Below, in pieces: positions 1 through 64,000 of a stretch of 64,000 nucleotides of DNA; positions within the stretch are counted from its first letter, which is position 1, and each line of letters starts with the position of its first letter. The translations under genes were made by a program, and so were the position numbers. The notes under the pieces were generated by a model. It saw only the letters and a program-made list of their open reading frames with translations, searched no databases and was not told where the DNA came from. The DNA comes from a virus. The stretch covers positions 17,273 to 81,272 of the IMG/VR virus record IMGVR_UViG_3300021963_005223. One strand, written 5' to 3'.

Positions 1-231
1 GGTTCTGAGCATCCTCGCTATAAACACGATTCACTGATGAATGGTGCATACAACTCACAGTTGGATAAGTTTATCATGGATCGTCCAGGAATCAAATTGT
101 GGACTCATGGTCATACTCATGAAGACTTTGACTACATGATTAAGCATTGTCGTGTTGTTTGTAATCCACGTGGTTATATTGACTACGAAGAACGTGCAGA
201 TCGTTTTCAACTTAAATTTGTGGAGGTTTAG
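1..231 (+). CDS. Calcineurin-like metallophosphoesterase, C-terminal part (5' truncated by the window)
   Basis: Frame open from base 1; WTHGHTH and VVCNPRGY motifs typical of phage metallophosphoesterases. Confidence 0.75.
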   Translation, partial: GSEHPRYKHDSLMNGAYNSQLDKFIMDRPGIKLWTHGHTHEDFDYMIKHCRVVCNPRGYIDYEERADRFQLKFVEV

Positions 232-232
232 T

Positions 233-568
233 ATGAGCCAATATTTTCCTGACAAGTGGGTCGTTGTAAAAATCTCTGGATCTGATACTCCACCTATACA
301 TAAAGTATTTGCTAGTTGGTATGGTGGATATGCAGGTTCAGATTCTTGGAAACTTAATAGTGGAATTACTAGAGCCATGTTAGATGGTACTGTATATTCA
401 TTTGATGGTTCGTCAGGATCAATCTATTATTGTAATAGAGAATCCTATGGACTTAGTAGTTATGGTAATAGTGTTCTTTCGAGGATGATCAATAACGCTG
501 CAGAGAATAATGTGTTGATTGAGATTCTTCCCGAGGAAACTAATTGGTTGGAGATACATTATGAGTAA
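233..568 (+). CDS. Hypothetical phage protein
   Basis: ATG 233 after GGAGG; PDKWVVVKI...WYGGYAGSDSWKLNSGI. Confidence 0.7.
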   Translation: MSQYFPDKWVVVKISGSDTPPIHKVFASWYGGYAGSDSWKLNSGITRAMLDGTVYSFDGSSGSIYYCNRESYGLSSYGNSVLSRMINNAAENNVLIEILPEETNWLEIHYE

Positions 569-740
569 GTGGACAATTATTGTAGAAGAAGATCCAGAAA
601 CAAAAGAACTAATGCTTCCTTTCTCTGATGATATGCTTGCTGAGGTTGGATGGAAAGAGGGTGATGTCCTCGAATGGATTGATAATAAAAATGGAAGCTG
701 GACTTTGAGGAAGAAAGATGAAATCACAAAAACAGATTGA
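561..740 (+). CDS. AbrB/MazE/SpoVT-like small DNA-binding protein
   Basis: LPFSDDMLAEVGWKEGDVLEW swapped-hairpin pattern; ATG 561 after GGAG. Confidence 0.6.
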   Translation: MSKWTIIVEEDPETKELMLPFSDDMLAEVGWKEGDVLEWIDNKNGSWTLRKKDEITKTD

Positions 741-888
741 ACAACACATCGAGGATATTCATAACAAGATTTGTCCTAATGAGATCGAGGAAGCAGTTGC
801 ATTTCTTTATGCGCAAGTTCTAAGACTCAAAGATGAAAATCAAGAACTTAAAGATAAAATCAAATTGATGGAGCAAGATTATGCCTAA
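718..888 (+). CDS. Hypothetical 56-aa coiled-coil protein (not in ORF track)
   Basis: Hand-translated MKSQKQIEQH...LMEQDYA; GAGG upstream; fills the gap between neighbours. Confidence 0.55.
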   Translation: MKSQKQIEQHIEDIHNKICPNEIEEAVAFLYAQVLRLKDENQELKDKIKLMEQDYA

Positions 889-1186
889 GTTTACACTAAT
901 TGCAGAACATACGGATCTTTATGGTAAGCCAGATGGCACCAAAGTGAATTACGAATTTTTTGTTGACACTTTAGACAATGTTCTAGAGCATGTTGATTTG
1001 TTTATTCGTGGTTGTGGGTATAACCCAACTGGCAATTTAGATTATGTTCCTGATGAAGAATATTATGGAACAGGTCCAGAATGGTATAACGAAGAATTCG
1101 AAACACCTACGGACACTAAATACAACCCCGATCAAAAAGAAGTAGGTCATTCAGCTTATTTTTATGATACGGAGAGAAACAGATGA
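881..1186 (+). CDS. Hypothetical protein
   Basis: ORF track; GGAG SD; overlaps both neighbours. Confidence 0.65.
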   Translation: MPKFTLIAEHTDLYGKPDGTKVNYEFFVDTLDNVLEHVDLFIRGCGYNPTGNLDYVPDEEYYGTGPEWYNEEFETPTDTKYNPDQKEVGHSAYFYDTERNR

Positions 1187-1557
1187 GTAAAGTATTTACT
1201 GATGTGCAAGTTTTTATGCGTTCCGCTGGGCAAAAAATCGGAGAAGATAATTACGATCAAGCAGATCTTTACTCTAGTTTAATTGACGAAGAGTATCGTG
1301 AATACATTGATGCACTTCGTGACCACGACGACGCAGAAACGATCGATGCTTGCTTCGATATGATTTGGGTTATTGTTGGCTACATGCACTCACGTGGCTG
1401 GGATTGTGAAAATATCTGGGACGAGGGTGCAGCATCTAATCTTGCCAAGATTGATAGACTAACTGGTAAAGTTATTCGAAGAGAAGATGGTAAGATCTTA
1501 AAACCCGAAGGTTGGAAACCACCCAACTTTCATCAATTTGTAAAAGTAAAAAAATAA
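1183..1557 (+). CDS. MazG-like / PRA-PH family NTP pyrophosphohydrolase
   Basis: LIDEEYRE, DACFDMIWV, SNLAK and RREDGKILKPEGWKPP motifs. Confidence 0.8.
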   Translation: MSKVFTDVQVFMRSAGQKIGEDNYDQADLYSSLIDEEYREYIDALRDHDDAETIDACFDMIWVIVGYMHSRGWDCENIWDEGAASNLAKIDRLTGKVIRREDGKILKPEGWKPPNFHQFVKVKK

Positions 1558-1570
1558 AAAAGGTAGTACC

Positions 1571-2092
1571 ATGAATATTAAACTTTATTTAGATATGGAT
1601 GGCGTGATAGCAGATTTTGACACAGCGTATACTGCGATTCAATCTATGTCAGCTGATGGAAGAAAGTTTCGCAAAGCTGTAATGGATTATAAAATCTTTA
1701 ACGATCTTGATTTTATGCCAGACGCAGAACAACTGCTGAACCATGTTAAAACACTCAAAGATGTTGATATTGAAATTTTGACATCGATGGGAACATTTGA
1801 TCCATTCGTTGGACAAGAAGTTCGTAAACAAAAAAGTCATTGGTTGAAAGAAAGAAACATCAACTATAAACCAAATTTCGTTCGTATGAAAGCAGAAAAA
1901 GCAAAGTATGCAACAAACCCTTATGGGGTTGCGGTTCCAAACATTTTAGTTGATGATTCAGTAGGATGTGTAGAACCATTTGATAAAGCAGGTGGTCGCG
2001 GAATTTTGCACACTAGTGCAGCAACAACAATTCCATTACTTGATTCAACAATTTTACAAGTCAGAGCACTTAACGGATTAAGACTAGGATGA
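1571..2092 (+). CDS. HAD-family 5'(3')-deoxyribonucleotidase-like protein
   Basis: YLDMDGVIADF motif I, ILTS motif II, ILVDD motif IV. Confidence 0.8.
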   Translation: MNIKLYLDMDGVIADFDTAYTAIQSMSADGRKFRKAVMDYKIFNDLDFMPDAEQLLNHVKTLKDVDIEILTSMGTFDPFVGQEVRKQKSHWLKERNINYKPNFVRMKAEKAKYATNPYGVAVPNILVDDSVGCVEPFDKAGGRGILHTSAATTIPLLDSTILQVRALNGLRLG

Positions 2093-2376
2093 ATGATTTA
2101 TTTGCAACCACTTTCAGATGGATAAAAGATGACTGGAACTCTAACCCATTTCGTTTCTTTATTGAAATCCTCGCTTGGGCTATCAGTATCGGCTGTAGTA
2201 TCACTATGGCTCTCACTGTTCCAACTCCGCCATTACTTATACTTTATCCTATCTGGATTGCTGGTTGCGCTATGTATGCTTGGGCTGCTTATACTAGGAA
2301 ATCGTTTGGGATGTTGGCTAACTACATGTTACTGGTGACGATTGACTTTATTGGATTGATTAGGATGTTAACATGA
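2089..2376 (+). CDS. Small membrane protein (about 3 TM segments)
   Basis: Three hydrophobic stretches; ATGA overlap with the upstream gene. Confidence 0.7.
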   Translation: MNDLFATTFRWIKDDWNSNPFRFFIEILAWAISIGCSITMALTVPTPPLLILYPIWIAGCAMYAWAAYTRKSFGMLANYMLLVTIDFIGLIRMLT

Positions 2377-2531
2377 ACTTTAGATTCTGGTTACAAGAAA
2401 TGTGGATGAAACATAAAGATGAATATGTTGAACTTGGAATTTCTATTCCAGAATCTAATGCGCAAGAATATTTCCGTAAATACAAGTATTGGTTGAAACG
2501 TGAATACAAACATCAAATGAGGAACAAGTGA
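2373..2531 (+). CDS. Hypothetical 52-aa protein (not in ORF track)
   Basis: Hand-translated MNFRFWLQEMWMKHKDE...KREYKHQMRNK; ATGA and GTGA overlaps on both sides. Confidence 0.6.
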   Translation: MNFRFWLQEMWMKHKDEYVELGISIPESNAQEYFRKYKYWLKREYKHQMRNK

Positions 2532-3064
2532 ATATATTTTATCTACATCATGATACAAAAATTTGTGCAGAAATGCACGTTGATAAACATTGCGTAAAGA
2601 TGATTCTCGAATATGCTCAACTACTATCTACTGCTCATCGTGTCCTTGATGGTCACGAGTCCATTACTACTTCGGTTTCTGGGCGTAAGAAAAAAACTTG
2701 GACTATTAGCGATCATCGCAACGATGTCCTTTACAGTGCTACCCATATTAATCATCCTTCGGCTATTTGGGTAAGACAATCGCTTGAAAATTATCAATGG
2801 TTATACAATATGTTCCGTGATTTAATTAAGGAATATAATTATCGTTATGGTAAAGTGCATAAGTGTTCTATGTTGCTTGGCGACTTACAGTATCCACCAA
2901 ACAATATTCCTAAAGATAAACCATTTACTGAACCGACTCCAGCTATGCCAGATCATTACAAGGTAGCAGGAGATTCGGTTTCGTCATATAAAAATTATTA
3001 TCTGGGCGATAAACAAAGAATGTTTTCTTGGAAAAATCGTCCAACTCCGTCTTGGATTTGCTAA
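2528..3064 (+). CDS. Pyrimidine-dimer DNA glycosylase (DenV-like family)
   Basis: MNIFYL...HVDKHCVKMILEYAQLLSTAH, THINHPSAIW, PTPAMPDHYK motifs. Confidence 0.75.
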   Translation: MNIFYLHHDTKICAEMHVDKHCVKMILEYAQLLSTAHRVLDGHESITTSVSGRKKKTWTISDHRNDVLYSATHINHPSAIWVRQSLENYQWLYNMFRDLIKEYNYRYGKVHKCSMLLGDLQYPPNNIPKDKPFTEPTPAMPDHYKVAGDSVSSYKNYYLGDKQRMFSWKNRPTPSWIC

Positions 3065-3067
3065 ATA
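3061..3067 (+). promoter_or_regulatory. T4-type late promoter variant CTAAATA
   Basis: Resembles the T4 gp55 consensus TATAAATA; the same 7-mer recurs before structural genes. Confidence 0.55.
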
Positions 3068-3072
3068 CAATT

Positions 3073-3312
3073 ATGCCTACATATACTTTTATTGATAATA
3101 ATACTAACGAGAAGTTTGATAAATTTCTGAAAATTGCGGATCGTGAGCAATTCCTCAACGACAATCCCCATATTCAATCAGTTATAACTGCACCAGCAAT
3201 TACAGGCGATCATGTATCTGTTAAAAAGGATACAGGGTTCAAGGAGGTACTGCAAAAAATTAACGAAAGAAATCCACACAACGATTTAGGTAAAACTTCC
3301 TCACAATTATAA
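3073..3312 (+). CDS. Conserved T4-like small protein (FmdB-like N-terminus without Cys)
   Basis: MPTYTFIDNNTNE...FLNDNPHI...GFKEVLQKI. Confidence 0.65.
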   Translation: MPTYTFIDNNTNEKFDKFLKIADREQFLNDNPHIQSVITAPAITGDHVSVKKDTGFKEVLQKINERNPHNDLGKTSSQL

Positions 3313-3327
3313 CCACAAGGATTTTTA

Positions 3328-4095
3328 ATGGCTCGCACATCAGCTGCAAAGAAAGTGGTAGACATTCATTATGACGAGCGTGAAACAAAACCTACTGCCA
3401 ATAATCAGTTAAAGTTACGTTTAGATAATTTAAAAACTTTTCAACCACTTACTGATAATCAGAAATTATTTTTTGATGCATATAAAACTGGCGATTATTT
3501 TATAGCATTACACGGAGTAGCAGGTACTGGTAAAACTTTTATTGCTCTCTATAAAGCAATTGAAGAAGTTCTTGATAAATCAAATCCCTTCAATAAAATT
3601 ATTGTAGTTCGTTCTGCGGTTCAATCTCGAGAAATTGGTCATCTTCCAGGCGACGTTAACGAGAAGATGGATATTTACGAACAACCGTATCGTCAAATTT
3701 GTCATCAGTTGTTTGATCGTAAAGATGCATGGGATCGTTTAGAGGAACAGGGATATATTCAGTTTATTTCAACGTCTTTTATTCGTGGTATGTCTTTCGA
3801 TAATGCAATTATTATTGTTGATGAGATGCAAAACTTGACATATGAAGAAATTGATACAGTTATGACACGTGTTGGTCATATGTCTAAGATTATTTGGTGT
3901 GGTGACTATCGTCAGACTGATCTAAATAAACGAAAGAACGATGTTACTGGTATTTTGAAATTTTTTGATATTGCACAGCACATGAAATCATTTACACGCA
4001 TTGAGTTTACTGTAGATGATATCGTTCGTTCATCATTAGTTAAAGATTATATTTTGGCTAAATTAAAGTACGAAGATCACGAGGACAAAAAATGA
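3328..4095 (+). CDS. phoH: PhoH-family ATPase
   Basis: GVAGTGKT Walker A, IGHLPG, FIRGMSF, IIVDEMQN, GDYRQTDL. Confidence 0.95.
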   Translation: MARTSAAKKVVDIHYDERETKPTANNQLKLRLDNLKTFQPLTDNQKLFFDAYKTGDYFIALHGVAGTGKTFIALYKAIEEVLDKSNPFNKIIVVRSAVQSREIGHLPGDVNEKMDIYEQPYRQICHQLFDRKDAWDRLEEQGYIQFISTSFIRGMSFDNAIIIVDEMQNLTYEEIDTVMTRVGHMSKIIWCGDYRQTDLNKRKNDVTGILKFFDIAQHMKSFTRIEFTVDDIVRSSLVKDYILAKLKYEDHEDKK

Positions 4096-4712
4096 TAACA
4101 GCAGAACAATTTAAACACTTATTCCCACGTGCTCAAGATCCAGCATCGTGGGCTGAGTCGATGAATAACGTATTCCCAACTTATGACATTAATACACCAC
4201 ATCGTGTAGCAGCATTCCTTGCTCAGTGTGGACATGAGTCTGGTGGTTGGACAGTATTCGAAGAAAACTTAAATTACTCAGCACAAGGTTTATGCAGTAT
4301 TTTTAAGAAGTATTTTCCTACACTTGAATCAGCAACACCATATGCACGCAAGCCAGAAATGATTGCTAATAAAGTTTATGGTGGACGTATGGGTAATGGA
4401 CCAGAAGAATCTGGCGATGGCTGGAAATATCGTGGACGTGGTCCAATTCAGTTAACAGGAAAATCTAACTATATGCAGTTTGCCAAGGATATGTTTGAAG
4501 ATTGGGAAAATCTTTTCGCAAATCCAGATTGGGTTACTGCAGATCGTGATTTTGCATTAATGTCAGCTATTTGGTTCTGGAATAAAAACGGATTAAATAA
4601 AGAAGCAGACGCAGGTGATATCAAGACAATGACAAGAAAGATTAATGGTGGATTTATTGGTCTTGATGATAGAATTAAACATTACAACGAAGCTATTCAT
4701 TTGTTAACATAA
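4092..4712 (+). CDS. Glycoside hydrolase family 19 endolysin
   Basis: AAFLAQCGHESGG, ENLNYS, YRGRGPIQLTGKSNY, TRKINGG. Confidence 0.92.
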   Translation: MITAEQFKHLFPRAQDPASWAESMNNVFPTYDINTPHRVAAFLAQCGHESGGWTVFEENLNYSAQGLCSIFKKYFPTLESATPYARKPEMIANKVYGGRMGNGPEESGDGWKYRGRGPIQLTGKSNYMQFAKDMFEDWENLFANPDWVTADRDFALMSAIWFWNKNGLNKEADAGDIKTMTRKINGGFIGLDDRIKHYNEAIHLLT

Positions 4713-5503
4713 TGAAATACAAAACGATATTCATAAGTGATGTCCACTTAGGTACTCGTGATTGTCAAGCAAATAAATTAAATAATTTTCTTAAACATAA
4801 TACTTGCGAAACTTTATATCTTGTAGGAGATATAATTGATGCTTGGAAAATACAGCAAAATAAGTGGAGATGGAAACAACCACACACTAATGTTGTAAGA
4901 AGAATACTTGGTCATGCTAAACGTGGGACAAGAGTTGTATATGTAGCAGGAAATCATGATGAATTCTTAAGACCGATGATTCCATATGGATTTTCTTTTG
5001 GTCTGATTGAAATAATAAATCAAACAGAACATATTGGTATAGATGGAAAACGCTATCTTGTAACTCATGGTGATTTGTTTGATGGCATTACTCGTCTCGC
5101 TCCTTGGCTAGCGTTTCTTGGAGATAAACTTTATGACTTCGTACTTGAATGGAATTCAAGATTTAATTGGGTTCGTCATAAACTGGGATTTGGTTATTGG
5201 AGTCTGAGTAAATATCTAAAACATAAAGTTAAGAAAGCATCTGACTTTATGTTTCAGTTTGAAAAGAATCTTGCTGGGTATTGCAAGAAACGTGGCTTTG
5301 ATGGTGTTATATGTGGGCATATCCACCACGCAGAAATAAAAGAAATTGATGGCGTCGTTTATATGAACGATGGTGATTGGGTTGAATCTTGTACTGCACT
5401 CGTTGAGCATTATGATGGTCGCTGGGAAATAGTAACTTGGACCAAGGAGAATGACAATGTGGTTAATGATGTTGATAGCAGTGCACATAAACAACCCGAA
5501 TGA
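4712..5503 (+). CDS. PlcP/LpxH2-like metallophosphoesterase (UDP-2,3-diacylglucosamine hydrolase family)
   Basis: ISDVHLG, LVGDIID, GNHD, HGD, WLAFLGD, YWSLS, CGHIH, NDGDWVESCTALVE. Confidence 0.85.
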   Translation: MKYKTIFISDVHLGTRDCQANKLNNFLKHNTCETLYLVGDIIDAWKIQQNKWRWKQPHTNVVRRILGHAKRGTRVVYVAGNHDEFLRPMIPYGFSFGLIEIINQTEHIGIDGKRYLVTHGDLFDGITRLAPWLAFLGDKLYDFVLEWNSRFNWVRHKLGFGYWSLSKYLKHKVKKASDFMFQFEKNLAGYCKKRGFDGVICGHIHHAEIKEIDGVVYMNDGDWVESCTALVEHYDGRWEIVTWTKENDNVVNDVDSSAHKQPE

Positions 5504-5630
5504 CATTCCAGGAAGAATAAATTTACAATTTCAAACTCAACAACAGTGTGAACAAACTCTACAAACAATGACTTATTGGTTAAAGTTTGAACAATTTAAG
5601 ATTGAAGGTAAATGTCAAAAATTAAGTTAG
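5451..5630 (+). CDS. Hypothetical 59-aa protein (not in ORF track)
   Basis: AAGGAG SD; MTMWLMMLIAVH...C...C; bridges the neighbouring genes. Confidence 0.5.
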   Translation: MTMWLMMLIAVHINNPNDIPGRINLQFQTQQQCEQTLQTMTYWLKFEQFKIEGKCQKLS

Positions 5631-6331
5631 AAGAAAAGATAACAATAGTTGTTCCATGTAAGAATGAAGAAAATTATATTTCTCACTTACTTGACCATCT
5701 AAAGAAACAAAACATTGGTAATACTCGCATTATTATTGCAGATGCTTCTACGGATAATACAAGAGAAGTTATTGCTAATAATAAAGGTAATTTGAATGTT
5801 GAGATTATCGATGGCGGACCAGTTTCTATTGCAAAAAATAATGGGGCGAAACTTGCAACTACACCATATATTCTATTCATTGATAGTGATGTAAGATTTT
5901 TTAAAGATACAGTTATATTTGACACTATTAAAGAATTAGAGTATAATAATCTTGACATGATTGGATTATATGCAAAATGTTACGATGGTGACATTAGAGC
6001 ACAAATTGGGTTTATGATATTTAATGCTATCAATGATATGATGAAACATTGGGTACCATTTGCGGTTGGTGCTTATATGTTAACACGAAGAGATAAATTT
6101 GAAGAGTATGGTGGATTCCCTGCTAAATATGGCACTAGCGAAGATTTCTTTTTATCAAAAAAGTATGATGTAAAGAAATTCAAATTAGTCAACCATTATT
6201 TTGGACAGGATAGTAGAAGGTTTCATAAAATGGGATACTTTGGCATGGCTTGGTATCTAATTAAAAACTTTTTTAATAGAAATAATGAAAATTATTGGAA
6301 TGAAATAGATTATACGAAATATTGGAAATGA
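5612..6331 (+). CDS. Glycosyltransferase family 2
   Basis: IVVPCKNEE, DASTDNT, FIDSD (DxD), GGF...ED motifs. Confidence 0.9.
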   Translation: MSKIKLEEKITIVVPCKNEENYISHLLDHLKKQNIGNTRIIIADASTDNTREVIANNKGNLNVEIIDGGPVSIAKNNGAKLATTPYILFIDSDVRFFKDTVIFDTIKELEYNNLDMIGLYAKCYDGDIRAQIGFMIFNAINDMMKHWVPFAVGAYMLTRRDKFEEYGGFPAKYGTSEDFFLSKKYDVKKFKLVNHYFGQDSRRFHKMGYFGMAWYLIKNFFNRNNENYWNEIDYTKYWK

Positions 6332-6981
6332 AAACATTTATACATCATGAATTTCCCAAACTTGAACGTGATACAAAACCCGATGGTACGAGAGTATATA
6401 AAACACCATCGGGTCGAGCCTATCCCTCCGTCACCACAGTTACGGGACTGCACTCAAAACAATCAATCATGGAGTGGAGAAAGAAAGTCGGAGAAGAAGC
6501 AGCAAACAAAATCTCCAACAGAGCAGCCACTCGAGGAACAAGAATACATACCCTCTGCGAATCCTATTTGCGTGGAGAGTCTACTGAACCAGATATATTC
6601 GATCAAGAAATATATAAAGGGTTAGTTCCGTATCTCGATAAAATAAATAACATACATGCATTAGAAGATCCACTTTATTCTGACCATTTAGAAGTTGCAG
6701 GAACAGTTGATTGTATTGCAGAATATGATGGTAAACTTGCAGTTATAGATTTTAAAACTTCTTCGAAAGTTAAACAGCGTGACTGGATTACTGGTTATTT
6801 TATGCAAACATCTGCGTATGCTGTTGCATTCGAAGAGAGAACTGGGATACCAGTTGGACGTATGGTTATTATAATGGGTGTTGATGACCACGAACCACTT
6901 ATTTTTGAAGAAAAGAGAGATGATTGGATCGGCGAGTTTGTAAAATTGCGACAAGAATACAAACAAATTAAAAATATTTGA
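6328..6981 (+). CDS. PD-(D/E)XK exonuclease of T4-like phages
   Basis: YPSVTTV, RGTRIH, AGTVDCIAEY, IDFKTS, YFMQTSAYA. Confidence 0.88.
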   Translation: MKTFIHHEFPKLERDTKPDGTRVYKTPSGRAYPSVTTVTGLHSKQSIMEWRKKVGEEAANKISNRAATRGTRIHTLCESYLRGESTEPDIFDQEIYKGLVPYLDKINNIHALEDPLYSDHLEVAGTVDCIAEYDGKLAVIDFKTSSKVKQRDWITGYFMQTSAYAVAFEERTGIPVGRMVIIMGVDDHEPLIFEEKRDDWIGEFVKLRQEYKQIKNI

Positions 6982-7006
6982 CAAATATGAGAAAGTAGGG
7001 TATAAT
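6978..7006 (+). promoter_or_regulatory. Perfect sigma70-type promoter upstream of the tmRNA
   Basis: TTGACA 6978-6983, 17-bp spacer, TATAAT 7001-7006. Confidence 0.85.
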
Positions 7007-7157
7007 GTTATTAAATGCTGAAATCGCACCTAATATAATTATATTAGAAGAACGTAAACTTCCTGAAGGTTGGAAAGAAGGAGATATGTTTAAAGTTATT
7101 ATTGGTGCGAATGGACAAGTTACACTAATCAAGTCAACGCAAGATGGTGTAATGTAA
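7005..7157 (+). CDS. Possible 50-aa AbrB-like protein (not in ORF track)
   Basis: MLLNAE...LPEGWKEGDMFKVIIGANGQVTLIK; shares GWKEGD with 561..740. Confidence 0.45.
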   Translation: MLLNAEIAPNIIILEERKLPEGWKEGDMFKVIIGANGQVTLIKSTQDGVM

Positions 7158-7450
7158 GAATTGCTGTATGAAGCAATGAGAAAGGTGTTCTGGACGTGGG
7201 TTCGACTCCCACCACCTCCACCTGAACATATTCCGAACCGAGTTATCGGTAGCAAAGCGAAACGCTGAGTATGTTCAGGTGGGGGTGCCATGGTTTCGAC
7301 AGGGCAATGAGTAACAGAGTGGACAGCACGACACAGAGAGTCGTAAAAAGTAAAAAACGTAAACGCAAACGACGCACAGTTCGCATTAGCAGCCTAAACA
7401 CTGCTTAGGGTTTCGGTAGGTTTCCTCGTAACAGAATAACCTACCACGAA
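7158..7450 (+). ncRNA. ssrA: Circularly permuted (two-piece) tmRNA, tag ANDAQFALAA
   Basis: T-arm GTGGG-TTCGACT-CCCAC 7196-7212 and acceptor 3' strand CACCTCC-A 7213-7220 precede the 5' strand GGGGGTG 7281-7287 (G3.U70 pair); tag ORF 7365-7397; outer ends approximate. Confidence 0.92.
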
Positions 7451-7560
7451 TTAGTGAAGTCTTTGCTCATAATTGGCAACCGATATCCTTGATATCTTGT
7501 ACCAAGAAAAGTGACGACATTAATGTGCAGTAAATCATTAACTTTTATTAAGGAACTATC

Positions 7561-7773
7561 ATGAAATCAATTATCGCATTAGTAATGTTGGCATTTGCAA
7601 CTGTTTCGTTTGCAGCTGAACCTGCAAAGAAGCCAGAAGCAAAGAAAGAAGAAACAAACTGCGTAACTAAGGACAAACAAGGTAAATGTCCTCCAGCACC
7701 TAAGTCTGAGAAACCTACTCCTAAGAAAGTAGAGAAGAAAGACGACAAGACAGCTGATGCAGCAAAAAAGTAA
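7561..7773 (+). CDS. Small secreted Lys/Glu/Pro-rich protein
   Basis: Signal peptide MKSIIALVMLAFATVSFA; two Cys; AAGGA SD. Confidence 0.75.
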   Translation: MKSIIALVMLAFATVSFAAEPAKKPEAKKEETNCVTKDKQGKCPPAPKSEKPTPKKVEKKDDKTADAAKK

Positions 7774-7776
7774 TAC

Positions 7777-7783
7777 CTAAATA
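7777..7783 (+). promoter_or_regulatory. Late promoter CTAAATA
   Basis: Intergenic motif match. Confidence 0.55.
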
Positions 7784-7856
7784 ATAGACAGTGGGTTGAT
7801 GGATCCCAATAAAACCATCATTACACACAACTCATAAACACACAAAGGAGTAAAAC

Positions 7857-8126
7857 ATGAGTAATATGACCCCGTTCGAGATTCGCCTAGAACTTTTAAA
7901 AATGGCGAAAGACATGCTTAATGACGAATATTATGGTAAGCGTGAACAAATTAGCAACGACTGGCATGTAAAAGTCGACTCTGCTAAAATCAATGGTGGA
8001 ACTATTCCAGAACATCCTGGGTTTCCATCTTATCCAAGTGAAGCCGATATTATTGCGAAAGCAACTGCTCTCAATGGTTTCGTTTCAAACATCCCAGTAG
8101 ATACAAAGACTAAGAAGTCCACCTGA
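7857..8126 (+). CDS. Conserved hypothetical protein of T4-like phages
   Basis: TPFEIRLELLKMAKDML...YPSEADIIAKA; AAGGAG SD. Confidence 0.8.
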   Translation: MSNMTPFEIRLELLKMAKDMLNDEYYGKREQISNDWHVKVDSAKINGGTIPEHPGFPSYPSEADIIAKATALNGFVSNIPVDTKTKKST

Positions 8127-8135
8127 TAGGGATTG

Positions 8136-8163
8136 GAGTGTGCAGTCACATGCACACTCTTTA
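8136..8163 (+). terminator. Hairpin, possible intrinsic terminator
   Basis: GAGTGTGCA-gtcaca-TGCACACTC followed by TTTAACTT. Confidence 0.5.
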
Positions 8164-8180
8164 ACTTACTAAGGAGATTT

Positions 8181-16926: not shown

Positions 16927-17526
16927 TTAACCCATTTTTCTAAGTGAATCTGCCCAGATTGCATCTTTAGATGAACCCACAAATCTTTCAACTGGAAGCA
17001 ACATTGCAGTAGCCCAATCATTTGCAGGAATTTCCCTAAAGGGTGATCTTACATGATTTAACAGATAATGTTTAACGCATGGAATCGCTCCATTATAACG
17101 AGATACTCCATCTATAAGTGCCCAAGAATATTTGATTCTTGTCGTTTCGTTCATTTTATCGTTACTCTTAAAAATCATTAAACGATCTAGTAAACGAACA
17201 CGTAATTGGTATGGTAAATAATGCATATTTAAACCCAAGAATCCACCTTCTACTTTTCTAAACGGGAAAACTAGAGGGAACCTATCATAATACGGTAGAG
17301 TATCTTTTAGTTTTGGGTCATAAAAATACATATAAAGTTTCCCAGGAGTGATACTGGTCTTTAGTTGTGTCGTATCGCCCTGTAATACTTTAGGTGGTGT
17401 TATTCTCTGTTTGTTTAACAGTAGAACTTGTTGTTCAAACCAGCCACGAGACTTTTTAGCTGCAGTCTTGAGGTCGTATTGGTTTTTCTCAAATACGTCT
17501 TGTAATGTTGTTGGATTTTTAGCCAT
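16927..17526 (-). CDS. gp2: gp2 DNA end protector
   Basis: YFYDPKLKDTLPYYDRFPLV, GLNMHYLP, CVKHYL. Confidence 0.9.
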   Translation of the reverse strand: MAKNPTTLQDVFEKNQYDLKTAAKKSRGWFEQQVLLLNKQRITPPKVLQGDTTQLKTSITPGKLYMYFYDPKLKDTLPYYDRFPLVFPFRKVEGGFLGLNMHYLPYQLRVRLLDRLMIFKSNDKMNETTRIKYSWALIDGVSRYNGAIPCVKHYLLNHVRSPFREIPANDWATAMLLPVERFVGSSKDAIWADSLRKMG

Positions 17527-17541
17527 ATTATTATTTAGGCA

Positions 17542-17976
17542 TTATAAGCCAAGTTCGTTTTCTGTAATGATTTTAAATTCCCACCCACGATCTTTGGCGT
17601 ATTCTGTAGCTGCTTGCCATTTAGCCTGATTTTTAATAAAAGTCATAGATTCAGTTATGTATTTCTGTGTTTGGCGACCTGGATATTCAGGTGGTTGAGT
17701 TTGTTTAAAAGGTTTAACCTCGATAAGATAGGTCTTTAATATACCATCTTTTTGTTTAACTTGTATCTGAAAATCAACAAAATAACGATGTAATTTATTG
17801 TCTGTGGGACATCTATATGGAACTATAGTTTCCTCGGATCTCCATTTTATAACTGAGGGGTTTTTGTCACACCAAGAAGCGAATCTGGTCTCCCAGGAGC
17901 TGCGCATAATTATGTTTGTTGGATCCCCAGCATATTTTTCTGGAAATATTGGTTTGAATAATCTTTTGTGAAACAT
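17542..17976 (-). CDS. gp4: gp4 head completion nuclease
   Basis: KYAGDPTNIIMRSSWE, WRSEE, HRYFVDF, IEVKP, NQAKWQAA. Confidence 0.92.
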   Translation of the reverse strand: MFHKRLFKPIFPEKYAGDPTNIIMRSSWETRFASWCDKNPSVIKWRSEETIVPYRCPTDNKLHRYFVDFQIQVKQKDGILKTYLIEVKPFKQTQPPEYPGRQTQKYITESMTFIKNQAKWQAATEYAKDRGWEFKIITENELGL

Positions 17977-17978
17977 GC

Positions 17979-18009
17979 CTAAATAATATGATATCGATCA
18001 ACTATTTAG
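17979..18009. promoter_or_regulatory. Face-to-face late promoters for gp48 (+) and gp4 (-)
   Basis: CTAAATA on + at 17979-17985 and on - at 18003-18009. Confidence 0.6.
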
Positions 18010-18024
18010 CTTCAGGATACAAAT

Positions 18025-19200
18025 ATGGCATTTCAAGACGAAATGGGTAATTATTACGGTGATGGTTCGAGCCAAAACGCTGAGCCAAAAAACTCATCAC
18101 AGCCAGCTGTTCCACCAAAAGTATTAACTGGTCCTTTATATACTTCTAGAGAAAGAACTACGTTTGATAGCAAAACTTACAATATAGAACAACATTCATA
18201 CCCTCAAGATATTATGAGTTTTGAATATGGTGGAAACTATGTATTGTTTTATATTAATGTTGCTGTTGAATCTAAACTATTCAATGATGCTAAAGTTGAG
18301 ACAGTTGCTGACGTCCCAACCAGAGATAGAGGTTCAACTATTGCTATGAATGAAAAGTTATATGACGACCCTACTAGCGGAAAATCTAAAGCTGCTTTTG
18401 TTGGATTAAATGCAGCAGGACAAGTAATTGAAGGTGCTGCAGCTGGTGGTTTATTTGCAGGTAGAAAGGGTGCTGTTGTTGGAGCAACTTTAAATGCTGC
18501 TCCAGCTGCTATTGGTATCGGTGCTGCAGCGACTCAAGCTGCTTCTGTAACTCGTGCGCAGAAAAGATTAAAAACTGCTATTGCATTGCATATTCCAAAC
18601 CAATTAAATATTCGTTATGGTGTTTCTTATGGCGAGGAAGATACATTTTCATATCAAGCTGCAGCTGCTGGCGCAGAAGCAATACTTAAAGCATTAGAAG
18701 GTGGTGGAGCAAAAAATTTAGGTAATGATGCAGCTGCGATTGTTGGCGCGATGGGATTAAAAAGTGATAAACAAGGTGCAGCTGCCAGCGCAGCATTTGG
18801 TTTGGCATCAAACCCAAAGAAAGAACAAGTATTTAAGAATGTCGACTTTAGAACATTCCAGTTTGACTATCAGTTCTTTCCAAGAAATAAAGATGAAGCA
18901 GCCAATGTTATAGAAATTATTAATACATTCAAATATCACATGCATCCAGAATTTAAAGATGCGAATGAATTTTTATATGTTTATCCTTCTGAGTTTGATA
19001 TAACATATTATCAAAACGGACAAGAGAATCAAAATTTACATCGTCATACTTCTTGCGTACTAACAGAAATGAATGTGAACTATACACCTAACGGACAGTT
19101 TAACAGTTTTGATAATGGTATGCCAACGCAAATTAATATAACATTAAGTTTCCGTGAACTTTCACTTCTTACTAAAGATAAGATTAAGGATGGTCTATAA
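18025..19200 (+). CDS. gp48: gp48 baseplate tail-tube cap
   Basis: IALHIP, NPKKEQVFKNVDFRTFQFDYQFFPRN, FKYHMHP, LSFREL. Confidence 0.85.
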   Translation: MAFQDEMGNYYGDGSSQNAEPKNSSQPAVPPKVLTGPLYTSRERTTFDSKTYNIEQHSYPQDIMSFEYGGNYVLFYINVAVESKLFNDAKVETVADVPTRDRGSTIAMNEKLYDDPTSGKSKAAFVGLNAAGQVIEGAAAGGLFAGRKGAVVGATLNAAPAAIGIGAAATQAASVTRAQKRLKTAIALHIPNQLNIRYGVSYGEEDTFSYQAAAAGAEAILKALEGGGAKNLGNDAAAIVGAMGLKSDKQGAAASAAFGLASNPKKEQVFKNVDFRTFQFDYQFFPRNKDEAANVIEIINTFKYHMHPEFKDANEFLYVYPSEFDITYYQNGQENQNLHRHTSCVLTEMNVNYTPNGQFNSFDNGMPTQINITLSFRELSLLTKDKIKDGL

Positions 19201-19691
19201 TGTACTTCGAAGATTTCCCAAAATTTTTATATGACTTCGAAATTAAAGGTGAACGTAGATCATTCGTTGTCACCGATATAACAAGAAACATTCGTTTCCG
19301 CAGAGACGTTCTTGCAAATATAACAGTATATGATGAGTATGATGTTGTTGATGGTGAAACACCAGAAATTGTAGCGGAGAAAATATATGGCGACGCACAA
19401 TTTCACTGGGTAGTCATGTTAGCAAATGAAAGATTTGATTACAGATCTGATTGGGTAATGGATTATCCAAGACTTTCTGCGTTTATTGAAGATAAGTATG
19501 GCAATCAAGCTGATCAACCGCATCATTATGAAGATGCTAAAGGTAATATCGTTCATTCCTCAGCTCCAGGTGCAGCATCGGTTTCTAATCGTCAATATGA
19601 AGAAGATTTAAATGAAAAGAAAAGAAGAATTAAAATAGTTTCCCCACAAATATTAAATACAATATTAACTAACTTCGATAATTTATTATAA
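19200..19691 (+). CDS. gp53: gp53 baseplate wedge protein
   Basis: YFEDFP, DGETPEIVAEKIYGD, HWVVMLAN, NEKKRRIK. Confidence 0.9.
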   Translation: MYFEDFPKFLYDFEIKGERRSFVVTDITRNIRFRRDVLANITVYDEYDVVDGETPEIVAEKIYGDAQFHWVVMLANERFDYRSDWVMDYPRLSAFIEDKYGNQADQPHHYEDAKGNIVHSSAPGAASVSNRQYEEDLNEKKRRIKIVSPQILNTILTNFDNLL

Positions 19692-20968
19692 TGCAGCCAC
19701 AACAAACATTAAGATTTGCTGGTGATGTATCAGTAGGTAAAGTTAGAGTAATATCACAAAGCGGATTTTATCAAGACATTGCCAATCAAATTATAGGTAT
19801 ACAAGTTTTTGAAGACTTGTTATCGCCTTTCATCACAGGTACTTTAATTATTAAAGACTCTTTAGATTTAATTAATCTATTTCCATTCGTAGGTGAAGAA
19901 TATGTTGAACTTGATATTAAAACACCAACATTAAAAACAGGAAATATATCTGGTAAGTTTTACATCTATAAGATGACAGACAGAGAAATGCTTAAAGATA
20001 AACAAGTAGTTTATCAATTACACTTCACTTCTCAAGACGCACTAATTGATTTAAATAAAAGTATTAGTAAAACTTTTACAGGTAAAGTATCTGATATTGC
20101 AAATACATTATTGACGGATAAGACTAATGGTATACAATCAACTAAGAAAAATATTGTAGAAGAGACATCCAATTCAACCAAATATACTTCTAATTTCTGG
20201 TCTCCGATTAAAAACTTATTATATTTAACTGACAACGCTGTAAGTAAAAATGCTTCACCGAGTTATGTGTTTTTTGAAAACAGAGACGGATATAATTTCG
20301 TTTCTTTAGATTTTTTATATAAACAACCAATTATAGCCAACTTCACATTTGACAATTATGTTCGTGATGATAGACCAATGGGTGGAAGTATTAAAAATTT
20401 AGAAGAAGATTATAAAAGAATTATTGGAATTAAAATTCCAACAGGAATAGATTATATTGATAGAATCTCTTCTGGTGTTTATGGTTCCAGAATGTATACA
20501 CATGATATTGCTTCTAAGAAAATATCAAGTAATAATTTTGATATGTTAAAAAATGCCAAAAAGCAAAGTCGTTTAAACGAGTTCCCTCCTGCTTCCAAGA
20601 AAGTTATATATCGTTACGGTTCAACTATTATGTTTAAACCAAAATATTATAATAACTTTTCTAATTTTGGTGATGTGACTAATGCTGGAATAATCCAAGA
20701 AAGAACGTCATTAATGAAACAAGCAGAATCAACTAAAATACAAATTGTAGTTCCTGGACGTTGTGATTATACGGTAGGTAGAAAAGTTTATGTAAAACTT
20801 AATAAGATTGAACCAGTCAGTAAGAACGATAAGAATACTATTGACAACATGTTCTCTGGGAATTATATTATATCTGCAATAAATCATTTTATCACTAAAG
20901 AAAAACATGAAAGTACTTTAGAGTTGATAAAAGATTCTTTATTAATTAATCTGGATAAGGCGAAATAA
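19691..20968 (+). CDS. Baseplate hub protein (gp27-like)
   Basis: FEDLLSPFITG, YVFFENRDGYNFVSL, FSGNYIISAINH; lies between gp53 and gp5. Confidence 0.6.
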   Translation: MQPQQTLRFAGDVSVGKVRVISQSGFYQDIANQIIGIQVFEDLLSPFITGTLIIKDSLDLINLFPFVGEEYVELDIKTPTLKTGNISGKFYIYKMTDREMLKDKQVVYQLHFTSQDALIDLNKSISKTFTGKVSDIANTLLTDKTNGIQSTKKNIVEETSNSTKYTSNFWSPIKNLLYLTDNAVSKNASPSYVFFENRDGYNFVSLDFLYKQPIIANFTFDNYVRDDRPMGGSIKNLEEDYKRIIGIKIPTGIDYIDRISSGVYGSRMYTHDIASKKISSNNFDMLKNAKKQSRLNEFPPASKKVIYRYGSTIMFKPKYYNNFSNFGDVTNAGIIQERTSLMKQAESTKIQIVVPGRCDYTVGRKVYVKLNKIEPVSKNDKNTIDNMFSGNYIISAINHFITKEKHESTLELIKDSLLINLDKAK

Positions 20969-23850
20969 TGGAGTTGTATACTGGTGTAGTTGAGAATAGA
21001 CAAGACCCACTAAAACTTGGTCGTTGTCAAGTTCGTGTGGTTGGTATCCACACAGATGATAAAACATTATTACCAACAGAAGATTTACCATGGGCATATC
21101 CGATGCAACCTGTTACATCTGCTGCTATTAGTGGATTGGGTTACTCACCTACAGGTCCAGTTCCTGGCACATGGGTTATTGTTATGTTCCGTGACTCAGA
21201 TCAACAACAGCCAATTATTTTAGGTACTGTTGGTGGTATACCTCAAACTAAAGCTGGCTCAAGAGCATCGGATGATTCTAATGATTCAATTCTACCAACT
21301 GAAGGTGGAATTTTAACAGACAGTAGTGGTAATCCTGTTACTGATAGCTCAGGACAACCAATTACAACTGGAACAGATGCAGCAAACAACTCTGCGCCAG
21401 TACCAGTAGCGTCAACTGCACCAGTTGTTACACCAAGTACAGACATTCCAACTACTCCTCCGCCAAAATCTGGTGCCGCAAATAAAGCGTCTGATGGTAT
21501 CAAAGCACTCATCGCTGCTTGTGACAAAGTTGGTTTGACTACAAAATATGCAAAGTGCGCATTACTTGGTATTGCTGGTGGTGAGTCAAAGTGGGTTCCA
21601 CAAAAAGAAGATTATCAATATAACCCAACAAGACTTAAACAAATTTTCTCTGGAGCTACGCCAGAAGTTATAGATCAATATTCATATGCAAGAAAGAAAG
21701 GTATGTCTCGTCAAGAGTTCTTTTCTTTCTTCTATGGTCCATCTTTCCGTGGAAAAAATTTCTTGGGAAATAAAAATAATGACGATGGTGGTAAATATTA
21801 TGGTCGTGGTTTTATTCAGTTGACTGGACGTGCAAATTATGAAAGATATCAAAAACTTGGATTAGCTGCTGGCTTAAATATTGACATTGTAAATAACCCA
21901 GATTCACTTGATGATGATTTAAATACTTCTGCTCTTATTGCTGCTCTTTACATTAAGGATAGAGTTAAGGGTTGGGAAAAACTGATGTATCAAGAAGGAT
22001 TCTTTGAAGCAGCGAAGACTTCAGTTGGTGTTAACTCTCCCGATATTGCATTAGTTAAAAAACAATACTATGAATATTTCTTGGGCGGACAAACTGGTCC
22101 AGAGCCAACTAATAAAGATGCAACTGCAGTTGAACCAAATTTAACACCTGCAGAAATAAAAGCTGCACCTCCAGAAAAACAAGAAGCATACAAAGAAGAT
22201 CGTTCTGGTAATGCTACTCAATATGGTTTCACAGATCCATCTGGTAAATATCCATTACGTGATCATATGAATGAGTCTGATACTAATAGACTTGCACGTG
22301 GTGTTATTGAAGGTACTTGTTTCCAATTTAAAGATTTAATGCGTCAGAGAGATGTGCCAACTGCAAAAGGTTTAAAGTGGTCACAACCTCTTTCACCATA
22401 TAATACCATTTATCCTTACAATAAGGTATTTGAATCTGAATCTGGTCACTTAATGGAATTTGATGATTCTCCTGCAGGTGAGCGTATTCATTTATATCAC
22501 CGCAAGGGAACATATCTTGAGATTGACCCAAATGGATCTCAATTAAATTTTATCGTTGGTGATAGTTATCAAATAGTATTGCGAAACAATAACCTTTATG
22601 TTAAAGGTTCGGGTAATATAACTGTCGGTGGCAATCTTCGTGTTTTGGTGCAAGGGGATGCTAATATTGAAGTGGAAGGTAACAGTAGTATTCTGATGAA
22701 AGGTGACGCAGAATTAGGTGTTGCTGGTAATCTAGACATGACTGTTGGTGAAGATTTCAATTTAAAAGTTAATGGCGATTATAATGTTATGGCAACAAAC
22801 ATTAGAAATTATGCAGAAGAAAAACACCAGACGTATGCGTCTTCCAATGTTGAAGTTAAATCTGATATGATTATTTTACAAAAGGCACAAGAAATTAACA
22901 TCAATTCAGATGGTGAGATGAATATTCTCTCAGGTGCAACAATGCATGTAGATTATTCAGAAGGACAATTTGGTAATGGTGCAGCTGGCGCAGAACCAGA
23001 TGCGGTAGAAGCAGTCGATTTAACTGCTCCAGAATTAATACAAGCAGTTGTTCCAAGTTTTGACAATTTACCACCACCAGAAAGATCTTTCGAAGATATT
23101 GCTAAATTTGAAACTCCTGATGAGTGGGAAACGCCAGCTGGACAGAAAGAAAAAGAAAAGCAGTATAACACTCCTGAATTTAAAGCACCTGAGAATAAAA
23201 TTCCAGAAGCACAGGAAGTTCCACCTCCTACTGCACCAAATACAGTTAAAGGTAAACCAGTTGATACTGCTCCAGTATATAACACAACTGAATATGGTCC
23301 ATCATTTAAACTTTCGAAGAATTTCACGATTGCTCAATTGGTTGAACCATCAGTTATCCTTAGAGATATTGCAGTTGGTGGTAGTGTAATAACTAAACAA
23401 GATATTGTTGCTAATCTTGTTGCTCTTGCAGAAAATGTTTGCGAACCATTATATTCAACTTATGGTCCAACCAGTGGCAAGTTCGCACCGCAATCTCCAA
23501 AAGGTGCTTGGTGCATTAACTCTTGCTTAAGAAATGGTACTGGAAGATCACAACATGATATTGGCCAAGCAATAGATTTGCGTTACAATCCTAAACGTTC
23601 TTTCGAAGAAATGTGGAAATTTGCTCTTGAGTTAGAAAAGACATTACCATATGATCAAATTATTCTTGAGTATAGAAGACCAGGAGCTAAGTTTAATCCA
23701 GGTCCAGGTTGGATGAATTGGATTCATATTTCTTATAATCCAAAAGGTTTACGTAAACAAAACTTTACTATGATTGATGACGTTTCAGTAAATGCACAAG
23801 GACAAGTGCAAGCTGGAAGTAGAGGACTATTCTTGTTTGGAACATCATAA
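20968..23850 (+). CDS. gp5: gp5 baseplate spike with GH19-like and C-terminal M15-like peptidase domains
   Basis: GVVENRQDPLKLGRCQVRV OB-fold; YYGRGFIQLTGRANY; YPYNKVFESESGH; beta-helix; SQH...AID and WIHISY. Confidence 0.9.
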   Translation: MELYTGVVENRQDPLKLGRCQVRVVGIHTDDKTLLPTEDLPWAYPMQPVTSAAISGLGYSPTGPVPGTWVIVMFRDSDQQQPIILGTVGGIPQTKAGSRASDDSNDSILPTEGGILTDSSGNPVTDSSGQPITTGTDAANNSAPVPVASTAPVVTPSTDIPTTPPPKSGAANKASDGIKALIAACDKVGLTTKYAKCALLGIAGGESKWVPQKEDYQYNPTRLKQIFSGATPEVIDQYSYARKKGMSRQEFFSFFYGPSFRGKNFLGNKNNDDGGKYYGRGFIQLTGRANYERYQKLGLAAGLNIDIVNNPDSLDDDLNTSALIAALYIKDRVKGWEKLMYQEGFFEAAKTSVGVNSPDIALVKKQYYEYFLGGQTGPEPTNKDATAVEPNLTPAEIKAAPPEKQEAYKEDRSGNATQYGFTDPSGKYPLRDHMNESDTNRLARGVIEGTCFQFKDLMRQRDVPTAKGLKWSQPLSPYNTIYPYNKVFESESGHLMEFDDSPAGERIHLYHRKGTYLEIDPNGSQLNFIVGDSYQIVLRNNNLYVKGSGNITVGGNLRVLVQGDANIEVEGNSSILMKGDAELGVAGNLDMTVGEDFNLKVNGDYNVMATNIRNYAEEKHQTYASSNVEVKSDMIILQKAQEININSDGEMNILSGATMHVDYSEGQFGNGAAGAEPDAVEAVDLTAPELIQAVVPSFDNLPPPERSFEDIAKFETPDEWETPAGQKEKEKQYNTPEFKAPENKIPEAQEVPPPTAPNTVKGKPVDTAPVYNTTEYGPSFKLSKNFTIAQLVEPSVILRDIAVGGSVITKQDIVANLVALAENVCEPLYSTYGPTSGKFAPQSPKGAWCINSCLRNGTGRSQHDIGQAIDLRYNPKRSFEEMWKFALELEKTLPYDQIILEYRRPGAKFNPGPGWMNWIHISYNPKGLRKQNFTMIDDVSVNAQGQVQAGSRGLFLFGTS

Positions 23851-24365
23851 TGTGGGAACCTGTTAATGCTTTATTGGGTACTTATGCGGAGTTAGCTTCG
23901 TTCAGTCATACAATACAATATTATACAGAAACTGCAGGAGACCCAACTGCAACACCTCCAACTACTGGTGGTAGAACTTATTACTCAGTTAGAATTATAC
24001 CGCAAGAAATTAATCCAAATAGTGTGAGTATTTCTGGCGCAACTTTATCTGGGTTTTACAAAGGTATATTTAATGATGGTTTGACGACTAGAGACCGTAA
24101 AGGAAATATAACTACAATTACAACATTGGGTTCAAATGCCAGCGTCTGGGACGCAGTTAATAGATCCAATGTTCATGAAGTTATTGGGTTTGACCCAGAT
24201 ATGACTCGTAGTAGAACATTTTCTTATGTTGCACAAGCGTATGACCCATTAACCCCAAATACTATAATTGAGAGTCAGACATATAATGTTCTTTGTGAAG
24301 ATAAAAACTGGACTCCAGGAATGATGTCTTTAAAGGAATTGGTTTCATATGCCAGCAATAACTAG
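23850..24365 (+). CDS. Hypothetical baseplate-region protein
   Basis: Coupled to gp5 and the PAAR gene. Confidence 0.65.
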   Translation: MWEPVNALLGTYAELASFSHTIQYYTETAGDPTATPPTTGGRTYYSVRIIPQEINPNSVSISGATLSGFYKGIFNDGLTTRDRKGNITTITTLGSNASVWDAVNRSNVHEVIGFDPDMTRSRTFSYVAQAYDPLTPNTIIESQTYNVLCEDKNWTPGMMSLKELVSYASNN

Positions 24366-24651
24366 AATTGGAGATAAGTCAACAGGACATGGGTGTTTTC
24401 CACCAACTGTTATGATAACCACACCTGTAGCAAAAACCTATTTTAATGGGAAATTTCCAGGTGTTGTGAGTCCAAACTGTAAATGGGCAGCTCATACTTG
24501 TGGAAGACAAACTCATAACTCAGATCAAAGGTATCCAACCTCTGGTGCAAGTAAAACGTATATTGAAGGTAATAAAGTAGCAAGAATAGCCGACCCAATC
24601 GCCTGTGGTGATGCAATTGGTCAAGGATCTTCGAATTCTTTTGTAGAATAG
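24349..24651 (+). CDS. PAAR-like spike tip protein (gp5.4)
   Basis: TRIGDKSTGHGCFPP, H-C, ARIADPIACG. Confidence 0.88.
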   Translation: MPAITRIGDKSTGHGCFPPTVMITTPVAKTYFNGKFPGVVSPNCKWAAHTCGRQTHNSDQRYPTSGASKTYIEGNKVARIADPIACGDAIGQGSSNSFVE

Positions 24652-24665
24652 GACTAAATAATTAG

Positions 24666-25058
24666 ATGGCACGCAATACAAGAAACTTTTCGGATTTAGA
24701 CTTAAATTTCACTGCTCATCCAGTGACGAAAGATATCGTCCTGAGATATGATGAAAATGCTATAAAAACCAGTCTAAAAAACCTAATCTTAACATCAAAT
24801 TTTGAGAGACCTTTCCATAGTGAAATAGGATCTCCAATTAAGCGTTTGTTGTTCGAACCAGCCACACCAATGTTGGCTGTTGTTATGAAACGTGCAATCG
24901 TAGATACTGTTAATAATTTTGAGCCACGTGTTCAATTATTAAATGTTGATGTTGATGTATCAATAGATAGTAACGCTATTAGAGTTACGATAGAATTTAA
25001 AATAGTAAATACCGAAAGACCTTTAACTCTTGACCTCGTATTAGAGAGAACCCGATAA
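24666..25058 (+). CDS. gp25: gp25 baseplate wedge protein
   Basis: FSDLDLNF, ERPFHSEIGS, LLFEP, FEPRV. Confidence 0.92.
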   Translation: MARNTRNFSDLDLNFTAHPVTKDIVLRYDENAIKTSLKNLILTSNFERPFHSEIGSPIKRLLFEPATPMLAVVMKRAIVDTVNNFEPRVQLLNVDVDVSIDSNAIRVTIEFKIVNTERPLTLDLVLERTR

Positions 25059-26908
25059 TGGCAAATAAAAAGATAAACGTAACAGAGTTAGATTTTGATG
25101 CGATAAAATCTAACCTTAAGAATTTCCTAAAAGGACAAGAACAATTTCAAGATTATGATTTTGAGGGTTCTGGTCTTTCAATTCTTTTAGATGTTCTGGC
25201 TTATAACACACATTATAATGCTCTTTATAATAACTTAACAATTAATGAGATGTTTTTGGATTCAGCCAGCAAAAGAAACAGCGTTGTTTCTTTGGCAAAA
25301 ATGCTCGGTTACGTTCCACGTTCTTGCTCTTGCGCAACTTCCACAGTTCGTTTAACTGTAAATAGTGGAATTGCTGGACCAAGTGCTTTAACCCTACCAG
25401 CTTATAGCACGTTTTTAACTTCTGTTGATGGAGTCCAGTATACATTCTATACAACTTCTTCTTATACAATTACTGGTACAGGAACATCTTATACATTCGA
25501 TAATATTAAAATTGTTGAAGGAACTCCACTTAATTTCATTTGGGAATACTCCAACGCAAACAATTATATTATTCCAAACGCAAACATAGATCTATCAACA
25601 TTAAAAGTTAAAGTTCAAGAATCAGCTAATTCTGATTTTTATGAAACTTTCACAAACTCATCTTCGATCACTACAGCCGATGCAACAACTAAAGTTTATT
25701 TTGTGAAAGAGATTGATGATGGATTATATCAATTAACTTTTGGCGATGGTGTTATTGGTAGAGAATTGTCTGCTGGCAATATTATTCATATTGAATATAT
25801 GGCATCTTCATTGGCTGCACCAAATGGAGCAAGATTGTTCCAATACACTGGACAAACATTAATATCTAATGCATCAAACGTAGTAACATGTTTGGCACCT
25901 GCTTCTGGTGGTTCTGTAGCAGAAGATATTGAAAGAATTCGTTTTAATGCACCAAGAACTTATGCATCACAAAATCGTTGTGTAACACCAGACGATTATA
26001 AAGCATTAATTTATTCCGCACTACCATCAGCTAAAGCAGTTTCTGTTTGGGGTGGTGAAGACAATAATCCTCCAGTTTATGGAAAAATTTTCGTTTGTGT
26101 TAAACCTGTTGACTCATCTAAATTAACACAACTTCAAAAGTCTGAGTTGGTTAATACAATACTACAAAGTAAAAACGTAGTTTCTGTTATCCCAGAAATA
26201 GTAGACCCAGAATATTTAAATATATCACTTAATGTTGATGTAAAATATAACCCAAGAGAGACTACTAGATCTGCTCCAGAAATTCAAACTATTGTAACTA
26301 ATACAATTTTTGATTATGATGATAATGAGTTAGAAAGTTTTGATGGTGTATTCCGTTTCTCAAAATTATCTGCAGCCATTGATGCTTCAGAAAAATCAAT
26401 TACAAACAATACAATGACTGTATTGTTAAGAAGAAATATTGCACCTCGTTATAATGTTTCTGCGCAGTATCTATTGAATATTATTAATCCAATATATTAC
26501 TCAGAAGCTCCTGGTGGTTCATTGGGTACAACAGGATTTTATATTTACGGTAGTGATGATATTCACTATCTCGATGATAATGGATCCAACATTCGCTTAT
26601 TTAAATATGGATCCAATGCTCAAAAGTTTATTGTTAATGAACAAATTGGAACTATTGATCACGCTAAGGGTATTTTAGATATTCGCAATTTACATATTGT
26701 AGCGTTGGCAGATATTGATTGGGAAATTACACTTAAACCAAAATCAAATGACGTAGTTTCTGCATTAACGCAAATTGCTAAAATAGCCAGAGATCATTTA
26801 TACGTAACTGCAACACCAGATCAAACTGCTATTGGAGATCTACGTGCTGGATTTAATTATACATTTAGCTCCTCAAATGCAACAGTTACAGGCGATAGAG
26901 TAATTTAA
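25058..26908 (+). CDS. gp6: gp6 baseplate wedge protein
   Basis: ELDFDAIK, DYDFEGSGL, LAYNTHY, FGDGVIG, QNRCVTPDDY, WGGEDN. Confidence 0.93.
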   Translation: MANKKINVTELDFDAIKSNLKNFLKGQEQFQDYDFEGSGLSILLDVLAYNTHYNALYNNLTINEMFLDSASKRNSVVSLAKMLGYVPRSCSCATSTVRLTVNSGIAGPSALTLPAYSTFLTSVDGVQYTFYTTSSYTITGTGTSYTFDNIKIVEGTPLNFIWEYSNANNYIIPNANIDLSTLKVKVQESANSDFYETFTNSSSITTADATTKVYFVKEIDDGLYQLTFGDGVIGRELSAGNIIHIEYMASSLAAPNGARLFQYTGQTLISNASNVVTCLAPASGGSVAEDIERIRFNAPRTYASQNRCVTPDDYKALIYSALPSAKAVSVWGGEDNNPPVYGKIFVCVKPVDSSKLTQLQKSELVNTILQSKNVVSVIPEIVDPEYLNISLNVDVKYNPRETTRSAPEIQTIVTNTIFDYDDNELESFDGVFRFSKLSAAIDASEKSITNNTMTVLLRRNIAPRYNVSAQYLLNIINPIYYSEAPGGSLGTTGFYIYGSDDIHYLDDNGSNIRLFKYGSNAQKFIVNEQIGTIDHAKGILDIRNLHIVALADIDWEITLKPKSNDVVSALTQIAKIARDHLYVTATPDQTAIGDLRAGFNYTFSSSNATVTGDRVI

Positions 26909-28735
26909 ATGACAACCGAATTAAGAAGAAGTAAGTTATCTTCATTAATTTCAGGACAACTCCCAGAGTTTGTCCGTGAAGATCATCAAACTTTCGTCGC
27001 ATTCTTAAAAGCATATTACACTTATCTGGATAATACTTCTCCAGATATTAAAGACTTAAGAGATTTAGACAAAACATTAAATTCTTTTATAGACCATTTT
27101 AGGAATGAGGTTGGTTTAAATTTACCAACACAGATTAATGCAAATCCTAGATTTTTATTACAACATATTAAAGATCAATACTTAGCTAAAGGTTCTGAGT
27201 CATCCTATAAGTTATTATTCAGACTTTTGTTTGATAAAGAAGTTTCTATTGATTATCCATCTAAACAAATATTTCGTGTTTCAGATGGTAAATGGAATCA
27301 AGACGTTTCTATTATTGCAAAAGTTACTTCAGGTCATCCAGATCAAGTTGTTGGAAAACTTATTGATGTTATTACACCAACCAAAATTATTCGTGTTCAA
27401 ATTGATAGAAGACAATATATTGAGATTGAAGTTGAACGTGTAGTACAAATTGCAGATGATATCTATGAATTTTACGTAGACCGAAGATTTTTCGGTGATG
27501 TTGGAATCGGCGATAGATTACGTTATAAAACTGGAGATATCTATTTTACCGCAGATATTCTTGCCACTACATCTAAATTAAAAGTATTAGTACCAGGAAC
27601 TGGTTTCAAAATAGGGCAGCTTTACCCGATTAGAAATAGTAAGGGTACTGGTTCTATTATGAAGATAACTAGAACTAATACGGAAGGTGGAATTTTAGAC
27701 GCAGAGTTTATTAAGTTCGGTACTGGCTATACAACAGATTTTACATCAACCATTTATGCTGACTTAGGACAGTCAGCAGCTGGAACTGGTGGAAGTTCTT
27801 TGCAGATAATCGGTGGTAATATTAGTATTACTGAAGCTACCGATGGATTCACTGAATCTGGATCAATCAATAAATCAGATTATGCTGTAGCCAATGCTAT
27901 CGATGGAACTTATGCTGGTGACATTCTACGTGAATTTGGATCTGCTGGTGGAGGAAATGAATTTTCTAGCCCTTACGATCCTGCAGTTATTAAAGTTACT
28001 CTTGGTGCATTGGCAAAATACCCAGGATACTATATTACCAACGATAGTTTCTTGAATGATGCAATTTTTATTCAAGACAGTCGCTTTTACCAACCATTTT
28101 CTTATGTTTTAAAGATAGATGAAAGTTTAGATTCATACAAATCTATCGTTAAAACATTACTGCACCCTGCAGGTATGGCTGTATTTGGTGAATATGAAAT
28201 TAAAAACGAGTTTGACATCGCCCTCACTCTTGAGGCGATGATTAAAAATCTATCAGTAACTATTCAAGATACTCAAAATATTGTAGATTTAGCTCCTAAT
28301 GTATTTTTAACCAAAGGGTTTACTGACGACTCGGTTTCTATTTCTGATCCTACAGTTTCTTTATTGACATGGAAACCTCTGGAAGATACACTGTCAGCAC
28401 CAACAGATAGTCAGACTTTGTTATTCGGAAAAGGTTTAACCGATACGCAATTTTTATCTGATAGTACAACCAATGACATTGGTAAATCGTTATTAGATTT
28501 GCCAATACTTATCGACTCTGCACCTACCTTTGCTATAACCAAAGGACTTATAGATACACCAGTAATAACTGAACTACCTTACTTTTCGGTGACTAAATAT
28601 ATTAATAACACTGGTTCTGGAGATGATATAACAACGCCAGTTGATTCTGGTGGTTTTATGATTTTAAACCCATATGCTGAAGCTGGTTGGTTTTTAGAAC
28701 AGTATGTTGGAATCCCAATTAACTTCTCAGGCTAA
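26909..28735 (+). CDS. gp7-like baseplate wedge protein
   Basis: QLPEFVREDH, KGSESSYKLLFRLLF, IQDSRFYQPFSYV, LLHPAGMAVFG. Confidence 0.75.
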   Translation: MTTELRRSKLSSLISGQLPEFVREDHQTFVAFLKAYYTYLDNTSPDIKDLRDLDKTLNSFIDHFRNEVGLNLPTQINANPRFLLQHIKDQYLAKGSESSYKLLFRLLFDKEVSIDYPSKQIFRVSDGKWNQDVSIIAKVTSGHPDQVVGKLIDVITPTKIIRVQIDRRQYIEIEVERVVQIADDIYEFYVDRRFFGDVGIGDRLRYKTGDIYFTADILATTSKLKVLVPGTGFKIGQLYPIRNSKGTGSIMKITRTNTEGGILDAEFIKFGTGYTTDFTSTIYADLGQSAAGTGGSSLQIIGGNISITEATDGFTESGSINKSDYAVANAIDGTYAGDILREFGSAGGGNEFSSPYDPAVIKVTLGALAKYPGYYITNDSFLNDAIFIQDSRFYQPFSYVLKIDESLDSYKSIVKTLLHPAGMAVFGEYEIKNEFDIALTLEAMIKNLSVTIQDTQNIVDLAPNVFLTKGFTDDSVSISDPTVSLLTWKPLEDTLSAPTDSQTLLFGKGLTDTQFLSDSTTNDIGKSLLDLPILIDSAPTFAITKGLIDTPVITELPYFSVTKYINNTGSGDDITTPVDSGGFMILNPYAEAGWFLEQYVGIPINFSG

Positions 28736-28756
28736 TAAATTTTATAGGAGATACAA

Positions 28757-29200
28757 ATGGACTTAAATGAAAATCTAAAAATGAAGGGTGAACTTACTAT
28801 CGTTCACAAAAATGCTGAAGGACAAATTAAAGATGTAATTAGCATTCCTAACTTGGTAGTTACAGCTGGTAAACAATACATTGCTTCACGCATGGTTGGT
28901 GCTTCTGCTACTGTTATGACTCACATGGCTATCGGTACTGGTACTACAACTCCAGCAGTTGGAGATAGTACATTAGGAACTGAAGCTGGACGTGTTTCTT
29001 TAGCATCTTTTTCCGCTAGTGGAACAAGCGTAACTGCAACTGCAACTTTCCCAGCAGGTACTGGTACTGGTGCTATTACTGAAGCAGGTATTTTAAATGC
29101 AGCTTCTGCTGGTACTATGCTTTGCCGTACTACATTCCCAGTTGTAAACAAAGCAGCTGGTGATAGCATTGCTATTACTTGGGTTATTACTGTAAGCTAA
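28757..29200 (+). CDS. Virion structural protein
   Basis: NLVVTAG, MAIGTG, ITEAGI pattern of tail/baseplate-associated proteins; AGGAG SD. Confidence 0.7.
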
Positions 29201-29213
29201 TAAAACTAAAACC

Positions 29214-31781
29214 ATGCCATCTTCTTCTGCGCTACTAAAGTCGTCTTTACACAATTCAATTGCTAAAGGTCTCTATAATGAGATACAGAATCGCACAGCC
29301 AAATATTATTATTTTTTAGGTAAGACTCTGCAGTGGCCACAGGAATTATCGCCACCAACCCCAATTGATTCTCGTAAATATGATTTAGAATCACGTAATG
29401 AAATTATTACAATGAAAGAAATTCGTTCAACAGATGTAGCGTTTATTGTTGATCGAATTAACTGGCAATCTAATACCGTATATGATATGTATGATGATCA
29501 TTATTGTGATGAATTAGATGGTATTAATTTAATTTCTGGTGGTTATGGATATGCTGATCCTCCAACTGTTAATATTACAGGTGGTGGTGGAACAGGTGCT
29601 ACTGCTGTTTCATACATATCAAATGGTGTTGTAATAGCAATAGAATTAACAAACGCTGGTCGTGGATATGTAAGCACACCAACTGTTACATTAACTGGTG
29701 GTGGTGGCGAGGGATCACTTGCTACTGCTGTTCTTCCTATTTCTTTCTCTGGTAAGCAGAGAATGGAAGACTGCAATTTTTATGTTGTGACTGATGAATT
29801 CAACGTATACAAATGTTTAGATAACAATAACAACGCTGCTTCTACATACAAGCCAGTTGGTACTACTGTTGATCCAGTTACACTGCCAGATGGATATATG
29901 TGGAAATACATGTATAGTATTCCTATTGCTTTACGTAATAAGTTTCTGACAGAAGCATATATGCCAGTTGTCACTGCTATTCGCCCACAATTTTATTCTA
30001 GTGGAGCAATACAAACAGTTAAAGTAGACAAACGTGGTCAGAACTACACATATGCAAATATCTCTGTTTCTGGAGACGGATATAGAGAACTTGATCCATT
30101 GTTTATTATTGGAAGTAATGTATCCAATCAAGGTTCTGGTTATATATCAGCAACAGTAGATATTACTCCACCATTTACTTCTTCAACATGGACAGCTAGT
30201 ATTAATGTTCTACTTGGCCAAAAATATAAGTATGGTAATAATATCTATGAAGTAGTTTTACCTGGAACAACTGCAGCACCAGCACCAACACATGGTTCTG
30301 GAATAATATCAAATGGTACTGCTGCTTTAAAATATATCGGTACAGTTGCAAGAGCAACAGCAACGGTATCAGCAAATAAAGTGACTGCAATTAACCTTAT
30401 CGGCGCAGTTAGAGAAGTTGCACTTACAGATGGTGGTGTTGGTTATATAAATGCACCAGCTGTTTCTTTCTCTGGTGGAGCAGGATCTGGTGCAACTGCT
30501 TCTGTTATAATGACTGGCACTTCAGTAAGAACTGTAGTTATTTCCAATTCTGGAGATAATTATACTTCTACTCCATCAGTAACCCTTGGAACTTCTTGGA
30601 CTGCAGCAACAGCACTTACTTTACAGCAACAAGTTTATGTTGCTAATAGGCTATATACAGTAACAACTGCAGGAACAACAGGAGGTGTTGCTCCTACTCA
30701 TACAAGTGGTTCTGCTTCTAGCGGAACTGCAACACTAGCATATGCTGGTCGCCCTGCAACTGGTTCAGTTGTGTTAAGATATGGTACTGGTTACTCTAGT
30801 TTACCAACTGTTACTATTAGTTCAACAAGTGGAACTGGAGCAACTGCTTATCTTTCTGGTATAAAGTCAGAAGCAAAATTAATACCACTATTAAATAGTG
30901 GAGAATTAATTGGAGTTGAAATTGAAGATGGTGGTATTGGTTATACATACGCCAACTTAACAGTTACTGGTGATGGAACTAATGCAGAACTTTCTGCAGA
31001 TTTATCTCCAGGCGATGTAAGTACACTTCAGGCTAACACTGAGTTATTAACTGTTGATGGACGTATTATGTCTATTAAAGTTATATCAGGTGGATATGGT
31101 TATGCTGGTGCCACTATAACTATTACTGGCGATGGTACTGGCGCAGCTGCTGAAGCTATTACTGAAAATGGTAAAATTAAAAAAATCCGTATGACTAATT
31201 ATGGTCAAGGTTATCGCTGGGCACAAGTTACAATCAGTGGTTCTGGTTTTGGTGCAACTGCAAGAGCTATTATGACTGACTTTGGTGGTCACGGGAAAGA
31301 TTCTATCAATGGTTTATATGCTAGATCTTTAATGTTCTATTCAAATGTGTCTAGAGATAAAAATCAAGGATTTGACGTTAACAATGACTTCCGTCAAATT
31401 GGAATTATTAAAAACCCAAGAAAATATGGATCAACATATTCATTAGATTCTATTTTGGCATCAGCTTGTTTCGTTGTCAATGGGTCTATTAATACTAACA
31501 ATTTTGTAAAAGACCAGACCATTTACTTGTCGAATAATGGAGCTAGATTTAGAATAGTCAATTTAACTAGCAATTCTGCCTTAGTGCAAAGTTTAGACAA
31601 TGCAATACCAGTGGTTGGGTCAGTATTAACCAACGACGCATCACAAAATTTCACAGTTTCTGGATTGACTCTACCAACAGTAGATAAATATTCTGGTGAT
31701 CTGCTTTTCGTGGACAATAAACAAGCGTTTACTCCAACCGCAGACCAAACAGTAACTCTTAGAACTGTTATAAAATTCTAA
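29214..31781 (+). CDS. gp8-like baseplate wedge protein with repeat insertions
   Basis: [46 protein letters not shown]. Confidence 0.82.
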
Positions 31782-31809
31782 CAATAGTAATTAACTAGAA
31801 GAGTAAAAG

Positions 31810-34800
31810 ATGATCGATTTCAATACCGAACCATATAATGACGATTACGACGAGAACAGTAAATTCTATAGAATTTTGTTCCGTCCAAGTTTCGCTCTAC
31901 AGGCTCGTGAATTAACACAATTACAATCTATCCTTCAGAAACAAATCCAGCGTCATGGAGATAATATCTTCAAACAAGGTTCAATGGTTCTGCCTGGACA
32001 AATATCGATTGATACTAATGCACAATATGTTAAATTGCAGCCATTATATAATGGCGTAGCTGTAGAAACATTTTTATCTAATCTTAAAGATAAAGTTATT
32101 GTTGGTTCAAATAGCAGCCTGACAGCAGAAGTTATCAAAGTTCAAAGTGCTGAGCAAACTGAGCCATCAACAATTTATGTTCGTTATAAAAATTCTGGAA
32201 GCAACAATACAACTAAAGTATTTGCTGCAGGAGAAGTAATTACAACAGAAGATACTCAATATTCTTTCCAAGCTATAGCAGATACCCCAACTGGAATGGG
32301 TTCAATTGTTTCCATTGAACGTGGTGTTTATTACGTTAATGGTTTCTTTGTTCTAGTTGGCGCACATTCTATTATTCTTGACAAATATAGCAACACACCA
32401 TCATATCGTGTTGGATTGAATGTAGAAGAAAAAATTGTTACTCCTGAAGAAGATGCAACTTTATTGGATAATGCCCAAAATAGTTTCAACTATGCTGCTC
32501 CAGGTTCTCATCGTTATTATATCGATTTAACTCTAAAGAAAGTTTCTTTAGAGTCAGCTTCTGACGCCAACTTTATTGAATTGCTACGTGTTGAAAATGG
32601 TGTCAATAAAAAGATTACTACTAAGACAGAATATTCTGTTTTAGAACAAACACTGGCTCGTCGCACTTATGATGAGTCTGGTGATTATACTGTAAGAAAC
32701 TTCAATATTGATATTCGTGAACATCGCACAAATAATCGTGGCGCATGGATACAAAATACTGCATTCTTAATCGGCGACGTTGTCACTAATGCTGGTAAAA
32801 CATATGTAGCTAAAAATAGTGGAACTTCTGTTACAACTGCTCCAGTACATACTACTGGTACCGCATATGATGGTCCAGGATCTACTGGTATTCAATGGGA
32901 ATATACAACAACACCAGTTTACAATCGTGGCATCTACAAAAATGGTGATGAGTCTAAACTTGCTATCGGTTTAGAGCCAGGAAAAGCATATGTTCGTGGA
33001 TATGAGATTGAAAAGATCGCCACAGAATATGTTGCTATTAACAAATCTCGTGAATATTCTCAGGCAGATAATGCTTTTATTTCTGCAGAAATAGGTAATT
33101 ATGTTGTAGTCAACAATCTATGTAAGATTCCTCCAATCGGAACTAATGCTGTAGTTAATCTGAGAGATCAATTAACTGCAACACGTGGAACTGAAGCAGG
33201 ATCTATCATTGGTACTGCACGTGTTCGTGGTATAGAATGGGACAATGGATCAATTGGATCTACTACAGCATCATATAAGTTATTTTTGTATGATATCAAT
33301 ATGGCCAGTGGTAAACAGTTCTCTAGAAACGTTAAATCGTTTGGATTGACTTCAACAGGATTTACTGCTGATGTTAACCCAATCACTACACCATTAATTG
33401 GTTCTGTTACTGCTGCTGGAACAACTGTTACTGGTAATGGAACTTCTTTTTTAACAGATTTAATTGTTGGTGACTATATTTACGTTAACAACGCATCATA
33501 TAGAATTACTGCAATCGCTTCTCAAGTTTCATTAACAATATCTGCTTCTCTAACTGCAACAAACGCAGCATATAGTTTAGTCAAAACTAACGTGTTAGCA
33601 ACTAATCTAGAGAAGTCTTTATTCAGTTTACCATATAGCACAGTTCGTTCTTTAAGAAGTGCATTATCAACGAATGATACTTCTTACACAGTTTCAGCAT
33701 TATACAGCGAAACTGTAGCTTCAGGTAATATTAACTTGAATGCTGCAGCAGGAACTTTTGCTTCTGGTTCTGTCACTGGAAACTTTATTGTGACTAGAAA
33801 TGATAATGGTGATATTATTCCTATTAACAGTGTAACAGTAACAGGAAGTTCTGCCACTATTAACGTTGGCACATTATATAATGGTGTTACTTGTACTATT
33901 GTTGGAACATTAAACAAAACTGGTTCTAGTTCTACAGAGAAAACTAAAACACACGTTACTGGTGCGACTAAAACATTTACAACTTTAACAACAGTTTCTC
34001 CAACAACATTATCTTTAGGTAAAGCTGACTGCTGGAAGATTAACAGCGTTAAAATGGATTCTGGTTCTTTTGCATCCCCAACAGGTTCTTATACTATCGA
34101 TATTTCTGATCGTTATGAATTTGATAATGGTCAAAGATCAACCCATTATGATCTTGGTAGAATTGTATTAAAAGATACATACGCTCCACCATCTGCACCT
34201 ATACAAGTAACTTTTGAATATTTTACTCATTCAGTTGGAGATTATTGCAGCGTTAATTCATATCCTGCAACTATTTCATATTCAGAAATTCCAGCAGAAT
34301 TAAGAGATGGTTTAGACTTCCGTCCAAGAATTGATGACGATGGCATTAACTTCAGCACGGTAACTCAATTACCAAGACGTGGTTCTAACATAACTACAGA
34401 CTTTACTTATTATTTGTCCAGAAAAGAAAAAATTGCTGTTGACATAAATGGTAATTTCTTTAATATTTCTGGAACATCATCTATTAATCCAGGTGATGCT
34501 GAAGATTCTTCAACAGGAATGATTCTTTACAAACTAACTCTTTCTCCTTATACTTTTGATACTACAAGCAACAATATTAAAATTGAATCTGTTGATAATA
34601 GACGTTATACAATGCGCGACATCGGTAAATTAGAAAAGCGTATTGATAACTTAGAATATTACACTTCACTTTCGTTACTAGAACAACAAACTGAGTCTTT
34701 AAAAATAACAGACTCTACTGGTCTAGACAGAATGAAGAATGGATTTATAGTTGATAACTTTACAGGTCACGGTATCGGCGCAGCTGATTCTGTAGACTAT

Positions 34801-37800
34801 CGTTGTTCAGTTGATATGAACAAAGGTGAGCTACGCCCATTCTATACAATGAAAAACGTCAATTTAATTGAAAAGGCATCTACTAATGCTGCTCGTTCAG
34901 CAGCAAAATATTCACAATATGGAGATGTTATAACTCTTCCAATCTTAGAGAATGTTCCGTTAATTAAACAACAGTTTGCTTCTCGTTTAGAAAACATCAA
35001 TCCATTTGCAGTATTCACTTTCCTTGGTGATGTTAAACTAAATCCTCAAACTGATGACTGGTTTGAAACTGAACGTCGTCCAGATATTATCAATAATATA
35101 GAAGGTAATTTTACAACAATCAATACTCTTGCTGAAAAAGCTGGAGCATTGGGTACTGTTTGGAATGCTTGGCAAACTCAATGGACTGGTCAACAAGTTA
35201 GTGGAACATTTGGTTTTGCAAACGCAAATTCTGGTTCAGTTAATTTCGGTGGAGTATTTGGAACTGTTAGCGCAAACTTTGGTAGCAGAGGTGGTGGTGC
35301 ACGTCGTTGGGTTACGGCAGAACTAACAGCCACTCAAGTTGGTCAAACACGATCAGGTATCAAAACTGATATTGTAGCAAAAATTGATAAACAAATTGTT
35401 GCCGATCGTGTATTATCAACAGCTGTTATTCCATATATTCGTTCTAGAAATGTTTTAGTTCAAGTTCGTGGTTTAAAACCATTAACACGTTTCTACCCAT
35501 ATTTTGATGATGTAGATATGTCTGCGTATTGCACGCCAGCATCCAAAATTACTTATACATCAACTAGCGGAACATTTGATGCTACAACAAACGTAGGTGG
35601 TATCGCTACTGAAGAAGCACGACGCATTAATGGCGATTCTCAAGTTTGTTTGAATCGTGGTGATTATATTAGAGGTGTTACAAGTAATGCTACTGCTGTT
35701 GTAATTGGAACTGAAACGGATTATGACACTAATACTAAATCTTTATTTGTTGTAAACATAAAGGGAACATTCCAGAATAATGAACAAATTACTGGTTCTG
35801 TTTCTAATGCAGTTGGAGTTATTAACTCCATCACTGTAAATGCAACAGGTGGAAATCTTGTAACTAATAAGAGTGGCGATGTTAATCTACTATTCTTTAT
35901 TCCAAATACAGACTCAGTTCGTTTCCGCACTGGCTCACGTGAGTTTAAACTTGTAGATAGCTCTACTGCAAATGGCGCATTTACTTCTCGTGGTCGTGCT
36001 CAATATAGAGCAGAGGGTATCGTTGAAACTAAACAAGCAACTGTAAATGCAGTACGTAATGCTGAGTTGGTTCAGAACGTAGTCGAAGATAGCAGAACTA
36101 TTATTGAGACATCTTCACGTGTTCTATCAGACACAGGTTGGTATGACCCTCTTGCACAAACATTCTTGATCGACAACAAAGGTGGTGCATTTTTAACTAA
36201 GGTCGACATTTTCTTTGCAAGTAAAGATACTGCTATTCCTGTCACTTTGGAAATTCGTGAAGTTATAAACGGATATCCAGGTAAGCGTGTTTTACCATTC
36301 TCACGTGTAACTCTACGTCCAGAGCAAGTAAACATTTCAACTAACACAGTTGATTTAGATGGAGTAGCAACTCCTACATTTGATACTCCAACATCGTTTG
36401 TGTTTCAATCTCCTGTTTATGTTCAGGATGCATCTGAATATTGTATCGTTTTAATTTCAGATTCTAACAAATATAAATGTTGGATTTCTCAGTTGGGTGA
36501 TACTGTCCCAGGAACAAGCAGAACTATTTCTGAACAACCATATCTTGGATCGCTATTTAAATCTCAGAATGCTTCAACATGGACAGCAGATCAAACTCAA
36601 GATTTAATGTTTACAATATACAAAGCTAAATTTGATATATCTGGAGTTGGAACAGTTCAGTTTGTTAATGATGTTCTTCCTTATACCACATTAGATACAG
36701 ATCCATTCCAAATGACTGCTGGATCTAATATTATTCGTGTATGGCAAAATAATCATGGTTTAACAGATGGTTCTAAAGTAACTATCTCTGGTGTTTCTGG
36801 AACATTAAATGGTATACCTGCTGCAGAATTAAATGGAACATGGTTTATAAGTAATATTGACGTTGATTCTTATACAATTACTACAACAACCACAGCAACT
36901 AAGACTGGCTATTATGGTGGAACTACAGTAAGAGCTACTGGACAGGTTCAATATGATTCAGTTATGCCAGTTGCTCAAGTTCAAAATTTCTCAGAAACTT
37001 CTACAACATATTCATTGAAAACTACATCTGGAAGATCAGTTGATGGTTCTGAAACTCCATATGTTCAGGATATTTCTTTCGGTGCTTGTTTAGTTAATGA
37101 GAATAACTATTTTTATAGCCCACGTTTAGTTTCTTCTGAAATAAACGAAAATACATTTACTGGTGGCAATAAATCAGTGACTTTTGCTATAAACTTATCT
37201 TCAACTAATAATTCTTTATCGCCAGTTTTAGATACACAGCGTATGAGTTTGATTGCTATTTCCAATAGAATTAACTCTCCTTCTCATACCAATACCAATG
37301 TAACTCCAACTGACTATACTCAGTTATTTACTGGCGCAACGGGAGCATTTAGCTTCTCTGGCTCTACAATAACTTCCACTGTTTCTGCAGTTAGAAATTT
37401 AATGCAGACTATCGGTATTGGTCAATTTATTAGAGTAGAGGGAACTACAACTGCTGGAAACGCTGGAACTTATCTTGTAACTGATGTCATCGACAATGGA
37501 AGTAATTGCACGATTACTGTTTCTGGAGTAACATTTACTTCTGAAAATGCGGTTACTGGAACTATAGTTTCTACAGTTAACCTGTTTACAGACGAGATTG
37601 CTCCAGTAGGATCTTCAACGATTTCCAAGTATGTTTCCAAGACTATTAAATTGGCTCTTCCATCTACATTCATGAAGATCAGGTATTCAGCCAATATTCC
37701 AAACCAGTCTGACGTTTTAGTTTATTATAAGACTATTTTGGGGTCTTCGGGTAATATAGATAAGACTAAATATACTTTAGCAACCCCTATTTCAACACCA

Positions 37801-37959
37801 ACTAAAGTTGAAAATGGAAATGAAAGATTCTATGATGTGGACTACTCTTTAAATAATTTGAATCCATTCGATACTGTTCAGGTCAAGTTAGTTATGAAGT
37901 CTACTAATACATCTGCAGTTCCAAGAATTAAAGATTTAAGAATTATTGCATGCGCATAA
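31810..37959 (+). CDS. Large virion structural protein (DUF4815/VrlC-like)
   Basis: PYNDDYD...RILFRP...QARELTQLQ, LARRTYDESGDY, YTMRDIGKLEKRI, DPLAQTF, PRIKDLRIIA. Confidence 0.8.
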   Translation: MIDFNTEPYNDDYDENSKFYRILFRPSFALQARELTQLQSILQKQIQRHGDNIFKQGSMVLPGQISIDTNAQYVKLQPLYNGVAVETFLSNLKDKVIVGSNSSLTAEVIKVQSAEQTEPSTIYVRYKNSGSNNTTKVFAAGEVITTEDTQYSFQAIADTPTGMGSIVSIERGVYYVNGFFVLVGAHSIILDKYSNTPSYRVGLNVEEKIVTPEEDATLLDNAQNSFNYAAPGSHRYYIDLTLKKVSLESASDANFIELLRVENGVNKKITTKTEYSVLEQTLARRTYDESGDYTVRNFNIDIREHRTNNRGAWIQNTAFLIGDVVTNAGKTYVAKNSGTSVTTAPVHTTGTAYDGPGSTGIQWEYTTTPVYNRGIYKNGDESKLAIGLEPGKAYVRGYEIEKIATEYVAINKSREYSQADNAFISAEIGNYVVVNNLCKIPPIGTNAVVNLRDQLTATRGTEAGSIIGTARVRGIEWDNGSIGSTTASYKLFLYDINMASGKQFSRNVKSFGLTSTGFTADVNPITTPLIGSVTAAGTTVTGNGTSFLTDLIVGDYIYVNNASYRITAIASQVSLTISASLTATNAAYSLVKTNVLATNLEKSLFSLPYSTVRSLRSALSTNDTSYTVSALYSETVASGNINLNAAAGTFASGSVTGNFIVTRNDNGDIIPINSVTVTGSSATINVGTLYNGVTCTIVGTLNKTGSSSTEKTKTHVTGATKTFTTLTTVSPTTLSLGKADCWKINSVKMDSGSFASPTGSYTIDISDRYEFDNGQRSTHYDLGRIVLKDTYAPPSAPIQVTFEYFTHSVGDYCSVNSYPATISYSEIPAELRDGLDFRPRIDDDGINFSTVTQLPRRGSNITTDFTYYLSRKEKIAVDINGNFFNISGTSSINPGDAEDSSTGMILYKLTLSPYTFDTTSNNIKIESVDNRRYTMRDIGKLEKRIDNLEYYTSLSLLEQQTESLKITDSTGLDRMKNGFIVDNFTGHGIGAADSVDYRCSVDMNKGELRPFYTMKNVNLIEKASTNAARSAAKYSQYGDVITLPILENVPLIKQQFASRLENINPFAVFTFLGDVKLNPQTDDWFETERRPDIINNIEGNFTTINTLAEKAGALGTVWNAWQTQWTGQQVSGTFGFANANSGSVNFGGVFGTVSANFGSRGGGARRWVTAELTATQVGQTRSGIKTDIVAKIDKQIVADRVLSTAVIPYIRSRNVLVQVRGLKPLTRFYPYFDDVDMSAYCTPASKITYTSTSGTFDATTNVGGIATEEARRINGDSQVCLNRGDYIRGVTSNATAVVIGTETDYDTNTKSLFVVNIKGTFQNNEQITGSVSNAVGVINSITVNATGGNLVTNKSGDVNLLFFIPNTDSVRFRTGSREFKLVDSSTANGAFTSRGRAQYRAEGIVETKQATVNAVRNAELVQNVVEDSRTIIETSSRVLSDTGWYDPLAQTFLIDNKGGAFLTKVDIFFASKDTAIPVTLEIREVINGYPGKRVLPFSRVTLRPEQVNISTNTVDLDGVATPTFDTPTSFVFQSPVYVQDASEYCIVLISDSNKYKCWISQLGDTVPGTSRTISEQPYLGSLFKSQNASTWTADQTQDLMFTIYKAKFDISGVGTVQFVNDVLPYTTLDTDPFQMTAGSNIIRVWQNNHGLTDGSKVTISGVSGTLNGIPAAELNGTWFISNIDVDSYTITTTTTATKTGYYGGTTVRATGQVQYDSVMPVAQVQNFSETSTTYSLKTTSGRSVDGSETPYVQDISFGACLVNENNYFYSPRLVSSEINENTFTGGNKSVTFAINLSSTNNSLSPVLDTQRMSLIAISNRINSPSHTNTNVTPTDYTQLFTGATGAFSFSGSTITSTVSAVRNLMQTIGIGQFIRVEGTTTAGNAGTYLVTDVIDNGSNCTITVSGVTFTSENAVTGTIVSTVNLFTDEIAPVGSSTISKYVSKTIKLALPSTFMKIRYSANIPNQSDVLVYYKTILGSSGNIDKTKYTLATPISTPTKVENGNERFYDVDYSLNNLNPFDTVQVKLVMKSTNTSAVPRIKDLRIIACA

Positions 37960-37960
37960 A

Positions 37961-38188
37961 ATGGAACAATATCTAAAGGTATCTGGTCACGACAATCTAG
38001 TCAGAGACATGTCTTCCAAGGCAGTCATAAATACTAGTATGTCCGAATATGAAGAATATATGGCACTTCGTAAAGCAAAAGAACAAGAACAACAACTTAT
38101 TGCAAACCAGACTGAAGAAATAAATAATCTAAAGTCAGATATATCTGAGATTAAGCAGATGTTACAAATGCTTATTAAAGATCGCTGA
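37961..38188 (+). CDS. Small coiled-coil protein
   Basis: KVSGHDNLVRDMSSKAVIN...EINNLKSDISEIKQML; common after the large structural gene. Confidence 0.7.
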   Translation: MEQYLKVSGHDNLVRDMSSKAVINTSMSEYEEYMALRKAKEQEQQLIANQTEEINNLKSDISEIKQMLQMLIKDR

Positions 38189-38204
38189 AAAATAAGGGAA
38201 AATA

Positions 38205-39377
38205 ATGGCGACACTCGTTTTAAGACAAACTAAGGGACTACCCCTTACCAACGCTGAAGTTGATGGGAACTTTACCAACTTAAATGATGAGTTGGCGACC
38301 AAACTTCCTTCCACCTCATACACTGCAGCTGACGTTTTAACAAAAATTAAGACTGTAGATGGAACAGGTTCTGGTTTAGACGCAGACCTTTTAGATGGTC
38401 TAAGCACTAGTTCAACCTTACCAGGAATTGTGGATAAAAGTTCTGTTGTGACTCGAGACACATCTGGTAATACTGCCCTAAACCAATTATCGCTTACTGG
38501 TGCATTATCTGGTACAACTGCTACATTTAGTGGTGGTGTTTCAGTTGGCTCAATCACTATAGCAGGTGGATCCATTCCAGTTTCTGCTGGTGGTACAGGA
38601 GCTACAACTGCTCAGAATGCAAGAATAAATTTAGGTTTGGTTTTAGATACAGACGTTCAAGCGTATAATTCAAATTTACAAGCATTATCTGCTGCTTCAC
38701 CAGCAGCAGATAGATTACCATATTATACTGGTGCTTCCACTGCAGCTTTAGCAACTTTCACTTCTTTCGGAAGAACTTTAGTTGCTTCTACTGACGTTTT
38801 TGCTGCAAGAACTAATCTTGGTTTAGTTTTGGGTACTGACGTACAACCTTTCTCAGCTGAACTTTCTTCTGTAGCTGGTTTGTCGACTACTGGTATAATT
38901 ATCAGAACTGGTGCTGGAACCAAAGCAACAAGAACTATTACAGGAACAGCTGGAGAAGTTGTTGTAAGTAATGGTGATGGTGTAGCTGGAAACCCAACAT
39001 TAAGTCTTGGTACAGGTATTGCAAAATTATCTGCAAATAACACCTTCGCTGGAACTAACACTTTCCAAGTAATTTATGCAACTGAAGTTAATACAACCTC
39101 AGACGAAAGACTGAAAGAGAACATCCAAACGCTAAATAATGCTGTGGATATTGTTAATAGTTTGCGTGGCGTAGCCTATATTAAGGGTGGCAAAGCAGAA
39201 CTTGGTTTGATAGCTCAAGAAGTTGAACAGGTTATCCCTCAAGTTGTTGGGACAGATATGTCTGGTTATAAAACCATCGCCTATGGAAATATGGTTAGTA
39301 TATTGGTCGAAGCTATCAAAGAACAACAAAAAACAATTAGAGAATTAACTACTCGTTTAGAGAAACTGGAGAAATAA
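38205..39377 (+). CDS. Tail fibre with C-terminal intramolecular chaperone (peptidase S74)
   Basis: [55 protein letters not shown]. Confidence 0.85.
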   Translation: MATLVLRQTKGLPLTNAEVDGNFTNLNDELATKLPSTSYTAADVLTKIKTVDGTGSGLDADLLDGLSTSSTLPGIVDKSSVVTRDTSGNTALNQLSLTGALSGTTATFSGGVSVGSITIAGGSIPVSAGGTGATTAQNARINLGLVLDTDVQAYNSNLQALSAASPAADRLPYYTGASTAALATFTSFGRTLVASTDVFAARTNLGLVLGTDVQPFSAELSSVAGLSTTGIIIRTGAGTKATRTITGTAGEVVVSNGDGVAGNPTLSLGTGIAKLSANNTFAGTNTFQVIYATEVNTTSDERLKENIQTLNNAVDIVNSLRGVAYIKGGKAELGLIAQEVEQVIPQVVGTDMSGYKTIAYGNMVSILVEAIKEQQKTIRELTTRLEKLEK

Positions 39378-39378
39378 T

Positions 39379-39759
39379 ATGGCAATTCATGCAGCAACTG
39401 GATTTAAAAGATCTGATGGAACAGATGTAGTAAACCTGTTCTGGAACTACTATGATGCAGGTAACAGAAACTATACTGAAGGTAATGGTAACTGCGGATG
39501 GAACTGTGCATGTAATAACTGTAATTCCAACTGTAACTGTAACTGCGGTAACTGCGACGCTGGAGATATTTCTATTAACGTAGCTACTACCGATAGACGT
39601 ATTAACATGTTCCGCAACACTGCTTATGCAGACGGTATCCGTCACGACAATCAAGATAACACTTTAGGTGGTTTCCAATGGTTCCGCACAAACTGTAACT
39701 GTAACTGTGCATGTAACTGTAATTGCGCTTGCGACTGTGCTTGTGCTTGTGCATGTTAA
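39379..39759 (+). CDS. Cys/Asn-rich protein (19 Cys); candidate radical-SAM substrate or fibre tip
   Basis: Two xC repeat tracts (8 and 11 Cys); GGAG SD; starts 1 nt after the fibre stop. Confidence 0.8.
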   Translation: MAIHAATGFKRSDGTDVVNLFWNYYDAGNRNYTEGNGNCGWNCACNNCNSNCNCNCGNCDAGDISINVATTDRRINMFRNTAYADGIRHDNQDNTLGGFQWFRTNCNCNCACNCNCACDCACACAC

Positions 39760-39773
39760 TGGAGACAGAATAA

Positions 39774-40703
39774 ATGTTTAAAATTATTAAAACTCAAATT
39801 ACAGCATCTTTAAAAGAAGGTTCTGAGATTGGTATAAATGCCAATTATAGAACAACAATGGGCTATAATTCTGAAGACAAAACAATTTCAGTAAAAGTAG
39901 AAAAATTAAACAGACCAGATTTGACTCGTGAAGAAAATTTGGAAGTAACATACACAGAAGTAGCTTCTAGAATATTTGGTTTAGAAGATTTTCCACAAAA
40001 TACTGATAACATAACTTGGTTCACTGAGTATGATGTTGAAGCAAATAAAATTTCAGATCCGATTGAGATTTGGGATTGGGTTGCTACATTACAACAAAAG
40101 ACTCCTCCTGCTCCAAATGTTCCATATACTATCGGTTCTTTACAAACAGACTTCGCAGCTCACTTTACGCCAAAAATACTTCCATTATTTCATTTAGGTT
40201 CTTTCAATAAATCAGTTGAAAATTTTGAAGGTTCATTGTTACAATTTTACGTAACAAATGCAGACCAAACTACATTGGCTCCACATGATACAATTTTAAC
40301 AGATCCAAATCTAGAAGTTAAAACTTCATTAGAAAAATCTCAGTGGAGTAGTATCAATATTTTACCTATGCTTTCATACAATTTACTAGACGCTAATGGA
40401 GATGTAGTTGAAGTTGAACAGACTAAGATGGTAACACCTCGTCACCAAAAAGTAACTTTACCTAAAGCTGATGAATATTCTGTTAGAATTAACTTCACTA
40501 AACCTGCATTTAAAAATATTTCCAATACATATAATGTTTCAGTGGTTAATGGCGGAATTAATAAAAATAGGATTGTAATTTCAGAAGGATCTTCTGTTGT
40601 TCTAGTTAATGCACGTGGACTAAATTCTGGAGACTTCGTTAAAGTTAAGCTAAATATTGGAAAGTATAATAGTTTCGGTGAATTCTGGATTAATATTCAG
40701 TAA
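39774..40703 (+). CDS. Hypothetical 309-aa protein of the radical SAM island
   Basis: GGAG SD; beta-rich C-terminus; no recognised family. Confidence 0.75.
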   Translation: MFKIIKTQITASLKEGSEIGINANYRTTMGYNSEDKTISVKVEKLNRPDLTREENLEVTYTEVASRIFGLEDFPQNTDNITWFTEYDVEANKISDPIEIWDWVATLQQKTPPAPNVPYTIGSLQTDFAAHFTPKILPLFHLGSFNKSVENFEGSLLQFYVTNADQTTLAPHDTILTDPNLEVKTSLEKSQWSSINILPMLSYNLLDANGDVVEVEQTKMVTPRHQKVTLPKADEYSVRINFTKPAFKNISNTYNVSVVNGGINKNRIVISEGSSVVLVNARGLNSGDFVKVKLNIGKYNSFGEFWINIQ

Positions 40704-40773
40704 ATTTGAACTAATAATTTTGAAATAAATACTCGATATCTTGTCGAGTATTTTAAATAATTTAAAGGTGAAT

Positions 40774-42249
40774 ATGAGTAAATATAGATTAATTCTACAG
40801 GGTTCTAATGATGTAAAAGAAGTTTTGGTTTATGATCCAATAACTTCTGAAATGGTTTGGGAAGAATCTGGGGAAAGACCATCCTTGCAGCATTTGGGTC
40901 AAGATATCGAATATAAAGTTACAGCATCAAAACAGTGGAAACCATTTAAGGTTACCAATCCACACGACCCAGATCTGCATGGTCGTAAATCCAAAAAGCC
41001 AACAACATTAAAAATTACCATGGGTCTTAAGTGCAATTTTAAGTGCACTTATTGTAACCAAGCTCATCAGCCACACGATCCAGTTGGTGGTCCAGAAGAT
41101 GCGGATGATTTAATCCAAAAAATCAAAACAAACTTTGAACTTGGAACTTATGACCCAGTAAGAATCGAATACTGGGGTGGAGAACCATTTGTTTATTGGA
41201 AAACTTTAAAACCACTATCTGAGAAATTGCGTAAAGTGTATCCAAAAGCACAGTTTACTATTGTTACCAATGGTTCTATGTTAGATCGAGAAAAAGTCGA
41301 CTGGCTAAACCAGATGGGATTCTCAGTAGGTATGTCTCATGATGGTCCATTGCATGCTCAAAATCGTGGACCAGATCCATTGGATGATCCAAAGATGCGT
41401 TTCGGTATCGCTTACGCATTAAAAACTATGGGTCAAATGCGTTTTTCTTTTAACGCAGTTTTAACAAGAGAAAATGTTTCTTTAGCTGCAGTAAGAAACT
41501 TTATTCTTGATAAAATTAACCAAAGACATCCAGATTACCCTGATCAACCTGGTATTGATCAGCGAGAAATTCATGTTACCACTGAAGAATTGCTGTTACC
41601 GTATGACGATGATGGAATGAAACATTCATTGGTTACTCCAGATGAAAAGAAGATGATTCTTCATAACCTTTTCTGGGAAACAATTAATCAAAGAAATGAG
41701 TTTAGTTGGACTGTGCATAGTAAAATTAAAAACTTTTTTGACAGTTTGATTAATCAAAGACCTGCTGAGGCTCTTGGTCAAAAATGCGGTATGGATAGAG
41801 AAGACAATATTGCGATTGACATGAAAGGTAATGTAACCACTTGCCAAAATACTTCTTCTTTGACTAAACACCATATTGGTAACATTGAAGATTTTGATAA
41901 TATTCGTTTAACTACTTCATACCACTGGAGTACTAGAAGTGAGTGTCCAAGTTGCCCAGTAGTTCAATTATGTCAAGGTGCTTGTTTATTCTTAGAAGAC
42001 AAGTATTGGGAACAAGCGTGTGAAAACTTGTTCTATTATAACTTGGCGATGCTGGCTTCTTCTCTGTTTATACTTACAGGAGGTCTTGTACTAGTAGAAG
42101 TACAAGGAGAAAAGATAAGAAACGAAGGAATCACTTCGATACCAGTTATTGATATTAATTTTGTCAAATCTGATGGTAAAGAAACTTCCTGGAAAGTTCG
42201 TAAACCAATCGGTATTCCAGTTGTAACAGTTCCAGTTGGCTTGCAGTAA
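40774..42249 (+). CDS. Radical SAM / SPASM-domain enzyme
   Basis: CNFKCTYC (CxxxCxxC), WGGEP, TNG, SHDG; C...GNVTTC and CPSCPVVQLCQGAC...C auxiliary-cluster motifs. Confidence 0.93.
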   Translation: MSKYRLILQGSNDVKEVLVYDPITSEMVWEESGERPSLQHLGQDIEYKVTASKQWKPFKVTNPHDPDLHGRKSKKPTTLKITMGLKCNFKCTYCNQAHQPHDPVGGPEDADDLIQKIKTNFELGTYDPVRIEYWGGEPFVYWKTLKPLSEKLRKVYPKAQFTIVTNGSMLDREKVDWLNQMGFSVGMSHDGPLHAQNRGPDPLDDPKMRFGIAYALKTMGQMRFSFNAVLTRENVSLAAVRNFILDKINQRHPDYPDQPGIDQREIHVTTEELLLPYDDDGMKHSLVTPDEKKMILHNLFWETINQRNEFSWTVHSKIKNFFDSLINQRPAEALGQKCGMDREDNIAIDMKGNVTTCQNTSSLTKHHIGNIEDFDNIRLTTSYHWSTRSECPSCPVVQLCQGACLFLEDKYWEQACENLFYYNLAMLASSLFILTGGLVLVEVQGEKIRNEGITSIPVIDINFVKSDGKETSWKVRKPIGIPVVTVPVGLQ

Positions 42250-42250
42250 T

Positions 42251-42589
42251 ATGTCTTTTTTGAAGTGCAAAATCTGGCTGGTTGAGCAATATCCAAGATA
42301 TGGGTCTAATTATAATTTGTTCCCAATATCTGATATTATAGATTATGATTCTGATAATACATTTTATGACTATAAAGAAGATAAATCCCAGCATTTTATA
42401 AATATGATGGTTCCAGAATTTGAAATTTATGCAACAGAAGAACAGATTGAAATTTTAAATAAATATACTGAAGAGATTATCAGTAAAAAGATTCCGATAC
42501 TTAGAAATGTGCAAAAGGGTGATGTGGAGTATTGGATGATAGATACTACATTTTTAGACTATCATCTTAAAACAAAAAATATCCAATAG
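42251..42589 (+). CDS. Hypothetical protein
   Basis: ATG 1 nt after the rSAM stop. Confidence 0.6.
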   Translation: MSFLKCKIWLVEQYPRYGSNYNLFPISDIIDYDSDNTFYDYKEDKSQHFINMMVPEFEIYATEEQIEILNKYTEEIISKKIPILRNVQKGDVEYWMIDTTFLDYHLKTKNIQ

Positions 42590-42598
42590 GAGAAAAAA

Positions 42599-43546
42599 AT
42601 GAATGCAAAACATGTTAAATGGGTCATTGCACATGAACCTATCGGCTTGTTTCTTAAAGTAGCGGATCGTTTCGCTACAGAAGTAAACGAGAAGACTGGT
42701 GGAATGTTCAATATTGAAGTTTTATCATTGTCAGATTATTCTGCAAAATATAACGATGGCAAAAAGATCACTAAAAATGAGTTAATGACTTTAGTTGATT
42801 CTGGTGCTATTGAAATGAGCCACATCTATACTACTTGGTTAGCTGATTATAATAAAGATCTACATGCTTTAGATCTACCTTTCTTATTCCGTGACCACGA
42901 TCACGCTGATGCAGTTCTAGAAGGTGAAATTGGTACTGAGTTGTTAGCTGGTGTATCTAAGAATTCTAATATTCACGCTATGTCTTTCACTTACTCTGGT
43001 GGTTATCGTGTTGTTCCAGCTAACTTCCGTGCTGATACTGTAGAAGCATGGAGAGGTCAAGCTGTTCGCACTTCACGTTCTCCAGTAGCTGTTGAGACAT
43101 TTAAGTTACTAGGTGCTGAGCCAAAAGAGCACATCGCTCTAGAAGAAATGAATGAATATGCAGATAAAGGTGAAATTGCTGCTGGTGAATCAACTTACGT
43201 TCGCATTTTCCCACTAGATCAGTATAAATCTTTTAAAGTTGTTAATGACACTGCTCATAGCTTGTTCTTAACTTCTATTATTGTTAACAAAGACTTTATG
43301 GCTCAGTTTGACGAAGAAACTCGAGAGATTCTAGCTACTGCTGCATTTAATGCTGCTCGTGTAGAGCGTCGTGAATCTGTAGCTGACATTCCTAACATCT
43401 TGGCTGAATGTCAAGAAAAAGGTGTTGAAGTTGTTCGTATGTCTACTGAAGAACAGAAGAAGTTCCAAGAAGTTACTTCTGCTGTTTATGAAAAGTTTGC
43501 AGACTATTTCACTCCAGGATTAGTGCAGAAAATTAAGTTACAATAA
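42599..43546 (+). CDS. DctP-like TRAP substrate-binding protein lacking a signal peptide
   Basis: FATEVNEKTGG, GAIEMS, LDLPFLFRDHDHADAVLEGEIG, GQAVRT, FKLLGAEP. Confidence 0.85.
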   Translation: MNAKHVKWVIAHEPIGLFLKVADRFATEVNEKTGGMFNIEVLSLSDYSAKYNDGKKITKNELMTLVDSGAIEMSHIYTTWLADYNKDLHALDLPFLFRDHDHADAVLEGEIGTELLAGVSKNSNIHAMSFTYSGGYRVVPANFRADTVEAWRGQAVRTSRSPVAVETFKLLGAEPKEHIALEEMNEYADKGEIAAGESTYVRIFPLDQYKSFKVVNDTAHSLFLTSIIVNKDFMAQFDEETREILATAAFNAARVERRESVADIPNILAECQEKGVEVVRMSTEEQKKFQEVTSAVYEKFADYFTPGLVQKIKLQ

Positions 43547-43563
43547 GCGTTTTGACAAATGAT

Positions 43564-43581
43564 GGGGAGCTTCGGCTCCCC
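43564..43581. terminator. UUCG hairpin (terminator or mRNA stabiliser)
   Basis: GGGGAGC-TTCG-GCTCCCC; same core as the hairpin after gp32 but no strong U tract. Confidence 0.55.
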
Positions 43582-43612
43582 AAAATAATTATTCCTTTTA
43601 ATCAATTTTACA

Positions 43613-44665
43613 ATGACTATGAATAAAGAATGTTTATATTATAATTGCTATAATGTTCCAGAAGTAATACAAGCTGGAGATAAAAGTATTGAACCTTATC
43701 TATCACCAGATTATTCAGATAAAGTTTTCCAGTTTTATAGAAAATATAAAATGGATTTGACTAATGTAGTATGTGATAGAATGGATATCCTTCCACATTA
43801 TATTAACATAAAAAAGAATCAATTTCCACTACCAAAAATTGAGCCAGATTTTAATATGTCTTTTGCTGAGTGCGTTGAAAAACGAGCAAAAGAAATTTTG
43901 GCACTCAATAAACCAATAACGGTAGTTTGGAGCGGTGGTATTGATAGTACACTTGTAATATTTTCACTGCTTCAATTTTGCAATGACCCATCACAAATTA
44001 CTGTTTATGGAACTTATAACTCTATTGTAGAGTCTGGTGATGTATTTGAAAAATATATCCTGCCAAGGGGTGTCAAATATCAGTTTGCAGTATCATCTAG
44101 AAAATACTTTAAAGATGATACACAAATCTATATCTCTGGTTTTATGGGTAATCAATTATTTGGACCAGTTGATGATTTTTCATATTCAAAAGCTACATTG
44201 TTTCATCACCATCTTAGAGGTAATGGTGATATTGAAGATTCTTACGAAACTGTGTTGACTGAAGAGATGCACGAGTTTTTATTACCTGCACTTAAAGCCA
44301 GTCCAAAGAAAATAGAAACTGTTAGAGATTTACGCTGGTTTGGTATTTTTATGTTAGATTGGCACCAGTCATATTATGATATTTTAATCAAAACAAAAAA
44401 TTATGATAAAGTTTATCATTTTTTTGATGATGCTGATATGCAAAAATATTCTATGACAACAAAAGAGCCATACACAAAAGTAAAGGGAAACCCTCTGACC
44501 CATCGCTGGGTCATGAGGGAATTAATTGAAGAGTGGGGGAAGTGCTCTCACTATGCTTGGAACAAACCAAAGAGTATATCAAACTTGGCCAATAGAGCTG
44601 CTGACTGGTATTTTATAATGCCAGATCATAGTTTGATTACTCCAAACAATATTAAATTTAATTAG
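43613..44665 (+). CDS. Asparagine-synthetase-like N-type ATP pyrophosphatase (no glutaminase domain)
   Basis: WSGGIDS PP-loop; SGFMGNQLFG resembles the AsnB SGxGxDELFG motif. Confidence 0.7.
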   Translation: MTMNKECLYYNCYNVPEVIQAGDKSIEPYLSPDYSDKVFQFYRKYKMDLTNVVCDRMDILPHYINIKKNQFPLPKIEPDFNMSFAECVEKRAKEILALNKPITVVWSGGIDSTLVIFSLLQFCNDPSQITVYGTYNSIVESGDVFEKYILPRGVKYQFAVSSRKYFKDDTQIYISGFMGNQLFGPVDDFSYSKATLFHHHLRGNGDIEDSYETVLTEEMHEFLLPALKASPKKIETVRDLRWFGIFMLDWHQSYYDILIKTKNYDKVYHFFDDADMQKYSMTTKEPYTKVKGNPLTHRWVMRELIEEWGKCSHYAWNKPKSISNLANRAADWYFIMPDHSLITPNNIKFN

Positions 44666-45291
44666 TAATTAACAAACCCAACATAAACATTTAAGAATAC
44701 TTGTGCTTGGTCTGATAAATTAGTTTCAACGTAGCGTTGCAAATATCCTGGAGTGACAACAATTTCACCAACACGAGCACGAATTCCATAGTTTGTTGCA
44801 ACTAAACCATTAGAAACCAGTTGGCGAATTGTTTGGACTCCACCTCTTGTATCAGCGAAATATGTGTTTGGTGGGAACTGTCCTGTATGCAAAACGAATG
44901 TTAAAATTAGAGGAACGTGTTCATAGCAATGTAATGGTACATGCTCTTGTGGCTGTTGGAAAAATACGCTAGAACCAAGGATCTCGGGCAATCTCTTTAG
45001 ATCTTGATTTTCTTTATCTTCAAATTCTTCTAATTGCTTGCAAGTACTATATACGAACCCTCTAAATTTTTCTACTAGTGGGTTGTCAATACCCATAATA
45101 TTTACATTCCCAGTTTCATTATTATGCTGGTTGTAAATAGCTAAAAATTCATTGAGTTCTTCTTCATTTAAATTAAAAGAAAAACAGCGCAAAGGTGTTG
45201 GGAAAAGTGATTTTTCGAATGTTTTTGTCACTTCAATAGAAGTTTCTTGACTTGTAGAAACTTCAGTCTGGGGTTGTTGATTTTCTTGCAT
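44662..45291 (-). CDS. Degenerate 2OG-Fe(II) oxygenase-like protein (TIGR02466-like)
   Basis: LFPTP, FADTR, GEIVVTPGYLQRYVETN skeleton; GGAG SD; TATAAATA upstream. Confidence 0.6.
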   Translation of the reverse strand: MQENQQPQTEVSTSQETSIEVTKTFEKSLFPTPLRCFSFNLNEEELNEFLAIYNQHNNETGNVNIMGIDNPLVEKFRGFVYSTCKQLEEFEDKENQDLKRLPEILGSSVFFQQPQEHVPLHCYEHVPLILTFVLHTGQFPPNTYFADTRGGVQTIRQLVSNGLVATNYGIRARVGEIVVTPGYLQRYVETNLSDQAQVFLNVYVGFVNY

Positions 45292-45334
45292 TTTATCTCC
45301 ATAAGTTAATTAAATTTCAGCTTTCGCTCAAAGG

Positions 45335-45381
45335 TATTTATACACCCGTCTTGTATTTAGCGTTTTCAAATAGAATAAATA
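45335..45381. promoter_or_regulatory. Divergent late promoters
   Basis: TATAAATA on - at 45335-45342, CTAAATA on - at 45354-45360, ATAAATA on + at 45375-45381. Confidence 0.65.
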
Positions 45382-45407
45382 AACATGTATATTGGGAGAA
45401 AAATTAA

Positions 45408-45743
45408 GTGGCTACAGTTACAAACTTATACGTAGATCAGGGTTCGTTTTACAGAACTCACGTCACAGTTGCTAATTCCGATGGGAATGCTCTGGACTTA
45501 ACTGGTTTTACTGTTGCTTCTCAGATGAGAAAGTCATATCAGTCTTCGACTGGATTTAACTTCACAACTTCTATAAGTAATCCGACTCAAGGTAGGGTTA
45601 GACTTGAACTAACTTCTGAACAATCAAGAGTCATCCCTGCAGGTAAATATCTTTATGATGTTGAAATTCTATCTCCAACAGGGGAGAGAACTAGAGTCGT
45701 TGAAGGTATAGTTTTAATAAACCCAGAAATCACGAAGATCTAA
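45408..45743 (+). CDS. Conserved virion structural protein
   Basis: NLYVDQGS, DLTGFT..SQMRKSY, GKYLYDVEI, RVVEG; GTG start with GGGAG SD. Confidence 0.78.
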   Translation: MATVTNLYVDQGSFYRTHVTVANSDGNALDLTGFTVASQMRKSYQSSTGFNFTTSISNPTQGRVRLELTSEQSRVIPAGKYLYDVEILSPTGERTRVVEGIVLINPEITKI

Positions 45744-45744
45744 A

Positions 45745-45975
45745 ATGGCAGATATTATCGCTACAGTAGACGATCCGTATGGATCATCATTAGACTCTGG
45801 AACAACAGTTACAGCATCATCTACATCGGTACCACCAAATACAATCGAAAATATGTTAGATGTAGATTTGCAGACGTTGACTGATGGGGCATTACTAATT
45901 TACAAAAATACCACCTCCAAATGGACTGCTTCCACGATGTTGGATAAGCAGAACATGGAAGGTGGAGAATTTTAA
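45745..45975 (+). CDS. Small fibre-associated protein
   Basis: DVD...DGALLIY...KW repeat unit; ends EGGEF. Confidence 0.7.
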   Translation: MADIIATVDDPYGSSLDSGTTVTASSTSVPPNTIENMLDVDLQTLTDGALLIYKNTTSKWTASTMLDKQNMEGGEF

Positions 45976-45990
45976 TCGGAGACATAAAAG

Positions 45991-48927
45991 ATGGCATCTA
46001 TAATCAGAATTAAACGCTCGTCTACAAACGGAAATCCAGCAACGCTGGGTGCTGGTGAACTAGCATACTCTGCCTTAGCAGGAACAGTATCGAATGGTGG
46101 TGATCGCCTATACATAGGTATGGGTACAGAAACCTCAGGTAATGCTGCGAACCACGTAATTATCGGTGGTAAGTATTTTACCGATATGATGGATCATACT
46201 CCAGGAACTTTAACTGCAAGTTCTGCACTTATTACTGATTCCAGCAATAAAATTGATGTAATTAACGTAGGAAATTTAACTCTTACTGGTAGTACAAATA
46301 CTATTAGTTCCACTGATACTAATGGTAATATTTTATTAGACCCAGCTGGCACTGGCTATGTTCAGGTCGTTGGTACTAATGGTTTTATCCTTCCTGTTGG
46401 TACGACTGCTCAAGCAGGTCCAGCAATCCAAGGTACTGTTCGTTACAATACTGATAAATCTTCTTTCGAAGGTTACAACGGAACTAACTGGGGTTCACTT
46501 GGTGGTGTTAAATCTGTTGATGGTTTAACATATATTATCGCTGAAACTTCTCCAGGTGCTTCTGACGATACATTAAGATTCTACGCAAGTAATAACGTCA
46601 CTGCTGTTCAAGTAGCTACATTAGATCAAACTAAATTAGCAGTTCTACAAACTACTGCTTCAACTAGCACTACTACTGGTGCGTTGACCGTAGCTGGTGG
46701 CGTTGGTATCGCAGGTAATTTATATGTTGGTGGCAACCTTAGCATCGCAGGTACTGATTTAAATATCGGTAGCGTACAATTCAATAATGGTTTAACATTA
46801 TCTGGATCTACAACTGCTGCAACTGAATACTTCACAATTACCGATGGCGCAGCAACTCCAGTAACAAAATTCCAAGTAGATACTTCAAGTGGTAATACCA
46901 CTATCGCTGGAACATTGAGTGTTACTGGTGCTACAACTATTACTGGCGCAGCTACTCTAAGTTCTACTCTTGGTGTTACTGGTGCTACAACATTAAGTTC
47001 TACTCTTGGTGTTACTGGCGACCTTTCTGTAAACACTAATAAGTTTACTGTTGCTTCTGCGACTGGTAATACTTCTGTTGCTGGAACATTGGGTGTTACT
47101 GGTGCTACAACATTAAGTTCTACTCTTGGTGTTACTGGAGCAACTACTCTAAGTTCTACTCTTGGTGTTACTGGTGCTACAACTCTATCGAGCACATTAG
47201 ATGTAACTGGCAACTTAAACGTAAACACTAACAAATTCAGTGTTATCGCATCATCTGGTAATACTTCTATTGCTGGTACTTTAGGTGTAACAGGTAATAC
47301 AACTCTATCTGGTACTCTTGGTGTAACTGGTGCTACTACTCTTTCTTCTACAGCTAACGTAGTTGGAGATTTCTCAGTTGCTACCAACAAGTTTACTGTT
47401 GCAGCTTTAACAGGTAATACAGCTGTAGCTGGCACTTTAGGTGTTACTGGCGATACAACTTTAACAGGCGACTTGGCAGTTAATGGTGGTGATATTACTA
47501 CCACCGCTACAACATTTAACTTAATTAATACTACTGCGACTACTTTAAATATTGGTGGCGCAGCGACTTCTCTAACACTTGGTGCTACAAGTGGTACTGC
47601 TACTATCCGCAATACTACTGTTGCGATTACCAATAATGCTACAGTTGGTGGCACTTTAGGTGTAACAGGTAATACTACTCTATCAGGTACTCTTGGCGTA
47701 ACTGGTGCTGCAACGATTACTGGTATTATTAATGCCAACGGAGGTATTACTGCAACTGGTTCTGTTAGTGTAACTGCTGGTGGAACAAATACAAATATTA
47801 ACCTTGTCCCACAAGGTACTGGTACTGTTGACGTTGCAAGTAAGCGTATTACCAACGTTGCTGAACCAACTCAAGCTACAGACGCTGCAACTAAGAACTA
47901 TGTTGATGCTGTTAAGACTGGTTTAGATCCAAAGGATTCAGTTCGTGTCGCTACAACTGCTGCATTAACTGTTACTTACTCTAACGGATCTTCTGGTGTC
48001 GGAGCAACATTAACCAATGCTGGAACACAAGCTGCAATAACTATCGACTCTATTGTACTAGCAGTCGGAGATCGTGTCTTAGTTAAGAACCAAGCAACTG
48101 CTTCCCAGAATGGTATCTATACTGTAACCAACGTTGGTTCAGCTTCTACAAACTGGGTATTAACTCGTTCTATTGACGCTGAAACATCAACAGAACTTAC
48201 TGGTGGTGCATTTACTTTCGTTGAAGAAGGTACTACTAATGGTGATAATGGTTTCGTTTGTACTACAGACGGAGCAGTTACAATTGGTACTACATCAATT
48301 AACTGGGTACAGTTCTCTGGTGCTGGTCAAATTATTGCTGGTGCTGGTTTAACTAAGACTGGTAACCAAATTGACGTTGTAGGTACTGCAAACCGAATTG
48401 ATGCTAACGCAGATAATATTGACATTTCTGCAAACTATGTTGGTCAAGCGTCTATTACAACTCTGGGTACTATTAGTACTGGTACTTGGCAGGGTACTAT
48501 TGTTGCTGGTCAATATGGTGGTACTGGTGTAAACAACTCAGGTAAGACAATTACTCTTGGTGGTAACTTAACTACTAGTGGTGCGTTTAACACTACTCTT
48601 ACTGCAACTGGCACAACTTCTGTCACTCTTCCAACTTCTGGAACTCTTGCGACATTAGCTGGTACTGAAACATTTACCAACAAGACTTTAACATCACCAA
48701 CAATCAACTCTGGTGCTATTTCTGGAACATTCACTGGAAATGCAACATTGTCAGGTGTAATCACTTTATCAAACACAACTGATGCAACCAGCACTACTGC
48801 TGCTGGAGTTGTTATGTCTGGTGGCTTGGCAGTTGCTAAAGCAGTATATGTTGGTACAAACATTACTGGTGCGGGTGCTTCAACTTCGACTCTTGATGGA
48901 TTTAACATCGATGGTGGAACTTACTAA
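45991..48927 (+). CDS. Tail fibre protein (Thr/Gly-rich, 978 aa)
   Basis: IIRIKRS...GELAYS head, GVTGATTLSSTL repeats, DRVLVKNQ..QNGIY, ends IDGGTY. Confidence 0.85.
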   Translation: MASIIRIKRSSTNGNPATLGAGELAYSALAGTVSNGGDRLYIGMGTETSGNAANHVIIGGKYFTDMMDHTPGTLTASSALITDSSNKIDVINVGNLTLTGSTNTISSTDTNGNILLDPAGTGYVQVVGTNGFILPVGTTAQAGPAIQGTVRYNTDKSSFEGYNGTNWGSLGGVKSVDGLTYIIAETSPGASDDTLRFYASNNVTAVQVATLDQTKLAVLQTTASTSTTTGALTVAGGVGIAGNLYVGGNLSIAGTDLNIGSVQFNNGLTLSGSTTAATEYFTITDGAATPVTKFQVDTSSGNTTIAGTLSVTGATTITGAATLSSTLGVTGATTLSSTLGVTGDLSVNTNKFTVASATGNTSVAGTLGVTGATTLSSTLGVTGATTLSSTLGVTGATTLSSTLDVTGNLNVNTNKFSVIASSGNTSIAGTLGVTGNTTLSGTLGVTGATTLSSTANVVGDFSVATNKFTVAALTGNTAVAGTLGVTGDTTLTGDLAVNGGDITTTATTFNLINTTATTLNIGGAATSLTLGATSGTATIRNTTVAITNNATVGGTLGVTGNTTLSGTLGVTGAATITGIINANGGITATGSVSVTAGGTNTNINLVPQGTGTVDVASKRITNVAEPTQATDAATKNYVDAVKTGLDPKDSVRVATTAALTVTYSNGSSGVGATLTNAGTQAAITIDSIVLAVGDRVLVKNQATASQNGIYTVTNVGSASTNWVLTRSIDAETSTELTGGAFTFVEEGTTNGDNGFVCTTDGAVTIGTTSINWVQFSGAGQIIAGAGLTKTGNQIDVVGTANRIDANADNIDISANYVGQASITTLGTISTGTWQGTIVAGQYGGTGVNNSGKTITLGGNLTTSGAFNTTLTATGTTSVTLPTSGTLATLAGTETFTNKTLTSPTINSGAISGTFTGNATLSGVITLSNTTDATSTTAAGVVMSGGLAVAKAVYVGTNITGAGASTSTLDGFNIDGGTY
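46912..47350 (+). repeat. 36-bp coding tandem repeats (GVTGATTLSSTL)
   Basis: Repeated ggtgttactggtgctacaacattaagttctactctt units; boundaries approximate. Confidence 0.85.
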
Positions 48928-48938
48928 ATAGTATCATA

Positions 48939-48970
48939 AGGGTAGTTGTTACTACCCTATTACCTTTTTT
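48939..48970 (+). terminator. Hairpin, possible terminator after the first long fibre gene
   Basis: AGGGTAGT-tgtt-ACTACCCT then attacc and a T run; CTAAATA at 48924-48930. Confidence 0.5.
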
Positions 48971-48980
48971 AAGGATTTGA

Positions 48981-50954
48981 ATGGCTAATAAAGTCTTACT
49001 GAAGAAGTCTTCAGTTGCGGCAAAAATTCCGCTATCAACTGATTTGGATTACGGTGAATTGGCATTAAACTATGCTGATGGTAAACTGTATTTCAAAAAT
49101 TCGTCAAATGCAATTCAATCCTTCACAAACGACTCTTCGCTCGTTACCTTAACTGGTACACAAACCCTCACCAACAAAACCCTCACATCACCAACTTTAA
49201 CTGGTGGTACGATCAACAACACCATAATTGGTGGTTCAACTCCAGCTGCAGGTTCTTTCACCACTTTAACAGCGAGTAGTACAATAACTGCTTCTGGAAT
49301 TGTTAGTGGTTCAGAATTAACTTCAACTCTGGCAAGTGGTGACGAGGGTGGACAGATAAATTTAGCAAAGCCACCAAACGCCACGATAGCTGCTGGAGTC
49401 ACGATTGATGTATGGCAAAATAGATTAAGATTTTTTGTACAAGGTGGTGATGCTCGTGGCGCATATATTGACTTATCAGCTGCAAGTGCAGGTGTAGGCA
49501 CTAATCTTATATCAACATCTGGCGGTGGTACATTAACTTCGATTACTGCTGGTACTGGTTTAACTGGTGGAACAATTACAACTTCTGGTACTATCGCAAT
49601 CGATACTTCCGTTGTTGCGACATTAACTGGTACTCAGACATTAACCAATAAGACTCACGATAATACTAATAGTTATGTCACTAAATCGTCGTTGTTTACA
49701 CTTCAAGACGCAACTGATACAACTAAACAAGCAGTATTTTCTTTGTCTGGTATTACAACTGCCACAACTAGAACATATACTCTTCCAAATGCAAGCACTA
49801 CATTAATTGGTGCAGCTGGTGGAACTTTTAGTGGTGGTGTAACTTTTTCTAGCGCAACGAATTATTTTGGTAACTCTACTGCTACAGGAACAACAGAACT
49901 TGCTAGTGGAGCAACAGTTTCGGCTTCTACTAAAACAGTTAATATTGGTACTGGTGGTCTTACTGGTTCAACAACTACAATGGCTATCGGTTCCACATTT
50001 GGAACTACTGTAACAGCAAATGGAACTTGGACATATTCAACTCCACTAGCAAACTCAAACTTAGCAAATTCTGCAATAACTATTAATGGTACTTCCATCA
50101 GTTTAGGTAGTTCTGGATCAATTACTACTACTGCTATTACTGAAGGAACGAACCTTTACTATACTAATGCAAGAGCAAGAGCAGCTCAATCAGCTGGTAC
50201 TGGTATTTCTTATAATAGTACTACTGGTGTTATTAGCACTGTTCAAGATATTGCGACAACTGCTTCACCAACATTCGCTGGATTATCAACTACTGGAACT
50301 TTAACAGTTGGTGGCGATTTAGTTGTTAACGGAACAACTACTACTGTTAACTCTACTACAATAACAGTTGACGATAAAAATATTGAGTTGGGATCTGTAG
50401 CTACCCCAACAGATATTACTGCCAATGGTGGTGGTATTACATTAAAAGGTAGCACTGACAAGACCTTTAACTGGGTTTCTTCTACTGCATCTTGGACTTC
50501 TTCAGAGAATTTAGATTTAGCATCTGGTAAAACATTTAAAATTAATGGTTCAGATGTATTGACATCTAGTCAAGTATTGGGTAAAACTCTACCTTCTGGA
50601 ACTGTTGTTGGTACTACAGATTCACAGACGCTTACAAATAAAACACTAACAAGCCCAACGATAAATAATGCTACAGTAAATAATTTAATAATCACTGGAA
50701 CTTTAACAGCAGGTGGTGGAGTAGGAACTGCTGGACAAATTCTTCAGTCTACTGGAACTGGTGTTGAGTGGACGAGCGCAGCTGGCTCTGATCCAGCTGA
50801 TATAATGTATTTTAATATATTAAGTAGAGTTGGTGAAGTACAAGCAAAGCTAACTTCGCTTTTGCAGAATTATTTAGATTTCGACAATCAAACATTTAGA
50901 ACTCCAGTTGGATTTGTTGACACGAGAACACAAACTATTAATGTAACAGGATAA
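48981..50954 (+). CDS. Tail fibre protein (657 aa)
   Basis: LKKSSV...GELALNYADGKLYFK head; TQTLTNKTL repeats. Confidence 0.82.
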   Translation: MANKVLLKKSSVAAKIPLSTDLDYGELALNYADGKLYFKNSSNAIQSFTNDSSLVTLTGTQTLTNKTLTSPTLTGGTINNTIIGGSTPAAGSFTTLTASSTITASGIVSGSELTSTLASGDEGGQINLAKPPNATIAAGVTIDVWQNRLRFFVQGGDARGAYIDLSAASAGVGTNLISTSGGGTLTSITAGTGLTGGTITTSGTIAIDTSVVATLTGTQTLTNKTHDNTNSYVTKSSLFTLQDATDTTKQAVFSLSGITTATTRTYTLPNASTTLIGAAGGTFSGGVTFSSATNYFGNSTATGTTELASGATVSASTKTVNIGTGGLTGSTTTMAIGSTFGTTVTANGTWTYSTPLANSNLANSAITINGTSISLGSSGSITTTAITEGTNLYYTNARARAAQSAGTGISYNSTTGVISTVQDIATTASPTFAGLSTTGTLTVGGDLVVNGTTTTVNSTTITVDDKNIELGSVATPTDITANGGGITLKGSTDKTFNWVSSTASWTSSENLDLASGKTFKINGSDVLTSSQVLGKTLPSGTVVGTTDSQTLTNKTLTSPTINNATVNNLIITGTLTAGGGVGTAGQILQSTGTGVEWTSAAGSDPADIMYFNILSRVGEVQAKLTSLLQNYLDFDNQTFRTPVGFVDTRTQTINVTG

Positions 50955-50957
50955 ACC

Positions 50958-52949
50958 ATGGCAAATAGAATTCCTTTAATTATCGATTCAACATCGAAAC
51001 GAATAAAAGAATTACCTTCTGGAGATAACTTAGATCTTACAGGAAATGGTATTTCTGCAGTTCGTGATATTATTCCAGAAACAGATGTAACATATAACTT
51101 AGGTTCTGCAACTAAGAGATGGAACTCTCTTTATGTTTCTGGAAACACAATTTTTGTTGGTACTGCGAGCATCTCAGTTAACGCAAGCAACATTCAAATT
51201 GGTATCGGTGCGAATACTGCAACTATTCCTGTAGCTTCTTCCCAAACTTTTGCCACTTTAAGTGGGTCAGAAACATTAACAAACAAGACAATCAATTTAG
51301 CAAATAATACACTAACTGCAACTAGTGCACAAATTCTTGCTGCTGTTTCTGACGAAACTGGTTCTGGTGTTTTGGTATTTAATACTAGCCCTACTCTTGT
51401 AACTCCAATTCTTGGAACTCCGCAGTCTGTTACATTGACAAACGCTACTGGCTTACCAGTTTCAACTGGTATCTCTGGTTTAGGTACTGGCGTCGCTACT
51501 TTTTTAGCTACACCATCTTCTGCAAATTTAGCTGCAGCATTAACTGATGAAACTGGTTCTGGCTCTGTAGTATTCAGCGCATCGCCAACATTTACTGGTA
51601 CTGCAAATTTTGCAGCGATTGGAACAACTGGGAATGCAACAGTTGGTGGTAACTTAACAGTTACTGGTGATTTCATTGTCAATGGAACTACAACTACTGT
51701 TAACTCTACTACAATAACAGTTGATGATATTAATATCGAATTAGGTTCTGTAGCTACACCAACTGATATTACAGCCAATGGTGGTGGTATTACTCTTAAG
51801 GGTACTACAGATAAGACTATCAGTTGGTCTTCAATCGGTTGGACTTCTTCTGAAGATTTTAACCTTGCTACGGGTAAATCGTTTGAAATTAATGGAACTT
51901 CTGTTTTATCATCCACAACATTAGGTTCTGGTGTTATTAATTCTTCGTTAACATCGGTTGGTACTATTGCTACTGGTACTTGGCAAGGTACTATCGTTAG
52001 TCCAACTTATGGTGGCACTGGTGTTAACAACGGAACTAAGACTATCACTCTTGGTGGTAACTTAACAACTTCTGGTGCATTTAATACTACATTAACTGCA
52101 ACAGCCAATACTACAGTAACACTACCAACTACTGGAACTCTTTCTACTTTAGCTGGTACAGAAACACTAACAAATAAAACAATCGCTGCTGGTTCAAATA
52201 CTATTAGCGGATTAACCAACGCAAACCTTTCTGGTTCTGCTGGTATCACTAATGCAAACTTAGCGAATAGTTCTATTACTGTTGGCAATACTGCTATTTC
52301 TCTGGGTGCTTCAAGTACTACACTTGCTGGTTTAACTTCTGTTACATCAACATCTTTTGTTGGTGCTTTAACTGGTAATGCTTCTACTGCAACAACTCTT
52401 GCAACAGCAAGAGCAATCAATGGCGTAAACTTTGATGGTAGTGCTGCAATTACAATCACTGCCAATACCACTAACGGATTAACAATTGGTACTGGTCTTT
52501 CTGGAACTTCATTCAATGGTTCTTCAGCTGTCACTATAGCAATCGATTCTACTGTTGCTACTTTAACTGGTACTCAAACTCTTACCAACAAATCATTGGG
52601 TGGATTTGATCAAAAGACTGGTTCTACTAGCATCGCCAATAATGCAGTTGCTCAAGCATCAGTTGCAACAATTACTCAGACTGCAGTCGATACATTCGCA
52701 GCAGCGACTTATCGTTCAGCTAAGTATGTTATTCAAATTACACAAGGATCAAATTACCAAGTTGAAGAAATTCTAGTTATACATAACGGAACAACCACTA
52801 CATTAACCAATTATGCTGTTATGAACACCAATGGCATTCTAGGAACTTTTGCAACAGATATTAGTGCAGGTAATGTGCGTTTATTGGTAACAATGAATTC
52901 TGCAACAGCTGCAACAATAAATATAACAAGAACGACAATAGTTGTATAA
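50958..52949 (+). CDS. Tail fibre protein (663 aa)
   Basis: YNLGSATKRW, DETGSG repeats, C-terminal YRSAKYVIQ domain. Confidence 0.82.
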   Translation: MANRIPLIIDSTSKRIKELPSGDNLDLTGNGISAVRDIIPETDVTYNLGSATKRWNSLYVSGNTIFVGTASISVNASNIQIGIGANTATIPVASSQTFATLSGSETLTNKTINLANNTLTATSAQILAAVSDETGSGVLVFNTSPTLVTPILGTPQSVTLTNATGLPVSTGISGLGTGVATFLATPSSANLAAALTDETGSGSVVFSASPTFTGTANFAAIGTTGNATVGGNLTVTGDFIVNGTTTTVNSTTITVDDINIELGSVATPTDITANGGGITLKGTTDKTISWSSIGWTSSEDFNLATGKSFEINGTSVLSSTTLGSGVINSSLTSVGTIATGTWQGTIVSPTYGGTGVNNGTKTITLGGNLTTSGAFNTTLTATANTTVTLPTTGTLSTLAGTETLTNKTIAAGSNTISGLTNANLSGSAGITNANLANSSITVGNTAISLGASSTTLAGLTSVTSTSFVGALTGNASTATTLATARAINGVNFDGSAAITITANTTNGLTIGTGLSGTSFNGSSAVTIAIDSTVATLTGTQTLTNKSLGGFDQKTGSTSIANNAVAQASVATITQTAVDTFAAATYRSAKYVIQITQGSNYQVEEILVIHNGTTTTLTNYAVMNTNGILGTFATDISAGNVRLLVTMNSATAATINITRTTIVV

Positions 52950-52980
52950 TTTCAAATTAACTCGTGGATAGGGAAACGGG

Positions 52981-55563
52981 ATGGCAAACGAATTCATAGT
53001 AAAAAATGGTCTAATCGCACCAAATGTGCAGGTTTCTGGTTCATCATCAGGAATAACTACACTAAACGCTGCAGCCACTGCATCTGGTACATTAACACTT
53101 CCAGCAGCAACTGATACTCTACTTGGTAGAGCAACAACTGATACTTTAACTAATAAAAGTATTAGTGGATCTACCAACACTCTAACAAACATCCCAAACT
53201 CTGCGTTAACCAATTCAACCATATCTGGTGTTGCTCTTGGTAGTAACTTAAACGCATTAACGATTGGAACTGGTTTAAGTGGAACTTCATATAATGGTTC
53301 TTCTGCTGTAACAATCGCACTTACAAGCACTGGTGTTACTGCTAGTTCTTATGGTTCTTCTACAGCAGTTCCAGTTTTAACTATTGATGCACAAGGACGA
53401 ATTACTGCAGCATCCACAGCAACAATCTCTGGTGCTTTAACTTTCACTGGTGATGTTACTGGATCAGGTACAACAGGAACTTCTACTGCATTAACTCTGG
53501 CATCCTCAGGTGTTACTGCTGGCACTTATACTAAGATTACAGTTGATGCTAAAGGTCGTGCCACTGTAGGTGCTTCTGCTACAACTACCGATATTGCTGA
53601 AGGTACTAACTTATATTACACAGATGCTCGTGCAAGAGCATCAAACTCAGCTGGTACTGGCATTTCTTATAACAGTTCTACTGGTGTTATCAGCACTGTT
53701 CAAGATATTGCAACCACAGCTTCCCCAACATTCGCTGCTGTTACTACAACTGGTAATGGATCTGTTGGTGGCAATTTAACAGTTACTGGTGACTTAACTG
53801 TTAATGGAACCACAACTACTGTTAACTCAACAACACTAACTGTTGACGATAAAAATATTGAATTGGGTTCTATCGCTAGCCCATCAAATGCAACTGCAGA
53901 TGGTGGTGGTATCACTCTTAAGGGTGCTACAGATAAAACCTTTAACTGGGTAAACGCTACTGGTGCTTGGACATCATCTGAAGATATAGCATTAGCAGCG
54001 GGTAAAGATTTAGTCCTTGCTGGGTCAACATCTGGAACTGTTAGATTAGAAGCAACTGCTACAGCTGGAACAACTACTATTGTTTTCCCTGCTACATCTG
54101 GAACTGTTGTAACAACAGGTGATACTGGTTCTGTAACCAATACAATGTTGGCAGGTTCCATTGATACATCTAAGATTACTGGTTTGGCAGCATCTGCTAC
54201 AACAGATACAACAAACGCTGCAAATATTACTAGTGGAACATTACCTAATGCAAGATTAAGTGCCATTCCTAACTCTGCTCTGGCAAGTAGTTCTGTAACT
54301 GTTGGTACTACTGCGATTGCTTTAGGTGCTTCTTCAACAACTCTAGCTGGTTTAACATCGGTTACTTCTACTTCTTTCGTTGGCGCATTAACTGGTAATG
54401 CATCTACTGCAACAACTCTTGCAACAGCAAGAAATATTGCTGGTGTTTCATTTAATGGTTCTGCTGATATATCTTTATCATTGGCAACTGGTCATACCGA
54501 TGTTGCTATTACTTCTCCAGCAAATAATCAGCTATTAGTTTATAATTCTACAACTGGTAAGTGGACAAACACTTCTGGTATTACTGGTCCAACTGGTCCA
54601 ACTGGTCCAACTGGTCCAACTGGTCCAACTGGTACTGCAGGTACTAACGGATCTCCTGGTCCAACTGGTCCAACAGGAACTGCTGCAACAGTTACTGTAG
54701 GAACGACAACTACAGGTCCAGCTGCAGTAACAAACAGCGGAACAACAAGTGCTGCGATTTTAAACTTTACTGTACCACAAGGTCCAACTGGTCCAACAGG
54801 TCCAACAGGTCCAACTGGTCCAACTGGTCCAACTGGTACTGCAGGTACTAACGGATCTCCTGGTCCAACAGGTCCAACAGGTCCAGCAGGTCCAACAGGT
54901 CCAACAGGTGCTGCTGGATCAGTTGATAATACCGATAGAACATTAAAGTCTTTGAGATTCACTGGTGTTGGTGGTGACTCTGGTAATGGATCGGTGTTTG
55001 ATTCGTATGCTATTTATCAACAAGGTGGTTCTTGGACTCACCCATATCCAGACTTATGTATCGGTTACCACACTGGTATTAAGATTGGTGCGAGTTCTGG
55101 TTATAACGGCATAAGATTCTATAATAACTCAGATTGGGCGACACAAACATTTTCAGTGAATGATGGTGATAATAATACCAGAGCATATTATGCAATATAC
55201 GCTAATGCTTCTGATGAACGTCTAAAAGAAAATGTTTTAAAGATTCCAAACGCATTAAATAAAGTTTTATCTATTGATGGGGTAACATTCGATTGGATGG
55301 ATAAAACTAAAGATTATGGATTCGTACCATCAGAGAAACATGAAGTTGGAGTTCTTGCTCAACAAATTCAAAAAGTTCTTCCAGAAGCAGTCACTCAAGC
55401 CCCATTTGACTATGATTACGTTGAAGGAAAAGCAGTATCTAAATCTGGTCAGAATTTCTTAACAGTTAAGTATGAAAAACTTGTTCCTCTTTTAATTGAA
55501 GCTATTAAAGAGCAACAAAAACAAATTGAAGAATTAAAGGAGATTGTCAATGCTAAAATTTAA
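52981..55563 (+). CDS. Tail fibre with collagen-like GPT repeats and S74 chaperone
   Basis: [11 protein letters not shown]; (GPT)n tracts; [27 protein letters not shown]. Confidence 0.87.
54583..54917 (+). repeat. 9-bp collagen-coding tandem repeats in two duplicated blocks
   Basis: (ACW GGT CCA)n; both blocks contain ggtactgcaggtactaacggatctcctggtccaac. Confidence 0.9.
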
Positions 55564-55705
55564 TTGTAAAGTTGTTGGAGGTAATATCCCCGAAGGTGAG
55601 TTTGTTATTGTTGAGGTAGATGCAGAAAATGCTGGATATGCATTACCATTAGCAATTGTTAACCATCCTGGATCATTCGTTTTGGAAATAACACAAGTCA
55701 GTTAA
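55550..55705 (+). CDS. Hypothetical 51-aa protein (not in ORF track)
   Basis: AAGGAG SD; [11 protein letters not shown]...EITQVS. Confidence 0.55.
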
Positions 55706-55713
55706 TATAAATA
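55706..55713 (+). promoter_or_regulatory. Exact T4 late promoter TATAAATA
   Basis: Intergenic, directly before the oxygenase gene. Confidence 0.7.
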
Positions 55714-55716
55714 CAT

Positions 55717-56298
55717 TTGAAAGTATATATTATGAGAGGTGAATGGGTTTATAATGAGAACTTTTATACCAAAAAAGTTTGCGATTATATTATACAAAAT
55801 GCATTAAAAATTGAACCTGAAAAACCTACATTAGGGTATGAAGGTAAAGTGACTGATGATAAGTATAGAAGAAGCGATATTCGTTGGATAAAACCTGATA
55901 ATACAGATTTTCAATTTCTATTTGATGATTATTGGAGATTTGCTTTATCAGTTAATAAAGATTGGTTTGGTTTTAATATCAATAGCCTTCCATATTTGCA
56001 GTTTACTGAATATGATGAAAGTTATCAAGGTGAATACAAATCGCATCAAGATGTATTCTGGATTAACTCTTCTTCAAATCATAGAAAGTTGACTAGCATT
56101 ATTCAGTTATCTGACGAAACGACATACGAGGGTGGAGATTTAATTTTAGAAAATGTTTCTGAATCTCCTCCAGAAAAAATTAAAAACCAAGGAACTATGT
56201 TAACATTTCCTTCTTTTATTTACCATAGGTTAACTCCTGTAACAAAAGGAAAACGATATAGTTTAGTTGGGTGGTTCGAAGGACCAAAATTTACATAA
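55717..56298 (+). CDS. 2OG-Fe(II) oxygenase (prolyl-4-hydroxylase-like)
   Basis: HQD, RKLT, YEGGDL, FPSFIYHRLTPV, RYSLVGW; start could be ATG 55732. Confidence 0.88.
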   Translation: MKVYIMRGEWVYNENFYTKKVCDYIIQNALKIEPEKPTLGYEGKVTDDKYRRSDIRWIKPDNTDFQFLFDDYWRFALSVNKDWFGFNINSLPYLQFTEYDESYQGEYKSHQDVFWINSSSNHRKLTSIIQLSDETTYEGGDLILENVSESPPEKIKNQGTMLTFPSFIYHRLTPVTKGKRYSLVGWFEGPKFT

Positions 56299-56307
56299 GA
56301 GAAAATT

Positions 56308-57048
56308 ATGGCTATTGTAACATCAAGACAAGGACTTAAAGAGTATGCACTAAGAGCACTTGGTGCACCTGTGCTTGAAATAAACGTAGACGAAGACCAA
56401 CTAGAAGATCGCATCGATGAAGCATTAGAATATTGGAAGTTATATCATTATGAAGGTATTGAACGAGTTTATCTAAAACATACTGTCACTTCAACCGATA
56501 TTACAAACAAATACATTCCTATTGCAGATGCAGTTTATGGAATCACACGTGTGATTCCTGTATCACAGACATCCTCTTCTAAAAGTCTTTTTGATGTTCA
56601 ATATCAACTTCGTTTACATGATTTATATGATCTAACTTCAACCTCAATGATTTATTACAAAACCGTAATGTCTCATATCGCTTTACTTGATATGGAACTA
56701 AATGGTCCACAGATGTTTAGATTTAATCGTTTACAAAATAGATTAAATATAGATTTAAAATGGGGTGAGGATGTAAAGGTAGGAAACATTATTGTTTGCG
56801 AAGCGTATCGTGCTTTAGATCCAACTGAATTTTCAAGAGCATGGAATGAATCTTGGTTAAAGAAATATGTTACTGCGCTATTTAAAAAGCAATGGGCAAC
56901 AAACATCAAAAAGTTTTCAGGAATTCAGCTTCCAGGTGGAGTCACTTTGGATGGCGATAAATTGTATGACGAAGCAGTAGGAGAAATTAAAGAGTTAGAA
57001 GACGAATTGCAAAATAAATCTGCTCCACTCGATTTCTTCCTAGGATAA
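56308..57048 (+). CDS. gp13: gp13 neck protein
   Basis: LRALGAPVLEINV, WLKKYVTALFKKQW, LPGGVTLDG. Confidence 0.92.
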   Translation: MAIVTSRQGLKEYALRALGAPVLEINVDEDQLEDRIDEALEYWKLYHYEGIERVYLKHTVTSTDITNKYIPIADAVYGITRVIPVSQTSSSKSLFDVQYQLRLHDLYDLTSTSMIYYKTVMSHIALLDMELNGPQMFRFNRLQNRLNIDLKWGEDVKVGNIIVCEAYRALDPTEFSRAWNESWLKKYVTALFKKQWATNIKKFSGIQLPGGVTLDGDKLYDEAVGEIKELEDELQNKSAPLDFFLG

Positions 57049-57049
57049 C

Positions 57050-64000: not shown

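Follow-up and report, generated by a model that had tools for sequence, protein, structure and literature searches.

Several radical SAM/SPASM enzymes that act on Cys-containing substrates provide the closest comparisons for a gene run in the tail-fibre region of the window, the whole 64,000-nt stretch of viral DNA analysed here. The sactipeptide thioether synthase CteB, which acts on CteA (PDB 5WHY, 5WGG), is the best match to the window enzyme. Its N-terminal domain, radical SAM core and SPASM domain align to the predicted model with an rmsd of 4.3, and a Cys-containing ribosomal substrate is encoded nearby in both systems. However, the two enzymes share only 16–18% identity, and in the window model the N-terminal domain has none of the helices expected of a winged-helix recognition element. 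In addition, CteA is a short leader-core peptide, whereas the presumed substrate of the window enzyme, an (Asn-Cys)n run, sits at the C-terminus of a virion fibre protein.

For action on proteins instead of peptides, the nearest experimental precedent is CrpC of Methanococcus voltae, a radical SAM/SPASM enzyme with three [4Fe-4S] clusters that forms ranthionine thioethers on CrpA, a Cys-rich protein of the same gene cluster (Dieter et al. 2026, PMC13692751). This archaeal system is cellular, phages are not mentioned in that paper, and the CrpA motifs (CAGM, CAVD and CPLV) differ from the window run. With 52.7 bits against a cut-off of 525, the window enzyme falls outside TIGR04463. As the same paper summarises, QhpD, another radical SAM/SPASM enzyme, forms Cys-to-Asp/Glu side-chain thioethers in QhpC, the small subunit of quinohemoprotein amine dehydrogenase (PMC13692751). 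The acceptors are chemically close to Asn and the substrate is a protein, but QhpC carries three defined crosslinks instead of a periodic run and serves in a redox enzyme, not in a virion; the window enzyme scored 47.8 bits against the TIGR03906 cut-off of 453. The SPASM enzyme anSME (PDB 4K36-4K39) also acts on a Cys of a protein substrate and aligns over ~323 residues (Z 20.0). It has no N-terminal domain, its family TIGR03942 gave 61.6 bits against a cut-off of 349, its C-x-P/A-x-R motif does not occur in the tails found here, and no sulfatase is present.

Self-cleaving C-terminal phage-fibre chaperone domains of the Peptidase_S74 and Hint types offer a further likeness. The window fibre has an S74 domain. 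In phage JWF and at several metagenomic loci, a Hint-like domain of ~160–210 aa comes after the run, and its removal would make the run the new C-terminus. These domains account only for the exposure of the run, not for the run itself or the radical SAM enzyme.

Organization of the locus

The features of the locus are as follows.

38205..39377, + strand: tail fibre of 390 aa, no Cys, C-terminal Peptidase_S74 (domain and PHROG matches)
39379..39759, + strand: 126-aa Cys/Asn-repeat tip protein with 19 Cys, presumed substrate (sequence, relatives)
39484..39558, + strand: internal Cys/Asn tract, approximately residues 36–60, 8 Cys (sequence, relatives)
39691..39756, + strand: C-terminal run of 11 xC units (NCNCNCAC...), last Cys at the stop codon (sequence, relatives)
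39774..40703, + strand: 309-aa all-beta partner protein, no Cys (comparison across loci)
40741..42249, + strand: radical SAM/SPASM enzyme, CteB-like architecture with N-terminal domain (profiles, alignment, model)
42236..42589, + strand: 117-aa protein, function unassigned, accessory trio gene 1 (comparison across loci)
42599..43546, + strand: DctP-family solute-binding protein, accessory trio gene 2 (family match E 5e-40)
43563..43582, no strand: G+C-rich hairpin, 8-bp stem and 4-nt loop, directly 3' of the DctP gene
43613..44665, + strand: 350-aa PP-loop (SGGIDS) ATP-pyrophosphatase-like protein, accessory trio gene 3
44662..45291, − strand: 209-aa protein with the oxygenase fold of PF13759/phrog_81 (phrog_81 E 1e-6)
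45335..45342, − strand: exact TATAAATA, 44 nt upstream of the 209-aa gene, possible T4-type late promoter

The genes from the fibre to the PP-loop protein are tightly packed on the + strand, the 209-aa gene is convergent, and virion genes of this T4-like phage lie on either side, as the first-pass annotation had described for the gene run and its flanks. The late-promoter motifs that it reported fared less well: exact TATAAATA occurs three times in the 64 kb against a chance expectation of 7.7 and is not enriched in the window, although two of the three copies are sensibly placed, at 45335 (−) before the 209-aa gene and at 42397 (+) before the DctP gene.

The S74 fibre and the Cys/Asn-repeat protein noted at first pass were both confirmed. 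The fibre matched many PHROG tail-fibre families and carries Peptidase_S74 at residues 299–348 (E 3.7e-13). The start codon of the 126-aa gene lies 1 nt past the fibre stop codon. In the encoded protein, a conserved N-terminus without Cys is accompanied by two Cys tracts, of which the internal one is kept in most but not all close relatives. The C-terminal run, with a strict xC period over 22 residues, is the family-defining feature. Among 11 relatives, the tail codons of the run showed 270 synonymous versus 54 nonsynonymous pairwise differences, which indicates purifying selection on the run as protein. Asn conservation is 90% or more at x positions 1–3; since the later ones tolerate Ala and Asp, no single acceptor residue is defined. 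A related fibre (L087), 54% identical to the window fibre over the N-terminal 267 aa, has an NC run as its own end, in place of the S74 domain and separate 126-aa gene of the window, a case of fusion or fission.

Linkage of the radical SAM gene and the xC run

A survey with the radical SAM profile found 79 viral loci, and those with upstream DNA were judged. Nearly every such locus has a same-strand ORF that ends in an (NC)n run or in a run followed by a Hint domain. On bacterial genome contigs, a run-bearing ORF was present at 50 of 58 radical SAM loci under a strict filter, and at six more when a longer Hint tail or a broken run was allowed. The reverse search started from DNA encoding NCNCNCxCxC alone, and C-terminal runs with at least 4.5 kb of downstream DNA were counted. 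The radical SAM gene (E<1e-20) was found downstream of 27 of the 28 runs, and the remaining one is followed by a radical SAM fragment. Hint-type runs were likewise accompanied by the enzyme (2/2), and internal runs of the NCNCNCxCxC type were not (0/10). The linkage is near-obligate in both directions, so that the neighbourhood analysis suggested earlier, of radical SAM homologues beside xC-repeat ORFs and fibres, turned out strongly positive either way.

The pairing is also present in cultured, unrelated phages, namely Achromobacter phage JWF (gp028, a run then Hint) and Ralstonia phage RSP15 (ORF048); the JWF radical SAM homologue was named anSME by its depositors. The run carriers match PHROG tail-fibre families and, in phages of the T4-like, Ackermann and lambda-like types, are genuine tail fibres. 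Hundreds of unrelated phages and prophages carry the pairing next to or within their tail-fibre genes.

The radical SAM/SPASM enzyme

The CxxxCxxC motif of the enzyme is formed by C98, C102 and C105, and seven SPASM Cys residues extend from C349 to C427; both sets are invariant in an alignment of 40 sequences. About 88 residues precede the radical SAM core, and translation probably begins at the ATG at 40774, the codon of the invariant residue M12. These data confirm the full SPASM Cys set and the N-terminal extension noted at first pass. The family is sharply delimited and mainly phage-borne (561 clusters at E≤1e-30), and spans more than 570 viral and more than 227 bacterial stretches.

The predicted structure (pLDDT 91) matched CteB best, with a VIA Z of 23.8 over 355 residues including the N-terminal domain, as compared with ~20 for ChlB and anSME. 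Foldseek gave E 2e-14 for CteB and 1e-12 for anSME. CteB and TigE align over the N-terminal domain but anSME does not, and the radical SAM epimerase EpeE/YydG also matches the enzyme. The N-terminal domain is modelled with three strands and without the helices of the canonical RiPP recognition element. Judged by its model, the enzyme stands closest to the thioether synthase CteB, and its chemistry would probably be of that kind. Because it fell far under the cut-offs of all the curated NCBIfam equivalogs (PapB, anSME, CrpC-type, QhpD and SCIFF), its reaction could be a different one. Thioether-forming relatives share just 15–21% identity with it.

Partner and accessory proteins

The 309-aa gene is the fastest-evolving of the run, and its product matched no family in domain, PHROG and profile searches. 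It belongs to a phage-only family always encoded between the xC-tailed gene and the radical SAM gene, and its fold is the same as in phage proteins of 252–315 aa (TM up to 0.71); the cluster 2/13 partner family was joined by hhalign with a probability of 88%. The oxygenase family was linked across loci by hhalign (95.6–99.6%) and has a 3-His motif, H-x-H...H. The convergent oxygenase-like gene belongs to the conserved part of the cassette, but the window copy reads H121-x-Y123...R186 and has lost two of the three metal-binding His residues. Since the gene is also absent altogether from some loci, the role of the protein is uncertain.

The conserved core consists of the xC-tailed fibre protein, the all-beta partner, the oxygenase-fold protein (or a second radical SAM enzyme) and the radical SAM enzyme. 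The 7-kb run is not one obligatory system, and the 117-aa, DctP and PP-loop genes are accessory. This trio is limited to T4-like phages and is also found without the radical SAM gene, there beside phage IscU/IscA genes for Fe-S assembly. For this reason, a lactam-forming tailoring role of the AsnB-like enzyme is not favoured. The PP-loop protein, from a large unnamed viral family, does have the SGGIDS motif, but its similarity to AsnB and LarE is weak. The DctP assignment holds; a hydrophobic leader is not visible in the sequence, and neither DctQ nor DctM is encoded in the 81-kb record.

Proposed maturation of the fibre tip

Since the pairing of run and radical SAM enzyme recurs at the fibre genes of hundreds of phages and prophages, these phages very probably modify the host-binding fibre tip, most likely by cross-linking, with chemistry known from peptide antibiotics. 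We found no paper describing a fibre-tip radical SAM/xC-run system. The evidence favours a fibre or tip protein over a free peptide as the substrate, and the system is probably one of virion-protein maturation, not a classical RiPP system. This fits the earlier proposal that RiPP-style chemistry matures part of the virion, probably its receptor-binding tip; the other proposal, that a modified peptide is produced late in infection, is unlikely. There is a strong likelihood that the enzyme acts on the run of the tip protein. The complete reading of the cassette as a phage-encoded maturation system for the tail-fibre tip is, on balance, probable, and the chances of a thioether crosslink as the product, which we infer by analogy, are somewhat better than even.

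In this scheme, the 126-aa protein would be made late in infection along with the fibre, and its equivalent in other phages would be the fibre's own C-terminal end. The dedicated enzyme encoded two genes downstream would take the (Asn-Cys)n run as its substrate, probably together with the internal Cys tract. The CteB-like enzyme would cleave SAM and take a hydrogen atom from the run, and the Cys sulfur would most likely be joined to a carbon of a neighbouring Asn, Asp or Ala. Such thioether crosslinks, within one chain or between the three fibre chains, would leave a rigid tip without reactive thiols, in a virion whose other proteins are almost Cys-free. The 309-aa protein may be a tip adhesin or an assembly or presentation factor, the oxygenase-fold protein is a second conserved partner with metal binding probably lost in the window lineage, and the T4-like trio possibly supports the Fe-S enzyme rather than tailoring the peptide. 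A ring closed between immediate neighbours in the chain would be unusually small, so that no definite geometry can be assigned to any crosslinks.

The enzyme might modify the run without a crosslink, by formylglycine formation as in anSME, epimerisation or another reaction that gives a reactive or protease-resistant tip. We consider this unlikely, although anSME is nearly as close as CteB in both structural comparisons (Foldseek E 1e-12 versus 2e-14; VIA Z 20.0 versus 23.8), its NCBIfam match covers the whole core (residues 93–415), a folded protein is what it acts on, EpeE/YydG matches too, and the depositors' name for the JWF gene is anSME. Against it stand the low anSME equivalog score, the absence of C/S-x-P/A-x-R from the tails inspected, and the N-terminal domain aligned by CteB and TigE; dense Cys beside Asn or Asp is the pattern of thioether systems (QhpC, CrpA and NxxC peptides; in part from PMC13692751). 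It is less likely again that the run is a structural metal or Fe-S site at the trimeric fibre axis, with the enzyme serving another purpose or assisting assembly. The T4 gp37 needle has analogous His-x-His iron sites, the strict xC period would put all thiols on one beta-strand face, and the trio lies beside IscU/IscA in loci without the radical SAM gene. However, metal binding does not explain the near-obligate two-way link to one peptide-modifying type of radical SAM enzyme, thiolate ligation does not require the conserved Asn of x positions 1–3, and a free thiolate-metal site would be labile on a virion exposed to oxic water outside the cell.

At most loci the run lies at the end of a 200–730-aa protein with true tail-fibre domains, the cassette is always within tail modules, no protease or exporter is co-conserved, and the forms with Hint or S74 suggest self-processing of the kind known from fibres. 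It is thus very unlikely that cleavage frees the Cys-rich C-terminus as a bioactive peptide, with the fibre-like part as leader, even though the enzymes belong to a family of RiPP maturases, the window substrate is just 126 aa, and small tandem precursor-like ORFs occur (three of 92–115 aa in L094, two in L334). Tail-fibre regions are mosaic hot spots that do gather morons, and DctP and the PP-loop gene are variable content. Hitch-hiking of the radical SAM gene as a moron of unrelated role, already strongly disfavoured, is nevertheless highly implausible, because its pairing with the run persists in tail modules of the myo-, Ackermann- and sipho-types, which differ in gene order, and holds in both search directions at ~95% or more.

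Gene organization around the Cys-rich protein

The IMG/VR record from which the window is taken belongs to a T4-like myovirus (81 kb, ~45% complete) and encodes a baseplate hub, wedge proteins, a sheath and a large terminase. A tightly packed series of genes is bordered by the gene for a structural protein of 2049 aa on one side and by more fibre genes on the other. The first-pass annotation had described fibre, Cys-rich, radical SAM, DctP, PP-loop and convergent oxygenase-like genes at this place, and all of them were found:

38205-39377, + strand: 390-aa tail fibre whose C-terminus is a Peptidase_S74 chaperone domain (S74 fibre)
39379-39759, + strand: 126-aa protein with 19 Cys, beginning one nucleotide after the stop of the fibre and ending in an (Asn-Cys)n / xC tract (hereafter the run)
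39774-40703, + strand: 309-aa protein, no family assigned
40741-42249, + strand: radical SAM/SPASM enzyme (rSAM)
42236-42589, + strand: 117-aa protein
42599-43546, + strand: DctP-family protein
43613-44665, + strand: PP-loop protein with an SGGIDS motif
44662-45291, - strand: 209-aa protein, convergent, with a weak 2OG-oxygenase match

Peptidase_S74 (PF13884) matched residues 299-348 of the 390-aa fibre with 50 bits (cut-off 22). The 126-aa protein with its 19 Cys stands out because the neighbouring virion and fibre proteins (window 38205-55563), including those of 657-978 aa, contain 0-1 Cys each. No match to the 7-kb region was detected among cultured phages by nucleotide search, nor to the 126-aa protein by tblastn.

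Late-promoter motifs had also been proposed to flank these genes. It was revealed that TATAAATA is no commoner in the window than expected by chance and that sigma-70-like sites are not over-represented either, and the proposed enrichment was therefore rejected. An exact TATAAATA is present at 55706, near an oxygenase-like gene (55717-56298) that follows an 860-aa fibre (52981-55563). The C-terminus of this fibre closely resembles the end of the S74 fibre (…EAIKEQQK…), and the two genes may form a second pair of fibre and modifying enzyme.

The run and the radical SAM enzyme are linked in both directions

Homologues of rSAM with 35-41% identity were detected by tblastn in two unrelated cultured phages, Ralstonia phage RSP15 of the Ackermannviridae and the siphovirus Achromobacter phage JWF, and in both phages the gene is located a short way downstream of a tail-fibre gene. 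JWF gp028 contains the run NCNCDCNCNCSC immediately before a Hint self-processing domain, and the C-terminus of RSP15 ORF048 is NCQCGN. A profile search of viral contigs with rSAM yielded more than 570 stretches. Among the best 79 of these, nearly all loci with upstream DNA contained a run-bearing ORF on the same strand 1-3 kb upstream, with (NC)n either at its end or followed by a Hint-like domain of ~160 aa. The family was also found in more than 227 stretches of bacterial genome contigs, mostly of Alpha- and Betaproteobacteria such as Limnohabitans and Ferrovibrio. Fifty of the 58 bacterial loci with enough upstream DNA passed a strict filter for an upstream run, and in six of the eight exceptions the run was followed by a longer Hint tail or was slightly interrupted.

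The reverse search scanned viral contigs for DNA encoding NCNCNCxCxC without using the enzyme as a criterion and gave 115 new loci. The encoded run was in frame and within 8 residues of the stop in 78 loci, preceded a Hint-like domain in 7, was internal in other proteins in 10, and was not in frame in 20. When at least 4.5 kb of downstream DNA was available, 27 of 28 C-terminal runs were followed by rSAM on the same strand (E<1e-20), and the 28th was followed by an rSAM fragment (E 1e-16). Both Hint-type runs with enough flanking DNA were accompanied by the rSAM family, and none of the ten internal runs had rSAM downstream. The median distance from run to rSAM was 1.2 kb. These two-way counts indicate that the pairing is near-obligatory whichever partner is used as the query, and bear out the linkage of rSAM to xC-repeat ORFs and fibres that had been put forward for checking. 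The association of one dedicated enzyme family with a simple C-terminal (Asn-Cys)n code on tail-fibre tips is almost obligatory, and it is spread over phages of the myo, sipho and Ackermann types and over many prophages of proteobacteria.

Proteins that carry the run

The run-bearing proteins range from ~90 to 730 aa, with matches to many PHROG tail-fibre families among the larger. Comparison of 123 distinct tails revealed 4-14 xC units per run. The first three x positions were Asn in at least 90%, a figure that is partly due to the search pattern NCNCNCxCxC and that also holds in the unbiased set derived from the enzyme. Asn, Ala and Asp occupied the later x positions, and Cys was the very last residue in half of the tails. 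Since the differences in tail codons among close relatives were mostly synonymous (270 synonymous versus 54 nonsynonymous), the run is selected as a protein sequence.

Three architectures lead to one result, which is a run at the mature C-terminus:

Architecture 1: run forming the extreme C-terminus of the protein
Architecture 2: run ahead of a self-cleaving Hint domain
Architecture 3: S74 fibre accompanied by a separately encoded run protein

The relation between the first and third of these is illustrated by L087, a T4-like relative recovered in our locus searches, whose fibre is 54% identical to that of the window over 267 residues. The L087 fibre ends in a run, whereas the window has at that point an S74 domain and then the separate 126-aa gene. 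This pattern of fusion and fission argues that the 126-aa protein would be a part of the fibre tip.

A Hint-type domain of 156-213 aa with a C-F/V-P-x-G-T motif was observed directly after the run in L002:5679-7130 (JWF gp028), L031, L042, L046, L240-L243 and L249; in these loci the Hint nucleophile would be supplied by the final Cys of the run. In L094:4573-5504 and L334:5929-6540, one rSAM is preceded by two or three small ORFs of 92-115 aa in tandem. Each of these ends in an NCNCNC run, and they look like multiple precursors.

A conserved cassette with a fast-evolving partner

All genes of the loci were clustered and the clusters were compared by profile. Four parts recurred: the run-bearing fibre protein, a protein that has no known family (245-414 aa), an oxygenase-fold protein (PF13759/phrog_81), and the rSAM/SPASM enzyme. 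The 309-aa protein of the window is a divergent member of the 245-414-aa family (hhalign probability 88%, C-terminal 62 residues). Pairwise BLAST showed no similarity of it to RSP15 ORF047/046 or JWF gp029, and its relation to cluster 2 was visible only by profile and by fold. The AlphaFold model (pLDDT 89) consists of beta structure throughout and has an Ig-like domain at its C-terminus. Seven phage proteins of 252-315 aa, all uncharacterised, have the same fold (TM up to 0.63/0.71), and the best of them is as long as RSP15 ORF047 and may be the same protein. Foldseek against the PDB gave no specific match (generic beta-sandwich, TM at most 0.26), and the ESM Atlas gave weak Ig-like leads only. 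In the wide VIA-align search, the C-terminal Ig-like domain alone was matched (Z at most 8.9), by many unrelated families including pilus chaperones, which indicates no function. Among relatives, the 309-aa protein is 24-32% identical, compared with 70-74% for rSAM and 64-78% for the run protein, and its gene thus evolves by far the fastest in the series. Such rapid evolution would be more in keeping with a protein that contacts the host or acts in assembly specifically at the tip than with an enzyme.

The PF13759/phrog_81 clusters are related to one another with hhalign probabilities of 95.6-99.6%, and the 209-aa protein of the window was assigned to this fold by hhalign (95.6%) and phrog_81 (E 1e-6). 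Cassette homologues in other phages keep an invariant P-H-x-H...H triad, as do the uncharacterised structures 3BVC and 2RG4. The lineage of the window departs from the H-x-H...H metal triad of PF13759, each of its 11 members having H-x-Y...R instead. The window's copy is therefore conserved yet probably not a metal enzyme. In L026:5981-6997, L033, L056, L057 and L064, a second rSAM of ~338 aa without a SPASM domain takes the place of the three-His oxygenase-fold gene and may be an oxygen-independent substitute. In L087:4878-10705, where the fibre itself carries the run, the oxygenase-fold gene is absent, and DctP is 64% identical to that of the window but rSAM only 38%; modular exchange of the rSAM cassette in an otherwise conserved backbone seems to have taken place.

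The radical SAM/SPASM enzyme forms a separate family

PF04055 assigned the enzyme to the radical SAM superfamily (41.5 bits, cut-off 29.5), and the CxxxCxxC motif at C98/C102/C105, which holds the [4Fe-4S] cluster that cleaves SAM, was invariant across 40 sequences. TIGR04085 detected the SPASM domain (37.1 bits, cut-off 27), whose seven-Cys motif serves two auxiliary [4Fe-4S] clusters. The full SPASM Cys set noted at first pass was confirmed, as all seven Cys (C349, C368, C402, C405, C411, C415, C427) were invariant in 40 homologues. The curated NCBIfam equivalogs scored far under their cut-offs: 69.1 versus 340 bits for the PapB-type ranthipeptide maturase (NF047865), 61.6 versus 349 for the anaerobic sulfatase maturase (TIGR03942), 52.7 versus 525 for CrpC-type (TIGR04463) and 47.8 versus 453 for QhpD (TIGR03906). 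The enzyme thus represents a separate family, which, with 561 clusters (50% identity) at E<=1e-30 among 1.84 billion representatives, is well delimited. The listed start is a TTG (40741), and homologues begin at the position of Met12 (ATG, 40774), which is probably the real start and would give a protein of 491 aa.

The solved structure closest to the AlphaFold model (pLDDT 91) was that of CteB, which makes the thioethers of a sactipeptide (Foldseek E 2e-14; VIA Z 23.8 over 355 residues), followed in VIA by ChlB (Z 20.6), anSME (20.0) and TigE (19.3). At the N-terminus of the model, residues 2-40 form one helix and three strands, and ordered coil follows to ~residue 88. This region is covered by the CteB alignment, which takes in the N-terminal domain of CteB, and by that of TigE; a RiPP recognition element consists of three strands and three helices. 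Prediction of rSAM in complex with the 126-aa protein, three 4Fe-4S clusters and SAM gave ipSAE values of 0.02 and 0.00, the fold of the partner being uncertain, and counts neither for nor against binding.

Possible chemistry on the run

Enzymes of this type are known to crosslink proteins rather than peptides, as in QhpD/QhpC and CrpC/CrpA (PMC13692751); the CrpC/CrpA paper makes no mention of phages (PMC13692751). Because of these precedents and the CteB-like structure, Cys-derived thioether crosslinks in the run would be the most likely product. The enzyme may instead convert Cys of the run to formylglycine, the anSME structure being among its matches; the sulfatase maturase model scores far below its cut-off, and the C/S-x-P/A-x-R substrate motif was absent from the inspected run tails. 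Epimerisation of residues by rSAM is another possible outcome, and the run, with its regularly spaced Cys, may also serve in metal binding.

The first-pass annotation had placed these genes among RiPP-like systems. The phage system works like RiPP or QhpD-type maturation and differs from a classical RiPP in its substrate. A classical RiPP, which has a short precursor with a removable leader and a released peptide as its product, was rejected since the carriers, of 90-730 aa, are mostly true tail fibres and thus structural proteins, and since neighbourhood clustering revealed no co-conserved protease, transporter or exporter family. If the run is crosslinked, this would be a new way of building a stable receptor-binding tip and would extend RiPP-type chemistry to large structural proteins. 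In a more specific form of the thioether reading, which we regard as rather unlikely, rSAM would staple the fibre tip either between its three chains or from the run to the adhesin-like 309-aa partner. This would make the receptor-binding tip a needle that is crosslinked by an enzyme and has no free thiols. It would be the first case in which a virus particle receives a post-translational modification from a radical SAM enzyme, and the crosslinking would be a new factor governing fibre stability or host range across hundreds of phage lineages.

Virion proteins are rarely modified enzymatically, and we know of no report of radical SAM chemistry on a virus particle. Full-text literature searches yielded no publication that connects radical SAM enzymes and Cys/Asn runs with phage fibres. 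The XYE system (PMC12114271) is unrelated, and a cyanophage rSAM maturase was merely listed as an 'antibiotic synthesis gene' (PMC12801897). The genes described here would represent a known enzyme chemistry with a new substrate class in a new biological setting. The run provides an annotation rule for fibre tips, and rSAM and the run make up a compact enzyme-tag pair for protein engineering. The system is directly testable in the cultured phages JWF and RSP15.

The 117-aa, DctP and PP-loop genes

Membership of the DctP family, the solute-binding proteins of TRAP transporters, was clear (PF03480, 138 bits versus 23.4; NF037995, 100.1 bits versus 50). Such proteins are exported and work with the membrane subunits DctQ and DctM. 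The sequence of the DctP homologue shows no hydrophobic leader at its N-terminus, and neither DctM nor DctQ is encoded in the 81-kb record, which is ~45% complete. The PP-loop protein, in which the SGGIDS motif is present, scored only 13.6 bits with TIGR01536 (asparagine synthetase B type, cut-off 267); a homologue scored 22.4 bits with PF00733 (cut-off 21), across 35 residues only. The PP-loop protein of the window had no match among PDB sequences or, by tblastn, among cultured phages.

In the first clustering, the 117-aa, DctP and PP-loop genes occurred in T4-like contexts only. The single PP-loop protein as a query recovered no related loci, which were found with an alignment of the PP-loop family. 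In this separate search, the DctP family was present in 51 of 54 loci, the 117-aa family in 53 and rSAM in 44. The trio adjoins or sometimes interleaves with the rSAM cassette in these 44 loci, so that the view of DctP and PP-loop genes as unrelated morons was softened. Since several loci have the three genes sandwiched between the genes for the partner and for rSAM, the association exceeds chance adjacency. In the ten rSAM-free loci, the trio stands beside a phage IscU (NifU_N, E 3e-54), an IscA-type protein (E 4e-16 in L339:4393-9729; same arrangement in L314 and L329, all from T4-like phages), a glutaredoxin and a DUF2061 protein. These Fe-S gene neighbours weakly favour a trio that supplies or maintains an Fe-S enzyme rather than one that tailors a peptide, and suggest that the trio forms with the IscU/IscA genes a phage module for Fe-S cluster supply. 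A G+C-rich hairpin with a 4-nt loop (window 43563-43582) is located directly 3' of the DctP gene, before the PP-loop gene.

Follow-up and report, generated by a model that had tools for sequence, protein, structure and literature searches.

Fibre tips decide which bacteria a phage infects and are engineered for diagnostic use and for phage therapy. Chaperones and self-cleavage are known to take part in the maturation of fibres. In T2-type phages the small protein gp38, encoded by the gene directly behind the fibre, caps the tip of gp37 and provides the host-contacting surface. The gp37 needle of T4 has periodic His-x-His iron sites near its tip and binds metal without the involvement of an enzyme. 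A different group of systems is formed by the ranthipeptides and sactipeptides (PapB/freyrasin, NxxcB/NxxcA, and CteB/SCIFF), in which SPASM maturases act on the Cys-rich cores of short exported leader-core peptides, the acceptors used by these enzymes including the beta-carbons of Asp and Asn. Whole proteins can also be modified. In Methanococcus voltae the SPASM radical SAM enzyme CrpC, which holds three [4Fe-4S] clusters, is encoded beside the large Cys-rich repeat protein CrpA and installs several thioether (ranthionine) cross-links on this protein as opposed to a short peptide (Dieter et al., 2026, PMC13692751). Similarly, the radical SAM enzyme QhpD makes multiple intra-protein cross-links in QhpC, a small Cys-containing structural subunit, prior to assembly and in complex with a partner protein (PMC7876137).

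Here we describe a phage locus that shares features with each of these systems. It lies in the window, by which we mean the whole 64,000-nucleotide stretch analyzed (positions 17,273 to 81,272 of IMG/VR record IMGVR_UViG_3300021963_005223), and it places a small protein with a ladder of Asn-Cys units between a tail fibre gene and the gene of a radical SAM/SPASM enzyme. CrpC/CrpA is archaeal and cellular, is unconnected with any virion or fibre, and has 17-residue repeats with C-x-x-Q/D motifs, whereas the window has an (Asn-Cys)n ladder and its enzyme scores far under the cut-off of the CrpC family, TIGR04463. QhpD/QhpC differs in having only three Cys-to-Asp/Glu links, situated in an enzyme subunit, with no repeat ladder and no phage context. 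Unlike the short substrates of the ranthipeptide and sactipeptide systems, the tract here ends fibres of up to 730 aa or small tip modules, and no RRE, protease, or exporter was detected in the window cassette. The analogy to gp38 is one of position, with no relation of sequence or family, and gp38 has glycine-rich motifs and hypervariable loops but no Cys ladder and no modifying enzyme. The likeness to T4 gp37 is that a periodic motif near the fibre tip could align side chains along the trimer axis, these being His in gp37 and Cys here. Modification of Cys-rich proteins by SPASM radical SAM enzymes is therefore already known, and what would be new is its application to virion fibre tips; full-text literature searches returned no description of phage radical SAM enzymes with Cys-ladder fibre ends or of radical SAM chemistry in fibre maturation. 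The reading that we favor, and which we consider somewhat better than an even call, is that a fibre-tip module is encoded by a gene of its own and has its Asn-Cys ladders modified by the radical SAM enzyme, probably with thioether cross-links.

The Asn-Cys Ladder Protein

The candidate substrate, and putative separately encoded fibre-tip module, is a protein of 126 aa (39379..39759, plus strand) whose ORF translation contains 19 Cys and 24 Asn. Its Cys share of 15.1% compares with 0.72% across the 54 long ORFs of the window, and hence the richness is not due to chance. The count of 19 Cys given in a preliminary description of this DNA was correct (19 of 126 residues, 8 in tract 1 and 11 in a C-terminal tract of strict xC period), and all of them are confined to these two tracts. 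The N-terminal part is Cys-free (residues 1-37; 39379..39489, plus strand) and carries the motif ATGF[KR]xSDGTD..LF, as derived from the homologue alignment. Tract 1 (residues 38-59; 39490..39555, plus strand) reads NCGWNCACNNCNSNCNCNCGNC and has conserved columns, and it is 4 residues shorter in four of the aligned homologues. The C-terminal tail (residues 105-126; 39691..39756, plus strand), which is preceded by an Arg103 that is invariant among the aligned homologues, opens with an invariant NCNCNC and continues as eleven Xaa-Cys dipeptides without interruption up to the stop codon.

The gene is real and under purifying selection. The family alignment of 20 sequences has 30 invariant columns, and in 13 DNA-level homologues all 15 alignable Cys columns are conserved while being written with a mixture of TGT and TGC; in the window itself 14 Cys codons are TGT and 5 are TGC. 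With mixed codons at conserved Cys columns and a median pairwise dN/dS of 0.16, the earlier proposal that selection acts on the protein is upheld. The gene was also present at 12 of 13 loci that were located via the neighboring enzyme. Natural length variation of the AACTGT-like hexanucleotide repeat was looked for in gene-spanning contigs from three DNA runs, with no indel found. In a single 452-nt contig of an RNA-library run, which has 5 mismatches, 39562 is connected directly to 39690, so that 127 nt between the Cys tracts are skipped; the junction is out of frame, and the contig probably comes from a relative or from misassembly at the AACTGT-like repeats. Scans for sigma-70 promoters, terminators, and the T4 late-promoter box TATAAATA were uninformative.

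The family is found in a large protein collection as ten clusters at 90% identity, none of which is named. The 126-aa protein had no match among Pfam, PHROG, or NCBIfam families and no usable match in the ESM Atlas, its family profile had no match among PDB sequences, and neither it nor the neighboring 309-aa protein gave a tblastn match among 50,697 phage records. When the family profile was compared with 1.84 billion representative proteins only five matches were obtained, three of them being the family itself and the other two a 2912-aa protein with 14 matched stretches and one protein sharing the N-terminal motif only. AF2 modeling from the 20-sequence alignment gave no confident fold (pLDDT 42, pTM 0.18). 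In P0012, an unrelated protein of 199 aa, the N-terminal motif occurs in three tandem copies (xTGFRxSxGxDLxxLF) that are followed by an unrelated Cys-free domain. Given this threefold tandem occurrence, the N-terminal part of the 126-aa protein has more the look of a repeated structural element than of a RiPP leader. It had been described as Cys-free and leader- or anchor-like; the absence of Cys stands, and a role as leader found no support.

Fused and Split Forms of the Putative Fibre Tip

The ORF of the ladder protein starts 1 nt past the stop codon of a tail fibre gene (390 aa; 38205..39377, plus strand), with a GGAG present for each of the two genes. The fibre matches many PHROG tail-fibre families and ends in a predicted S74 intramolecular chaperone (PF13884, Peptidase_S74; E 3.7e-13, 50 bits against a cut-off of 22, residues 299-348). 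The order of fibre and 126-aa gene is retained in 14 of 15 close relatives. The gp38-like gene position that had been proposed is borne out by both the spacing and the conserved order. There is no homology to gp38 or another named adhesin, with no match obtained in Pfam, PHROG, NCBIfam, or the PDB. Residues 2-267 of the fibre form a shaft with 54% identity to the fibre of a distant locus, L080 (BLASTP 1e-75), leaving ~30 residues between the conserved shaft, which reaches residue 267, and the S74 chaperone. This gap fits the earlier remark that the fibre has no obvious receptor-binding head before S74.

The L080 locus retains the whole cassette frame of the window's lineage. Its fibre has no S74 domain and is followed by no separate small gene; it runs into a Cys-containing tip domain that ends in NCNCVCNC. 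At another locus, L087, the gene of an S74 fibre precedes a tandem array of three small proteins of 92-115 aa with terminal NC tracts, and these align to the tip domain of L080. Tract-ended tip modules thus occur in two forms, in one of which they are fused to a shaft, while in the other they have genes of their own downstream of an S74 fibre; the arrangement in the window corresponds to the latter. Longer, fused homologues of the 126-aa family itself were searched for and none was found, which is weak evidence, so the argument from fused and split forms rests on analogous tip modules. The suggestion that the 126-aa protein is a tip protein is supported in part, since Asn-Cys tracts normally end tail fibres and L080 has a fused tip. 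We regard it as probable that the 126-aa protein is a fibre or virion component.

Sets of two to four tandem NC-tract paralogues (75-170 aa) occur upstream of the radical SAM gene and look like alternative fibre tips. Such small tract-ended paralogues are seen at L087 (3573-4504) as well as at L118, L150, L181, L197, L131, L158, L184, and L189.

The position behind the fibre gene would also suit an assembly factor that is absent from the virion, namely a chaperone or scaffold of fibre trimerisation like T4 gp38 or gp57A, which may act with the 309-aa partner and then be discarded. The C-terminal domain of this partner resembles Ig-like domains, including those of pilus chaperones, at generic Z scores only. 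However, the fibre already has its own S74 chaperone, and most relatives carry the tract within the fibre chain itself, so that it stays in the product. This is the least probable of the explanations that we have weighed.

Anatomy of the Tract

The tract was characterized in a set of 158 distinct examples, which were filtered for an NCNC start so that the first two Xaa are always Asn. The third Xaa is Asn in 142 of the 158, and the overall composition of Xaa is 69% Asn, 16% Ala, and 9% Asp. Tracts are 4-11 units long, which puts the window's tail of 11 in the longest class, and 139 of 158 end no more than 8 residues from the C-terminus of the protein. Where further sequence lies behind the tract, it is a Hint self-cleaving domain that begins at the last Cys of the tract. 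For example, in gp028 of Achromobacter phage JWF the tract NCNCDCNCNCSC stands directly ahead of a Hint domain (PF05203, E 3e-12, from residue 308; L002, 3679-5130), and the same arrangement is found at L025, L036, L039, L119, L125, and L183. As the Hint domain starts at the last Cys, the mature protein would again end in a ladder. Hint cleavage would leave this ladder at the new C-terminus, possibly as a reactive thioester. Of the ten larger tract-bearing proteins compared with PHROG, seven match tail-fibre families via their shafts, and the tracts usually terminate genuine tail-fibre proteins.

These observations also bear on whether the ladder protein is a free RiPP, with an N-terminal leader and the tracts as a core that, once modified and cleaved off, would be set free to serve outside the virion as a bacteriocin, a signal, or a peptide that manipulates the host. 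In some loci small tract-ended ORFs (97-176 aa) lie 17-91 bp upstream of the radical SAM gene, and the tandem paralogue sets are reminiscent of RiPP clusters. Against this, the same tract terminates tail-fibre proteins of 300-730 aa, the genes are always within fibre modules, the cassette is without a protease or exporter gene, and the N-terminal motif recurs as a structural-looking repeat. We consider a released peptide very unlikely.

The Radical SAM/SPASM Enzyme

The second gene downstream of the 126-aa gene encodes a predicted radical SAM/SPASM enzyme of 502 aa when read from a TTG at 40741 (40741..42249, plus strand; PF04055, E 2e-10; phrog_1802, E 8e-63; TIGR04085 SPASM, 37.1 bits against a cut-off of 27). 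An ATG at 40774 (491 aa), from which the homologues align, is a more likely start than TTG 40741. The CX3CX2C motif corresponds to C98/C102/C105 and is invariant in 73 distinct homologues, and the SPASM region adds seven conserved Cys (349, 368, 402, 405, 411, 415, and 427) with the spacing C-x13-G-x4-C ... C-x2-C-x5-C-x3-C ... C. Exactly 10 Cys are conserved across the 73 homologues, and they make up the ligand set for a radical SAM cluster together with a pair of auxiliary clusters. With seven SPASM Cys, one auxiliary-cluster site would presumably stay open for a substrate thiolate, as reported for CteB. The 85-residue N-terminal extension had no match to PqqD/RRE families by sequence. In some loci a shorter second radical SAM protein (335-340 aa, PF04055) is encoded directly upstream of the SPASM enzyme (L020, 4981-5994; also L021, L027, L028, L049, L050, and L057).

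The nearest PDB sequences are TigE (8vpo, the top match), which is a cyclopropyl synthase, CteB (5wgg, second, E 3.9e-9), and anSME (4k36). Weak NCBIfam matches are almost all to maturases (PapB, anSME, nif11-type, HxsB, DynA, TIGR04463, QhpD, and SCIFF), with bit scores far under the respective cut-offs: 69.1 against 340 for PapB (NF047865), 61.6 against 349 for anSME (TIGR03942), 52.7 against 525 for the CrpC family (TIGR04463), 47.8 against 453 for QhpD (TIGR03906), and 41.9 against 425 for the SCIFF maturase (TIGR03974). With TigE as the top PDB match and all equivalog scores far below their cut-offs, the predicted enzyme class is clear, however, the reaction is not fixed by sequence similarity. 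The best family and PDB matches are peptide- or protein-modifying SPASM enzymes, and this counts in favor of a substrate-enzyme pair.

The same pair could then carry out other chemistry, such as the oxidation of Cys to formylglycine, epimerisation, or the formation of C-C cross-links or desaturation, with the 2OG-oxygenase-like and PP-loop enzymes altering Asn/Asp further. The top PDB sequence being the cyclopropyl synthase TigE agrees with this, as do the anSME match, the similarly weak scores of NCBIfam anSME, cyclophane-forming, and other maturases, and the presence in many loci of 2OG-oxygenase-like genes or the second shorter radical SAM gene. Conversely, the anSME/sulfatase motif C/S-x-P/A-x-R was looked for in the whole 126-aa sequence and is absent from it, both tracts included; a Cys content as extreme and invariant as that of the substrate speaks for sulfur as the atom that reacts, and in the literature examined thioethers are the sole experimentally shown SPASM reactions on Cys-rich proteins. 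We think other chemistry rather unlikely, and place thioether chemistry specifically a little short of even.

Co-occurrence of Enzyme and Tract

Homologues of the enzyme at ~40% identity are also encoded behind tail-fibre genes in two cultured phages, Ralstonia phage RSP15 and Achromobacter phage JWF, where the pair is ORF048/ORF045 and gp028/gp030, respectively, and a profile scan of IMG/VR yielded at least 570 stretches with relatives. For an enzyme-to-motif count we used the 60 retained IMG/VR loci in which the sequence ahead of the radical SAM gene spans 3.5 kb or more. A same-strand ORF with an NC-containing (Xaa-Cys)n tract was present at 58 of these 60 loci, compared with 6 of 2976 control ORFs from the same loci. 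Species-representative bacterial genomes contributed a further 214 stretches with relatives of the enzyme, with the tract at 50 of 55 loci; the stretches come mostly from freshwater and soil Alpha- and Betaproteobacteria (e.g., Limnohabitans, Ferrovibrio, Rhodospirillales) and are probably prophages or binned phage contigs.

The search was also run from motif to enzyme, using a DNA pattern for NCNCNC(xC)2 that gave 117 new IMG/VR loci. At 74 of these, the same radical SAM family is encoded downstream on the same strand at a distance of 17-5400 bp. A further 28 loci have no radical SAM gene and less than 4 kb of downstream sequence, and 15 have none despite at least 4 kb; of the latter, 13 are microsatellite-like ORFs of 14-65 aa, some in giant-virus bins. 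The radical SAM family and C-terminal (Asn-Cys)n tracts thus co-occur in both directions, and the pairing is found at fibre ends in hundreds of phages. The ladders of the 126-aa protein are very probably the substrate of the radical SAM enzyme.

This linkage weighs against a metal-thiolate tip, in which the Cys ladders would hold a row of metals or clusters and the radical SAM enzyme would act elsewhere or merely assist. C-x-C motifs are typical of metallothioneins, a beta-strand with the C-x-C period has every thiol on the same side, the apo monomer is not folded by AF2, and the tip of T4 gp37 binds iron via rows of HxH. Nevertheless, the near-obligate linkage to a SPASM radical SAM enzyme in three independent samples would be left without explanation, no match to metallothionein or metal-binding families was found, and the loci show no consistent linkage to genes for metal chaperones or transporters. 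A metal-loaded tip is unlikely in our judgment, and the idea raised earlier that the 126-aa protein is loaded with metal or Fe-S and possibly mimics a metal-uptake ligand found no support and is speculation.

Partner Genes of the Cassette

In the window's lineage the genes run from a VrlC-like giant protein through an 80-aa virion protein, the S74 fibre, the 126-aa protein, a 309-aa protein, and the radical SAM enzyme to a 117-aa protein, a DctP-like protein, and a PP-loop protein. The 309-aa protein (39774..40703, plus strand) is predicted to be beta-rich, is Cys-free, and is a distant member of a phage-only family (c2/c8/c65) that in most loci is encoded behind the tract-bearing gene. Its link to this family comes from an hhalign comparison of c8 with c2 (probability 94.8%, E 5e-8). 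Pairwise BLASTP against the neighbors in RSP15 and JWF was not significant, and the protein is tied to these neighbors only by profile-profile and structure comparison. The AF2 model (pLDDT 87.5, pTM 0.84) has its best BFVD match in a 271-aa phage protein (TM 0.61/0.69), while in the PDB Foldseek and VIA recover nothing beyond an Ig-like domain of generic kind at the C-terminus (best Z 8.9, TM ~0.2), which gives no indication of function. No family match was obtained for the 309-aa protein, and its ESM Atlas matches are weak and nameless.

Downstream of the enzyme, the 117-aa protein (cluster c9; 42236..42589, plus strand) is conserved with the cassette in the window's lineage and in L080. It is followed by a DctP-family solute-binding protein (c10; 42599..43546, plus strand; PF03480, E 5e-40), the gene of which is kept inside the radical SAM cassette in 17 loci, the distant L080 among them. 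This DctP-like protein begins MNAKHVKW, without a hydrophobic leader, and no dctQ or dctM gene is nearby. The PP-loop (SGGIDS) protein (350 aa, c11; 43613..44665, plus strand) has a faint asparagine synthetase score (TIGR01536, E 0.025) and no PDB relative, and it always accompanies the cassette in the window's lineage. As a matter of speculation, it could act on the Asn/Asp of the ladders. The convergent gene behind it encodes a 209-aa protein (c7; 44662..45291, minus strand) with a weak relation to c21/c3/c44 (hhalign c21 vs. c7, probability 71.6%, E 3.5e-5). Genes of c21/c3/c44 are 2OG-Fe(II)-oxygenase-like, with a PF13759 match under the cut-off, and elsewhere they lie between the substrate and the radical SAM gene. 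Many loci add such 2OG-oxygenase-like genes or the second shorter radical SAM gene.

Proposed Mechanism and Significance

Within the favored reading of a fibre-tip module with enzymatically modified ladders, the 126-aa gene would be translated together with the fibre, which is seen here only as tight gene packing. The radical SAM enzyme would then act on tracts initiated by NCNCNC, possibly with help from the beta-rich 309-aa partner. Most likely, a hydrogen would be abstracted from an acceptor, either the beta-carbon of Asn/Asp or an alpha-carbon, which would subsequently be joined to the Cys sulfur. The outcome would be a dense thioether ladder, formed within one chain or between the chains of the trimer. 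Judging from the fused and split architectures, the stapled module may take its place at the distal end of the 390-aa fibre after self-cleavage of S74, and the tip would in this way be rigid and resistant to reduction and protease when contacting the host.

The dominance of Asn/Asp at alternate positions fits, as we see it, beta-carbon acceptors of the PapB, NxxcB, and QhpD type, and we take NCNC to contain an N-x-x-C register like that of NxxcA. On the other hand, 16% of Xaa are Ala, which has no side-chain acceptor of the kind used by PapB- or NxxcB-type enzymes, and this speaks against the favored reading. The earlier suggestion of a cross-linked protein is partly sustained, in that it fits with the dedicated radical SAM/SPASM enzyme, of which the preliminary description made no mention. 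A more far-reaching proposal, which we offer tentatively and hold to be on balance doubtful, is that in many phage lineages a radical SAM/SPASM enzyme staples (Asn-Cys)n fibre ends via Cys-to-Asn/Asp thioethers, possibly joining three chains covalently. Virions would then have a post-translational modification of a new class, one that shapes or hardens the receptor-binding tip, with the 126-aa protein of the window as a detachable cap bearing the longest ladder known to date.

The pairing suggests that the host-contacting part of the virus carries a chemical modification that has not been described before. Should an enzyme indeed cross-link the ladders, such fibres could not be swapped or expressed in a foreign host unless the enzyme were supplied, and structure predictions of such tips would be wrong. 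Enzymology would also gain a large family of SPASM enzymes that act on whole proteins and are easy to mine (at least 570 IMG/VR stretches in addition to the 214 from bacterial genomes).

Phage Context

The VrlC-like neighbor has 45% identity to Synechococcus phage BUCT-ZZ01 and assigns the phage to the T4-like cyano- and pelagimyophages. The stretch was found in freshwater metagenomes of 12 studies dating from 2013-2025, and covering pieces from three DNA runs show no differences to it. In nature the phage is both abundant and stable. The locus is also covered by contigs of a single metatranscriptome library, such coverage not being proof of transcription. Further along the window, three successive fibre-like ORFs (978, 657, and 663 aa; 45991-52949, plus strand) contain internal repeats of the LGVTGATTLSST type, and the 657- and 663-aa ORFs have a near-identical segment in common.
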